A DNA stretch of 60,880 nucleotides, the filler included, from Porpidia crustulata (Eukaryota): the NCBI GenBank assembly GCA_964255105.1. It is 3 parts of 3 records of this genome, joined end to end, with 100 filler letters (N's around TTAATTAATTAA, not from the genome) between each part and the next. Parts side by side here need not be neighbours in the genome. Positions count along the whole stretch, not along the records: positions 1 to 20,243 come from CAXUWE010000121.1; 2 more parts are not named here. One strand, 5' to 3'. The translations under genes were made by a program, and so were the position numbers. This document shows, piece after piece, positions 1 through 60,880 of the stretch (the stretch's first letter is position 1; each line of letters opens with the position of its first letter). The notes beneath the pieces were generated by a model. It had not been told where the DNA came from. It saw only the letters and a list, made by a program, of their open reading frames with translations, and ran no database searches.

Positions 1-564
1 GGCGGGTAATTGTTATTGGTGTGCAAATACTCAAAGGGAGAAGGAGATCAAATACTTTATATCGGTACAGTGCAATCTCACGACTCTGGCAATCGTTGAC
101 ATTATCGACTTCTATTGTGCCAACAATTATGGCTTCGGGGTTTTCCTCGGCTTCTGTGATTGAATTTCAAATTGGCTGATGGGAAAGCTGAAGAGCCCGC
201 ACTCAAGTAGCCTTCGGACAAGCTATCATATTTGATCCATAATCATACGTTGAATTGAACTTGGCTATTCAATGTTATCCATTAATTTTCTCTCGCATCG
301 AATACTCTAAAACGTGAATTGTCGTCAAAATGATATCAGAATGATCAAGCATCGAGTCCTGCCTACCCCCCCGAACCTTTTTGAATATCCCAAATTGCTC
401 CGAGAGGTCCCAAGACCCTCAACAGGATAGTCAGGTAACGCCTGGCTTCCTTTCCTACCTCCATACGTAAGATTTCCTTCATGTGTGTACACCACGACTC
501 CAAGTCCATCAGACATGCCCATTTCAATCTCTCGTTGTCAAAAAGCTTGTCATCACAAATTGAG

Positions 565-3500
565 TCATTGCCTGTAACCTTGATCTACCCAACCCGCACT
601 CCAGTCTTCTCCAAAGAGTTGATCCAGATTCATTCCCGGCGTGACGACGCTTGGCCTTCCGGGCTGTTGTGGCCATTGACCGTTGCTGCCATCCGCAGCT
701 GAAACACTGGCTCCTCCAGCCATGTCCAACGGTATGCTCATGTTTTGCATTTCATTCCCTAGCGCATGTCCTTGCATCAAGTAAGGCGGTATTGGTCCGA
801 ATAATTGCCCATCAAGGTTGTCAAACGGTGGACCGGTGGTAGAGTTGGGATCTTGGTTGTACATGTTCGGGTTGTACGGGTATTCCTGCTTGCCAAACTG
901 GTGGCTCTCGAGTGTGGTCATGGGCTGGGTTGGGTACGCGAAAGGGTCAGTGGATGGAAACATCATGGCGGAGAGGTCGAAGAGACCGCTGTTAGCCGTA
1001 TTTGGAAAAATCGAAAAGGTTGACTGTGTCGCACTGGTTGGCAAAGTGCTTGGGCTCTCGGGCGTATTTGTACCCATGCTGGGTGTAGTCATTGGACTGT
1101 AGGTGTCGTGCGAGGCATGACGAAAGCTTGTATCAATGACCTGTTGTCGAAGAGGAGACAAGTCATGCGGGACAGACGATCGTTTCCAACTTTGAGCAGC
1201 AGGATGAGGGGATGTACTAGCTCTCTTTGGTTGACTCTCCGCATTCCTGGCTGGAGGAGATTTCAAAGTCACGTCCGGGGCGCTGCGAGCAGGTTGTATT
1301 TGCACAGTTGGTTTAGTCGAGGATGCTGAGCGCTTTTTCGGGGCATTTGACAGTCCCTGTGCTGGCTTGAGTCGCTCGGTGAGTTGGTCGAAAAGAACCT
1401 AAGATCGCTATAAGCGTCTAAGAATTTCGGTGACCTCCAATTTGGATATACATACCACCAAAACCTTTGAACACCTGTCCGCCGCCATACTTCTCTGCGC
1501 AAGGCTGGCTAAAGTCTCTTTGCCTTCGTGAGCATCTCGTAAGATGTCTTTGCTGGTCGAACTCTGAGGGTTCTCCAGAACGAAAAAGATAAGGGACAGG
1601 ATCGCAAAAAAGGTGGTGTACATGTAGAACCAGTACGACCCAACGAGCAAACCCCTCTTCTTCATCTCTCCTGTAATATGAACAATATTTCTTGACACAC
1701 TTACGCATGCTGCAGCGCAAGCATAAGATCGTTTGTCGACGCCTCTGGCCTTTTCCGTTGGCGAGATGTAGTGCAAGAACGGGCGGTACAAGAACATCTG
1801 TATGTGGGCGTACGCCATCCGGAGAAGCTGCTGAATCCTACAATATGTGTTAGTAACGAGATCATATCCCAATTCAGTGGGAACATGGTACCTTGCAATC
1901 TCTGGAGATGCTTCGCCTCCCGGTCTTAAAGTCATGGGCAAGATCTCGAGCCACTGCTGTAGATCGTGCTCAATCTCCCGGATCTTAGCATGACTGACTA
2001 CATAAGTCTGGTTGGAATTAACTTGCGAATGTTCGCGAGCCTTCATCGGGTAAATATATTTAACCGTCTTTGAGAGGATCTGAACCAATTGAGTGTGGCA
2101 ATTGAAGGCCGTCATTAGAGAAAGCCTCGCAACCGGCATGGGTAGAATCCCTTGAGTCGTTATGTATTCGTCGTCAACTTCAACGGGCATTTCTTGATCA
2201 ATGTCTTTATCACTCAACATCCTAGGAAGGCCAAGCAAAGCGCCAACGTAGATATCCATCTTTCGTACGACCCAGAAAATCCGCTTCCGAGTCTCTAGTT
2301 CTACTGGATCAAATTGTATACTGACGGTACGGTGTAGACCCATCCGTATAGCGGACCTGAGGACTATTCCGATGTGTGAGTAACAAGTACCAAGCCTGGC
2401 AGAGGACTGGAGGAATATAATCATGAGTAGAATTGTTTGCAATGCCGTCAAATCCCTACAATCCGTGACGTCTATCATCTGACGTGAGACCCGAAAATAG
2501 TTGAAGCTGAGTCCAAGTCAGCAGTCTGTCCTCATTTCAATATTTTGATTAATCGATTCACCCTTGATCTATTGCGCTCTCATAGCCTTCGATCTGTAGT
2601 AAACTGGTTTCCCCTTTGGCAAACAAGCAGCCTAATGCTAACATAGAATAGAGAAGAGGTAAGAACCTGTTCTCGTCGTTCCCAAAATGTTCCGGCGCCG
2701 TATCGTAGATGCGGTCAAACATATTGTAGAAGGTAGGCTGATGAACGAAACGCATCAATGCACATGCATCATCAAGAGCGTATTCGCAAAGTTGCCGTGC
2801 ACAATCTCGATTCGGTAAGTCATGGGTGTTCGACAAATTTGAGTCCATTGGCGAATCCAGTATGGATTTGGGTGATTCCAAAGGCTGCAGCAAGGACAAA
2901 GGAGACCTAGATTTCATGAAAGGCATCCTCACCCCTTCAGTCTTGCCCATCAAGTCTCCAAATTGTTCCCGCATTCGCCGAAGGAAGACAAAGCCTGAAG
3001 AATGACCATGAAAATCCCAGTATCCCTCATCATCAATGTCCAGCAGACCTGTGCTTTCGACCATAGATTCTAGTAACGATTCTTTTTCTGCGTCTACGGT
3101 CGGAAAAGTGTTGGCTTGTGGAATTTCTGACGTGATCGCTGGCGTCACTTGGGCGAATTCCAACGGCTTGGTCTCTTGCTTCACGATTGGGTGCGCCTTT
3201 TCCTGCACACCAACCTCATAGTTAGGATCTTCCAGGTCCACGCCCGGGAGCACTTTCTTTAGCAACGCCTCGGCGCGTTGTAGGCGATTTTCCAGGGCCT
3301 CAACGTAGTGAGGAGCGGGATTGCGCCGCCGATTGGAGGGCTGGTCATACGTGCAGTCTGGACAATTGGATCAGCAACCTGGCTCACGATTTCTTGTACT
3401 GATCCAGCCCAAGCATACTGATGTCACGACTGACCATAGCTGTAAACCGTGCAATGAGTACACGGTTGCTTTCCATCACACTTGATCTTTTTCCTGCGAC

Positions 3501-3711
3501 ACTCGTCGCACGCTCTGGTCACGCGCCTACGTTTCTGTACTGGAAGTGAGATTTTCGAGTGCTGAGCGGAAGAGATCGCGTTGCCGTCCATTGTCGGGGA
3601 AGCGAGCGCCTGGCTTGAATGTTGTTGCCATTGACCGTCATGCGGCGATATGGCGGCTTCGTCTTCAAATTCATCTTGCGATGACGAATCAAGACTTTGC
3701 GCCTTTTCCAT
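565..3711 (-). CDS. ASG1: Zn(II)2Cys6 fungal transcription factor with fungal-specific TF middle domain (Asg1/Mut3-like), multi-exon
   Basis: [22 protein letters not shown] in ORF 3424-3711 splices via intron 3358-3434 (GTCAGT..GCTGAT..CAG) to [26 protein letters not shown]. ORFs 2558-3265, 1408-2478 ([13 protein letters not shown]) and 565-1305 are further exons. Ortholog name is by recognition only. Confidence 0.85.
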
Positions 3712-4766
3712 CTAGATGTCTGACGGTATTGGCTTATATTTCGAATGACGTTCTTTCACAACACATCCGAATAATATAGAGAGCCTCGCTTATTCAGGAA
3801 TTCCGACCGACGGATGAAGCAACGAAAGGACTGGATGTAAATGGCGGTTGGATTTTGGATTAATTAGAGTAAATGGGGTGACGTTCGATGACATGAGTAA
3901 AATGCATTTGAGTTTCGAATAACGGACATATGCTTATAGCCGACGTTGCGATTTGAGGCTGATGGCACTCAAGCCACAATTCCAGTCGGCTTTCTGCTGA
4001 TCTTTCTTACATGCCAACGATAAGATGCGAGTTTGAAGATCGATAGCACTACGAGTACGCACGGCGAAATGTCGGCAGTAAGGTAACGTAAGCTATCACC
4101 GCATCCAATATCAACATTCACCAATTAATTGCAAGCTGTAGGAGACTGGTCAGCAATACCGACGTCTGATGTTTGCGCATCTCTTGATCGACGTGACAGA
4201 TGGGCCCCCCTCAAACCACAACAACCACATCGGCTAGAGTACATCGTCTATGATAACGACCTACCTCAGATCACCAGCGTCGTGGTGGCTTACGTGGTAC
4301 ATTAAATGCGGGTGACAATAATAACGAGCGCATAAGTCCCAAAGCAGTCCGGAAACTTGAACCTTGCACCTTGAAACCCCCCGCGAACTGAAGAGATCTA
4401 CAGTCCGACAGAGTGCAGATTGGCCCAACGCCACCAGATTGCTTATTTAATAATCCATAAAGTACTAGCTAGGCATGAATAGCGCGCAAGGAAAGGAGAT
4501 CTAGCTTTGATTGGAAAGTAAGGTAGGGACGGTAGTTGCGTAAGTCATAGTGGCTGAGTCCTTGAGAGTCCAACGGCGCCGCTATCGGATCTTCGTACTC
4601 ATAGGCACTAATGATGTCTGATTGATTAAATTAGGCTTCTTGTAGACTTTCTTGCTCATTTAGAATACAAACATCTTCAACGGCTGCAGCCGGGTAAATG
4701 ATGTGTCTCTAGGGCGGGGTCTCAAAGGATGGAAATCGCGTTTAGTTCTTATGCGTTTGTAACATT

Positions 4767-7134
4767 TTACGACCCACCTCCACGGCTCTGACTCGTGTGA
4801 CTTAAGTCCTGATTCCCCGGTCGAGTCGGCTGCATCTCATGGCTTCCAGCTCTCCTACTGCTGCTATTTCCTCTAAAGCTTGCCCGTCGGTGCGTGTCGT
4901 CGCTCCCTTGTGTTACCTCGCCCCGTTCGATAGATTCCTCTTCGCTACCCCTCCTGTCCGAGACGTTATCGTTCTGACTCGTACCATTGTGGGACGCAGC
5001 GCCCGCTTCCCCGAAATTGCCGCCCACGCTTTCCATGGTGAATGGTGATGCTGTAGGCGCGTCCAGTAGGGCAAGCTCCTCCGTCGTGAAATATTTCGGT
5101 AACATGAAGCTACGGACCGGGACAAGGAGGAGAATAATGATCGGAAATCCTATGGCTGCGATCGTCTGGGTGATCGCAAAGGTGGCGCCGAAGCCGATGA
5201 GTTCGAGTGCTACGAAATACCAGATGGCTTGCTTGCGCTGGATACGAGAAAGTGGATCGGAGGCGAGAGTGAGGTTTCTGTCGCGGCAGAGGTATAACAT
5301 CTTGACAGTAATGCCATTGCCTTCCAAGGCTTGGACGCCCATGATGAAAAAGAGACCTGCAAGGACTCCTTGAGGTATCAGATGCAATACGACCAACAAG
5401 GGTCCGGACATTGTCCCCAGCGTCAGCAGCCCTTGAGCTAGGTTGGAAACACGTTGCTCGACAACATGATCCACCACCCGGGTCGTGTGGCCTTTCGAAG
5501 TGCCAGACTCCGATTCGTTTGATACTTGGCGGGTCACGCAAAGCGAGTTTGTGTGGAATGGCGCCTGTGGGATTAGTCCATTAGGGAACGGAATACCAAG
5601 TAGGCCAGCGATTCCAGTGGTCAATCCAAGGAGGAAGATGTCCCAGTGAAACCCCGCTGGCTTGCGGAGGGGAAACTCAGTGCCTTGTGCGATGAGAGAG
5701 GATACTATAAACCGATCAGCTGTCGCTTTGAGCCAGTGGAAAGCAAGATTTGACAGAACTGGAATTATGGACTGTTCTGAGTAGGAAGTCTTACCGTTGT
5801 GGTCAAAATAGAAGAGAATAGTCAATAGGACGGCAAAAGGTATGGCGATGAAGATGTCACCAATATTGATATCCCAGAAGTGTATGAACCATCCACGATC
5901 CTGGGTCGGGAAAAAGGCCATGCTTGTAGGTAGAGTCTGCAATGCTACACTGTTCATATGCCCAATGTGAATGAATCCGGTGAAGAAAATAATTGTCAAT
6001 GGCGTACCGTAGTCCTCAACAAATTTGCGGATATAGCGTTGGAACAGATTGCTACCGCCAATGAACCCACAGGCATAGCCAGTCATGAGCACAAGGAGCG
6101 AAATCATGATCGAAAGGTATGCCGAGCTTTCACCGGCAAGTCCCCACTGACGAGTCAATACCTGGATACCTTTCTGGAGATAGATGAAAGCAACATAGAA
6201 ACCGAAGATATCGCAGCTGAAGCGAGTCACATATTTGAGACCGTTGCATGCATTCGTGATGGCGAGGGCCCAGTGCATGACCAGCGACCATCTGTAGTGT
6301 TGTCAGCGGTTCCTCTTCCAAAGTTCTCGAGAAACGTACAGTCCGATCCAGCACATGAAGGCAAAATAGTTAGTCCCGCGAGGCGTGATGATATTGTAAA
6401 CTGTGTAGTTGAATACAGTGATTGGACCTGTACCGAGATCAGCTATCGCATTTGCTTAGCTCTCGAAAAGACAATTACCAGTGACACCAACGATGACGAG
6501 CGGTTGAGCGGCGAAGATGGAAAAGACCACAGACCCAAGCACCGAAGCCAGGAGAACCTCGTTGACTCCGAAGCTCATGGCTGTTTTGGAGAACATATCG
6601 AGTGAGAACGCAAGAGCTGGGAGTATGCTGATCAAGCGGTCAGTCACAGGGAGAGGCAAAGCATCAACGCAAACGAGCGAGGTCCGAGGAGCTAGGCAGA
6701 AGGGCTTCTCATGGATGTAACCTAGAGAGGCACAAAGTAACAGCGCCCACGATCCATAGCCTTTCCGCGGCGTACACATGGTCTCACAAAGCGCAAGCAG
6801 ATTCGGGACCGTACTTTGCAAAATACATATAGATAGTAGCGGGCACAACTCGATAGTCCCAAGCGTCTTTCCAATCACTCCAGTAGTACGGCACCCGCCT
6901 CCTAATATCGTTTACCATGCCCCGGAAGAGTCGAACCTTCCACCATCTCTTCTCCTGTCTGCTGGAGCCGTTCATACGAACTTGATCAACTTCGTTGGAT
7001 ACAGAGTCCTGTCCTTCTTGTTGGACACGAGACTGGTTGCGAAGGAATGGCACTTGAATTCTCTGGGGTTTTCTGGCGCCATGGTTCGACGCATGGGGAT
7101 GTGGGCTGGATGGGAGAGAATAGGAGCCATCCAT
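4767..7134 (-). CDS. BOR1: HCO3-/borate anion-exchanger (SLC4/Bor1) family transporter, multi-exon
   Basis: RRVPYYWSDWKDA..PATIYMYFA, ILPALAFSLD, AQPLVIVGVTG, GFHWDIFLLG, NGLIPQAPFHT, VVEQRVSNLAQG motifs across ORFs 6784-7134, 6456-6878 and 4767-6278; many TM segments. Confidence 0.88.
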
Positions 7135-7525
7135 TGATCAGTAGGAGCAGATAATGCGCAAGGAGTCTTCACGTATTTGAAAGGTCGTTTGGGGTGGTGG
7201 AAGGTGGGGCGAGTGCATATCGTCATGGTCGCGGAACTCGGGAAATCGGCTGATGGCGGGGGAGACTAAGCGGTAACGGCAAACAGCTCGTTCCTGGCCT
7301 GGAATCTCGTAGGGTAGATATCGGTGATGTTGGGGGATTCTGAATAAGTCGATATGTCGAATTCTTCCTATGCATCGCCCGGTAGACCTGTGGCTGCGTC
7401 GTGGATCTTCTTTTGATCAGTAAGCGGCCGATTGGACAAAATTCCCCTCCACCAGTCCTAGCTCTTGGCCTTCGATGCGATTTTCTCATGATCTTTGTGG
7501 TGCCAAGGCCAAAAATTCAAGAGAC

Positions 7526-8932
7526 TTATAATCCGCTCACCTCTCGCACAAGTCCTGCACCGACCCACCCTCTTGCAAAGTTTCGTCCGGTGTAGAGTAA
7601 CACGCAAACCCACCAGACACGTCCCACGACGCCGTCATACCATCTTTTCAAGTCGTTGCTCCCCTCGTCCATTCGTAATTGCTTCTGCTGACGCCTTTTC
7701 ACCAAAATCGTTCTCTTGACGATCTCTTCCGCTACCACAGCTAAACCACAACCAGCAAAAAACTTCATTTCTCCCAGAGCGTCCGCCGATACACCACCCA
7801 CAACGGTATAGGCCGCAAAGGAGTGAACAAAAGCTGAACTGATGAATCCGCCGAATACCTTTCCCACATCGCCTGGCTGGTCACTTGTCTTTCCCGTCAA
7901 CTTCCGTTCAATGAACTCGCCAGGCCAGACACCGTAGACTAGAAACAGTCTCGAGAAGAGACGATGCCACCCATAGCTCCAAAAATCGCGGACGGAAGAC
8001 AACTCCCATATCCGTAAGGTATACAGTGGTGGGAAATAAGACAACGGATGGGGTGCAAGGGGTGCAAGTAGAACAGCGAACATGCTATGGCCGAGAGAGA
8101 ATGCGGACATTAGAAAGCCGCCAAGAGCGGCGGTGAGGCTGAACTGGATGTGCCAAGGGAGTTCATCGAAACTGGATGTGGATGGCGTATCAGGGTGGAG
8201 GTACGACATGTAGATATATCGTATGATGATCCACGACCCACTTAATACCGGCAAAACATATAAAAAGATGCTGTAAACCCGATCCTTGACGGAAGGGCTC
8301 CAAGTTTTCTTCGTATGCCTTACATCGGCACTTGACCAGGTAAAGCCTGCACCTCTCATGCTCAATTCCAGTTCAATCGCCCAGCTCGCGCGATCCGACC
8401 AAGAATGCGGCCATCCACTTTCCGTAGTCGCAGTCTCCGTAACAGGAGCATGCTTCGGCTGTAGAAAGTGCAAGCTAAAGTATGAATTCGAGCGAGATCG
8501 AGTATGGACCTCATTGGGAGATTCGTCCCGTGGCGCTTGATGGTACTTTACGCGGCGAGGGATATGATTGAAAAGGTACGGACTGATAAAAAAAGCATCA
8601 AGTACCCGGCAGCCGCCGTAGAGCCCAACGAGAGCTAGCTGGTAGGTGAGGCCAATGGAAAACGGAACATAAAAGGCGAGGGGGAGACGGAAAAACAGGA
8701 AACCAGCCGTCAGCGCAAGCAAAGAGCGAGCAACTGCAATGATGTCGTTGTGTTTCTGACCGGGAAAGGGGGGAAGTAGAAGCAGGGCGAGATAGTAGAT
8801 TAATGGGGGAAGGACCGCAGCGACGGGAGTGAGCGGAATGGTACCATGAAGGGGTTTCAGATCGGGGCGTTGCGTGGAAGGGTCCCACAGTGCAGCGATA
8901 AAATAGGGAAAGGGGCCTTGCTTCAACTCCAT
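7526..8932 (-). CDS. Membrane-bound O-acyltransferase (MBOAT_2 / wax-synthase-like) protein
   Basis: 468-aa hydrophobic ORF with FPPLY..SSVRDFWSYGWHRLF and FISSAFVH (candidate catalytic His) motifs typical of MBOAT_2. Confidence 0.8.
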   Translation of the reverse strand: MELKQGPFPYFIAALWDPSTQRPDLKPLHGTIPLTPVAAVLPPLIYYLALLLLPPFPGQKHNDIIAVARSLLALTAGFLFFRLPLAFYVPFSIGLTYQLALVGLYGGCRVLDAFFISPYLFNHIPRRVKYHQAPRDESPNEVHTRSRSNSYFSLHFLQPKHAPVTETATTESGWPHSWSDRASWAIELELSMRGAGFTWSSADVRHTKKTWSPSVKDRVYSIFLYVLPVLSGSWIIIRYIYMSYLHPDTPSTSSFDELPWHIQFSLTAALGGFLMSAFSLGHSMFAVLLAPLAPHPLSYFPPLYTLRIWELSSVRDFWSYGWHRLFSRLFLVYGVWPGEFIERKLTGKTSDQPGDVGKVFGGFISSAFVHSFAAYTVVGGVSADALGEMKFFAGCGLAVVAEEIVKRTILVKRRQQKQLRMDEGSNDLKRWYDGVVGRVWWVCVLLYTGRNFARGWVGAGLVREVSGL

Positions 8933-9370
8933 GGAATGTGTGTCAGGGAATCAATCAAGGCCTGTTGGGTGAAATGGGAACGACCATTCGAGTGTCAAGG
9001 TCGGGCTTTTATGTGCTTCGCCAAATCCTGCGTCAAAACAAGCGAAGTGGGCGGTAGGGCGGAAGGAGCGTGCATGTGTGCATGTCTACCGATTCCCTGG
9101 TAGACATCACTGTAGTGATATTCATAAAATTCAAAAATTCTGCTCGATATTCGTATTCATGAACAACATTTATATCTATGTTTGTATTCATGCCTATTGT
9201 TCGGATATCATTAAATTAAAAATATTTGTCAAGACCAAACCTTTCCTAAAATCCCCCAACAACCCCTGTTAGGACTTAGCGCGGTGAGCATCGGCCCGAT
9301 TGGTCTGAAAGGGTGCTAAGCCCAATTGTGACTAGCTTCGCTAATCTCCCCACCACGGTAAATAGCACTA

Positions 9371-9570
9371 CCCATTTCCTTTTTCCTTCGTTAGCATTAA
9401 TATCTCCGTTGATAGCACCTAGATAGCAATTTACCCCTATTTGCTGTGGGTACATGTCCTCGGCGGGACTTCTTGGAAACGCCCCTAAAATTGTATTAAT
9501 GCTCCGTCGTTCACCAGCGATGTAAAATCTACACGCTCCCAAGGCATTGGAGTTGAATATCCTGCTCCCA
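9371..9570. repeat. Left arm of a diverged ~200-bp inverted repeat (partner 14842-15053)
   Basis: Reverse complement reads ggagcaggatattcaactccaatgccttgggagc..agattttacatcgctggtgaacgacggagcattaatacaattttaggggcgtttccaagaagtcccgcc..atcaacggagatattaatgc..aaggaaatggg, colinear with 14842-15053. Confidence 0.85.
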
Positions 9571-10840
9571 AGGAAGTACTCGAAGAGTCTTCCTACTCCA
9601 TCACTATCGGAAGTGGAGTGAATCACAAGGCTACTCACTCATCAATTCCTTCCAAGGAGGCACTCGAAGAATCTTCCTATTCACTTCATTTGTGTCTTGC
9701 AACGGCACGAATGGTCCGAGATTCTTTCCTTAGTAGGAAAGAACTAAACACGAGGAGGGATTGTGAGAGGGCTCTGGTGCCTGTTCTACTATCGAATTGA
9801 AAAGCAAACAGCGCTCCTCCGTGCTATAAGATGTATTCAAAAGCAAAAAATGGCAACTACGGCCTCTGGGCATTCTGAAAATCGCTAAAGTCAATGAGCT
9901 TGAATAGTACGGCTTGCGTCGTAATACATGGCATAGACGGACTGTGTGTGGGAACGGAGCATTGGCGCAAACTCGCCGCGACGTACGACAATTTCAACAT
10001 CATCATTGTAATTCGAGAGACCGCGAAACGACTGAAGAGACGATCAGAGTTTATTCAAGTTCAAGATAATTGATTAGAATTGCACGATTTTTTCGGAGTC
10101 AAGATTTCTTTAAGAACGATACTGAATGATACTTCGCAAGATTCTGTACTTTTTTTCATTTACAAGATATGAACAGACGAAGACGATGCGCGAGGCATTC
10201 TGAGAGCTGCAGACATCGAGATTTGTAATTCGAATGTTCGAAATGATCGCAATGCAATCTTGTGACACTGACTACGATTAAAAAATATGATATTTGTCTT
10301 CGCTGCGTGCTGCTTCGCTCGACTTGGCTATGTTCTACTTTGCTCAGCTTCGTTATACTTTCATAGACTATGTTGAACAGGCAGGGTGACTGTCGTAGTA
10401 TTGCTACTGAATTACGTACAGAACTAGAAGGTTGAGTGGCCAGGTGGTCACATAAGACAGGGGTAGGGCAAAGCCCTATCACTAGATCCAATCCATCCAT
10501 TCACACCGACTAGATAATGAGGAGGTTAGGCCTTCGTCTTACCGCACTTTCCAACAGACTAGATCATTTAACATTTTTTAATATTGCTGTGATCTCATTC
10601 AAATAGCAATGCTAATGTCGTCGAAGGCTTCATCGAGTTTTTAGCTTGATTCTCGACGTCAGAAGGTATATCCGATAGCAATATATCTACAGCGCTCAAT
10701 CTTCAAGTATTGCTATCATCTTTCGGCTTCTATTTGATTCATTTTCATAACTGCTTTTTTTCGTAATGTCAGTAATAATCTTATATCATTCACAAATTTG
10801 AAAACCTAAATCGCGTTCACACCTCATGCGCCCACGCCTC

Positions 10841-10886
10841 GCCTCACCTCACCTCACCTCACCTCACCTCACCTCACCTCACCTCA
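10841..10886 (+). repeat. (CCTCA)n pentanucleotide microsatellite
   Basis: About 9 perfect tandem CCTCA units read directly. Confidence 0.95.
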
Positions 10887-11143
10887 TCCATTCATTCTCT
10901 TGTAATCTACTTATCTTCTTACTGCTGATACCTGTGGATAACTGCTATACCCACTGACTGACAGTAGCAACTTGACAACAGCAGCACATTTTCTCAAATA
11001 TTAAACACTCAAGGGAAGTGCTTGATCTTGCCTTCGCAATAGCAGCACTAATATGTAACATCTAGGTGAAGCCTTCGTCGGGTAACGACGTCGTCGCAAC
11101 AGTCGGCTCACTCCTGACTTCCACTTTATCATTCAAACATAAC

Positions 11144-14100
11144 ATGACCACTGTGACTACTATGTCGTCTAGTCGAAATGTGTGGCAAGATTGGAATTCT
11201 TTGTGGGTCCATCTTGGTTTTGAATCCCTGAAAGAGCTTGAGGATTTCATACAAAGGGAGAACTTCGCGCCTTTCTTTGAGGAATTGAGCGATGCTGTTA
11301 TAGTACCGGATTAAAAGGAGGTAGCTAGAACTGGTAAGCTACGTAAACGAGGCCTGAACTTGAGAGAGGTGGAAAGGGCAATCATACAAGGAAAAAAACA
11401 TGGCATGGCGAGGTACTCTAGGTACCGCGTTAACAAGAAAGAGTGGAATACCACCGACCACTATGCACATTACGTGTACTCGGTGAAGGCTGCAAACGAA
11501 AAGTCCGCAGATGGTATTTTCTACGGAAAGGCTTTATCGGACAAGGACATGAGTCAGAGATGTTGGTGGTTGCAATTGCATTTGGCTTACGGTTTAGCCC
11601 CACCGCGCCTGGAGCATTCAAGAGGCAGTAAACTCGCGTTGTCAGCAGAGAAATAGACAAGCCTCCTAAATTCCATTGCAACTACATCTGCCGTCTCCGA
11701 CACTGCCGCTCCTCAAATCGGCGCCTCAGAGTCTTATACTGCGATGATCAAGAAGCAAAGCAGTATCTTTGACAGTCCCTTTGAAAATCCATTCGGCGAC
11801 TGTCCCTTTGAATCCTCTCGTACCGACAACCCGACCAACGAAGCCTGCACCGGGCCCTTACCGGGAAACGAAGAGGATGATGATCCTGATCCTGACGTTG
11901 GTCTTACCAATGCGCAAAGGATGTTTCAAGAGCGCAGCAGTCCGACACTCAATCTAATTGATAGATCGTGGAAATATGCATTGATAATGAAGCTTCTGCA
12001 GCATGTTCGGACTGATACTGTCGTGGAGCTTGACCGCATGTATGCAGATGATCGCTTGACCAACGCTCAGTCCATCGAATGGGAGCAGGAAATTCGACAG
12101 ACGTCGGAGAGTGACAGAATCGGCATTGTGCAATTCACTGACGAATGCGCCGCCGAGTACGACATGCAGCAAGGCTGGATGGATTCTCTCGATCTACAGC
12201 GAGAGGATCATGAGGCAGCCTGCACCTTGCTAGGCATTATCAACCCATCTGTCCCCCGCATACTAGGAATGCGACTCTCCAAAAAATTGACATTTTGGCA
12301 ACCCGTTGCCATAAAGGCTATTTGTGACTGGGCGAAATCCCCATATCTTCGGGGTGGAATCATTGCAGATGTTGTTGGTCTGGGGAAAACATGGATGGTC
12401 ATAGAATTTGTTCTTCATGTAAGCTATCAGATACTCGTCTGTTGAAGGCTTTACCAACGCTGATAATCATCAGTTATGGAATGTGCGTCAGGCTACGCCA
12501 CATCACAAGAGAGCCGCGGCTAAGCCCATTCTTATTGCGGTACCCGGAGGACTTATTCAACAGTGGATAGATGAGGTTAAGGCTGTTGCTCCGGGTCTCA
12601 AGGTCTTCAAGTACCACGGGGAGCCAAGGGTCAAGTCGACCGGGGACTGGGAGATCCTTAGCAAGTTGGATTCTGATCATCCTCTTTTTCAGGAATGGGA
12701 TGAGTGTGCTCGATCGATCATCTTCACCACTCTGGAAACACTAGGAGTACGCCATGGCCCTAGGGCTTTGGCAGCATATCTCCGGAAAGAACAAGGATTG
12801 TCGAAAAAGCAGGCCGAAGAAGCAATGAATAGGTACCAAAATTTTCCCGGGAGCCTGAGGAATCTATTTCAGCTAGTCGTTCTCGATGAAGCTCACTCCG
12901 TCAAGAATATGTATACAGAAGCCAACATAAGTCTGCACTAGCTTGATCCACCCTTTTACCTGTTCTTGACAGCTACACCCATGCCTGCGGGAGCGAACGA
13001 CTTCGCGGGGTACATGAAATTGCTCGAGCGGCCTAATCTGAACCTTCACAACGAACAGAACCTTAGAACCATGGATGTTGAGGAATGGGTCAACCCGTAT
13101 AGATTAAATGATCATCATCCCGCGGCCAAACTTCGTCTTACCAGAAAAGCTGCGAAGGATTTTATCTTCAACAGTGCAGTCGCTCCTCAAATCAAAGGGG
13201 ATTAAGTTCGTCAAATCTGGAAGGAATGCCTTCTTCGGAGAACGTACACCTCCGCCATGCCATTTAATAGCGGTGTCACAATTGGATCTTCGATGCCACG
13301 AATTAACGCCTCGGTTGTAAACTGTCAGTTCTTAGACCACGAAGCCGAGTTCTATAAAACCCGTGTCGAAGCCATGATTTCAACTCTGGTTATTAAAAAC
13401 CGCAAGACTCAGCAACTGCAATAAAATTTTGGAGTCCTGAGGAAGATTACCCTAGCGTGTATGTGGGGGGGCTTCGTCTTTGAAGTCCTGGTTAGCAAAT
13501 CCTAACTACATCTACGATTGGCTAGTCATGTCTCAACGAGCATTGGAGCAGCCTGCACCGGCCTCTTCGAAGGATAAGCCATTGCTGTTGGAGCTTCTCT
13601 TTGAAGGATCCCCCAAATTGAGAGCATTGTTCTCAAAAGTTATCGACATTGTTGTCCGAGATGAGCAAAAGGTCATAATCTTTTGCGTATATCCTGCCAC
13701 CGAGCTCCTCATTCATGAAGCGCTGAAGTTACTCAACATCGATTCTATTCTTTACTCCTCCCAGATGAGAGCGGACGAGACGGACCGTGCGGTTCAGCGA
13801 TTCAATGAATATTTAAAATCGGATTACGTGTTTATTACCTCGTACAATAAGGGCGGTTACGGCATGAACCTACAGCATAGATGCTGCAATGTTCTTATGG
13901 TGGAGCCTCCACCATCCGAAGCGGCGGCGGTGCAGGCCGCAGGCCGTGCAAGACGCATGGGAAATCCGTTCAGAGTGGTCAACGTTTACGAGTTCTTTCT
14001 GAAAGACTCCTTCAACTCCAAGCAGACAGCCCGTAACAGGCAGAAGGCTCTTCCAAGCCTCGTTGCGGAGCTTAATCGACAGATGTTCTCCGGAGAGAAT

Positions 14101-14274
14101 GGGGAGTACTATCAGGAGAAGGGAGATCTTGATCTGGGGGTATGGTGAACTCTCGACGGAAAGCTTGTGTCAGCCAAGGATCCAAGGGTAGCAGGAATGA
14201 GACCAGTGGAACCAGAGGAACTACTGACATACATCATGGGAACCATGAAGGGTGCTCGTTATGGGGTGACTTGA
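11144..14274 (+). pseudogene. SNF2-family (SF2) ATPase/helicase pseudogene
   Basis: Motif I GGIIADVVGLGKT, Ia ILIAVPGGLIQQWIDEV, II LVVLDEAHSVKN, III LTATP, and HelicC SPKL..KVIIF..GGYGMNLQ..QAAGRARRMG. One intron at 12419-12473. In-frame stops at 11312, 11654, 12939, 13203, 13422 and 14146, plus a frame change near 13470. Confidence 0.88.
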
Positions 14275-14841
14275 CGAAGCCTTCGCTAGGAGTTGAGGTG
14301 GGAATGAGGAGGAAATGCGGTAAGAGTGCGGTGAGAACGAGGTGGGGGTGGAATGAGGCGAGATAGGGATGACTTGGATCTGAGGGGGTGAGGGGGGAAA
14401 TGAAGGAGGTGAAAGGGTGAGAATCGAGCTTTGAGCCTTGACTTTGACTTTTTTGCCTCCAGGGGCTACTTTTCCTATCTGTTTCTTTCTAGCTAGCTAG
14501 CTCTGATACTGCCTCGACCATGTTAAGATCTTCACAACTGCTCATTTTAAATCATTAACGCAGATCTGCCTGACCTGTCTCCGACTGTCATACCGCAGAA
14601 GAGCAAACATTTCTCGTATAATCTTTAAAATTGAGAAGTTCCGCAGCAAGAAGAGTCGACGACGAAACATGTCTTTGACATCTCAAAGTTCCTTGACGGT
14701 GCCGGAATACTATACTTGATAAACGACAGAACTCGGATTGAAATGACGCGATGTTCTTGATGCTTTGATGTTCTTCAATCAATTCGTGATCTCGAGCGAC
14801 GAATCAGACTCGTGCTTTGATTTCTCCTCCGGCGGCCAGGA

Positions 14842-15053
14842 TAGGAGTAGGATATTTTCAACTCCACTGCCTTGGGGAGCCAGTCAAGAGAAGATTTTAC
14901 ATCGCCGGGGAACGATGGAGCATTAGTGTAATGTTAGGGGCCGTTTTCAAGAGGTCCCCGCCTGGTGCATGAAGCACAGCAATGGGAGTTGGTTGCTAAA
15001 TAGGGGGTGATCAACGAGGATATTAATGCGGAAGAAGGAAAGAAGGAAATGGG
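14842..15053. repeat. Right arm of diverged ~200-bp inverted repeat (partner 9371-9570)
   Basis: ggagtaggatattttcaactccactgccttggggagc..agattttacatcgccggggaacgatggagcattagtgtaatgttaggggccgttttcaagaggtccccgcc..atcaacgaggatattaatgc..aaggaaatgggg. Confidence 0.85.
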
Positions 15054-15397
15054 GCACATGTTGGGACACATTGGGACACGTCGTTAGTCATGCGAGATAT
15101 TGGTATGATGCATTGGTCTAGAAAATAATTCCATCCCCTGACAAAGATGGTACTCCAAGCTCATGCAAAACGCAAAGTACTCGATGCAACCCCCAACCAA
15201 AGCCCGACGCCACCGATCCTTTTGAACATTTCACAAGAAGGCTTACATACAGACATTTTCTTACCACCGCGATTCAACAAACCCATACATACTATACAGA
15301 CGACGCTTGCCTGATCCAGGCTCGCAGTTGCGTCTTACTCGGCAACGATCGAATCAGCCTTCGCAAAGGAGCGGTCCAACCCGGAATCGCATTGATA

Positions 15398-16707
15398 TCA
15401 CCCCCTAAACGCTGAGAGTCAGCTAACCGAAACATAGGTACTGCTGCTGGGAATTTGATTGCATACCTTTTGTAGGCGCAAGGCCGCATGCCGTGATGTA
15501 TTCGACCATCGTTCCCATGATCGCAATTCTATTCGAAAAGTTAGTAAGCACTGTGGTCCATGTGTAATAATGTCAAATGGGAATTGCGTACGAGTCGGCA
15601 TTCTCGGCTGATTTCAGGCCGACGCAGTTGGACCAGCCGTAGGAATCCTTGTTGAAGAGTTGCTCTCCAATCCACCCGATGACGCCCTTTTTGCCGGAAT
15701 CGTTGGTGCGACCGCCGGCCTTGGTATGTGTCAACTGAAGGTTAGGGTCTGCATCAGTGTCTTTCATATGCTTATCTTTCGGAAGTGATACTGACTTCGT
15801 GCATCATGGTTTGAGTGAAGCTACCGAGCCCATCGGCCGCTGTTTTGTGGGCCATGGCTAGTGAATCTACCACCGACTTCAACTTCTTTTGCCAAGCAGA
15901 GCATTTCTTCTCCGCCGGTGGTTCCAGATATTTGTCTAGATACCTGCGCGTAGGTCAGAAAAGCGCTAGAGCTGTTTGTAGTAGGATGCATACCAAGGAC
16001 AGATCTGAATGATAGATGGTTTATTCACGCTAGCATCCTCCGCAACAGTAGTGTACATCTCGATGTCGTTGGTCTTGAAACACTTGTTGTAGAAATCGCC
16101 AGCTTCGAAATAGTGCACTGAATCGGCAAACACTGTGCTTCCGGCAGCGGCTCCTTGTCTCGTGTCAGGAATATCCTTGAAGCGTGCTCCAGTGCAGTAA
16201 ATTATCTAAAGAAAGTTCGATGCATTAGCACGCGCATCCGTGGGAACGAAAATGTGCACTTTACCGCGTCCGTAGGCAAAACGTCTGCGTCTACAAGGTC
16301 TACGGGGGGATTCCCCCGAGTGGAGAATCTTGAAGCACCATACAAATTGTTTAAATTCGTCACGATGCCCGGCAAGTCGCCACCGTTAAATAAAAATCCA
16401 GCCGTGTCGGCGACAGCCTGGATTTTGTCTGGGGCGTTTTTGGCGACCTTGTCAAGCTCCTGAGCTGTTCTCTGTATCCTCGTAAAGGCCTGATCGATTT
16501 TGGACTTGATGAGATCCCTTTCTGATCAGCGGGCATTGCGGTTAGCCGGATTCCTGTGAATATCGTGCATCACGGCATAAAGCCTATAAAAGTGATGATT
16601 TGGGGACGGAACAGCTTACTGTCTGTGGGACAATCTTGGGCGAGAACGTAGGCATGACCGATATGAAGTATGGAAAGAAATGGGAAAGCTAAAGAGTGGA
16701 GCTTCAT
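15398..16707 (-). CDS. Secreted HExxH zinc metalloprotease, deuterolysin/aspzincin (M35)-like, at least 6 exons; 3' end approximate
   Basis: Manual splicing with GT-AG and branch sites gives signal peptide MKLHSLAFPFLSILHIGHA-YVLAQDC, then ..IIYC..PSIIQICPW|YL..SFTQTMMHE|LTHTKAGG.TND..SYGWSNCVGL..NADS. Confidence 0.78.
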
Positions 16708-18201
16708 GTTGAAGGCTGATGGTGGTCAAGAGAGAACGAGTGAATGATGGGAGAGAAAAACGGAAAGCCGAAGGAAACAGAGGAATGATAGTTTGGTCAA
16801 AGGAAGGACAAATGGGTTGTTTCGTCGCAGAGAGTTTGTTTGCATGATATAGTCTGAAGATCTGACCAGCAGAGAGGCGGTGCGTTCACACTATGGACAT
16901 GATGAAAGTACTGTGCCATGTCCGGAAATTGCGCCAACGACGAGAATAAAATAGCAGTAATCTTGCAAGACTAGCTTGCGTCTTTGTTCTGGGATTGATC
17001 GTTCGTATGTCAGACTGATCGTTTACACAAGCTAGAAGATCTGATTGGTAATGACCAACACAGCCCGAGGCCTTGAAGATTGGATTTTCGCCTGGCTCGT
17101 CGCGGACTCCCCAACGCGAGTCATAACCGATTGGTCGTCTTCATCGCTTTCTGGTGTTTTCGGTAGTCCACCGAAACTCCTAGCGCTTACCACGCTTGCC
17201 ACGGCAAGTATATCGATACGGAACTCCTCAAATATGTTGAAAGGTAAAGGTGATCAAAGTAGCTAGACCACAGCATACAACGGCTGAAACAGATGAAGGG
17301 AGGTTCACTTGGCGCGCTTTGGTACAAGGATGTTTCACCTCAGGATTTAAGGTACGAAATAAGGGAGGCGGAGCCGCTTTGGTGGCGTCTGTGGGTGATT
17401 AGCGCCGTTAGAGGCCACGCAGCCTAACCGGAAGTATCATTAATCTCAACCCACACTACGCACGGCGTTTCATCAGCCCTCACCATCTCAGAGCCCACTA
17501 ACGAGTTCCTGGAAACCTCTGCGAAACATGAGCTTCGGGTACTTGGGAATAGAATGTTAGCCCCCACAGCCATGCCTCAGACCCGAAATGTCCTTGGCAG
17601 TTGGTTATTCGCTTACCAGTTAACTACTTTCTCACCACAAGTAGTGTTTTCGCATCTAGAAGCTGAGCTATGGTCCAATCTTTCCAATCGTTGAGTCCGG
17701 ACCATCCAACCAGTCTGGATAGCCTCTTACTGTGCCTCTTACATCTCCCAGCGCCCTCGTGGTCTAAAATCATCTTGTGTTTTGAATCGAGAAGATTCAA
17801 TCTTAATTATTAAGATTAGCTGATTTGTTGGTCTCAATCTGACGATATCACTCGTATACTTATCCGTGCCCCAATGAGGCGAAGCCAGAAATCAGGACCA
17901 TGATCTTCCCGAAGAGGGAGTTTTCTCACCAGTGCGTTCAGGACGCTTGGAAATTTTCAAATTTGGCCTGGCAGTGCTCAGCGTACGCTCAAATACCTCC
18001 GGCGCTATAAGGAAACTGCGACCAACTTAAATGTCTGCTAGCAGTCTCCAATTTCTTATATTTTATACCCCATTTCCATCTTCCGTCTTGATTTATGATT
18101 GTGTCTACGTCGCTCCTTCATTGAATCTCTACACTCTTTGACTTGCTACTTACTGCTGTGGTCTTCTGCGTGCGTGCACAATAGAGGGCACAACTCACAT
18201 A

Positions 18202-20243
18202 ATGCATTATTCATACCAATTACTTCTTTTTGCAAGTGTTCTAGGCGTAGTACGAGGGACGGCCCCCCCTGAAATTACCAAGGCCCCTCATGCCTATGTA
18301 AAACGAGATGACTCCAAGGTGACTTTGAACATTGGTCCCATAACAAATTATCAGCAGACCACAGTGAGTCCGGCGGTACCAACGATGTCAAACACTACTA
18401 ACCTGAACGCAACAGACGGGTGTGAAGCAGCCTAGTGGGACTTCTCTGGCCATTTACCCTACCGGCGCGACAGCTATTCCCTCTGGCGGCATATATATTC
18501 TCCTTGGATCGGACCTCCAAGCGAGTCTAAAAACTGCAGTCAAAGCCAACTGCGCCAATGTCAATGATCAGAAATGCCTGGATAGCATCTCAAACGTCTT
18601 CAGTAGCGACGGAGATACCATCGAAGGCCGTGCCGAGATAAACTGGCTCTCGGCTGGCAGAGGAGCCGGCCATGTTGCTTTTGTCTTCTCCAAAATCGTT
18701 GCGTATCTCACCGCGAAATGGGAAGACAATGCTGGTGGGCCTCAGCCGCCACCTCTGAACTTTCATTTCCCTGCGAGCGCCCTATCCCAGGTAAGCAGTG
18801 CATCATCTGCGAGTCTCGCGGTGTTCCAGACAGCCGCAAATGATCCCAGCGCTGCATCCGTTACCATGGACGCCACTGCCACTGGCAGCTCACCGTCAAG
18901 TTCTCCAAAGTACGTTGTTCCGTCGCTCATGCTCCGAATGATGTGTATCATGCTTATCAATTGCGCAGAAGCAGTGGCCCGCTCAGCACAGTGACTGCGG
19001 ATGGGAATGGACAAGCAAAGGGTGACATTGAGATTGATCTTGACGATGCTGGGGCAAATGCGCTCAACAGCTTCTTCCACAAGGGTAAATGTCAACCGGC
19101 CCCCGCGAGACGTGACTTGAGTCGCAGAGACCCCACGGTGGTCGACTGCCTGGTCAATAACGCGCAAGATATTCTGAACGCTATGGGCGTCAACGGCGCA
19201 CTGAATGCAATTGCTCAGCCCGCAATGCAAGTCGCGACGACCTTTCCCCTTCCCGAATTCGCAAACGCAGATTATGCAGCAGCATTTGGAGAATTTGCTG
19301 TTTGGGCCGGCGACGCTGTCCCAACTGTCCTGAATGGTATCGCACAGCCTGAAATCGTACCGGCAACGATTTTCGTTTTCCTCTTAGCTGTCGCGGATTA
19401 CGGCCAAACCTTCATGCAGGCTCGAAAGCTTTTTCTTCAATCCAAAAGTCTTTTGACTGACAAGCAATTTGCATTGATTTGCCCGAGCCAAGGTAGCAAA
19501 TTCTACCCATCTTGCGGCAAGTTTATCTGTCAGGGAAAGAACGGCAAATGCACCACAGACCTGATGAAGCCCTGCCCGTGCTCAGACACTGCAGCGAATT
19601 GCCCTACCGATTTCAAGAAAACGCCTTTCTGTTCTGCGTGCGGCGGGAAAGCTGGTAAGTGCACATCTGGCAACAACAATGGCTGTGCCTGTATCGAAGT
19701 GGTCGAGGCCAACGCCATTGGCCCTGATCCCCCGACCTGGCTCGACACGCAGCAAACGCTCCTGGGCCAGATTGGCGAATACAAGCCCGGCTCCAACGGC
19801 GCCGCGCCAGCCTCCTGTAAAACCGGGTCAGGAGACATCTCCGAAATCCCCTACAACGTCTTTTCCCCGGGTATATTCACGAAATTCTGCGACAAGGTCA
19901 AATCCTCCCCGAAAGACAAACTTACCCAGATTGTTGACGCCAGCGGCAACGTCATTCCCCCCAAGGCGAAAGAAAGGAGTCTCAACCAAAAGCGTACCCC
20001 GCCACCCAATCCTAGCTCCTACTCCGGCTACAGCATCTCCCTCCAATGGACCGGTGGCGACGGTTCCTGCTCCGCCGACTGCGCCGCTTCTTACGGCAAT
20101 ATGGCCAACAGTCCCTGTGGCCACCAAGGCGGCCAACAAAACGTCATGGCCAAAGCGGGCGAAATCGACACCGGCTGTGGCAAGTATTCGTATTCCATCA
20201 GCCCACCTCCCGGCTCCTCCACCACAACCACCAGCGCGCCCAC
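18202..20243 (+). CDS. Secreted cysteine-rich modular protein of unknown function; truncated by gap
   Basis: Signal peptide MHYSYQLLLFASVLGVVRG; introns 18364-18415 and ~18910-18968 join three ORFs in frame. Dibasic Kex2-like sites (VKR, SRR, QKR) and Cys-rich modules (CPSQ..CGKFICQGKNGKC..CPC..CSACGG..GCAC). Confidence 0.8.
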
Positions 20244-20343
20244 NNNNNNNNNNNNNNNNNNNNNNNNNNNNNNNNNNNNNNNNNNNNTTAATTAATTAAN
20301 NNNNNNNNNNNNNNNNNNNNNNNNNNNNNNNNNNNNNNNNNNN
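20244..20343. other. Assembly gap with artificial all-frame-stop linker TTAATTAATTAA
   Basis: N run - TTAATTAATTAA - N run, 100 nt in total. Confidence 0.98.
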
Positions 20344-21129
20344 ATCGTTTTTGGTGGGGAGTGCATTTGCTGTCGGAGTGCAACTAGTGTCGGATTACGT
20401 TAGTATGTTACAAATACGTCCCGCTCGTCAGGGACTCAACCCTGCTCAGTGGCTTGGTCTATTCTCCCGATGCACCTGTTAAACGTATTTAACTTTACCC
20501 GCATGTACGAATGACAGCTCCGTAGTTTACATAGCGGTGAGCGTCGACTTTTTGTTGCCTCAAGTCCTCGGTTTTTCAAAAGCAGACGAACTCCGGAATC
20601 CCGGAGCGTAGGATTGGAACGTCTTCTTCCTTAACGTTAGCTTGGGCCTCCGAGGGCCTCTAGACTATCACGAAATCAAGCTCAATGGTAGTCGACCCTC
20701 CAACTCATCCTTCTCGCACCATCCCACGAACTAAGCGACTCCTGCAGAGCAACTCTTTAATGTCCGATTGGCCTGCCTCAAATGTCTGGCCAGGTATATC
20801 ACCTGGTTCACTGATTCCTTGGTTTCTCATTCCAGCACTCCGATTCCAGGACTTGAAGCGGGGACGAGTACGGACGAATTCTTTCTTCTCAGGTCACTTT
20901 GTACTTTTCGTGGACGTGACTTTGTGTTTGATTTGAGTCTCAGACGTATGCCGGCAAGTCCCTAGCGGGTTGCGCCTCACACACACGTACCGTACCTTAC
21001 CCCCAGCAGCTCGGGGCGAGCCCGGCCGTCTGCCAGAAACGGCCCGTCAACCTGGTAGGGACTTGCCGAGAGACGTCGGTTGTCTAAACTCCGATTAGCG
21101 GACTATAAGCCACATCCAGGCCCGGAGTA

Positions 21130-22955
21130 CGAAGCAGTGCGCACTAGTCTCCATCCTCCATCGTGAGAGTAGTATTTCACCAGTAGCTTCAAATACTTCA
21201 AACACATAATAATAATCGAAAAACCATCTGTTTCCTATTGCGGCTAGTCTACTACCACTTCGTCGCAAGCCCTTTGCGCTGTTTGGCTGGCGCCATACGC
21301 ACGGGCATGGTTTTAATGAGCTTCCAAATGTCTGCGTTCGTGATCTTACCTCATTCTTCAAGCACGACGTCAATCATTTAATATTTGTTTGTAATAGAGT
21401 GCTCTCTGACCTTGATACGTGACTTGATGAGTCTCCAGATGTGCTCAACGATGTTAAAATCGGGCGAACTGAGCGGCGAAGCCACGAAGTCAATGTCCCT
21501 GTCCAGTTTGGCTTCTTTAACTGGATTCATGTCCTTCACAAACAGTTCATGAGCTGAGTTACCGTCGTTATTAGTTTAGTAGACAAGTGCCGTAACGCCG
21601 TTGTCATTGAAAGTATGAGCCCACTATACGATTGATGACCTGATCGGCGTAATCTTGTTGATTGAAGTCCCTTCTCTTGCCGTGACCTTCTAGAATGATC
21701 AAAGAACTGATTCAATAGAATCCAATCATGCCCCAAGCTGTGAACGAAGATCGACCACTTCTGAACTGATTTTGAGCGCAGTTTGGATTGTGACGATCTT
21801 CAGAAGTGCGTATAACGTATTTCGTGCCCTGCATGCTTGTTTCAAATGTAACTTCGTCGCTCCACATCCAGAGCAGCCAGTATATCAGTTGTTGCGCATA
21901 ACGATCCTCAATAATGATCCAGAACAGTCGCCTCGTAGCAGCTACAGGTTCAATGAAGGAATGTCTGCAAGTCTTGTATTTGTGATATTCACGCTTGTGC
22001 ATAGCTCTTCGAATAGTATCGTTCGAAACGTCTTCGCGCTCAATAGCTTGAGTTAACGCCTTTCTAGAAAGCGTACGAATATGATAGTTCGTAGTAACGA
22101 TATCAATTATTCTATCGACCTCGTCTTTAACTATTAGTGTCAGCGTTTCGCTTTTAACTGATGTTCTACCGAACAACCCAAACCCTAAGATATTCCACCA
22201 ACTCACAACCCAAACCTTAAGGCTTTCAACTAATGTTCTACTGAAGTACACCAAAGCCTAAAAAACTCCAAAAATGCAAAGAAAGGTTTTGCGATTTCGT
22301 TTTCTAGTGTGTGCCATAGCCCTCGCGTCAGAGGCCAGCTGAACAGTAACTGCAATTGTCTACGAAGCTTGACGTCCCTGGCACTTAGAACTCCTGTACC
22401 TGCTGCGGTACTACAGGGATTATATATCTGACTAAAGGTGTGGGCGGGTGGGCGAATTAATCGCCAAAGTGCTTGATACCGGCCTTCTTACCAACGATGC
22501 AGAATGGTAGGAGACAACGGGGAACAACTGGCTATGTCCCCTCATAAAAGACCCGGGATCTCTGCGGCGTGTGCGGCCTCGCATGCGTTAAAAGCACTGC
22601 CCACTAATTACCAATCAAGTTGAACAAATACGGGCGGGCGTTGACGAGATGTGGGAGAACGACGATCAGAGTTGACGACGATCAGAGTTTTTGCTGAGAA
22701 TATCGCGAAGCATGATTCGGGGTACAACGGTTTTTTTGACAAATGCGCGGTATCCGAAGCCTGCATCGAAGTGTAAGGTCTTCACACGCTTTCTTTAAGG
22801 CGTGTGCCATTCCGTATTAGGCTCGTGAGCAGTGGGAGACGACATTGTATGATGATTTGTATAGTGATTTGTCTCAAAAAGATCGGATGATTATGTGAAA
22901 GCTCCGCTCGGCGAATAGGGGGAGGCGGGGGCGGAGACTAGTGCACACCGCCTCG
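21130..22955 (-). mobile_element. Degenerate Tc1/mariner DNA transposon (~1.8 kb including a nested insertion)
   Basis: Minus-strand transposase remnants MSSPTAHEPNTEWHTP*.., WMWSDEVTF..WGMIG, SPDFNIVEHIWRLIKSRI..MPVRM..KGLATKW*. TIRs cgaagcagtgcgcactagtctcc (21130-21152, preceded by TA) and ggagactagtgcacaccgcctcg (22933-22955) match at 20/23. Confidence 0.88.
22155..22623. mobile_element. ~470-bp non-coding insertion interrupting the Tc1 transposase
   Basis: Separates the N-terminal and DDE halves of the transposase. Ends TTAACTGAT.. and ..ATCAAGTTGA are imperfectly inverted. Internal direct repeats aact(g/a)atgttctac(c/t)gaa and caacccaaacc(c/t)taag. Confidence 0.55.
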
Positions 22956-22969
22956 AACAATGAGCCACC

Positions 22970-23199
22970 GGTGTCGGCAAAAAAGTTCGCAAAGTGGACC
23001 TCATTCATAATGCAATAATTCTTCGATGAGTTGGCTTGACATATCTTCTAGTTGTAAACTTATAGTATAAATAGAGATAAGTGACTTCTGTACCAAAAAT
23101 TTCTTTATTAACTAGACTACTAAGAAGATAGAGAAAGTCGTGAGACATAGATTTTCCGATTTTCGCGGGTCCCACTTTGCGAACTTTTTTGCCGACACC
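22970..23199. mobile_element. MITE, 230 bp, 28-bp perfect TIRs, probable 8-bp TSD
   Basis: ggtgtcggcaaaaaagttcgcaaagtgg ... ccactttgcgaacttttttgccgacacc; flanks GAGCCACC / GAGTCACC; AT-rich interior. Confidence 0.88.
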
Positions 23200-23521
23200 G
23201 AGTCACCTTCCCGTGTCAATAGTACGATCCTAAAATCCTTCAATCCTTCACACTAGCTGGTCCTGAGTGGCAAACCATCAGCCGAAGTTGGAGCTCACGA
23301 TATCAGTGCCAGTTGCTCGTCAGTCGCATTTGAAACTTGAATCAGGTTTGATCTCAAATTGCTCGATAAACAACCGTTCAATGATCGCATACTGTTTATA
23401 TGACAATATCATCATATTTCCAAAATGTAATTGAATAGTGAATACCGTAGATTCAGCAATCGAAAAGCTCACCGCTTGCTGCTTCCCGCTAGAGACGCGT
23501 GATGTCTGTCTACACGGTATC

Positions 23522-23688
23522 CGGGGTATTAATTGTTAGTACATAACCTATACGGAAGAAGATTCTAGACAGTCTTTAATCAAAATAAAATCTAGAGCGT
23601 CTACAAGAGATAATCAGCTAGCTGTTCAAAGTAAGAGAGTCGTCGTCACTAATGCTAGCGAGTGTTGATATTAACAATTAATACCCCG
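23522..23688. mobile_element. MITE-like element with 17-bp perfect TIRs
   Basis: cggggtattaattgtta ... taacaattaataccccg; a third related end ccggggtattatttgttagtac at ~23873. Confidence 0.75.
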
Positions 23689-23749
23689 TCTACTATGTAC
23701 ATAATAGTTGGCGTGCTACCTAGAGTAGGAAGAGACTGCGAAGTGACAG

Positions 23750-23834
23750 CACCAGGGTCTGCCAAAAGTCAGTGGAGTTGTTTTGGTGGGGCCTCGGTAG
23801 GGCTGACTCCACTGACTTTTGGCAGACCCTGGTG
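23750..23834. repeat. 85-bp hairpin / mini-MITE with 29-bp perfect arms
   Basis: caccagggtctgccaaaagtcagtggagt - 27 nt - actccactgacttttggcagaccctggtg. Confidence 0.9.
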
Positions 23835-23966
23835 ACAGGACCCTGGCCACGGACGCGCGCCTACTGTGTAGCCGGGGTATTATTTGTTAGTACGATCTAC
23901 AAATACAGGGGAGTTGATTGATCTGCATATCTGTGGCTTCTGTACTCACAATCAATATCCCGGATA

Positions 23967-24551
23967 CCGGGTCTCAACTCGGCTAGGATCGGAAAAACCT
24001 CGGCGGGGGTCAGAAGCCGTACCTCGGCACAAGGTGAACGCGGGTCCAAAAGAGCAGAAACCTTATCTAGAGTCAGAAAACACATATATTCATGAACTCA
24101 ATTCTCAGCATGTACATAGCATGTACGCAACATGAACGTAGCATATTTGTAGCATATACACAGCATATGCAGAACATATGTTATATGTGTGATTCCGTTT
24201 TAATACTTAAAAACTAGGTAAATATATGTGATAATGTAAAACGTAAATGTTATTCATGAAGTGATTTATAAAGTACGTTCAACACGTGATTAATATTAAA
24301 ATATTTTAAAACATGTTATTCAATATTTTGTTATGTGTTCTGCATATGCTGTGTATATGCTACAAATATGCTACGTACATGTTGCGTACATGCTATGTAC
24401 ATGCTGTGTATATATGTTTAAGTTGAACATATGTTCAAGCTCATCTAGAATCAGCTCTGCATATGCTCAAGTTCGTCGCGGGTCAAGATTTAAAGCTAGC
24501 GATTTCGACCCGTGCTCAACTATTTCCGACCCGTGTTGAACTGTGACCCCG
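23967..24551. mobile_element. Foldback element with near-perfect ~73-bp inner inverted repeats and weak outer inverted ends
   Basis: 24106-24179 (cagcatgtacatagcatgtacgcaacatg..gcagaacatat) vs 24332-24406 around an AT-rich core. Outer ends ta|ccgggtctcaac.. and ..aactgtgaccccg are only loosely complementary. Confidence 0.75.
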
Positions 24552-24740
24552 ATAGATACCACAGTACTTCCCGTCCTCATGCCCTGCAGATTTACGCCTA
24601 CCACCTGTGAATTACAAATCAATGTTGTGTCGGGCAAGTGAGTACAATATGTCAGAACGCTTCCCCGCACGGAAATGTTCCTTGAAATTCAATCGACCTT
24701 TATGTAAAGAATTTGACTCGAACATCTGAAACACGTCACC

Positions 24741-26736
24741 ATGTTTGGCACTCTCAATCCCAAGCAGCATAAGGAGCCGTTGACCTTTATCGAGAATACG
24801 GACCGGGCGTCAGCCCTCAGTCGTACCCGCCGCGACAAGCCACATATTTCCTGCGAACTCTGCCGGGCGCGAAAGGTAGTATCTTTCGATTGTCACCTGC
24901 TGCCTTTCTCCGTTCTAGTGTTGCTCTTGGACCAAATCCTGTTATATTATCATGTCCCAATCCACTTAACGCCGCTACCTAGGCCCAAAGAGGACACATA
25001 CGTGCGGGCCGTTGCAACGCAAAGAAGTCCAAGAGAAATTATGCAATATGTGGAGACGCCATCGGCTGACTTTTCGCTTCTCTTTGTCTCTCCAGGTGCG
25101 ATGTAGTGGCCAGCCCTCGGGCTGCGATAGATGTCTTGCCGTCTCCGCCGAGTGTGGGTACCCGGGCCGCGAAGCTCGCCGCAGGAAGGCCACCACTAGT
25201 CGCCACATGGAAACACTCAGGCCGAGTAGCAGCATGAGCGATACCAATCTTGCAACGGGGACCAAAGAGCAGGTACATCGACGAGGACAAGGGCAGGGTC
25301 AGGGTCAGGGGCTGGAGCAGCCGTCTGTTGGCGTTGGCAGTGGTCAGGCAGGACGAACACAGCCACACACGGCCGATCCGAGCGTCGAAATGTGTTATCC
25401 GGAGCCCAGAGCAGACCAGGAACAGCAGCAGATGGAGCACCGGCGCTCGTCATACCCGGTCGGCGACCACAGGTCGAGCGGAAACGTCTTGGACGGACTT
25501 GACAACTGGCTGGACATGGACAGCTTTCTCAACTCAGGACTGACGGCGCCACTAGAGAATCTTGACGGCAGCGTGGAGATGTTGGATGAGGCGATGGAGG
25601 ATTCTTTGTCTGGGCACGCTGATAGTCCGACTGGTAAGTGAGTCCCCTTGATTCTTGAGCGTGTGCACATGCTCAACATGGGCAAGGCCTTAAATATTAT
25701 GGAGCCTGATCTGGTCACTGATGTGAGTTACCCACTGACAACTTCATGTGCAGGTTTGGACGATATGGCCCCAGGCACCTCGCCTAGCAGCTTTCCTAAC
25801 GCAGATAACCTGGCGCAGCCGTTGATGCCCTCACACGACGTCGTCTCGCCGCTGGCTTCGACTATCCCATCCACACGCAGCCAGCCACCAGCATCGGCCA
25901 AAAATAGTGATTATACAGAACAAGAATCACTATCCCAGACGCCCAGTTTGGGTCGCTGGTCAGGCCAGCCCCCCGCCATCTTCAACAACATCCGGCCGTC
26001 ACCAGGATCGCCGGACCGCCCAAAGCCAAGTCTAACGTCTGACCCACACACAAAGGGCCCAGTACCAGCAGCACCGGCGGCATTCTCACCAAGCTTAACC
26101 CGTCGATGGGATGTCAAAGACGGCTGCCCCTGTCTGCACCTTGTGGCCTGCCTGCTCGAGGAGCTCGGTGCAGAGAGCGCGAGCAGTGACCAAGCTACAA
26201 TGGACCTGCTGCTAGGTTACTTACGTGGTGCGTTGGTGCGCTGTAGTACTGTCTTGGATTGCGAGCGGTGCACGTCGCTGAGTGATAATAACATGCTGCT
26301 GGCCATGGCGGGGCAGTATATGAGCACCATCTGTGAGCGAATGGTCATGTGCTACATTGAGTTGCAGTGGGCACAGGAGCAGCGGCAGAGTAAGCAGCAA
26401 CCGTCGATATCGTCATTGCTTCCTGGTGTTGGCGGCGTTGATGGTGATCAGGAGGACGAGAATGGTGGCACAAGGTCAGGGTCTGGAGTACTTGACGCAG
26501 ACGACATATGGTTCTCCACGTACCGCATCGATAACGGCTACGAGCGCATGCAGGTACTTCAATGCCTAGCTAGTGTTCAACTCATAGAATTTTCGCGAAT
26601 GTTGAAAAAGCTCAAGGTGCGAGGAGGCAGTCACAGGGGACACCTGATGCTGCTGACCGAGGTTGAGAAGCGGATCAAGGCGGTTCAGTTGATGCTGCGA
26701 ACCAAGCTGAATCGCCCATCAGCCGGGAGAATATAG
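24741..26736 (+). CDS. Cluster-associated Zn(II)2Cys6 transcription factor (3 exons)
   Basis: SCELCRARK|VRCSGQPSGCDRC..ECGYP after intron 24876-25095; second intron 25634-25753. C-terminal CPCL..CSTVLDCERC..NNMLLAM domain typical of AflR-like pathway regulators. Confidence 0.88.
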
Positions 26737-26861
26737 TCTCTATAGAAATCTTCTTTGAATCGTCCTGAACACCCCAGTTATGAGGGCATTTCAAAGTTCT
26801 TAAGATAGGCGGTGGTTTTCGCCAAGCCGGTTCGAAGAAATACATAGCCGTTAACGAAACA

Positions 26862-27453
26862 TCCCTATTTCAACAATGATGGTTTTTTTCGATTTTTAGC
26901 GAAATCCGATATCTTCATCATAGTAAATAGTACGAGCGATGCATCTGTCCTCATCGATCATTATATAGATTTTATTATATTCTGATTAAAATAAGTTGAA
27001 GTTCTACATCTTGTTCATTATGCGTATATCTTTCTTAACGTTATTACGGCCATACCCGCCATATCTAGTAGTATTGGACCAAGTCTTCCAACTTGGTATT
27101 TCGCCTTTTAGGTGGTGCGGTTGGGTATTGCGCCCCTCATGTGGATTGCGCCCACCCCACCTAGCTTCCTCACCCGGGTAAACCAATACCCCTGGGGGTG
27201 GTCGTAGCACTACGTACCTGCATTCTCGATACGGAATTCCTTCCGCTTAGAAGCTGATCCCAAAGGGAGGTTTTCGCGACAGAAATTCCTTTCCCTCCTT
27301 AAGTTATTCTCCTTGTATTATAGGCTTAGTCTAGTCAATTGATATAGTTCACTACGACCCCTCACAAAGAGCGAGAACAGGTACATCGCGCATACGATTT
27401 ACTATCGGATTTCGTTAAAAATCGAAAAAAAATCATCATTGTTGAAACAGGGA
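26862..27453. mobile_element. Non-autonomous TIR element (~590 bp, ~50-bp TIRs), possibly with a nested solo-LTR-like piece (~27042-27366)
   Basis: tccctatttcaacaatgatggtttttttcgatttttagcgaaatccgata vs tatcggatttcgttaaaaatcgaaaaaaaatcatcattgttgaaacaggga|TA. The inner segment ends ..actacgacccctcaCA, but no TSD was found for it. Confidence 0.8.
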
Positions 27454-27706
27454 TAGACGAAAAGCCTGATCTTGTATCTTTCTTGATAGATTTATGATCC
27501 TGGATCGCTTTCAGTGACTCTTTGTTGATCGTTAGAAACGACGCCTATCAGCTCAGTGTACTTTTTATCCAGAATCGATCCAGATGCAATGTAAAGGTAC
27601 TGTATCATTTGCTATTCTCCACACATAAATAGCCTGCATCCCCATAGTAACTCAATTAAGTTGTTTGCACTACTTCAAGGATTTCTTCTCTATTGCTTAT
27701 GTAGTG

Positions 27707-28650
27707 TTACAAACGATAACTGGGCACCCTTTCGGACTGGCTGATGGCCCACTCCATGGCCCTTACTACGGCCTTGACCTCAGCATCCTTCTGTGGCGGA
27801 TGATGGCCCCCGCTGTGCTCCAGCTTCCTCGTTAGCCTCTCTTCGCACAACCCACGCGCGATATCCGACATGTTCTGCATGAAGTCAAAGTCACGCCTAC
27901 CCGTTACATGTACTGTCGGGATTTGTAATTTTTCCTTCAGTAATTGCGCATGCATTACTCTTGGAGCTTTGGAGCCGTCGCCCTGGTTGTAAACATCCAT
28001 ACTGTATTCAGGCAACGCAGCACCTTTCTTCTTGGCTGCGATGACGGTCCGTAACATGACGTCACAGAATAAGCGCTCGTCACGCGTCAAGACAGAGTCA
28101 TCCGCGGAGGGCGCCACTGTCATGTCCCGCCGCAGAGCGCACAGCCGCTGGACGACACTCTGGCAGTATCCGGCGTCGGCCGAAAAGGGTATAACAGACG
28201 AGAAGCACAGAGCAAATCTGAAGGGCGCCGGTGCGCCGCGGATCTGTTGCTGACACATGTATGATAAGGCGAGGGCGGCGCCCTGGCTGAAGCCGAGGAT
28301 GCCGTCAAAGGGGCCAAGTTCGTCGATGGTCGCATCGAGGTGCTCTAGCGCGTCTGCCATTTCGTCCGGCGAGTACCCGGTCGTATGTGAGAAAAAGGGC
28401 CCTTCGAAGTAGAGGCCCATTCCTGTATTGTCGTCATCGTCAGTTGCGCTGCTGGGCTTTGGATATGGTTGGAGACTCAAAAGATGTCGAGCGTGTCCTT
28501 ACCTGGTCCCCGTTCCGACAACGCCGGTCCTTCGGTAAAGATAAACTCGTAGCTCGGGTCGACTACCTTAAGGAAGGCCCTGAACTGGCTCTCGCAGATG
28601 CTCCCAGAGCTGCCCACGCCATGTAAGCACAGAATCTTCATCTTTGACAT
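27707..28650 (-). CDS. FSH1/LovG-type serine hydrolase (candidate trans-acting polyketide-release esterase)
   Basis: Exon 1 MSKMKILCLHGVGSSGSICESQF..; exon 2 GPFDGILGFSQGAALA (nucleophile), IPTVHVTGRRD (Asp), HSGGHHPP (His). Confidence 0.9.
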
Positions 28651-29360
28651 GAACGAGTGATCTCGAAAGTCGTCACTTTGCTTTCACTCCAAAGGCAGTC
28701 CACATATCCAGGGAAGACGTGCGCCAAAAATGTCAACTTGGAAATGACAACCTATTGCCCAAGGTCTTGATGTCTAGGTAGTGGAAGTTCCTCGCTGACT
28801 CTAATGCTTACCTAATTTGGCATTTTCCGTGTTTCGGAGGGATTACTAACTTGTTGCCCACTTTAGCATATGCGGAGTATCAGCCAAGCTGACACTGACA
28901 CAAGACCGACGGAATAGTCGCGGCGCTGACCCGGTAGTACTGGAGTATCCCGGTCCGAGGGCGCTCGATGGTGTCTATGCGTATTCGTCGAGGCAAACTG
29001 TAGAAATTAGGGTTCGGCGCTTCGCCGCGAGATGCGTTGGTTGAACGAGCGACGCCATCATATATGGTCTGAAACTTCAACCGTCTACGAACAAACAAGA
29101 TGCCTCTGATACGCGAAGGGAAGAAATAGTTAGATCGATCCGTTCTAAAACTTCACATACAAATACCTTAACATTAAAAAACTTTCACACTTGAGCTTTG
29201 TTATAAGCTTATAAGGTCTTATCTGTTTTCACTTTTTTATCTTATCTTTTTCCTTTTCGGGTTTCCAGTTATATCTCGACTATAGCTACTGCTGTAAAAG
29301 TAATAAAAGCAACAACGTTGGCGCAATACTAGCATATCAGAAGTCAAGGAAGATATCAAA

Positions 29361-32300
29361 ATGGCGGAATTTGATAAACAAGAACCCATCGCCATCATCG
29401 GAGCGGCATGTCGACTTCCAGGGGGCGTCTCGTCCTTGGGCAACCTTTGGGACATGATCAGCCACGTCAAAACCGGCCATGGCAAAATCCCCACCGAGCG
29501 GTGGGATGCCGATATTTGGCACCATCCAGATCTGGATAGGAAGGGCTCAGTGAGTGACAATAGCAGCGGTCGCCAGACGTGGAAGATAAATGCAGCTCTT
29601 GCTGACAAAGAGGCTGCCAGGTCAGTGCAAAAGGTGGTTACTTTCTCGAGCAAGATGTTAGCCACTTTGACGCCCCCTTTTTCTCAACCACGGCCAAAGA
29701 GGCGGCTGCGATGGACCCTATGAAGCGATTGCTGCTCGAGGTCAGCTACGAGAGCTTTGAAAATGGTCAGTCCCACTCGCATGGGCTAGCTTGCTTTGTT
29801 ATGACGGACGTGCCCTAACAGCTGACAATCACGCGACGCAGCCGGTGTTCCTATGAAGAGTCTAATGAATTCCCAAACTGGATGCTATGTTGGTTGCATG
29901 ACAAACGACTATGAGATGCTCTCGTTACGCGACATCTACGACATTGGCCACACTGCTGCGTCGGCCACAAGCGAAGCCATGACTGCGAATCGAGTCTCTT
30001 GGTTCTTTGGTCTGCAAGGTCCGAGCCTGACACTTGATACGGCTTGTTCCTCCAGTCTGTACGCCCTGCACCTCGCGTGCCAGTCGCTGAAACTCAGAGA
30101 GACTGAAATGGTAAGCTCATTGCAAACCCAGACCTCCTGTGCAGCACAGATTTTCTGACATAAACTCCCGACGGCAGGCCCTTGTTGCTGGAGTCAACCT
30201 GATCATTAACCCCAACACCATGCACCAGTTCTCAGCCATGCACATGCTTAGTCCTGAGGGAATCTCTCACACCTTCGACGACCGGGCAAACGGCTACGGC
30301 CGCGGCGAGGGTATCGGGTCCCTTATTGTTAAGCGCCTCTCTGATGCTCTTCGAGACGGCGACACGATTCGCGCCGTGATTCGCGGCACTGGGACAAATG
30401 CCGATGGCAGGACGCCGAGTATCACTCAACCCAGCACACTCGCGCAGGCCAATCTCATCAAGAGGACCTACGAGGCCGCTGGGCTGTCTCAGACGTCGAC
30501 GCAGTATTTTGAGAGTCATGGTACAGGTACTCCGGTTGGTGTGAGTTTCCTCTATAACTCCCTCTCCAAGAGGCTTACTCACATGTCCCAGGACCCGATC
30601 GAGCTGGAAGCCATTGCCTCGTCCCTCGGCGCAAGCCGCACCGCCGCCGGTCTCGGTCCTCTGTATGTCGGCAGCATCAAGCCTAACGTCGGGCACACCG
30701 AGGGCTGCTCTGGGCTGGCGGGCGTCTTCAAGGCGCTTGTCTGCCTAGAAAAAGGCATGCTTGTGCCAACATACGGCGTCGAGAGGCTGAACCCCAAGCT
30801 CAAGCTCGCCGACTGGAGCCTCGCCTTGCCCCAAAACACGATGAAGTGGCCTACCCGTGGGCAGCGCCGCGCCAGCATCAACTCGTTCGGCTTCGGTGGT
30901 GCAAACGCGCACGCCATCCTCGACGACGCATACCACTACTTGAGCGACCGAGGCCTGGTAGGAAATCATAACACCACCGTGCTCGAGGATGACGGCGGCT
31001 CTGATTCGGGCGTCAGTACGGGCCCGGGCACACCGGTACTCAATGACGATAAAAACGCCTCGTTCCTCTTCGTCTTCAGCACTAAGGACCAGGCCGGCAT
31101 CCAGAGGCTAGCGGCCTCTTACGCCGACACGCTCCAAAAAATTGGCCTGGACAAGGCAGATCCCCACTATCTCAGCAACCTCGCCTATACGCTCTCAGAA
31201 CGACGCTCGCATTTCGACTTCCGCAGCTTGTTCGTGGCGTCAAATCTCGCGGAGCTCGGCGCGCAATTATCCAAGGGCCTGCCCAAGACAAAGCGCTCCT
31301 CGCGGCAGGACAAAAACCTTGTCTTTGTCTTCACAGGTCAGGGCGCACAGTGGCCGGCCATGGGGCAGCAGCTGCTCAGCAATGCCGTGTTTTATAAGAG
31401 TATGCGTACGTCGCAGGATTACCTCAAGGAGTTGGGCTGTGAGTGGGATGCATTTGAGGAGCTGGAGAAGACAGCCGACTCCAATATCAACTTCCCGCAG
31501 TACAGCCAGACGCTGTGCACGGTGCTTCAGGTCGCCCTGGTAGATCTGCTACGGTATTGGAAGGTGACGCCCAAGGCGACGATCGGGCATTCGAGTGGTG
31601 AAATTGGCAAGTTGACTTATTCCCTTATTACCCCTGGCTGCAGATTTGTTAACCCTTTCAAGCCGCGGCCTATGCCACATCCTACATCACCCACGCGGAC
31701 GCCGTCAAGGTTGCCTACGTCCGGGGTCTCAGCTCTGCCACTGTGACCCGCCAGGGCGCTATGCTGGCCGCGGGCCTCTCTCGAACTCAGGCCCTCGAAT
31801 ACCTCGCCCAAGTTCCTCACGAGTCCGCCGTCATCGCCTGCATCAACAGCCCCTCTAGCGTGACTCTCTCGGGTGACGTTAAAGCCATTGACACCCTCGA
31901 GACCCTCATCTCGGCCGACGGCAAATTTGCGCGCAAGCTCAAGATCAAGACTGCCTACCACTCGCCGCACATGCGCTCTGTCGCTCAAGGCTACCTCGAG
32001 CGCATGGGCCATATTTCTCCCCTGACCAAGGACGCCGCCGACGGTGATGATGCCAATAAGACGGTTATGTTTTCGTCGCTCACAGGAAAGCTGGTGACCG
32101 CTGAAGAGCTCAATGCGGAGTACTGGGTGTCCAACATGTGCGCCCCTGTCGAATTTTCGGCAGCCTTCTCAGCTCTCCTCGCGTACACTTGTCAGCTTGC
32201 TGGCGGCCGCGGCAAAAAGGTGCCTATACGCTGGGGCGGTTTCGTCGAGATTGGCCCGCATGCCGCCCTTCAGGGACCGGTGCAGCAAATAGTAGCTGCC

Positions 32301-35300
32301 AGCACCAGCAAGACGGGCAAGAACGCCGTGTACACGTCGATAGTATTACGAGGCAAGGATGCGACCGAGACGGCGCTAACGGCGGCCGGCCAGCTGTGGG
32401 CTTTAGGCTACGGCGTCGACCTTCTCGCTGTGAACGGGCGCGAGAGCGAGTCGTCTGTGGTCCGCCACAAGGCTCTGACGGGCTTGCCGACATACCCGTG
32501 GAACCATACTCGGAGTTTCTGGCACGAGGCGTACTCAACGCGTTCGAATCGCTTTCCGTCAGCCCAAAGGACGGACCTTCTGGGTGTGCCGGTGGACCTA
32601 CAAAATAGTCTGGAGCCGAGGTGGAAGAACCACCTGCGCATCTCGGAGAATCCCTGGATCGAGGACCACAAGATCACAGGGACGATCCTGTACCCTGCCG
32701 CGGGGATGCTGGTCATGGCTATGGAAGGTGCACTGCAGACTGCTGACCCAGCGAGGAACATGCAAGGCTTCCGCTTCAGGGAGGTCAGGTTCGAGCGTGG
32801 CCTGGTGGTGACGTCCGGAGATGAAGCTGCTGTCGAAACACGCCTCAGCCTGCAGCCGCACAAGGCGATACCTGGGCATTTCCATTTCAATATCTTTTCC
32901 ACGGCCAACTGGAACTCGTGGGTGAAGCACTGTAGCGGTACTGTGGTGCTCGAATACGCCCCTATAGGCGCGAGCGAAGTTGAGGACCCGGCCGTCGACG
33001 CCCTCTGGGCCCAGCAATCGAAGCTCTACAAGCAACTTTCGGTACACAGTAAGGCCGAGAGTGTCGATGTGGGCATATTCTATGACCATCTGGAGACGAT
33101 AGGTATGGAATATGGCCCGCTCTTCCGTAACGTCGTCTCGTTGTCGGCTATCCCTTCGCTGCACGCCGCGCACGGCGCCGTCGTTATTCCCGATACCAAG
33201 TCGAGCATGCCCGCCAACTTTGAGTTCTCTCACGTCATGCATCCCGCCACTATGGACGCCATCTTCCATCTCCTCCTTGCGGCCTTTTCCGGCGGCCAGC
33301 CCATTGACGAGGCGGCTGTGCCATATAGCATCGACGACATGTTTGTCGCCGCCGAGCAGCCGCAGGGCGCCGGTGGACGCTTCCATGGCTATGGTCAGCT
33401 GGTGAAGAAGAATAGGGGCGGCCTTGAAATGATTGGAGAGTTGGTTGTGTCAGATCAGGCTTGGTCGGTGCCCAAGCTGACGGTCAAGGGCTTTGCGCTA
33501 CGGCAAGTTACGTCTACCGACGGTGCGAATGCTGCTACAAGCTTTAGGGCGGATGCTCTGCGGAAGTGTGCCTGCGTGAAATGGAGTGAGGATGTGGACT
33601 TCATCAAGAGTGCCGACGACGTGGCCAGGCTCCGGGATGCAGAGGGCAATCATGGAGATCATCTCTTAGCTCAGTTGTCCCTGTGGCTCGACCGGCTGGC
33701 CCACAAGAAGGCCGTTGGAAATATCCTTCTGGTACTCGACGAGGAATGCAACAGCATATCTGATAATCTGCGCGAAATTTGGATCCATGTCAGCCGTCGA
33801 TGGGGCTCCGAGAAGATCACTGTTACGGCTACGTGTGCTACCGGACTAGACATGCTGCGTTCCATTGTGCCCTCGTCGTCATCCGAGTCAGTATTCGACT
33901 TCTGGGATGCCGGCAAAGACGAGGAACTATCAACTGCACAGGGCGCTTACGACGTCGTGCTCGTTGTCGGCGACCGGACTGTTCGGAACCAGTCTGGACC
34001 TCTTGTCAAGTTGCAGAAGGTGCTCTCCCCTCGAGGTCACGTTGTCGTTTTCCAGACCGAACTGTCGCAGGCCGCTACTGAGGCGACTTCGCTGTTTACG
34101 CATCCAGTAGCAACCCCCACCGGAGCCACTTCAAGCCTCTTCATTACGGCTGCTTCTTCTTCTGTTAAGGCTGAGACGACGACGCCATCGGAAGTCTTCA
34201 TCCTCCTGCCCTCCACTGCCTCTTCCCAAATCTTGGCCCTAGCATCCAACCTTACCAACCTCCTCCACTCTTTTAACATAAAGGTCCAATTAACAACTCT
34301 CTCCCCTACCAGAACACCTCACCTGGTTGGCAAACACATCATCTCCCTCCTCGAGATCGAACTTCCCTTCATATACTCCTGGAGCGAGACCCAATTCACT
34401 TCCTTCAAGTTACTAATCTCGTCGGCAAGCCACCTCCTCTGGCTCACCCGCGGTAGCCTCCTCCAATCTTGGGCTGCCGGTGTCGATTTTGCCCCCGCCC
34501 AAGGCCTGCTCCGAGTGCTGCGCAATGAGTACTCCCTCGCCACCCTGCCACACCTGGACCTCTCCGCTGGGTTCGACCCAACGAGTCCCAGGAGCGCCGA
34601 ATTAGTTCTTGGTGTTTGGCAGGCCTCCCTCGCAGAAGGAGCTGAGATGGAGTACGCCGAGCTTGACGGTGGAATCTACATCCCTCGCGTGGTCGAGGAT
34701 GCCGGGTTCGACGGAGAGCTACAGCTCGCAAGCGGCAATGCGAAACCTATGCGTAGCCCAGTCCATGGTAGTGGGACGGCGCTGAAGCTCGCGTCTTCCG
34801 TCGACGGAGGGGATTTTCTTTGGGTCGTCGACGAGGATGCCACGCTACCACTGGGCACCAGCCAAGTTGAGGTCGAGGTCGAATTTGTGAGTCTGAGCGC
34901 GAGAGATGCTTCCGCCGCTGGTCACGACCACGCCGTGTCTCCTGGTCTGGGAAACGAAGCCGTCGGCGTTGTTTCCCGGTGCGGCAAGCATGTCAAATCT
35001 GTCGTTGTCGGCCAGCGAGTGGCTGTCTTCCGGAGCCAGGCGTGCAGAACCCACGTTCGCCAGGACGAGGGCCTCGTAGCAGCCATGCCAGCTAGTCTAC
35101 TCCCGCAAGAGGCCGCTGCGCTGTCGAGTGCTTTCATTGCGGCGCAGTATGCCCTCCTCGAGGTTGCCGGCCTGGTCAGGGGCCAAAAGGTGCTCCTCCA
35201 CTCTGCCGCCAGTGCTTTGGGCCAGGCTGCTATTCAGATCGCCCATTTCGTTGGAGCCGAAGTCTTTGCCCTGGTTGGATCCAAAGAACAGAAGGACGTC

Positions 35301-37107
35301 TTGGTCGAGCAATACGGCATATCTCCAACTCGCATTTTTGACTCCGCTTTGCAAAACTTCGTCACGGCCATTGCGCAGGCCACCGATGGCCACGGTGTCG
35401 ATGTCGTGCTCAATAGCCAACAGAGCCCGGCCGTACTGCCATCCCTTGCAACTCTTGGAGACTTTGGGTGCTTCCTCGATCTCAGCATCCTCATCCCCGA
35501 CTCTCCGCAACTCAACCTGCCTTCCTTCAAGCACAACGCCTCCCTCGTCCGCATCGACATGGACCGTGTTGTGCAAGCGAAGCCTGACGTTGTTGAGGCG
35601 CTTTTTCAGCGCATCTTCCACGAGTTCTGTCGCAGCGGCACCATTAGGCCCATCTGGCCTACTGTCGTCTACTCTGTCAACGACATGGTGCAGGCCCTAG
35701 ATGCCGTGAAGGCGCAGGACCATGGCAAAGTCGTCCTGTCGCTCAGCAAAGACGCTTCGGTGTTAACGCTGCCGCCACCTGCGCCAGAACTAGCATTAGA
35801 CAAGACTGCTACGTACGTCCTTGCGGGTGGGCTGGGAGCATTGGGGCTGAGCATTGCCGACATGATGGTGGAGCATGGGGCCGTGCACCTTGTCTTCTTG
35901 TCAAGATCGGGCGGGAGCAAGAACGAGAAGGACTTGGAGGGCTTCCGTAGCCGTGGGGTCCACGCGGAGGCTTTCAGGTGCGATGTCAACGACGCCAGAA
36001 GTGTGATGGGCGTATTTGACCGGCTGAAGAGTGAGGGGCGAGTGATCAAGGGCATGGTTCAGTGCGCCATGGTCTTGGAGGTATATCTTCTTTCCCTTTC
36101 CCCCTGTTGGACATGCGTAGACTGACATATCGGCAGGACGCTATCTTCGACAACATGACGTACGCCAAATGGTCGCGCGCCTTTCTTCCCAAGACGCAGG
36201 GCTCGCGCAACCTCCTCGCCCAGCTCTCACCCGCCGAAGCGCCCTTCTTCATCCTGCTCTCCTCCATCACCGGCATTATCGGCAACACGGCGCAGGCCAA
36301 CTACGCCTCGGGCAATACGTTCGAGGACGCCCTGGCTCACTACGCACGCACTCATCTTTCCATCGCGGCCACCAGCATCGACGTCGGCTTGGTGTCCGAC
36401 TCCTCGCACTTCACCTCGACCGGCGAGTTTGGCGAGCTGGAGAGTTACCTGCACAAGTACCAGCACGGCTGGACAGGTCTGCAGACCAGCCTCGAAGAGT
36501 TGCGGGTTGTGCTAAAGGCGGTGATGAGGGGATCGACGGCTGGCGGACAGGAGGTGCCGGCGCAGCTTGTGCTGGGTGTAGGGGACGGGCTAGTTAGGGA
36601 GGGTGATCAAAGCGGGTTTGAAAGAGACAGGAAATTTGAGTTGAGAGTTGTAAGCGCCGAAAGCAAGGCTGGTGAGAGTAGGGAAAAGGGCGTTGGGGTG
36701 GGAGAAAAGCTGAGCACAGCGACAACGCTTGGTGAAGCCTCAGCGATAGTAGAGGAGAGCTTCAAGGCACAGATTGCAGCAGCCATTGGCGTCGACGTTG
36801 ACGAGGTGGATGGACAGAAACCATTGCCTGAATTTGGGGGTGAGTTTCCTGAGTTCTTCCCGTGGTCCCTTACTTCTTCTTCATTTCTTTTACTATTCCT
36901 AATTTCACCATGGACGACATGCTAACCCTACTGCAAATAGTGGACTCCCTCAAGGCCGTCGAGATTCGGAACCGCACCCTTAGGGAGATGCAGAGCGAGA
37001 TTTCCGTCTTTGAGCTGTTGAGCGCCACGCCCTTGACGGAGCTAGCGGCCAAGATTGCGTCCAGGAGTGGGCTGGTCAAGCTGGATTCTGACCAAACTGA
37101 TCTCTAA
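29361..37107 (+). CDS. Iterative type I highly reducing PKS: KS-AT-DH-(degenerate MT)-ER(probably inactive)-KR-ACP
   Basis: [90 protein letters not shown] (G)[11 protein letters not shown]. About 7 introns. Confidence 0.95.
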
Positions 37108-37738
37108 GCTGCCAGGGAATGTGGGATGGGTGTGTCAAAAAAAAAGAAGAAGAAAAAGTGCTACGTACATGCATGGGCGTTATGGGGGCTATACAAAAGG
37201 TACAGATTTCATAGACTATCAGATATTTGTTTGGATCAATTCATTCTTCGTACCTAGCAGTTAACTGTCAAGTTTACTTCAAGACATCTTAACAGCTGTA
37301 GGTTGGGATCACTTCAGGTATTTGTTATCTCAAGGCTATGGGCTATCTAGTCTCTACTTTCACGCAGCTAAAACTCGTAAACTATGCCTGCTCGTCAAAG
37401 TTCAAAACCATTAACTGCAGAGGGCATCATAAAATAGTCAAAATAGTTTAAGCTTTTTCAAATCTACAAGACGATCATTAGACTGCTGCGCAACCTCAAG
37501 CAAACTCTCGTATTTCTCGAATATAAGCGATATATCAGGTTTCTAGCATGTCAGAATGCTACAGAGGGATGTCAGAATACGCTGGTCCCCTTACGCAATT
37601 AGCCCGGCACCGAATTTGAACTAATAGCGTACACTGTTTTAATATACTCATAGGGCAAGCAGTTCAATCCACTTTTACGAGCCTTATCAGCGAAACTTAT
37701 AGCACCCTTATAAACAGCACGGTTTAAAAGCCCAAATC

Positions 37739-38479
37739 CTACATCCCCACATTCCCCCTTGGGATAACAGGCGGGTAGGAAAAGACGTCCCTCTCATGCT
37801 CCAGCGTCTTGCTGAACAGGGAATACAAAACCGCGAAGCCAGCACAACTCAACAACGAAGCGATCATTAGGCCGGCCCAGAAAGCATGCGCAGCATTGTT
37901 CACATTCCGACCCAGCTCCAGCTCGATAGCCGCCTCCTCCACCTCCGCTCCAAAATTCCAATACAGGCTAGCTAACACACTCAAGACAGCCGCCAGCAAT
38001 GGCACCCGGATCCAGGTGCCCAGGCTCAGAGTAGGTGCGATACTCCTCGCAGACTTGCTCCTACTGCTGCTGCTGACGTTCATCTTTGCGCTGCTATCGT
38101 GCGGCGCTGCTGGGACGTCTGCGGGGTTAGCGATGATGGTGGTGGTGGATTCAGGCAGGCTGCCGACCAGGAACTGCTGCATCGTCTTCATAGCATAGGC
38201 GCTGTGACCGGCATATCCATATGTTTTGCTGCCGTCGGTGCCAGCGCAGTCCTTGAGCACGTCGATGCCGCCGGGGTGGTCATCGGCAAAGGAGGTGAGG
38301 CTGTAGACTGCGTTGGTAGGGTGAAAACGGTCAGGAGTTGCTGTGTGAGGCCCAGGGCCGCGTGTTTAACCTACTAGAAACTCACCTTTACCGTACACCG
38401 CTACCCACAGGTCTTGCTGCGTTTTGTGCTTCTCGAGCTGCGCGAGCGTGATGATGTTGTCGTGCTGTGAGTTCGCCAT
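37739..38479 (-). CDS. Cytochrome b5 with C-terminal hydrophobic segments (2 exons)
   Basis: MANSQHDNIITLAQLEKHKTQQDLWVAVYGK|VYSLTSFADDHPGGIDVLKDCAGTDG..GHS (both heme His ligands). Confidence 0.9.
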
Positions 38480-39055
38480 GTTGCCGGTCGGTGGCGAGGC
38501 TAATGTTGTCGCTGATGTGGGATCGGGGACTCAGGACTCGGGCTTCCGCAGGAGATCTCATGCAGTCCGGGGATGGATGTGCTAGCGTTCAAAACATGGA
38601 AATATCATGTGGGGATGGGATTGGACATTACCAACTCGGGAGCCAGGCGGGATCAGCTTGAAATCCTCCATCGGCCCCAATCCGTTGCATCAAGGGTAGC
38701 AGCGGTGACGACCAAGTATGGAATTTAAATTTCCCGATTTGGCCCCGGTCCGCCCCTCTTATAGATGAAGCACTCAAAAGTCTTGGTCGCTCAGAAACAG
38801 TCTTGATTGCCTTGAAATGGTCCTGGCTGGTAGGTTTGCCGGCCGAAGTTCTGGAAGCGTAGACTGACTCGGACAAACTCTTGTTGTGGTAATCCAATAC
38901 TAGCAGTATCAACTGTACCAAGCTTCGCCGACTAAGTTTTGTTGGTGCTGGCCGTCTACTAATTCCTAGCGGATCATTATTTCTACTTCCTACTGTGTAA
39001 AATTTTGCGGTCCTCATACTTGTCCACGCATCGTATTTGTGAATACCTCGTCACC

Positions 39056-40570
39056 ATGTATCAGGAATTCTTCATCGGGCAAAGCGCCGAGGAGCGCTGC
39101 CGAAAAATTGATATCTCTGCCTGTGAGACAATTCAGCAGCTCAGGGCAAGTCTTGGACGGTTGTTTTCTTTTGCAGACCCAAGTTGTAAGTTGAACACCA
39201 AAATCCTTACAGACACAAAGAAACTCACAAACCGCTAGCAATTTGCTTCCACAGCAGCAAAAGCGGCGCCCTCTCCTCCCTCGAGGCTATCAAATTCTCC
39301 AGCAGCGCTGTGGAGTTGCGTACATCTCAAAATGCGTCGATTCGACCGCCTCCGGGGCCTCGAACCCATCCTTTCGTAGGCAACCACTATGAAATCTACC
39401 CCGACCCGCTGGGAAACTACGACCGGCTCTTTGCACGCTATGGCCCCATGATCAAGACTGTCAATATGGGAACTACCACCTACCACACCAACGACCCGGA
39501 AATTTCGCGTCACGTCCTTCGTGAGGGCGAAATCTTTACCAAGATCACATCCGACCCCGCGCATCCGCTCTTCTACATGAGCGACCAGAGCGCCCTTTTC
39601 ACCTGCGACAGCGACTCGCCCGCCTTCTCAATCAGCCACAAGTTCGTTCCGCCAGCCATGTCGCCGCGTGCCATGGCACACCACGCGCCGCTGATCCAGG
39701 CGTCAGCACGTTCCATCTTCCCCGTGCTCGAGGAGCTATCGGACCGCGAGCTGGCCTTCAACGTCTACCAGTACATGTTCAAGATGGCAGGGCAGGTCAT
39801 CTGGCGTGTCGTCGTGGGGCAAGACCTAGAACATTTCAAGGCACTCAACACGCCGCCGGCACATGCCATTCACCTCCTCGGCAAGTACCTGGCACTGATG
39901 AAGAAGACGTCGCTGCGCCCCAAATGGTACGGTAGCCTGCCCTTTGGTGACCCGGCTCGGCTCCGTGCCGTGCGACATCTACTCTGGGGCACCGTCGCCG
40001 AGGCACTCGACGGGTGTGTGACGCATGAAGGGGGGCCACTCTCCCTGCGGGATCCGGCGGCGTCACTGCGGTCGTCCTGCGTGGCGGACTTCCTGTGTCG
40101 GGCGCGGGATGAAAAAGGTGAGGGTTTACCGCGGGATATTTTGCTCGGCAACGTGGTGATTCTGCTCGGGGCAGGCTTTGTCACCAGTGCGTCGCTGCTG
40201 TCGTGGTCCATCTACTCGCTGGTCAAGTACCCGGGCAACCAGGAGCGGCTGATACAGGAGTTGGTGGGTCATGGGGCGGATGGGGAGAAGACCTGGACAC
40301 ATGACGAGGTTCATGCCATGAAGTTTCTGGACAGCTTCGTCAAGGAGACGCAAAGGATGCATAGTCCGAGTTTCCAGACGGCGCGAAACGCGAAGAAGGA
40401 TGTGGTACTGCCGGGAGGTTACCTGGTGCCGGCGCGTGCCGTGGTTATTCCGTGTTTCCCAAGTTTGCACAAGAATCCGGCGCACTGGGAGAACCCGACT
40501 CGGTTTGACCCGGATAGGTGGGCGGATCAGGGGGTGGCGGGCAAGGCGATGAGGAACGGTCTGTACACGC
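39056..40570 (+). CDS. Cytochrome P450, no N-terminal TM anchor; 3' end lost in gap
   Basis: PPGP..P.VGN, I-helix LGAGFVTSA, ETQR (ExxR), FDPDRW; the heme Cys motif would lie in the gap. Short first exon MYQEFFIG.. and intron ~39186-39238. Confidence 0.9.
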
Positions 40571-40670
40571 NNNNNNNNNNNNNNNNNNNNNNNNNNNNNN
40601 NNNNNNNNNNNNNNTTAATTAATTAANNNNNNNNNNNNNNNNNNNNNNNNNNNNNNNNNNNNNNNNNNNN

Positions 40671-40718
<48 letters not shown>
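40571..40718. other. Assembly gap with TTAATTAATTAA linker followed by poly-C run
   Basis: N run - linker - N run, then ~48 C. Confidence 0.97.
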
Positions 40719-40720
<2 letters not shown>

Positions 40721-42165
40721 CGGCGCCCCCGGATTAAATGGCGTCTCCTTTCTCAAAGATGAGCGTCGTCTTCAAATTCAAGGTAATGACAGTGGATGCT
40801 TGTCCTTAACTCACTCGAAGCTCATGCTGTGGAATGTACTACCACTCAGGTAAATTGGCAGGACCGAGGAACAAAGAAATGGTGACATGGCTAAGAATAG
40901 TATGAAACGAACTAGAATAGGCAGTTGTTACCTATGTAGCAGACTCGCAGCCTTTGAGAGTTAGCGTGGCTGTATGGGATAGAGCACGGAGATGTGCGTT
41001 AGCCTTCCACCCTTCCACCTGTATGTATCGTCTACTCTACACCACTTGTCAACAGAGCAGTCTGAAAGCAGCTGCCTATACATCTAGATGTTGTCAGTTG
41101 CGTCTTGAGCAACTGCTCCGAAAGCTGTAGAGTAAGGAGTGCTTGCCGTGTCGTTACTTTGTCAAGAGCTCAACCGCAGATCCGATCAGTCTCGTGACTC
41201 AGCTATTTTGGGAAGGTGGACATTTCCAACCGCACTGGTTGTTTCGACTTTCGACTTCGTACCCTGAGAGCGCTTGGCCACTTGTCTCGAATCTACCTCA
41301 TCCATCCTTCCAAAGTTGCTGGCCATCGTATCTCACTTACCATCGTCACTACCAAAACGCATTGAAATAAATTAATATTTAATCGTTTGAATTATTCTGT
41401 CTAGATCTATTGGCGAGCGCCCTTGGTTAATAATAACCGTTGCAACTTGACATACCTACCCTATACAAGCATAGAAACACAAGCTCCAGGCCTTCCAGGG
41501 ATGAGGACATGAGTGCTCAGCGGCTAGTTCTTCTAACTGGATGTTATTGGTTTGTTCCCCCAAGCCTCCAAAGCGCTGAGGCTTATTACTGGGTGTCAAG
41601 TCCCCCACTCCTGCAGATCATCCTAGCCAATCGCACCATTGAACCGACCGTCGACGCCGAGTGAAAGCGCCTTTCCCTACAACATCCTCTTCCTACCTCA
41701 ACCACTGCCTGAACCAGCGCAAAGCCTCAGGAGTTAGGATTGATCACCATCCTGCCGATTCCATCTTTATCTTTTCTTTTAGGAATACTGTCCTAACCAT
41801 TGGAACCACCACTGTCAGAACCCTCTTCTAAGCGCTCAGATTACCACCCGACTTGTACGGACTTTATACGGACATTCAGCTTTGGTAACGATCAATAAAG
41901 AAGTTTCAAGACGGAAACCGCATACCCTTTCAATAATCGCGATATTCACTCTCGTGCACAAGCGTGATTGAGAGGCAGCGCTTCGCTGAGAATACAAGGT
42001 AGAACCCTCCGTTGCGAACCTTTCTTCCGGCCCTCATAGCATTTTCATTTGTAACTCGAACATTGCAAACCTACATCCGTAATTTCCGATGCTCAAAGTT
42101 GCTGCGTCGAATGTGCCTAAGTTTCTCATCTGCCCTCTCGATGCAGACCTGACGCTGTCCTGGGA

Positions 42166-45150
42166 ATGGCTGCTTCCGTCATGACACGATGTACTGATAT
42201 GGTGAATCTAGAGGGGGAACGTTCTTCACTTGGCAGTCCACGATGTTTAAGATTTGAAACATATGTTTGCACGGGAGAAGATCGAAAAGGATATACGGTA
42301 GCTTTTCAGACCGAGAACCGTCAGTCTTTACCTTTGGTGAGAGGGTCATCCAAAAGCCTTCCGAATTCCACTATGCCGATTACGACGAGCTCACAGTCGC
42401 TGCTTGCATCCTTTCCCTCGTTTATGTCTGTGTTTGGAGAAGGAGTAGATCCGTGTCAGTCAAAAGAAAGCGACATTGCGGCGTCACAAGCGGCGACAAG
42501 GTCCGCGAACACTGGGAGGCGGCCCCCTTACAGCACCAACTTTTCCTCTCCAGTATTTCGTCGAGATTCCGCATCGACTTTTGAATCAACTGAATCCTCA
42601 CCAACAACTACCATCTCCACGTTGGACTCGTCAATTACGGAGCCGTCGCCTAGCTCGTCGCCAGAATCTCCCATATCGTTATCGCCTCTCTCCGCTTTCA
42701 AGTCCCTGAAGGCGGGTGTGACATCTATGGAGGGTGAAGAACATGAGTCGAATCCTTTTGCCAGTGTTTCGAACCTCAATCGCGCAGATTCTCCGAGTAA
42801 AAAGATGCGCAATACCAAAAATCTCTCCGTCAACACATCGGCGTCGAGCCGTCAAGCACCACACCTTCCAAGATTGGCACTATCCAATGTACCAGGTACT
42901 GCCGCGGGGCGCGCATTCTCCGCTCCGGTAACTCCATCCTTCATCGTTCCGCCCAAGCCACCGAGAAAACGGTCCAGTAACCTGGGGTTGACTCTTGAGA
43001 CTCCCGATCCCGCACCGACACAAGGGGCCCCCAGAGGACTCGGTATAGCTCCCCCGACCCCATCAGATCCGCAACCACGTACTTTCCGATTTCTTCAATC
43101 GGCATCGAGCATGCCCACTGTTGCCTCTCCAACCGTTGCTCCTGAGGGCGGAATGAGATTGCCTCCCTTTGGTAGACCATCTATCGCGTCCAGATTGGGA
43201 AAAGGGCGTCCTTTGCTAGGATTATCTCATTCGTACGAAACGACAACCTCCTCCCCAATTACAGTACAAACGCTAGAGCATGTGCAAGAAGAAAATGATT
43301 ATGAACTGCCTTTGTCGCGGGAAGCAAAATCGCCTGCTTATCCTGAAGGGCCTGTGTGCATTTACGAGCCTCACGTGTACCTTTACCTAGAACCTAGTGA
43401 CACCGAGGCTTCTAAATTCGATGTCGTTTTGAACGTAGCAAGAGAGGTATTAAATCCCTTTAGAGGCCTGGACGAAATGGATGCGGGCCCTTCCGAAAAC
43501 GATGACGCCGCGCAAGTATCTTTGCAATCCAGGACCAACCATTTCATGGACCGTGAAAGTGTATCAGAGCCGCAGACGGCTATTTCGGATAAATCCTTTA
43601 GTTCTGCGCTTGAGAAGTCGTCGAATGAACTTTTTGCAATTGCTGGTCCTTCACGATCGCCCAAGGCACCCGAATATATTCACATTCCATGGGACCACAA
43701 CACGAATGTAGTGGACGACCTCTTGAAGCTTTGCGAGCTTATTGACAACCGCGTCCAGGATGGCAAACGAGTGCTTGTCCATTGCCAGTGCGGCGTTAGC
43801 CGCTCAGCAAGTCTTGTTGTCGCGTACGGACTATACAAGAACCCCCAGCTTACTGTTCAGGAAGCGTACAACGCTGTCAAAAACCGTAGTAGATGGATTG
43901 GGCCAAATATGAACCTGATTTATCAGCTATCCGAGTTCAAATCGAAGCTGCCACGAACTTTTATTCCTGGACCCTCAACTTGGCATTCCTCGCGAAATAT
44001 AGGGTCAGGGCGCTCCAATCCCTTAACGACTTTCTCCGCGGACCTTATATCATCCACGCCATTGACCTCGCTTCGGAGTGTACAGACAGAGCCGACAAGC
44101 GCACCATTTCAAAAGGATCAAGAATCCACGCCTGCTCGGGCCAATTCTTTCAGTCCTCCTGGTCCAACGCAAGTGGTCGAGACTTCGGCGGTTGGAGATA
44201 TCTCTCCGGGACCATCTTCAGCTCCCGCAGATATGCAGTGGACAACTAGCGAGCAGGCACCTGGCGTTACCGAGGTATCGAAAGACGATCTATTAGATGG
44301 CCGAAACCCGAGAACTCTTTTCCCATCGCGGAGAATGGATATTGAAAAGCCGAGCCAGACGAGGACTTCGATGTCCGCGCCCAATATGACGGGTTGTGGC
44401 TCTGTCGGTTCAAGATCCAATGACCGAGATTCAGTGGAAAAGATGAACTTGGACACCATAGAGCCAAACTTAATTGCCTTCCCTCCTTTAGATACTACTA
44501 GCACAACGACCACGGATGCAGAGCTAAATTCTCTATCTCCGCTGAATTCGAGGGAATCTCCTAGGTGGGAAATTGAGTCGTCTCGAAGATCTCACGCCGA
44601 ATTCATGGAAGTCGATACGGATGGTCAAACATTGATGCCCCTACCTTCTGCAAAGCCCGCAAACATTGAGATTCCTCTTCGAGATTCGGATTCTATCCCT
44701 GGAACCCCTACGAAGCATGTTGAGACAGCTATCAGACTTCCTCCTTCCTTTACCAAAGACGAGCGCAATGCAGTCAACGCCACTTCCAAGGTGCCTTTAA
44801 ATTCTGCAACTTCGACTCTACCAGTAGGCTTCAGCAGTATCTCCGCGCGTCGCGCAAAGTCATCACTTGCTCTCCGCCAAGAACATGCCAAATCAATTCG
44901 TCCCCAACTTTCCCTTATTGGCCTCAACAATCCTATGTTCGACGGCATACCCCCAACACCTTCGTTGCTATCCCCAAGAGCCGCGGAATTCACAGCCAGT
45001 CCTTTCCACAGGACAGTTGCTGGTGATCTAGCTGGTTCTTCTGTCTTTGAACAAAGTCTCGTGAGTCCAACAGCGGCGGAGGAAGATCCACGGAGCCCAG
45101 TGGCGAGAGGCGAGGCACCAATCACTAGGAGTATATTTGATGTACTATGA
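42166..45150 (+). CDS. pmp1: Dual-specificity MAPK phosphatase (Pmp1/Msg5-like); true start may be downstream (e.g. MPITT)
   Basis: YIHIPWDHN, catalytic VHCQCGVSRSAS, RSRWIGPNMNLIYQL, N-terminal KKMRNTKNLSVN docking-like motif; Ser/Pro-rich flanks. Confidence 0.88.
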   Translation: MAASVMTRCTDMVNLEGERSSLGSPRCLRFETYVCTGEDRKGYTVAFQTENRQSLPLVRGSSKSLPNSTMPITTSSQSLLASFPSFMSVFGEGVDPCQSKESDIAASQAATRSANTGRRPPYSTNFSSPVFRRDSASTFESTESSPTTTISTLDSSITEPSPSSSPESPISLSPLSAFKSLKAGVTSMEGEEHESNPFASVSNLNRADSPSKKMRNTKNLSVNTSASSRQAPHLPRLALSNVPGTAAGRAFSAPVTPSFIVPPKPPRKRSSNLGLTLETPDPAPTQGAPRGLGIAPPTPSDPQPRTFRFLQSASSMPTVASPTVAPEGGMRLPPFGRPSIASRLGKGRPLLGLSHSYETTTSSPITVQTLEHVQEENDYELPLSREAKSPAYPEGPVCIYEPHVYLYLEPSDTEASKFDVVLNVAREVLNPFRGLDEMDAGPSENDDAAQVSLQSRTNHFMDRESVSEPQTAISDKSFSSALEKSSNELFAIAGPSRSPKAPEYIHIPWDHNTNVVDDLLKLCELIDNRVQDGKRVLVHCQCGVSRSASLVVAYGLYKNPQLTVQEAYNAVKNRSRWIGPNMNLIYQLSEFKSKLPRTFIPGPSTWHSSRNIGSGRSNPLTTFSADLISSTPLTSLRSVQTEPTSAPFQKDQESTPARANSFSPPGPTQVVETSAVGDISPGPSSAPADMQWTTSEQAPGVTEVSKDDLLDGRNPRTLFPSRRMDIEKPSQTRTSMSAPNMTGCGSVGSRSNDRDSVEKMNLDTIEPNLIAFPPLDTTSTTTTDAELNSLSPLNSRESPRWEIESSRRSHAEFMEVDTDGQTLMPLPSAKPANIEIPLRDSDSIPGTPTKHVETAIRLPPSFTKDERNAVNATSKVPLNSATSTLPVGFSSISARRAKSSLALRQEHAKSIRPQLSLIGLNNPMFDGIPPTPSLLSPRAAEFTASPFHRTVAGDLAGSSVFEQSLVSPTAAEEDPRSPVARGEAPITRSIFDVL

Positions 45151-46541
45151 TGGGTTTAGGGTTTAGGACTTCTAATTGAAGGATCGTTTATGCGGTCCAA
45201 GAGCTCTATGAACGGTATCCGCCTATCTGGTCGCCTTTCAATACTTTTCACCATCCTCTTGAAACGACCAATTTTAGACGATCATGATAGCCTGGACTTG
45301 ACGAGCATGATGATCATGCGATACCCCTGGCCGCCGTGGCTGCGTCATGTCCGCCCCACTGGCTGCGCCTGCGTTCTAGCTACAGTCACAACATTCTTAC
45401 AAGATTAGCTGGCGGCTCCTAAAAAGTTGTACTCAAATCTTTCTAGGAAGCTCCTACGCCGAGTCCCTCGGCGAGATATCTCATGAGCGTCAAGGATATC
45501 GCAAGATCCACTACAAAAACCTTTTAATCGAGAACATAGTTTATCTTCAAAAGCATGAGCTTTTATATTCGGACCGTGGATTGTCCGGGAGCACGACGTA
45601 GCCGAAACAAATCTCTAATTCCAAAAATTCCCGCCGTCGATCATCTGGCATGATGGCATCGGCTCTTCATAGCAGCATAGGAGACAAGAAAGGGTGCATG
45701 AGAAGGAAAATCTGCTGCAACGTTACGGCACCGGAGGAAACAAGGGACCCGGCGTGGTTCCGGGTGTTACTCCTGGCGTTTTTTTTTTTTTTTGGCATTT
45801 CTGTAAGGTTTGCTTTTTGCGCCGGCGTCAAGGGACGACGACGTGTTGGCATATGCTTTTTGGGGGGCTCTTCCACTGGGTCAAAGAGTGGGCATGCCAT
45901 TGGCGCTCGAAAGCTTTTTGACGGTAGTTTACCCCAATGGGGCCCTTTGGGGGGGTTAGTTGGGGCTTAATGGTTAATGTGTACATGGAATGGAATGGAA
46001 TGGAACGGGAATTCATTCTCTGTTTTGATGCTTGCAAAGTTGTGAATATGTGTGTGATGTTGCTCCGTTCAACAAAGTGATCCTTGCAAGTTTGTGAATG
46101 TGTGGGTGATGCTACCCCGTTCGACAAAACTACCCGCTTCCCATCGATGGTTGGAAATTTCTTTTTGAAACGAGGCCCGTTAATTAATCGATGCCTATAT
46201 AGATTCTCACGAAGATGCCATACTACCTATGCCCAAAATTTGACCCACCCCGCTCTCCACTCATCCACGTCAGGGTTTTTATGATAGTATAAAGCAAAAC
46301 GCCGGGTATCAATAAATGCCAGTGTCTGTGCATGACTCGGGCGGTACAAAGTAGAAAGCTCGCTATAGATGCTGAGGCAAGCAAGAAGAAAAATGTTTCA
46401 AGATGCGTGCTGTGATGTCAAATCCACCTCCCGCGTGGCTGCAAAAATGCCCAAAATGCCCAAGAAAATGCCGTTTTATTCGCCCATGTTGTAAGAAAGT
46501 CTATCCGACGATTTCAAACCCTAATGTTGTGTACGTGTCTT

Positions 46542-49500
46542 TCAAATCTCGACGTCGGTGTCGTCACCGCCGGTTCCCAAGCACCAAGAATGGTTCAGTA
46601 CCTGCGTGATACTCAGCCTCCGGTCGACGTCACGGTCGAGCATGCCCTTGATCAAATTGATGCTCTCCTCGCTCATAACCCAGGGGATTCGCAGCTCATG
46701 ATCCATGATCTCGTCGATGCTGTAGAAGGGGTTCTCCTTGTAGACGAGGGTGTAGAGCAAGATACCGAGAGCCCAGACGTCTTGTTCTTTGCCGCGGTAG
46801 GGACGGCCTTGGAGGACTTCGGGAGCGGCATAATCTGTAGGACGTCAGGATTCTGATAATGATATCAAAGGGAAGGAGAGTAGAATGGAGACGAACCGAT
46901 GGTGCCAACAAATACCTCAAAGGGTCCGTTTTTGATATACGCCGCGCTTCCAAAATCGATGAGTTTGACTTTGTTTTCACCGTCGAGGACAATATTCTCA
47001 TCTTTGATATCTCGATGGACGACAAGAGCTTTGGTATGCAGGTGGTGCAAAGCACCAACGACTTGAAGGAAAATATTGCGACATTCGGCTTCATCCATGG
47101 TCGAGCGCAATTCGATGTAGTCAAAGAGATCCATACCTGGGAGACCGTGCGGGACCATTTCGATGTAGTAATTGATGTCGTCTTCGAAGAAATCGGTCAT
47201 CTCCACTATGTTAGGATGGCGGAGACCGTCTTTGCGGAGATAGTCAAGGACATGGATTTCCAAAGGGACGGTGCCAAGTCGGCGGTCTCGCGTCCACGTG
47301 TCAACGAGTATTCGTCGTTTAGTGACATACTTGAGGACGACCTTCTTACCGTTTCTCGTATATTTAGCTAACTTTACCTGGCCATACGCACCTTGGCCCA
47401 TTTCTTCAATGATTGCAAACTCCGAGATCTTTTTCTTAGACGAGTGTCTGGCGCTATGTGTCGACAATGTGGTTTTGGACTCAGGTTTAGTGTCATTGGG
47501 AATATTACCTGAAATAGGTTGCGAAGCCGCTTCTTGTATTTGCTGAGAAAGTAGTGATGCTGGTGATAGGGTTGGCTTGTGGTCTTCTGTATCAGTCTCT
47601 TCTGGAGAGATAGGTCGATTGAACTGGCCGGGAGATGGCTGACGTAATGGACTGGCTGGTCTGGAAACAATTACAGAAGCGGCACCGTCGGTCTGAAGAG
47701 AGGAGTGGAGCTGCCGCGAGTAGGTAATCCACAAAGCGTAGACCACTTCAGACAGCAGATGGGGACCTGCCTCGTTGTTCTGTACATCGTTCTGATCCTC
47801 GTTCTTTTCTTCAATTACTTCGTCAGGAATGTTGCGCTCGCTTCGGACAACGCGCATCTGCAGGTCCACATTGATCTCTGATCCATCATTATGTTTGGCC
47901 ACAAGGCCTGTCGGACGCAGAAAGATGGCTGCAGCGTCAGCGTTGCCGTCTCGCAAGGCTAATAATGCACGTGCTCTCCGAAAGCTATGTTCAGGTATCA
48001 CGATTCCATCATGTAAAATAATGTTGTCTTCTTCAGTCAATAGGCTTAGAATCTTGTCGAATTGCGGTACAAGTTCGTTGATTGACATTCCATCCGGATC
48101 TCGCTGGCCAAAAAGGGCCGCAGAAAATACGGAGTTTGAGCTGGAGATCTTGAGATCGGCTGCGGAGAGGACCATGATACCAGCAATATGCGGGAAACTT
48201 GAGATTCTTAGGGTGGTTGAAGGGTCGCTTTTTGAAGAAATGGATATAGGGATATGTGCACCATCTGCGTTCTTCGCAGTGTAGTATTCAACCCTGGTAA
48301 GTTCTGCAAGGTCCACCATTTCCTTGCCGGCTTTGTGAACCATTGGTATGCGTGGGATAAGCTTTTGCACGTTCGTTCCTTCCGAGACCAATGACTCCCC
48401 CCAAATGGTCTCTACCGACCCTGTAGCACTTTCCACGCGTCCTACCTCGTCAAGTCTTATTGAAACAATGTCTTCGGAGATCTCCTCAAGAACCCATATT
48501 AGACCGCCTCGCTTCTCTTTCACCCAAAGACTAGCTGAGCCTGTAGCGCCGTTTCTCTTTTGTATAGGTACTACATCTCCACAGAGTAGCACTCCCCGAG
48601 ACTTGTTCCCCGGATGATTTAGGCCGCCCTTTACGAACTTTTTTCGTGAGTCAGTGACATCGCCGGTCGAAGCTCGTTGCTTCGCAAGCTGTCGTGAGGG
48701 AGGTTTACTTAGGAGCTTAGCCGTCACTCCACCCCTCATCGTTATTGAACTTGAAGGGGCAGGATTCACCCTGGTGCTCTTGCCGGTCAATTGACGGGCT
48801 TTCGCAGTCGCTTCTGAGCCGGGTGATCGAAGTCTTTCCTCAAGCCATGGTCGACGATCTTCTCTAACAACCTCTAGAATGCCTAATTTTCTTACCTCCG
48901 CTTTTGTCACGCCAAAGACTAGACAGGCAAGATCATTGGCAGCAAGTATCGTCCAAGGAGCTTGAGCCTCGGTAGTGAAGATGGCTTGCGCTGCAGGTGC
49001 CCAACGATTTGCATGTCCATGTACGCCCGAATGAGCACCAGCACTAGTATTTGGGGGTTTCCCAAATGGAGTTAAAGGTGTTGGAGAGAGTAAACCGTTA
49101 TCATCTGTGCCGCTTCGGGAAACATATGGTCTCGCCAGTGTCTCAACAAGCTTCGTCTGTAATGTAAGGAGGGAAATGTCAGTGTAAGTGCGTTTAAGTT
49201 CTGACCTTCCAGTTGAGATGGGCATAACCTTCGGCTTCAGAGGGCTAGTGGGAGGTGAGCGGGCTTCTGCGCGGTTGGCACGGTGGCTGTTGCCATTAGG
49301 TTTCGTGAGGAGGGGGGGCTCTGTACGATCAGACTCAAGACCTGCGGGATCAACACTTTCTTTTTGCTCTTGATCTTTCGCATTTATTTGCGGTGTAGCC
49401 GCATTTTCCGGACTCTGCCAATGCGGCAAGAACGCTTTTTCAAAAACATTAGAGGCATCAATATCAGCCGGCCCGGTCAACGGTCCATTCAGATATCGAG

Positions 49501-50288
49501 CCTTTTGAGAGTGCTCTACGTCATTTCCTAAAACGTTCGCCCGTACTAGGAGTTCCATCATACTCTGGATCTCTGCGTCACCAGTTACTTTCGCCTGCGC
49601 AGTAACAAGTCCAGGGTGATTCGCTGCCCATCCAAGTCTGTCTCTCATGAAATCTATCGATCTGCGTAGGACATTCTGTCTATTATGTAGTACGTCCTCG
49701 GATTGATGTGCAAAGGAGAATGAATGCAGAGACTCGCTCGGGAATCGTGAAAGATCCTCAGTGAAGTTAAGAACAGGCGATGAAGGCTCAGCGGATCCTG
49801 GAGTGAATCTTCGCTGGGATGACAAACCTAGTGTCATTGATGAAGATCTTGGTGGTAACGCAAAGGAAGCTTCTGGGGATGAAGAACGAGTCTGAGGCCG
49901 GGACGGCTGTTGACGTATGCGTCGCAAACCAGAGATTCCAAGGCCATGTTCGTGCTCTTGCATGACAGGCGACATAGCCATTGTGTCCCCTCGATCATGT
50001 TCCATGTTTGATCCTGCATCGACTGAAAACCGTATCCTTGTATTTTCCGCAAGCTTGCTAGAATTCGTGACGAGATTGCCCGTGCTTCGGTTTTTGGGTA
50101 ACACGAGCTCTGCTGGTGGGTCCGTCTTTCGCTGAAGTAACGATAGCTGAGGAAGCTCTGGTTCACCTACACGAGCCTTGCATCAGTCAAGCACTAAGAT
50201 GATGCCCACAAGAGGCTCTTGATCTCAACCATTTGAGACTAGATCATCATCCGGTAAGTCAGGGCCTACCGTCATGATGCTCCGGCAT
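46542..50288 (-). CDS. PSK1: PAS-kinase family Ser/Thr kinase (Psk1/Psk2/Ppk6-like), 3 exons
   Basis: QAIFTTE..PWTILAANDLACLVFG (PAS-like); GQGAYGQV, VVLK, RILVDTWTRDRRLGTVPLEIHVL, HRDIKDENI, DFG. Short first exon MPEHHD at 50288; last exon in 46542-46836. Confidence 0.88.
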
Positions 50289-51369
50289 GCTTTGGTGCTG
50301 ACCTCGAGTCCTCGTAGGCCAAAGACTTTAGCCAGGTCAGCGAGCCCTTCTTCCCCGTGGCCAGCTAGACAAAGCTTTAAGGTTGCATGTGATCAACACC
50401 CTTGAAATTTGGGTAGATATCAAAGGGAGTTTCCGATGGTATAGAGCGCTTTGGACGTGACACTGTTATGGCATGTGCGGAAAAGAGATACCTTGTTGCT
50501 GACCATCCGATATATAGCGAGCAATTCTTCGAGCATGGAGCAAGCTGTCCCATGTAGACTCGGAAGGTTGTTGAAGTGGGGCACAATTGTCAAATCAAGA
50601 CATGAGTGGCATTAAAAGCACCTGACGTTCCCAACATATCTTATCTGTGGACCAAACTACCATGGATATACCTAGTCGGCATTCTGTAGTGGTGATTGGC
50701 TATCAAGCAAGCACTACGCGAGTATACGCAAGATTTCAAGGTGATGGGAGGCTTTTGCTTTTGCTACGGTTCGGCGATGTGATACAACATCCTTCTCTGT
50801 ATCTAGTTTGTAGTATTCTGCTCGTATCAAAATTTTAGGTACAGGTGTATCTCATTCTTGAAGGTACTTCCGAAGAGATTTGAGACAAGGGTATGCAAAG
50901 CGTGATCCTTTCGGGAAGCGAAGATCAAGCCCACGCCTGATACTTGAGGGATTCGGTATCAAGGTGGAGTGTATCAAGGTTGGATCTTGACTTATTCGAG
51001 CGCCGTGAAGAGTCAGATGATGATTGTTACTGTTGGCTGGAGAGATTCAGGTCTGGAGGAAGCGGCTTTCGAGCAAGAAGTTCGGCAGAAGACTTCGGGG
51101 AACTATGGGGTCATCAGGGTAGCCGAGCATCATAAGGTCATGAAGTGATCGTTCGTGAGAAGATAGATCCACCCAAAGAGTGTGGAGAAAGGAGCGAGAA
51201 GCGTACTTTTAGTAGAAGGATAAAGATGCCTTGGAACATGGTTGTGGCACGGATCGGAAGCCATTGGAAAGCCAGAGAAGCCATATTTTCTGACTGGGTG
51301 GTAGATGCCAGAAATATTTGTGAAGAGGCTGTAATGGAGGAATAGCATATGGAGAACGACAATTTATTG

Positions 51370-52615
51370 CTAGTCCTGAGGTTGTTGGCTTCGTCGCATC
51401 TTTTCAGCTTCGAGATTCTCGTAGAGTAGGTAGAGGGCCTTTTCATTCGCACCGGCACTCCCCATAATTGTGAACATCCGTTCTCCAGTTTCGTCATGAG
51501 GTGCCTTAGCAATGGAGATACGAGCTCCGGAGCTCTTCCTGATCTCGCTTATCTTGCTGCCGCCACGACCGATAATACATCCAACCATGTCGGATGGAAT
51601 ACTGATGTTTTGGGTTTGGATTTCTTCACCATCATCCGTGACTGTAGGAGGGCCACGAGTCGCAGCGTCCGAGTTTGAACGGCGATTATACGGACCCCCT
51701 GCATTATCGCTGAAGTCTGCGCCGTTGCCGGTGCGATTATAAGATCGATTCGATTGATAAGGAGGTGGTGCACCCATTGGAGCATTCAATGAACCACCTC
51801 GACCAACTTCAGCCCGTACGGCGGGGTTGTACAGCACTGTACCGGTTCCGCGCTGCCAGTCATCCACGAGGCATTTACCAATTTCCCAAGTGGCTTTCTG
51901 GATACCATCAGGCGTGCCTTGTACTTCAACGATCCGCTCGGTGGATTGCGGAAGCATCTCTTTCTGAGCTACCATGCGAACTCCGGACACGTCCTGGATA
52001 TGCTTTATTTTCAAGCCTTGCCGACCAATAATTGTACCCATCTGATTGTGAGAGATGAGAAGTCGGACAGCTATCGTATCCATGGTTAGCGATCGTCGAT
52101 AGGGCTTGAACCACATATTTGGAAATTACAGCAGCTGATAGATGGTACAGCAACGCTTTGCATAGAAGAAGTCGGAGGAGCTTGAAAAGAAACTTACGAT
52201 GTGTGCCATTCGTAGAGATGACGCCTCCCATGCCCATCTGAGGGGCACCTTCGAGTAAACCCTTCGCAACAATAGCGTAAGCTTTGGAGATCCCCTCCAA
52301 TTCACCGGTTACAGTGAGCACTCGATCATGAACACCTTGAACAACCTTGCTAACGCCAGCTTTAACACCAGTCTCGTCTCGTAGATCAGCTACATTCTTC
52401 CCTGCCTTACCAATGATAACCCCAGCTTCCTTAGACGACACGATAGCACGGAGTGTCAGTTGGGATTTTGCGTACTCCTCATCGGTCCGAGGGGCAGGCT
52501 CGCCGTCAGGTCCTACACGATTATCTTCTGCAGTATCATTGTTCAAATTGACACGGCCCATAGAGTCGTTCAATCCAGAAAGGTCTGTCTCGGTTCTTGT
52601 CTCTGTGGTCGTCAT
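51370..52615 (-). CDS. rnc1: Triple KH-domain RNA-binding protein (Rnc1/Hek2/PCBP-like), 2 exons
   Basis: Three GxxG loops: GVIIGKAGKN, GTIIGRQGLK, GCIIGRGGSK. Confidence 0.9.
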
Positions 52616-53585
52616 CTTGGAAGATTATTATACGCCAGATGTGCAATCTTGGATTGGGGTTGTCGACTTTTCGGGATTGCCACAGTACGAAATTTGCCTG
52701 CAAGAAATGTAGAACTTCGGAGTGAATTATTTCAAGCAGTCGATGATGATGAGGTCAGTCTGTTGAGTTCCATTAACTAAATTAGAATGAAGCAAGGTTT
52801 GTCAAACCAAAGATGTGGATTTTGAGTGCTACTTACGTTAGGTAGAAATCACAGCTCGCGAAAGCTGCTGAGAACGCGTGAAGTGAGGCAACACAAGGAA
52901 GCTAGAGAGACTGGAGACTGAGAGGTATTCACGGGAGGAATAATTGAGACGTGTCGAATTATAATCCGAGACTTGGTAAAACTCGTTCTGCTATCTAAGT
53001 GTAGAAAAAGTACGCTGCGAGGAAAACGCTAAAGAGCTTCCCCTCGGGCGAAAGTGTCACTCATGCACGCTACCTTGTCAGTCACAAAACCTTCAGTCTT
53101 TTCACCACTGCAAATATCCACCCATATGTGATCTACCTACAGTAATTACTTTATACCTTACGTGCTTACCTAGATACCTTCGCCTTCCTCACCTAATCGC
53201 TTATGTGGTCAACATAATTGTCACTGTTTCCTAGCCCACTTCATCTTCCTCAGAACTTATCTGCTAGATATCACGTTTACAAATATTTGTATCGGCAAAG
53301 GAGTGACTTGAAGATCCCTTCTTAGGCACTGATGCACTATGATGAGAATTTATAACAAATAGATGAAATTTTACAGCTAACTTGCTTCACTTATTCATGG
53401 AGTATCCATGGCAAGACATTAGATTGCCAAGCAGTCACTTTCTCGTCATTGTCACGGTCCCTCTAATCTGTTGAATATCTCCAGATGGCTTACATGTACA
53501 TTCTTCATATGCATTTTCTGTCTATATGTACAGAGACGACGTGAAAGTGTCCCTTTTTGCACGCTGTTATTGCCTTCTCAATTCC

Positions 53586-55305
53586 TTACCTTTGTGCCTC
53601 AAATACCACTGCTAGATATTAGCTCGAGATTTTGAGGCAGAGAATGCGTGTTCTGACCTTTCTGCACTTTCATCTTATCGAAAAGTTCATAGCCTTCCAC
53701 TGCTTCTGACAGGGGCATGATCTTGTCCGCCATGAATCTATGTTTCACCATCAGTCACCCAGTATCGCGAAGTGTTGTACCAATTTCACCAGTTGTCCAT
53801 ACCCAAGAAGATGTTGCTTCTTTTGAAGCATCTCCAAAGCTTGCGGGAAGATGGATCGGACCGGGCATCTCCCCATCTGGATTCTGAGATTTTTACCGTA
53901 CGCTTGGTTTCCCGACCTAATTTGGTATTAGGAACGAATAGAGTGAATGGCCGTTCGCCAGGAGGACTACCATGGAATCTGTCAACAGTGAGTGATGGGG
54001 AGGAGATTCTGGATGGAAGCTGCCACCTACCTCCGCGTTGTGCACCCCGACGCTCGATATAACCCCTACAACAGTGAATCAACATACTATATGCAATACT
54101 CGCAGTGAAAGTCCGCGAACCCCATGGCCGAAGCAGCTCAAAGCCCATCTTCAGGGCTGGGGTGAGACCCACGACCTCTGTTCAAAGACATCGCGTCAGT
54201 CGAGGCTCTATCGAGTCATACGGAGACGATAATCTGACCAATTACTACATCTGCGCCTCGACCGCCGGTGAGCTCTTTGATGCGCTTGTCTAAACCCTCT
54301 CGATTGGTCTGGAAGTTCCACGGTTCAGCGCCTAAAGATTTTGCCAGATCCAAGCGCGACTGGACCGAGTCGACAGCAAGCAGATGCTTTGGCTTATAGT
54401 TCTCTGCGTTTATAAGTGCACACAGCCCGACGGGCCTGGAAGATATGAGTACAGAACACCTCCGTCAGAAATCTGCACTAAATCATACCCGCACCCAATT
54501 ACAACCACAGTGGCATCTGTAATTCTTTCCTTTGTCATCTCTTTGAAACCGTTATGTGCAGCAAAATAGCCAGTTGGAAATATATCAGCCATAAGGACCA
54601 GTGCCTTGTCATCGATTTCGGCCGGGGCCTTCACCACAGTTCCATCTGCCAATGGTATGCGGACCTCAAAGCCAATCAGCTTGGATACGACAAGCACAAT
54701 TTTTCCTTACGCGCACATATTCAGCTTGAGCCCCGTCCAAACCCGCCGTACCGAATAGCTGAACATTTTCGCATCGCGACGAGTAGCCATTCTTACAATA
54801 ATAGCATTCCAAACTACTAATTATCAGCGCACTTGAACCGACTACAATTCCATCCATGTACTAACCAAGACACGGTAAATGGAGAAACGATCTGATCCCC
54901 TTTTTTAAAATTCTTTACGTCGGATCCAGCTTCCTCAACTGTGCCAGTAAACTCGTGGCCCTGGACCAGGTTGGTTTCTCAAGAACTTGCAGGAATACCG
55001 GATCATAATACCATGATGAACTCTGTTGGACTTGGTTGATGACCCTGGGGTTTTGTAAGGCTCATGATCAAAGGCCGATTTGGTCAAATATACTCTGAAA
55101 ACATGCAATTCACTGGCAAGAATCGGGTCATCAACAGACACAGCTATCCACTGAAAGCTCGGAAACCTTACCTGCCACACAACGCCGAGTATATGACCTT
55201 GACAATAATATCTGCAGGGTCCTTGATCTTGGGGATTGGGCGCTCCTCAAGAGCCACCTTGTACGGGCCCTTGAAAATGACTGCTTGCATGGTTTCTTTT
55301 GCCAT
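53586..55305 (-). CDS. Zn-dependent medium-chain alcohol/aldehyde dehydrogenase (~13 exons)
   Basis: ALCG|SELH, GHEFTG, CLECYYC..SRC structural Zn site, DGAQAEY|VRIPLAD, MADIFPTG, IGCG|PSGL; ends KVQK|VVFEAQR*. Confidence 0.88.
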
Positions 55306-55812
55306 TGCAGCCTCAGCAAATATTGATTTCTGCTCGATGTCTATCTGCAATCGTGATGCGTTGGAAGATAACTCAAAGGAACGATTTCACAGGCACATAA
55401 ATATCGTCGTACCTTATAGAGACCGTCGGCTAGAACGTTGATCGATGTGGATGCCCCGCAATATCGCTACCCCGCCATTTCTCCTTCCCCTTGCCTTAGG
55501 GAAATTGGAAAGAAGTTTCGACAGATGAGATTTCCGTATTTTACTAGCATTGGCTTGCACATGGAGGGTGGAACTTAGCATCGTTTAGAGGCCTTGGTAC
55601 GCTTCAAGTCACTTAACAATACTAGGGTTTGTTAGTATTTGCATCAATCTCCCAAAGCTCGCCAGATATGCAGTATGCCTTTCCATCAAATTCCCTCCTT
55701 CAACGCCAGACATGAAATGATTGAAAACACTTGAATGTCTCGCTGCCACCTCCGTAGTTCTCATAACCATCTCCCATGGTCCTTGTGGCCTATGAAATTC
55801 CAGCTCTGCTCC

Positions 55813-56245
55813 TCAGTAAACTGTGCATAACAGCTCCGCCTCCAAAATATACTTCCCTTCCTTGTACTTCTCCGAGGTCTCAAACGCCTTGTCGTACTTC
55901 CATCCCACCGTCTCTGTGCACTGCCTGCAGATTATGTCCCTCACTACATGGCGTCCTGTGGTCATATTTCGCTCAACGGCTTCCGCTTGTGTGATATTGA
56001 CGACGGCGTCAAACAGATAGGCTTTGCCATGTTGGCCGCGGAAATTCTGAGCGAAGTATCGGAGTTAGCAATGGGACTTGGGATCATGAGGGATCGGGCT
56101 CAAGGAAAGGAATACTAAAGCACCGGTGGGGAAAGAGGGGACGGACTCGACTGATAATGGCGTCATGACTCGCGAGATGGGTCTTGCAGTGCTTGCAGCC
56201 AAATATCTTATCGGAATTTAGGTAGATGTTGTAGGCGAGCCCCAT
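55813..56245 (-). CDS. MOH1: Yippee/Moh1 family zinc-binding protein (2 exons)
   Basis: MGLAYNIYL..GCKHCKTHL..ISR|NFRGQHGKAYLF..MTTGRHVVRDIICRQC..GWKYDKAFE.SEKYKEGKYILE. Confidence 0.92.
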
Positions 56246-56949
56246 CCTCGTAGCTTGACGCCCCAACGCGTCCGAAGGCAGTTGGTCTGCGGTCGAATTT
56301 ATCGTTCTCTCCCCCTTCAGCCCGAACACGATTGGGCCACTTGTGCGCTGCCTATTGCCCCAAGAACCTCGAAGGACAGCTTAAAGCTTTGGCTGGCAAA
56401 AGCTTGCCTCCTTGTGTAATATGGGTTCTCAGAAAGTATAGATTCTGCTTTTGGTTTCGGTGTTTATCCTGCGTTAGTTCTCTGAGAACAAGCTGAGAAG
56501 CGCTGTAGAGAATCGATGATCTCCTTCTTCCAAGGGCTGTCTTGTCTTTCCGCGGCACCCGTGGCGGAAGCAGACTGCTCTGAGGGCTTTGCTTTGATAG
56601 ATCTCTTATGATGTTCCTCAGCGTCCTCCGTAGAATGAGTTTATGTTAGGAGGAACCTGAAGAACCAACGGCGAAAATGTCTTGTTTACTTTCTGGAGGG
56701 TGTTGTAAGGTGTCAGGTGGAGATCAAGTGGGGCAGTTGAGGACTGATGAGATCTGGAGGGATCGTTGTGCAACGTCTTATGCCTCATTGTGCAGACGGG
56801 ACCCTGCATATCACTGCACAAGGCTGATGGTCATGCTTGCATAAATTCATGTCCACTACTACTTACCTGCCTGACGTCCTCGTGGGATGAGATAGGTATT
56901 ATGCCTTGTGACTACTTCAATACAAAGTGCATACAGTGTTTGCTAATGG

Positions 56950-58269
56950 CTATTGCCGCTGCCGGACCGAAGATTCGTGCCGTTCCCAGAAGATTCGGCA
57001 GTCAATGTGACCCCAATGATCGGTCCACCATTCTCCAAAGCTGTCTTCCACGTTCAGATCAACTCTTTCGAGCCTTTCATCCCTCTTCAATCCGCACAGG
57101 ATGCACGGTTTGTACGCTGTCAGAGCCCCTTCACCAACTTTTCCCAATCGGATATGCATGTTCTCAGATATGTCAGGAATCCAAAGAGCAGCTCCTTGTA
57201 TCTCGTTGTTCGCCTGAGTGATAGCAGCCCTAAGACGTCCTAGCTGCTTCCGCCAGATGCCCAGAGCTTCTGCAGCTTCTCGATCTTCTCTAAGGCTCTC
57301 TGCTTTATCAAGACCAGTAAGCTTCATACCACCAGTCTTGCCCGAATTGGCTGGCCCGATCTTCATGCTTTGTGAAAGATGCGTATCCCGCTTCCACCGA
57401 AGTTTGCGACCTGCAAGAACACGCGCAGCTGCTCTCACCATGGATAGAAGCACGTGTAATTGATCGACTTTGGATTCATTTGGTAGAAGTGAGGTGACAT
57501 TTTTAAGTAAAACAAGGTTCTTGATGTTTACTGATAGAGATTGGAACATGGTTGCAATGGGAAGTAATAGAATAGATGGCGGAGGAATATCGGATGGAAT
57601 CAAAACGAGATGATCACCCTTGACTAGACTCGATGGCTTCGTTGATTCTGTATCAGTACTTTCTGTAAACGAGGCTGCAGTCTCCTCACAGGGCATAAGA
57701 GAGTTGCTTGAGCACTTCGAAGACCTCTCAGACTGCTGGTTGGAGATGTTAGTTTGCGCATCAGTAATGTCTCCCTGAGCTTCCCACTCATCGACTGCTG
57801 ATGGAATGGGGTGCACGACAAAATCATCCCAGTCTTCGAGACCTTCGGAGTCAGAGATTTTGTCGGTCGTAATAGCTACTCCTGGTGATCGAGAATGAGC
57901 AATCTCCTCAGAAGTTGCTTCATCTTCAGTATGTCTCTCAGAGATTGATGGCGGTTCCCGAAGAGCTGCAGAACCTTCAAATCCTTGTTGTAGCGATGAT
58001 CCTATGTGGGTGAAGGATCCGTCACTTAAACCTGTCAATTTGCCTAGACCTGTATTACCTAACGATAAAGGATCATCCTTCGTGTTTTCCGGTTTACCTA
58101 AAATAGACTCGTCCGCCGAAACTTCATTATTAGGGAGTTCAAAGTCTCCAAAGTCGTCAGTATCAATACCTTCAGGGTCTGTTGGCTTCCAATCGAAAGT
58201 ATTGGTCCATGGATCGTCGTGTTGGTCCTGATCTTGAGGTCCAAATTCCTTCAGCAAGTCTAGAGACAT
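56950..58269 (-). CDS. Hypothetical protein with acidic N-terminus and C-terminal Cys/His cluster
   Basis: 439-aa single ORF; DDFGDFE and WDDF motifs; RVLAGRKLRWKRD..GGMKL; CILC..HWGHIDC. Confidence 0.75.
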   Translation of the reverse strand: MSLDLLKEFGPQDQDQHDDPWTNTFDWKPTDPEGIDTDDFGDFELPNNEVSADESILGKPENTKDDPLSLGNTGLGKLTGLSDGSFTHIGSSLQQGFEGSAALREPPSISERHTEDEATSEEIAHSRSPGVAITTDKISDSEGLEDWDDFVVHPIPSAVDEWEAQGDITDAQTNISNQQSERSSKCSSNSLMPCEETAASFTESTDTESTKPSSLVKGDHLVLIPSDIPPPSILLLPIATMFQSLSVNIKNLVLLKNVTSLLPNESKVDQLHVLLSMVRAAARVLAGRKLRWKRDTHLSQSMKIGPANSGKTGGMKLTGLDKAESLREDREAAEALGIWRKQLGRLRAAITQANNEIQGAALWIPDISENMHIRLGKVGEGALTAYKPCILCGLKRDERLERVDLNVEDSFGEWWTDHWGHIDCRIFWERHESSVRQRQ

Positions 58270-58668
58270 AGCTAGAAAAAACTTCCAACCTTTGCAGAAG
58301 CGTAAATGACGCAGGATCTAAGTGCTAAGGATAGTCATTGAGACAGTCTTCAAGCAAAGTGCCCATACTCTCCAAATTTCATCGAGGAAGTACATTGTAA
58401 GGGCCGACTAGCTACATCAAGGTTCATTTGAAAGATCCTTGATATTACTTGCCCTGTCCTTTAGCTCATGGTGAAGACTGAGGATTTCTCCAAATTTATT
58501 GGATAGTGTATTTTATTGATGAACCAAAGATCTGTAACTTATCCTAACGTAAGTAGCGAGTCTAGTGTTATCGTATGATACAATGTGACAATCTAGTGTG
58601 GCGCGTTATGACGATGTTCAACGGCTGGCTTTCAACGACCTGAGAGATATCGCGTTGCATAATTAGCT

Positions 58669-60880
58669 ATGAGGTCTCTCCATGAGACTATGTAAGTTTG
58701 CAGTATCCCTAGAAATGTATGATAAGTCTAATATACGCCATAGTGTTCGATGGAGAGCAACTTTCACAGGAAATACCAATCTTTCAGATCTGAGAAACAA
58801 TGTCAAGGACCCTACAAGCCAGAACCCGTGCACAAGTGGATTGAGGTCAATATGCTGGAAGGTAGGGCTAGATCCAGCTTTGTTGCACATAAGACTGAGG
58901 CAATCGATAAGGCATTCCTTCTCTTCGAGAACCTCGATCAGTCCACATGGACAAAGACACTGCAAGATTCTCGAAGCGCCTGCACGTCCTTACGAGAACA
59001 TTTTCTGAGGCACATTGAGCATCCTGATGATCTGTCAGAAATGGATCCGTTGACGGAGGACAGAATGGTAAGTGGATCTATCCTCTGAGGCATTATCGCC
59101 GACAGCGAAACCGTCGAAGCAGCCGTCTGACCTTTCACTAAGTCCTTGCAAGTCTCCTTGGCACACGCTCCGTCACGATGAGGAATTGCGAGCCGAAATC
59201 TTTCAAGATGTTGAGCGATGCATGCCCGAGAATCTATACTTTCGCGAACCCTCCACGCAGTCTATGCTACTCGACATACTATTCATCTATTGTAAGCTCA
59301 ACCGGGATATTGGGTATCGGCAGGGCATGCACGAGGTTCTTGCACCTATTCTCTGGGTTGTCGCAAGAGACGCCATCGATCCTACCAACGTTATGATTGA
59401 CCCAGGGGACCAAACCGTTCCAGACAGCTTAATTCTTGCAAGTTTCGATCACCGATACATTGAGCATGATGCTTTTACTCTCTTCGGTATTGTTATGCAG
59501 ACTGTCAAGTCGTTCTATGAGATAGGCACTACAGAGCAGGCAGGGACTGCAATAACTCCGAACAATTCTCCAATAATTCAGCGAAGCAAACGCATACATG
59601 AAGAGTACCTCTATCGGGTCGACCCAGAGCTTGCACATCATCTTGCTGCTATCGAGATTCTGCCACAAATATTCTTGATCAGATGGATACGGCTTCTCTT
59701 CGGGCGCGAATTTCCTTTCGAAGAAGTTCTTTCTTTATGGGATATTCTGTTCGCGGAGGATCCAGCGCTTGATCTGGTAGATCTTATATGCGTTAGCATG
59801 CTACTGCGTATCCGATGGCTACGTAAGAGTCTTTATAGAGTCTCTTCACCAATCACTAATGATATGGTACAGTTCTCGAAGCCGATTACTCCGAAGCTCT
59901 AACCCTCCTTCTTCGATATCCCGTACCCTCAATGCCGCATGGGCCCCCAAGTTTCGTCATAGATGCACTGTACCTCGGCCAAAGTCTATCAGGGGATACT
60001 GGTGCTGAGATCATACTCAAATATTCACAGAAGTCTCCAATACCTCCATCAGAAGTTTTCTCGCACTCCAAGACACAAAATAAGAAAAAGCTCGCGCTCG
60101 GGAAGCAACATTGGTCGAATAGATCAACATCACCCCGTATGTCGCCTTTGAAATTTCTACAGGACCAAGGTGGTATCGAAGGGATGATCCAAGAAGCCGC
60201 CAAAGGTGTCTACAGCCGCGGTGAGAAATGGGGTGTGGGAAAAGCCTTCCGTGACGCGGTTCAGGTCCTTCAATCTGGCGACGATAGTCCCCGAAGACTA
60301 GTCAATGGAGCACGATGGTCACTGGACGACGGGACGAATGTTCCCAGCAATCTAGCCACGATAAGTGAAAAGATCCAGGTACTGGAGCAGCGTAATAAAT
60401 CATTAGCGAAGCTACTGGAGACGGCTATGGCCGAGCTTTGGGCTCAGCAGAACGAGTTCGCAAAAGATAAAGCAGACGCCGCAGCGGACGCAATCAGTAT
60501 TGCTATTGCAAAGGTACAATTTGTGCAGGTATACCTTGAAAACCCAGGCATGCCCATTCCGAATGACAATGCTATAAGTCAAGACACTGCACATGATAAG
60601 GATGGGGTTCTATCAGCCGCTATGCCAGAGGTTAAAATTGAAGAACCAATAGAAGACATTGAGAAACCGCTACCGCCTCCACCTGACGCGAAGAAATCTC
60701 GCCCAAAGATGAAACTGAAACAAAGTGGAACGGATGGAAGCTCGGACACCCCAACAACAACGCCGGCCAAAATTCCCAAAGAGCCTTCCACAACTGTACC
60801 GGACAACATGGATACCCCAAACCCGACGCCACAACCTCACCCCCCATCCGTTGTCACCATCCACCAACCCCGACCCACCC
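58669..60880 (+). CDS. GYP6: TBC-domain Rab GTPase-activating protein (Gyp6/TBC1D5-like); runs off window end
   Basis: GLRSICWK|AFLLF, IFQDVERC (R finger), YRQGMHEVLAP (Q finger), IRWIRLLFGREF. Confidence 0.88.

Follow-up and report, generated by a model that had tools for sequence, protein, structure and literature searches.

In the window analysed (a stretch of 60,880 nucleotides from Porpidia crustulata, assembly GCA_964255105.1), the locus spanning roughly 9-15 kb is best read as a nest of dead mobile DNA, not as one proven jumping element, because the inverted repeats at its edges seem far older than the decay of the gene between them. The two arms carry 7-10 indels per ~200 bp; the SNF2-family gene carries 1 frameshift per ~3 kb. 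Note that stop codons by themselves do not separate these ages (6 seen versus 9.3 expected at 8% divergence; P for 6 or fewer = 0.14). We give about even odds to a reading in three layers: an old TIR-like cassette, an SNF2 unit that either came in afterwards or was selected for longer, and a recent LTR. The first-pass annotation had proposed instead that arm, SNF2 gene and arm move as one 5.9-kb unit. No second copy so arranged was found, the arms are not linked to other SNF2 copies, the proposed ends have no target-site duplication (TSD), and arm divergence greatly exceeds gene decay. Coordinates are collected in Table 1.

Table 1. Features of the locus, numbered along the window.
Feature	Position	Strand	Remarks
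Candidate 8-bp TSD, left copy (weak)	9299..9306	.	8-mer repeated at 15112-15119
Left arm of inverted pair	9371..9568	+	Non-coding; aligned to right arm
Decayed second gene, family unassigned	9765..10070	+	Stop-poor frame 9489-10345
Young 186-bp solo LTR, TGTTG...CAACA	10371..10556	+	5-bp TSD GACTA (10366-10370, 10557-10561)
15-bp palindrome GAYGAAG-S-CTTCRTC, one mismatch	10620..10634	.	
CACCT pyrimidine tract	10820..10890	+	Weakly mirrored by purine tract after stop codon
15-bp palindrome, one mismatch	11065..11079	.	Begins 79 bp 5′ of ATG
SNF2-family pseudogene, ~1020 codons	11144..14274	+	SNF2-rel_dom and Helicase_C profile matches
SNF2 unit 3′ flank: palindrome, then purine tract	14273..14500	+	Colinear with 3′ flank of broken paralog on C130
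FAD-dependent monooxygenase 5′ fragment, decayed	14503..14603	+	ATG at 14520; paralog C1279:1011
Right arm of inverted pair	14844..15053	-	Aligned to left arm
Candidate 8-bp TSD, right copy (weak)	15112..15119	.	8-mer repeated from 9299-9306

The SNF2 ATPase recognized earlier between the arms was confirmed by its two profile matches. The gene comprises an N-terminal helical domain (~11160-11620), a linker and the ATPase lobes, with an intron at 12419-12473; the description "minimal SNF2" does not hold, as the conserved helical domain of ~150 aa precedes the ATPase. Six premature stops (11312, 11654, 12939, 13203, 13422 and 14146) and one frameshift near 13470-13480 interrupt it, and on this breakage the first-pass annotation was silent. 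Walker A (GLGKT), DEAH, TAT and motif VI (QAAGRARRMG) are kept, and the two RecA lobes with SNF2 motifs agree with the predicted fold of homolog P0010. Read depth (11.2) is that of a single-copy sequence. For the N-terminal domain, neither a Pfam family nor an ESM Atlas match was found; Foldseek returned nothing at E ≤ 0.001, a result that does not by itself establish a novel fold, and the best VIA match was a transporter (Z 6.1, rmsd 8.7 over 126 residues). The genome holds six further broken copies of the gene (contigs C131, C295, C1386, C130, C2004 and C842) and no intact one.

The SNF2 gene had been taken for the only recognizable gene between the arms; a second decayed gene, the 5′ fragment of an FAD-dependent monooxygenase and a solo LTR, itself multi-copy and flanked by a 5-bp TSD, also lie inside. 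The frame of the second gene has 6 stops in 285 codons, compared with 11-16 in the other frames, and its homolog is an open 348-aa frame at C1467:4873-5916 (E 6.5e-8, reciprocal 2.3e-7), with a fragment at C506. A likeness to the serine recombinases/resolvases, judged by eye, was not supported: hhalign against one resolvase template gave a probability of 0.2%, and a PF00239 profile search of the genome gave no candidate. The monooxygenase fragment, which was probably acquired by capture, matches C1279 at 78% over 101 bp (FAD_binding_3 E 6.7e-7 for the paralog). Thirteen other full-length copies of the solo LTR, at 90-99%, and partial ones were found, and its read depth is ~200 versus 11. Six-frame Pfam scans of 8950-11351 and 14200-20243 (E ≤ 0.1) agree with the earlier remark that no transposase or recombinase was found, though a far-decayed remnant could escape such scans.

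That the arms are inverted repeats was upheld: 164/196 aligned bases are identical (76.9% over 212 columns, E 3.6e-33), and the local score is 205, whereas 200 shuffles reached at most 34. The sequence has only three copies in the assembly (22.9 Mb). Two bracket the SNF2 gene in inverted orientation and the third, on C1058, has no SNF2 remnant; with so few copies the probability of chance proximity is ~0.001, and pairing of the arms through chance dispersal is therefore unlikely. Left and right arms share ~125 outer bp that the C1058 copy lacks. Weak homology between the left arm and C1058 runs inward to about 9690, and a 34-bp direct repeat (9565-9598/9649-9682) accompanies it. The arms were rejected as decayed coding sequence: a 120-aa frame spans the left arm, but mismatches by codon position number 10/8/14, there are 10 non-triplet gaps, and no other homolog of the frame occurs in the genome.

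The outer sequences TGTTAGG (9267) and CCTGACA (15143) are present as annotated, but were rejected as element ends: inverted matches in the flanks of 6-of-7 with the first 3 exact number 164 among 173,736 position pairs, which is chance level, and no TSD of 2-10 bp adjoins them. The candidate 8-bp TSD, ATTGGTCT, lies 64 bp (left) and 58 bp (right) outside the arms; it was picked post hoc, and repeats of this kind arise in 2.6-8.6% of shuffles. The intervening 64 and 58 bp show no alignment with each other (700/1000 shuffles were as good).

A single ~5.8-kb element with the arms as TIRs and SNF2 as cargo, in the form of an Inton/Enton- or Mutator-type deletion derivative, is rather unlikely, even with two of three arm copies around the gene, the shared outer ~125 bp, the near-symmetric candidate TSD and the Inton/Enton precedent in its favor. 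Its arms are absent from the six other genome copies and from two metagenome loci of the family, the third arm copy stands without SNF2, IS3EU- and En/Spm-type termini with TSD were not found, and the indel loads of arms and gene differ. In this model either the arms were unequal before the last jump or the gene was under selection afterwards. Among known systems, Pack-MULEs have long inverted repeats reaching the element ends, captured host-gene fragments and TSDs of 8-11 bp. The locus is like them in the host-gene fragment inside, the putatively captured monooxygenase piece. Its inverted repeats of ~200-250 bp are comparably long, with unaligned sequence outside them up to the candidate 8-bp TSD. 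It differs in having no family of copies and in arms unlike two MULE loci (the two matches to MULE transposase remnants elsewhere in the genome), where the arms are absent.

AcademH and Helitron helicases are RecQ-type and Pif1-type, respectively, but the premise that transposon helicases belong to families other than SNF2 is weakened by SNF2-encoding fungal elements already in print. Inton and Enton are briefly described as fungal DNA transposons derived from IS3EU and En/Spm, with an SNF2 helicase reported there as one of their five to six encoded proteins (PMC3520738, PMC3627910); the novelty of SNF2 cargo is weaker for it. The locus resembles these elements, as far as those short descriptions go, in a (broken) SNF2 gene with dispersed decaying paralogs and in other gene relics; it differs in lacking a DDE transposase, as well as TAYGG or CACTA/CACTG ends with TSD, and in having at most two element-like genes. 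Note that their SNF2 proteins and this clade are likened by description only. IS3EU elements have TAYGG..CCRTA ends and a 6-bp TSD (PMC12730594); here TAYGG is missing from 9000-9400 and occurs once on the right side, and no TSD was found. For En/Spm elements, defined by CAC..GTG ends, a 2-3 bp TSD and Transposase_21, CACT[AG] occurs at 9108 and 9366 on the left and nowhere on the right, and a genome search with PF02992 gave no match, but its control was likewise empty. AcademH, Helitron and Styx (IS3EU) are likewise fungal transposons with a helicase or extra genes; Styx has four ORFs, none called SNF2 in the passage describing it, and a 6-bp TSD (PMC10853768).

It is unlikely that the arms are not ends at all but a dispersed repeat of low copy number (an LTR or else a subterminal fragment), paired by local hopping or inverted duplication in a repeat-rich intergenic sink with the genes between them as bystanders. 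The solitary third copy, which adjoins a direct repeat spaced at 2.1 kb, points this way, as do a fourth arm variant that forms a loose end among the contigs of the sequencing run, the unconvincing termini and TSD, and the LTR insertion drawn by the interval. The low copy number, with its small chance of proximity, argues against it, though a local duplication may still have paired the arms. Neither arm shows TG..CA ends or a 5-bp TSD, and with three copies in the assembly the arms are not the abundant solo LTRs that the first-pass annotation had named as a refutation.

Other non-coding sequence accompanies the SNF2 gene. The palindrome upstream of the ATG has counterparts 5′ of the broken C131 and C1386 paralogs, and a further one (14273-14287, two mismatches) overlaps the stop codon. 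The 3′ flank is shared with the C130 copy up to ~14500, without an arm there (score 160, maximum 86 in 200 shuffles), and TGAGRATCGAGCTT occurs exactly at only two sites, here and on C130. Alignments of the paralogs' 5′ flanks were not above shuffles (1-22/200 as good), and no TSD was found for the unit. With up to 1 mismatch, 19 palindrome sites occur in the genome versus 8 in the control; four are at known family relics, and one on C513 is inside a Rad16-like gene. Both motifs were rejected as finders of copies: the palindrome gave no new relic among 15 loci fetched of the 19, and TGAGRATCGAGCTT (44 sites, 30 fetched) gave family relics only at the two exact ones.

The relics would be pieces of one undescribed multi-gene fungal element, in a further and quite unlikely proposal that combines an SNF2 translocase core, whose putative new N-terminal DNA-binding fold reads the 15-bp palindrome, with the second gene, a superfamily-1 helicase and a tyrosine recombinase. 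The connections are indirect: the second gene lies with SNF2 at this locus; C1467 carries the second gene, an SF1 helicase and a minisatellite that is also found upstream of the C131 SNF2 relic; a tyrosine-recombinase-like piece lies inside the C1386 SNF2 relic and another 1.4 kb from the third arm copy. A candidate SNF2 linker remnant on C1467 was discarded as no better than reversed controls.

The SNF2 gene is not a single-copy syntenic host remodeller, because six broken copies lie on other contigs and its clade is separate from the genome's Rad5, Rad54, Chd1, Fun30 and ISWI-like proteins (SH-aLRT 100; support taken from IQ-TREE); the single-copy syntenic ortholog that the first-pass annotation had set against its own proposal thus falls away. 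The two-lobed ATPase fold and motifs are shared with host subfamilies (Rad5/16, Rad54, Chd1, Fun30, ISWI), but identity to solved structures is 12-18%, the clade is long-stemmed, and RHGP, NPY and GSPKLRAL motifs and the unclassified N-terminal domain are its own. The clade comprises 488 clusters at 50% identity (E ≤ 0.001), labelled hypothetical or "rad5,16" in databases. Pseudogymnoascus 03VT05 and Pleopsidium flavum have two paralogs each, and in one strain of Microsporum audouinii four records on separate contigs overlap with 95-100% identity. Two of 76 metagenome loci belong to the family, both broken and in unrelated contexts, and 15 loci on viral contigs were all distant SNF2. Protein searches by word index had low sensitivity (1, 3 and 1 matches). 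Neighbours differ at each of the six other sites in the genome. Broken copies at unrelated sites are what a transposon-borne gene would leave, and the family looks to be carried by transposons. That it is instead a host accessory family, evolving by birth and death through segmental duplication and loss, is very doubtful. In favor of this, intact members of 900-1150 aa on long contigs are numerous, strains of the Trichophyton rubrum complex have near-identical, often full-length proteins that also lie on long contigs, as expected of a host gene, catalytic motifs are conserved, and no transposase or recombinase was seen beside the C2004 and C130 copies. Against it, all seven genome copies and both metagenome loci are broken and non-syntenic, flanks share non-coding motifs, and the tree separates, with moderate support, Microsporum from Trichophyton and different Aspergillus species from one another.

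On the preferred three-layer reading, the oldest layer would be a non-autonomous cassette with ~200-bp inverted repeats at its edges, around the second gene and monooxygenase fragment, moved in trans in the manner of a Pack-type TIR element. The middle layer would be the SNF2 unit (palindrome, gene, palindrome and ~230-bp 3′ flank). Its family, a divergent one in Pezizomycotina, may act like a transposon accessory gene, arriving at unrelated sites and then decaying; the decay is observed, the mobility presumed. Either the unit was inserted into the cassette once the arms were already diverged, or selection kept it long past insertion, and function would have been lost comparatively recently. 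The youngest layer is the solo LTR. Before the gene decayed, its protein most likely worked as a DNA translocase. The N-terminal helical domain would target it to element DNA, perhaps to the palindrome, where it would make chromatin accessible or reshape the transposition complex on behalf of a transposase encoded by the element, absent here.

Though dead, the locus is useful as a way into an SNF2 clade that is widespread among filamentous ascomycetes and evolves fast. Should this clade supply the accessory helicase of Inton/Enton-type transposons, for which two sentences were found in print, it could serve as a marker for finding such elements and would allow a test of whether transposons bring a chromatin motor along so as to evade silencing or gain access to nucleosomal targets. 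For the N-terminal domain, which is confidently modelled, no structural match was found, and the palindrome offers a concrete candidate binding site.

The suggestion that ordinary genes give way to accessory genes here was not sustained, as the contig covers 1-20243 only and the PKS/P450 block lies past the N spacer (20244-20343). Repeat-induced point mutation (RIP) was rejected as the cause of decay: over 9-15 kb there is no CpA loss, TpA/ApT is 0.55-0.81, and only some stops fit C-to-T or G-to-A. In the one sequencing run with the locus, probably from the source sample, no joints or variants were found. The mirror between the CACCT tract and the purine tract scored 51, against a maximum of 42 in 100 shuffles.

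Alignment of 9371-9568 with the reverse complement of 14844-15053 confirmed that the arms flanking the SNF2-family pseudogene are real inverted repeats (164 of 196 bases the same, score 205; maximum 34 in 200 shuffles). Both are non-coding. DNA and pattern searches located the arm core three times in the assembly, in the two arms and at C1058:2688-2775 on another contig, and an additional variant was present as a loose end in the sequencing run's contigs. Given three to four dispersed copies, the chance of two lying inverted within 6 kb is ~0.001, and we therefore take the pairing to have a cause, either as element ends or by local duplication. The first-pass annotation had drawn a ~5.9-kb TIR-bounded element or composite cassette at 9267-15143; its ends, TGTTAGG (9267) and CCTGACA (15143), are at chance level and lack a TSD. 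A direct-repeat scan outside the arms returned two 8-mers. ATTGGTCT occurs at 9299-9306 and 15112-15119, 64 and 58 bp outside the arms, was equalled in 2.6-8.6% of 2000 shuffles, the share varying with the tolerance allowed, and is a weak, post hoc TSD candidate; the DNA between its copies and the arms did not align. C1058 also carries a direct repeat (2611-2685 and 4736-4803, spaced 2.1 kb), whose left copy abuts the third copy of the arm. Two MULE transposase remnants lie by contig ends (C1076:8380-8577 and C2260:239-469).

The pseudogene retains intact helicase motifs and has single-copy read depth. Positions 13998-14510 are colinear with C130:9800-9259, beyond the stop codon to ~14500 (score 160; maximum 86 in 200 shuffles); despite this colinear 3′ flank, the arm is absent at C130. 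The 5′ flanks of SNF2 copies gave no alignment above shuffles. A 15-bp palindrome, GAYGAAG-S-CTTCRTC, has one perfect genome occurrence, directly upstream of the broken family copy (relic) on C1386. With one mismatch it has 19 sites versus 8 for a control, four of the 19 being upstream of family relics (10620, 11065, C131 and C1386); because the motif was derived from these same sites, this indicates conservation, not function. It is absent at the C295 relic, and a copy with two mismatches overlaps the SNF2 stop codon.

Features at and near the locus
Feature	Position	Strand	Details
SNF2 pseudogene	11144-14274	+	one intron, 12419-12473; six premature stops; one frameshift near 13470-13480
Solo LTR	10371-10556		TGTTG..CAACA ends, GACTA TSD; 13 other full-length copies at 90-99%
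Short inverted-repeat elements, examples	22969-23200, 23750-23834, 24101-24411, 26861-27454		within 20900-27500 cluster

Using the middle piece of the SNF2 protein as query, phmmer returned 488 clusters at E ≤ 0.001 and 54 at 1e-30, the nearest foreign cluster being 60% identical. Species names are attached to 18 of the 30 proteins examined (Bacidia, Flavoplaca, Pleopsidium, Pseudogymnoascus, Coleophoma, Microsporum, Trichophyton, Emmonsiellopsis, Emydomyces, three Aspergillus species, Diplodia, Macrophomina, Alyxoria and Phylliscum), all 18 of which we take to be from filamentous ascomycetes. Full-length members, mostly 900-1150 aa long, have in common an N-terminal domain of ~150 aa with no Pfam family. 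Its fold, predicted from homolog P0010, is all-helical (mean pLDDT 91.4), with no clear structural match. In an IQ-TREE tree over 258 ATPase columns, which took in 22 family rows (a FastTree run had 45) and left out one row for low coverage, the family fell together on one side of a branch (SH-aLRT 100) and 14 other SNF2 proteins on the other; note that picking family rows by similarity to the query favours monophyly. The 14 include this genome's presumed Rad5-, Rad54-, Chd1-, Fun30- and ISWI-like proteins.

Family pieces were found on six more contigs, as N-terminal parts (C131, C295 and C1386) or ATPase parts (C130, C2004 and C842), all truncated or stop-ridden. Four queries found no intact copy in this genome, and copy counts are lower bounds for that number of queries. 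Neighbours differ at each site, and presumably include glutamate decarboxylase, an RNA polymerase subunit and an amidase. The C295 relic lies between ~110-bp direct repeats (8942-9048 and 11379-11474, 80% identical) and contains a 190-bp tandem duplication. Two of 76 metagenome loci (L059 and L060) are family members, both broken, in unrelated contexts and without long inverted repeats. Paralogs occur in Pseudogymnoascus 03VT05 (two) and Pleopsidium flavum (two), and one Microsporum audouinii strain has four overlapping records, 95-100% identical, on separate contigs (260, 2.4, 1.8 and 0.7 kb). Dispersal and decay together fit, we infer, the pattern of a transposon-borne gene, as read from relics and not from an intact element; it is countered by the T. 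rubrum complex, in whose strains a near-identical protein persists and sits on long contigs.

Over four gap penalties, the arms differed by 32-39 mismatches and 7-10 indels in ~197 aligned bases. If they were identical when inserted and decayed jointly with the gene, rough arithmetic would predict ~50-75 indels, mostly frameshifts, in a 3-kb gene, whereas the SNF2 gene shows a single one. Stop numbers do not separate the ages (9.3 expected at 8% divergence; P for 6 or fewer = 0.14). The indel excess in the arms means that the gene came later, or was long selected, or that the arms were never identical; taken with the armless flank at C130, it makes nesting the simplest reading. We give about even odds to the reading in which the locus consists of dead mobile-DNA relics nested within one another. 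One TIR element with SNF2 as its cargo would account for the paired arms and sits poorly with the indel contrast, and we consider it unlikely; the earlier annotation is confirmed in part as an observation and supported in part as an interpretation. Slightly less probable still are paired repeats unrelated to the SNF2 gene. A host accessory gene in decay, toward which the T. rubrum-complex protein leans and the scattered relics do not, is improbable.

SNF2 had been called the only recognisable gene between the arms, which also enclose the solo LTR, a second decayed gene and a FAD-monooxygenase fragment (14503-14603, 78% identical to the start of such a gene on C1279). A six-frame Pfam scan of 8950-11351 and 14200-20243 found no transposase or recombinase. 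The second gene is read from 9489-10345, a frame with few stops (6 in 285 codons, equalled in 2.7% of shuffles, with bounds set by eye). Its homologs are an open frame of 348 aa on C1467 (E 6.5e-8, reciprocal 2.3e-7) and a fragment on C506; Pfam, NCBIfam and PDB gave no match. A by-eye likeness to resolvases was unsupported on checking. The C1467 frame appears by eye to have SAP-like and alpha/beta parts.

Beside this homolog on C1467 (locus L188) is a superfamily-1 helicase fragment (TIGR00376, E 8e-13), and a TTCAGTG/TTCAATG minisatellite there recurs at C131:8012-9200, upstream of the C131 relic. A tyrosine-recombinase-like piece, C1058:757-1269 (L055), lies at 1.4 kb from the arm's third copy; it had no Pfam match, and among its Atlas rows (0.92-0.93) Phage_integrase marks 28-47% of members, the highest-ranked rows being unnamed. 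Its sole homolog, C1386:4785-5095 (L054; E 3.4e-25), breaks up the C1386 SNF2 relic. These links could reflect a larger element, or equally repeats piled into the same intergenic sinks.

Inton and Enton are stated to code for a SNF2 helicase (PMC3627910); according to a meeting report (PMC3520738), these fungal transposons have five to six proteins and descend from IS3EU and En/Spm. Termini and TSDs are given for IS3EU, EnSpm and Plavaka in PMC12730594, Styx is described in PMC10853768, and the helicases of AcademH, KolobokH and Helitron are covered in 10.1101/2023.10.20.563377; PMC11162782 offered nothing pertinent. The literature searched, its scope excluding subscription journals, Repbase Reports and supplements, held no account of this SNF2 clade, nor more on Inton/Enton. 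By mode of working, rather than established membership, the locus would resemble an Inton/Enton-type accessory helicase in a Pack-type shell.

The assembly comprises 22.9 Mb in 2447 contigs, and C121, which carries the locus, supplies only positions 1-20243. N spacers with a TTAATTAATTAA core at 20244-20343 and 40571-40670 join separate contigs, so adjacency across them is non-biological. Gene content in the window is fungal; left-side neighbours on C121 are a fungal transcription factor, a bicarbonate transporter and an MBOAT gene, and a six-frame scan of 14200-20243 gave no Pfam match. The proposed boundary between ordinary and accessory genes dissolves, its accessory look coming from PKS and P450 genes past the first spacer. 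At 27710-40560, a reducing PKS broken up across three frames is accompanied by FSH1 hydrolase, cytochrome b5 and P450 genes, with higher GC (0.55-0.60). Short inverted-repeat elements (arms 29-79 bp, 93-100% complementary) cluster at 20900-27500 together with a Tc1-type transposase fragment (21715-22257), and 27156-27212 occurs again on C506. On C121, the minus strand of 15150-17200 holds a stop-poor frame whose start resembles a signal peptide, and the plus strand of 18407-20243 a cysteine-rich, apparently secreted protein cut by the contig end, both without Pfam match.
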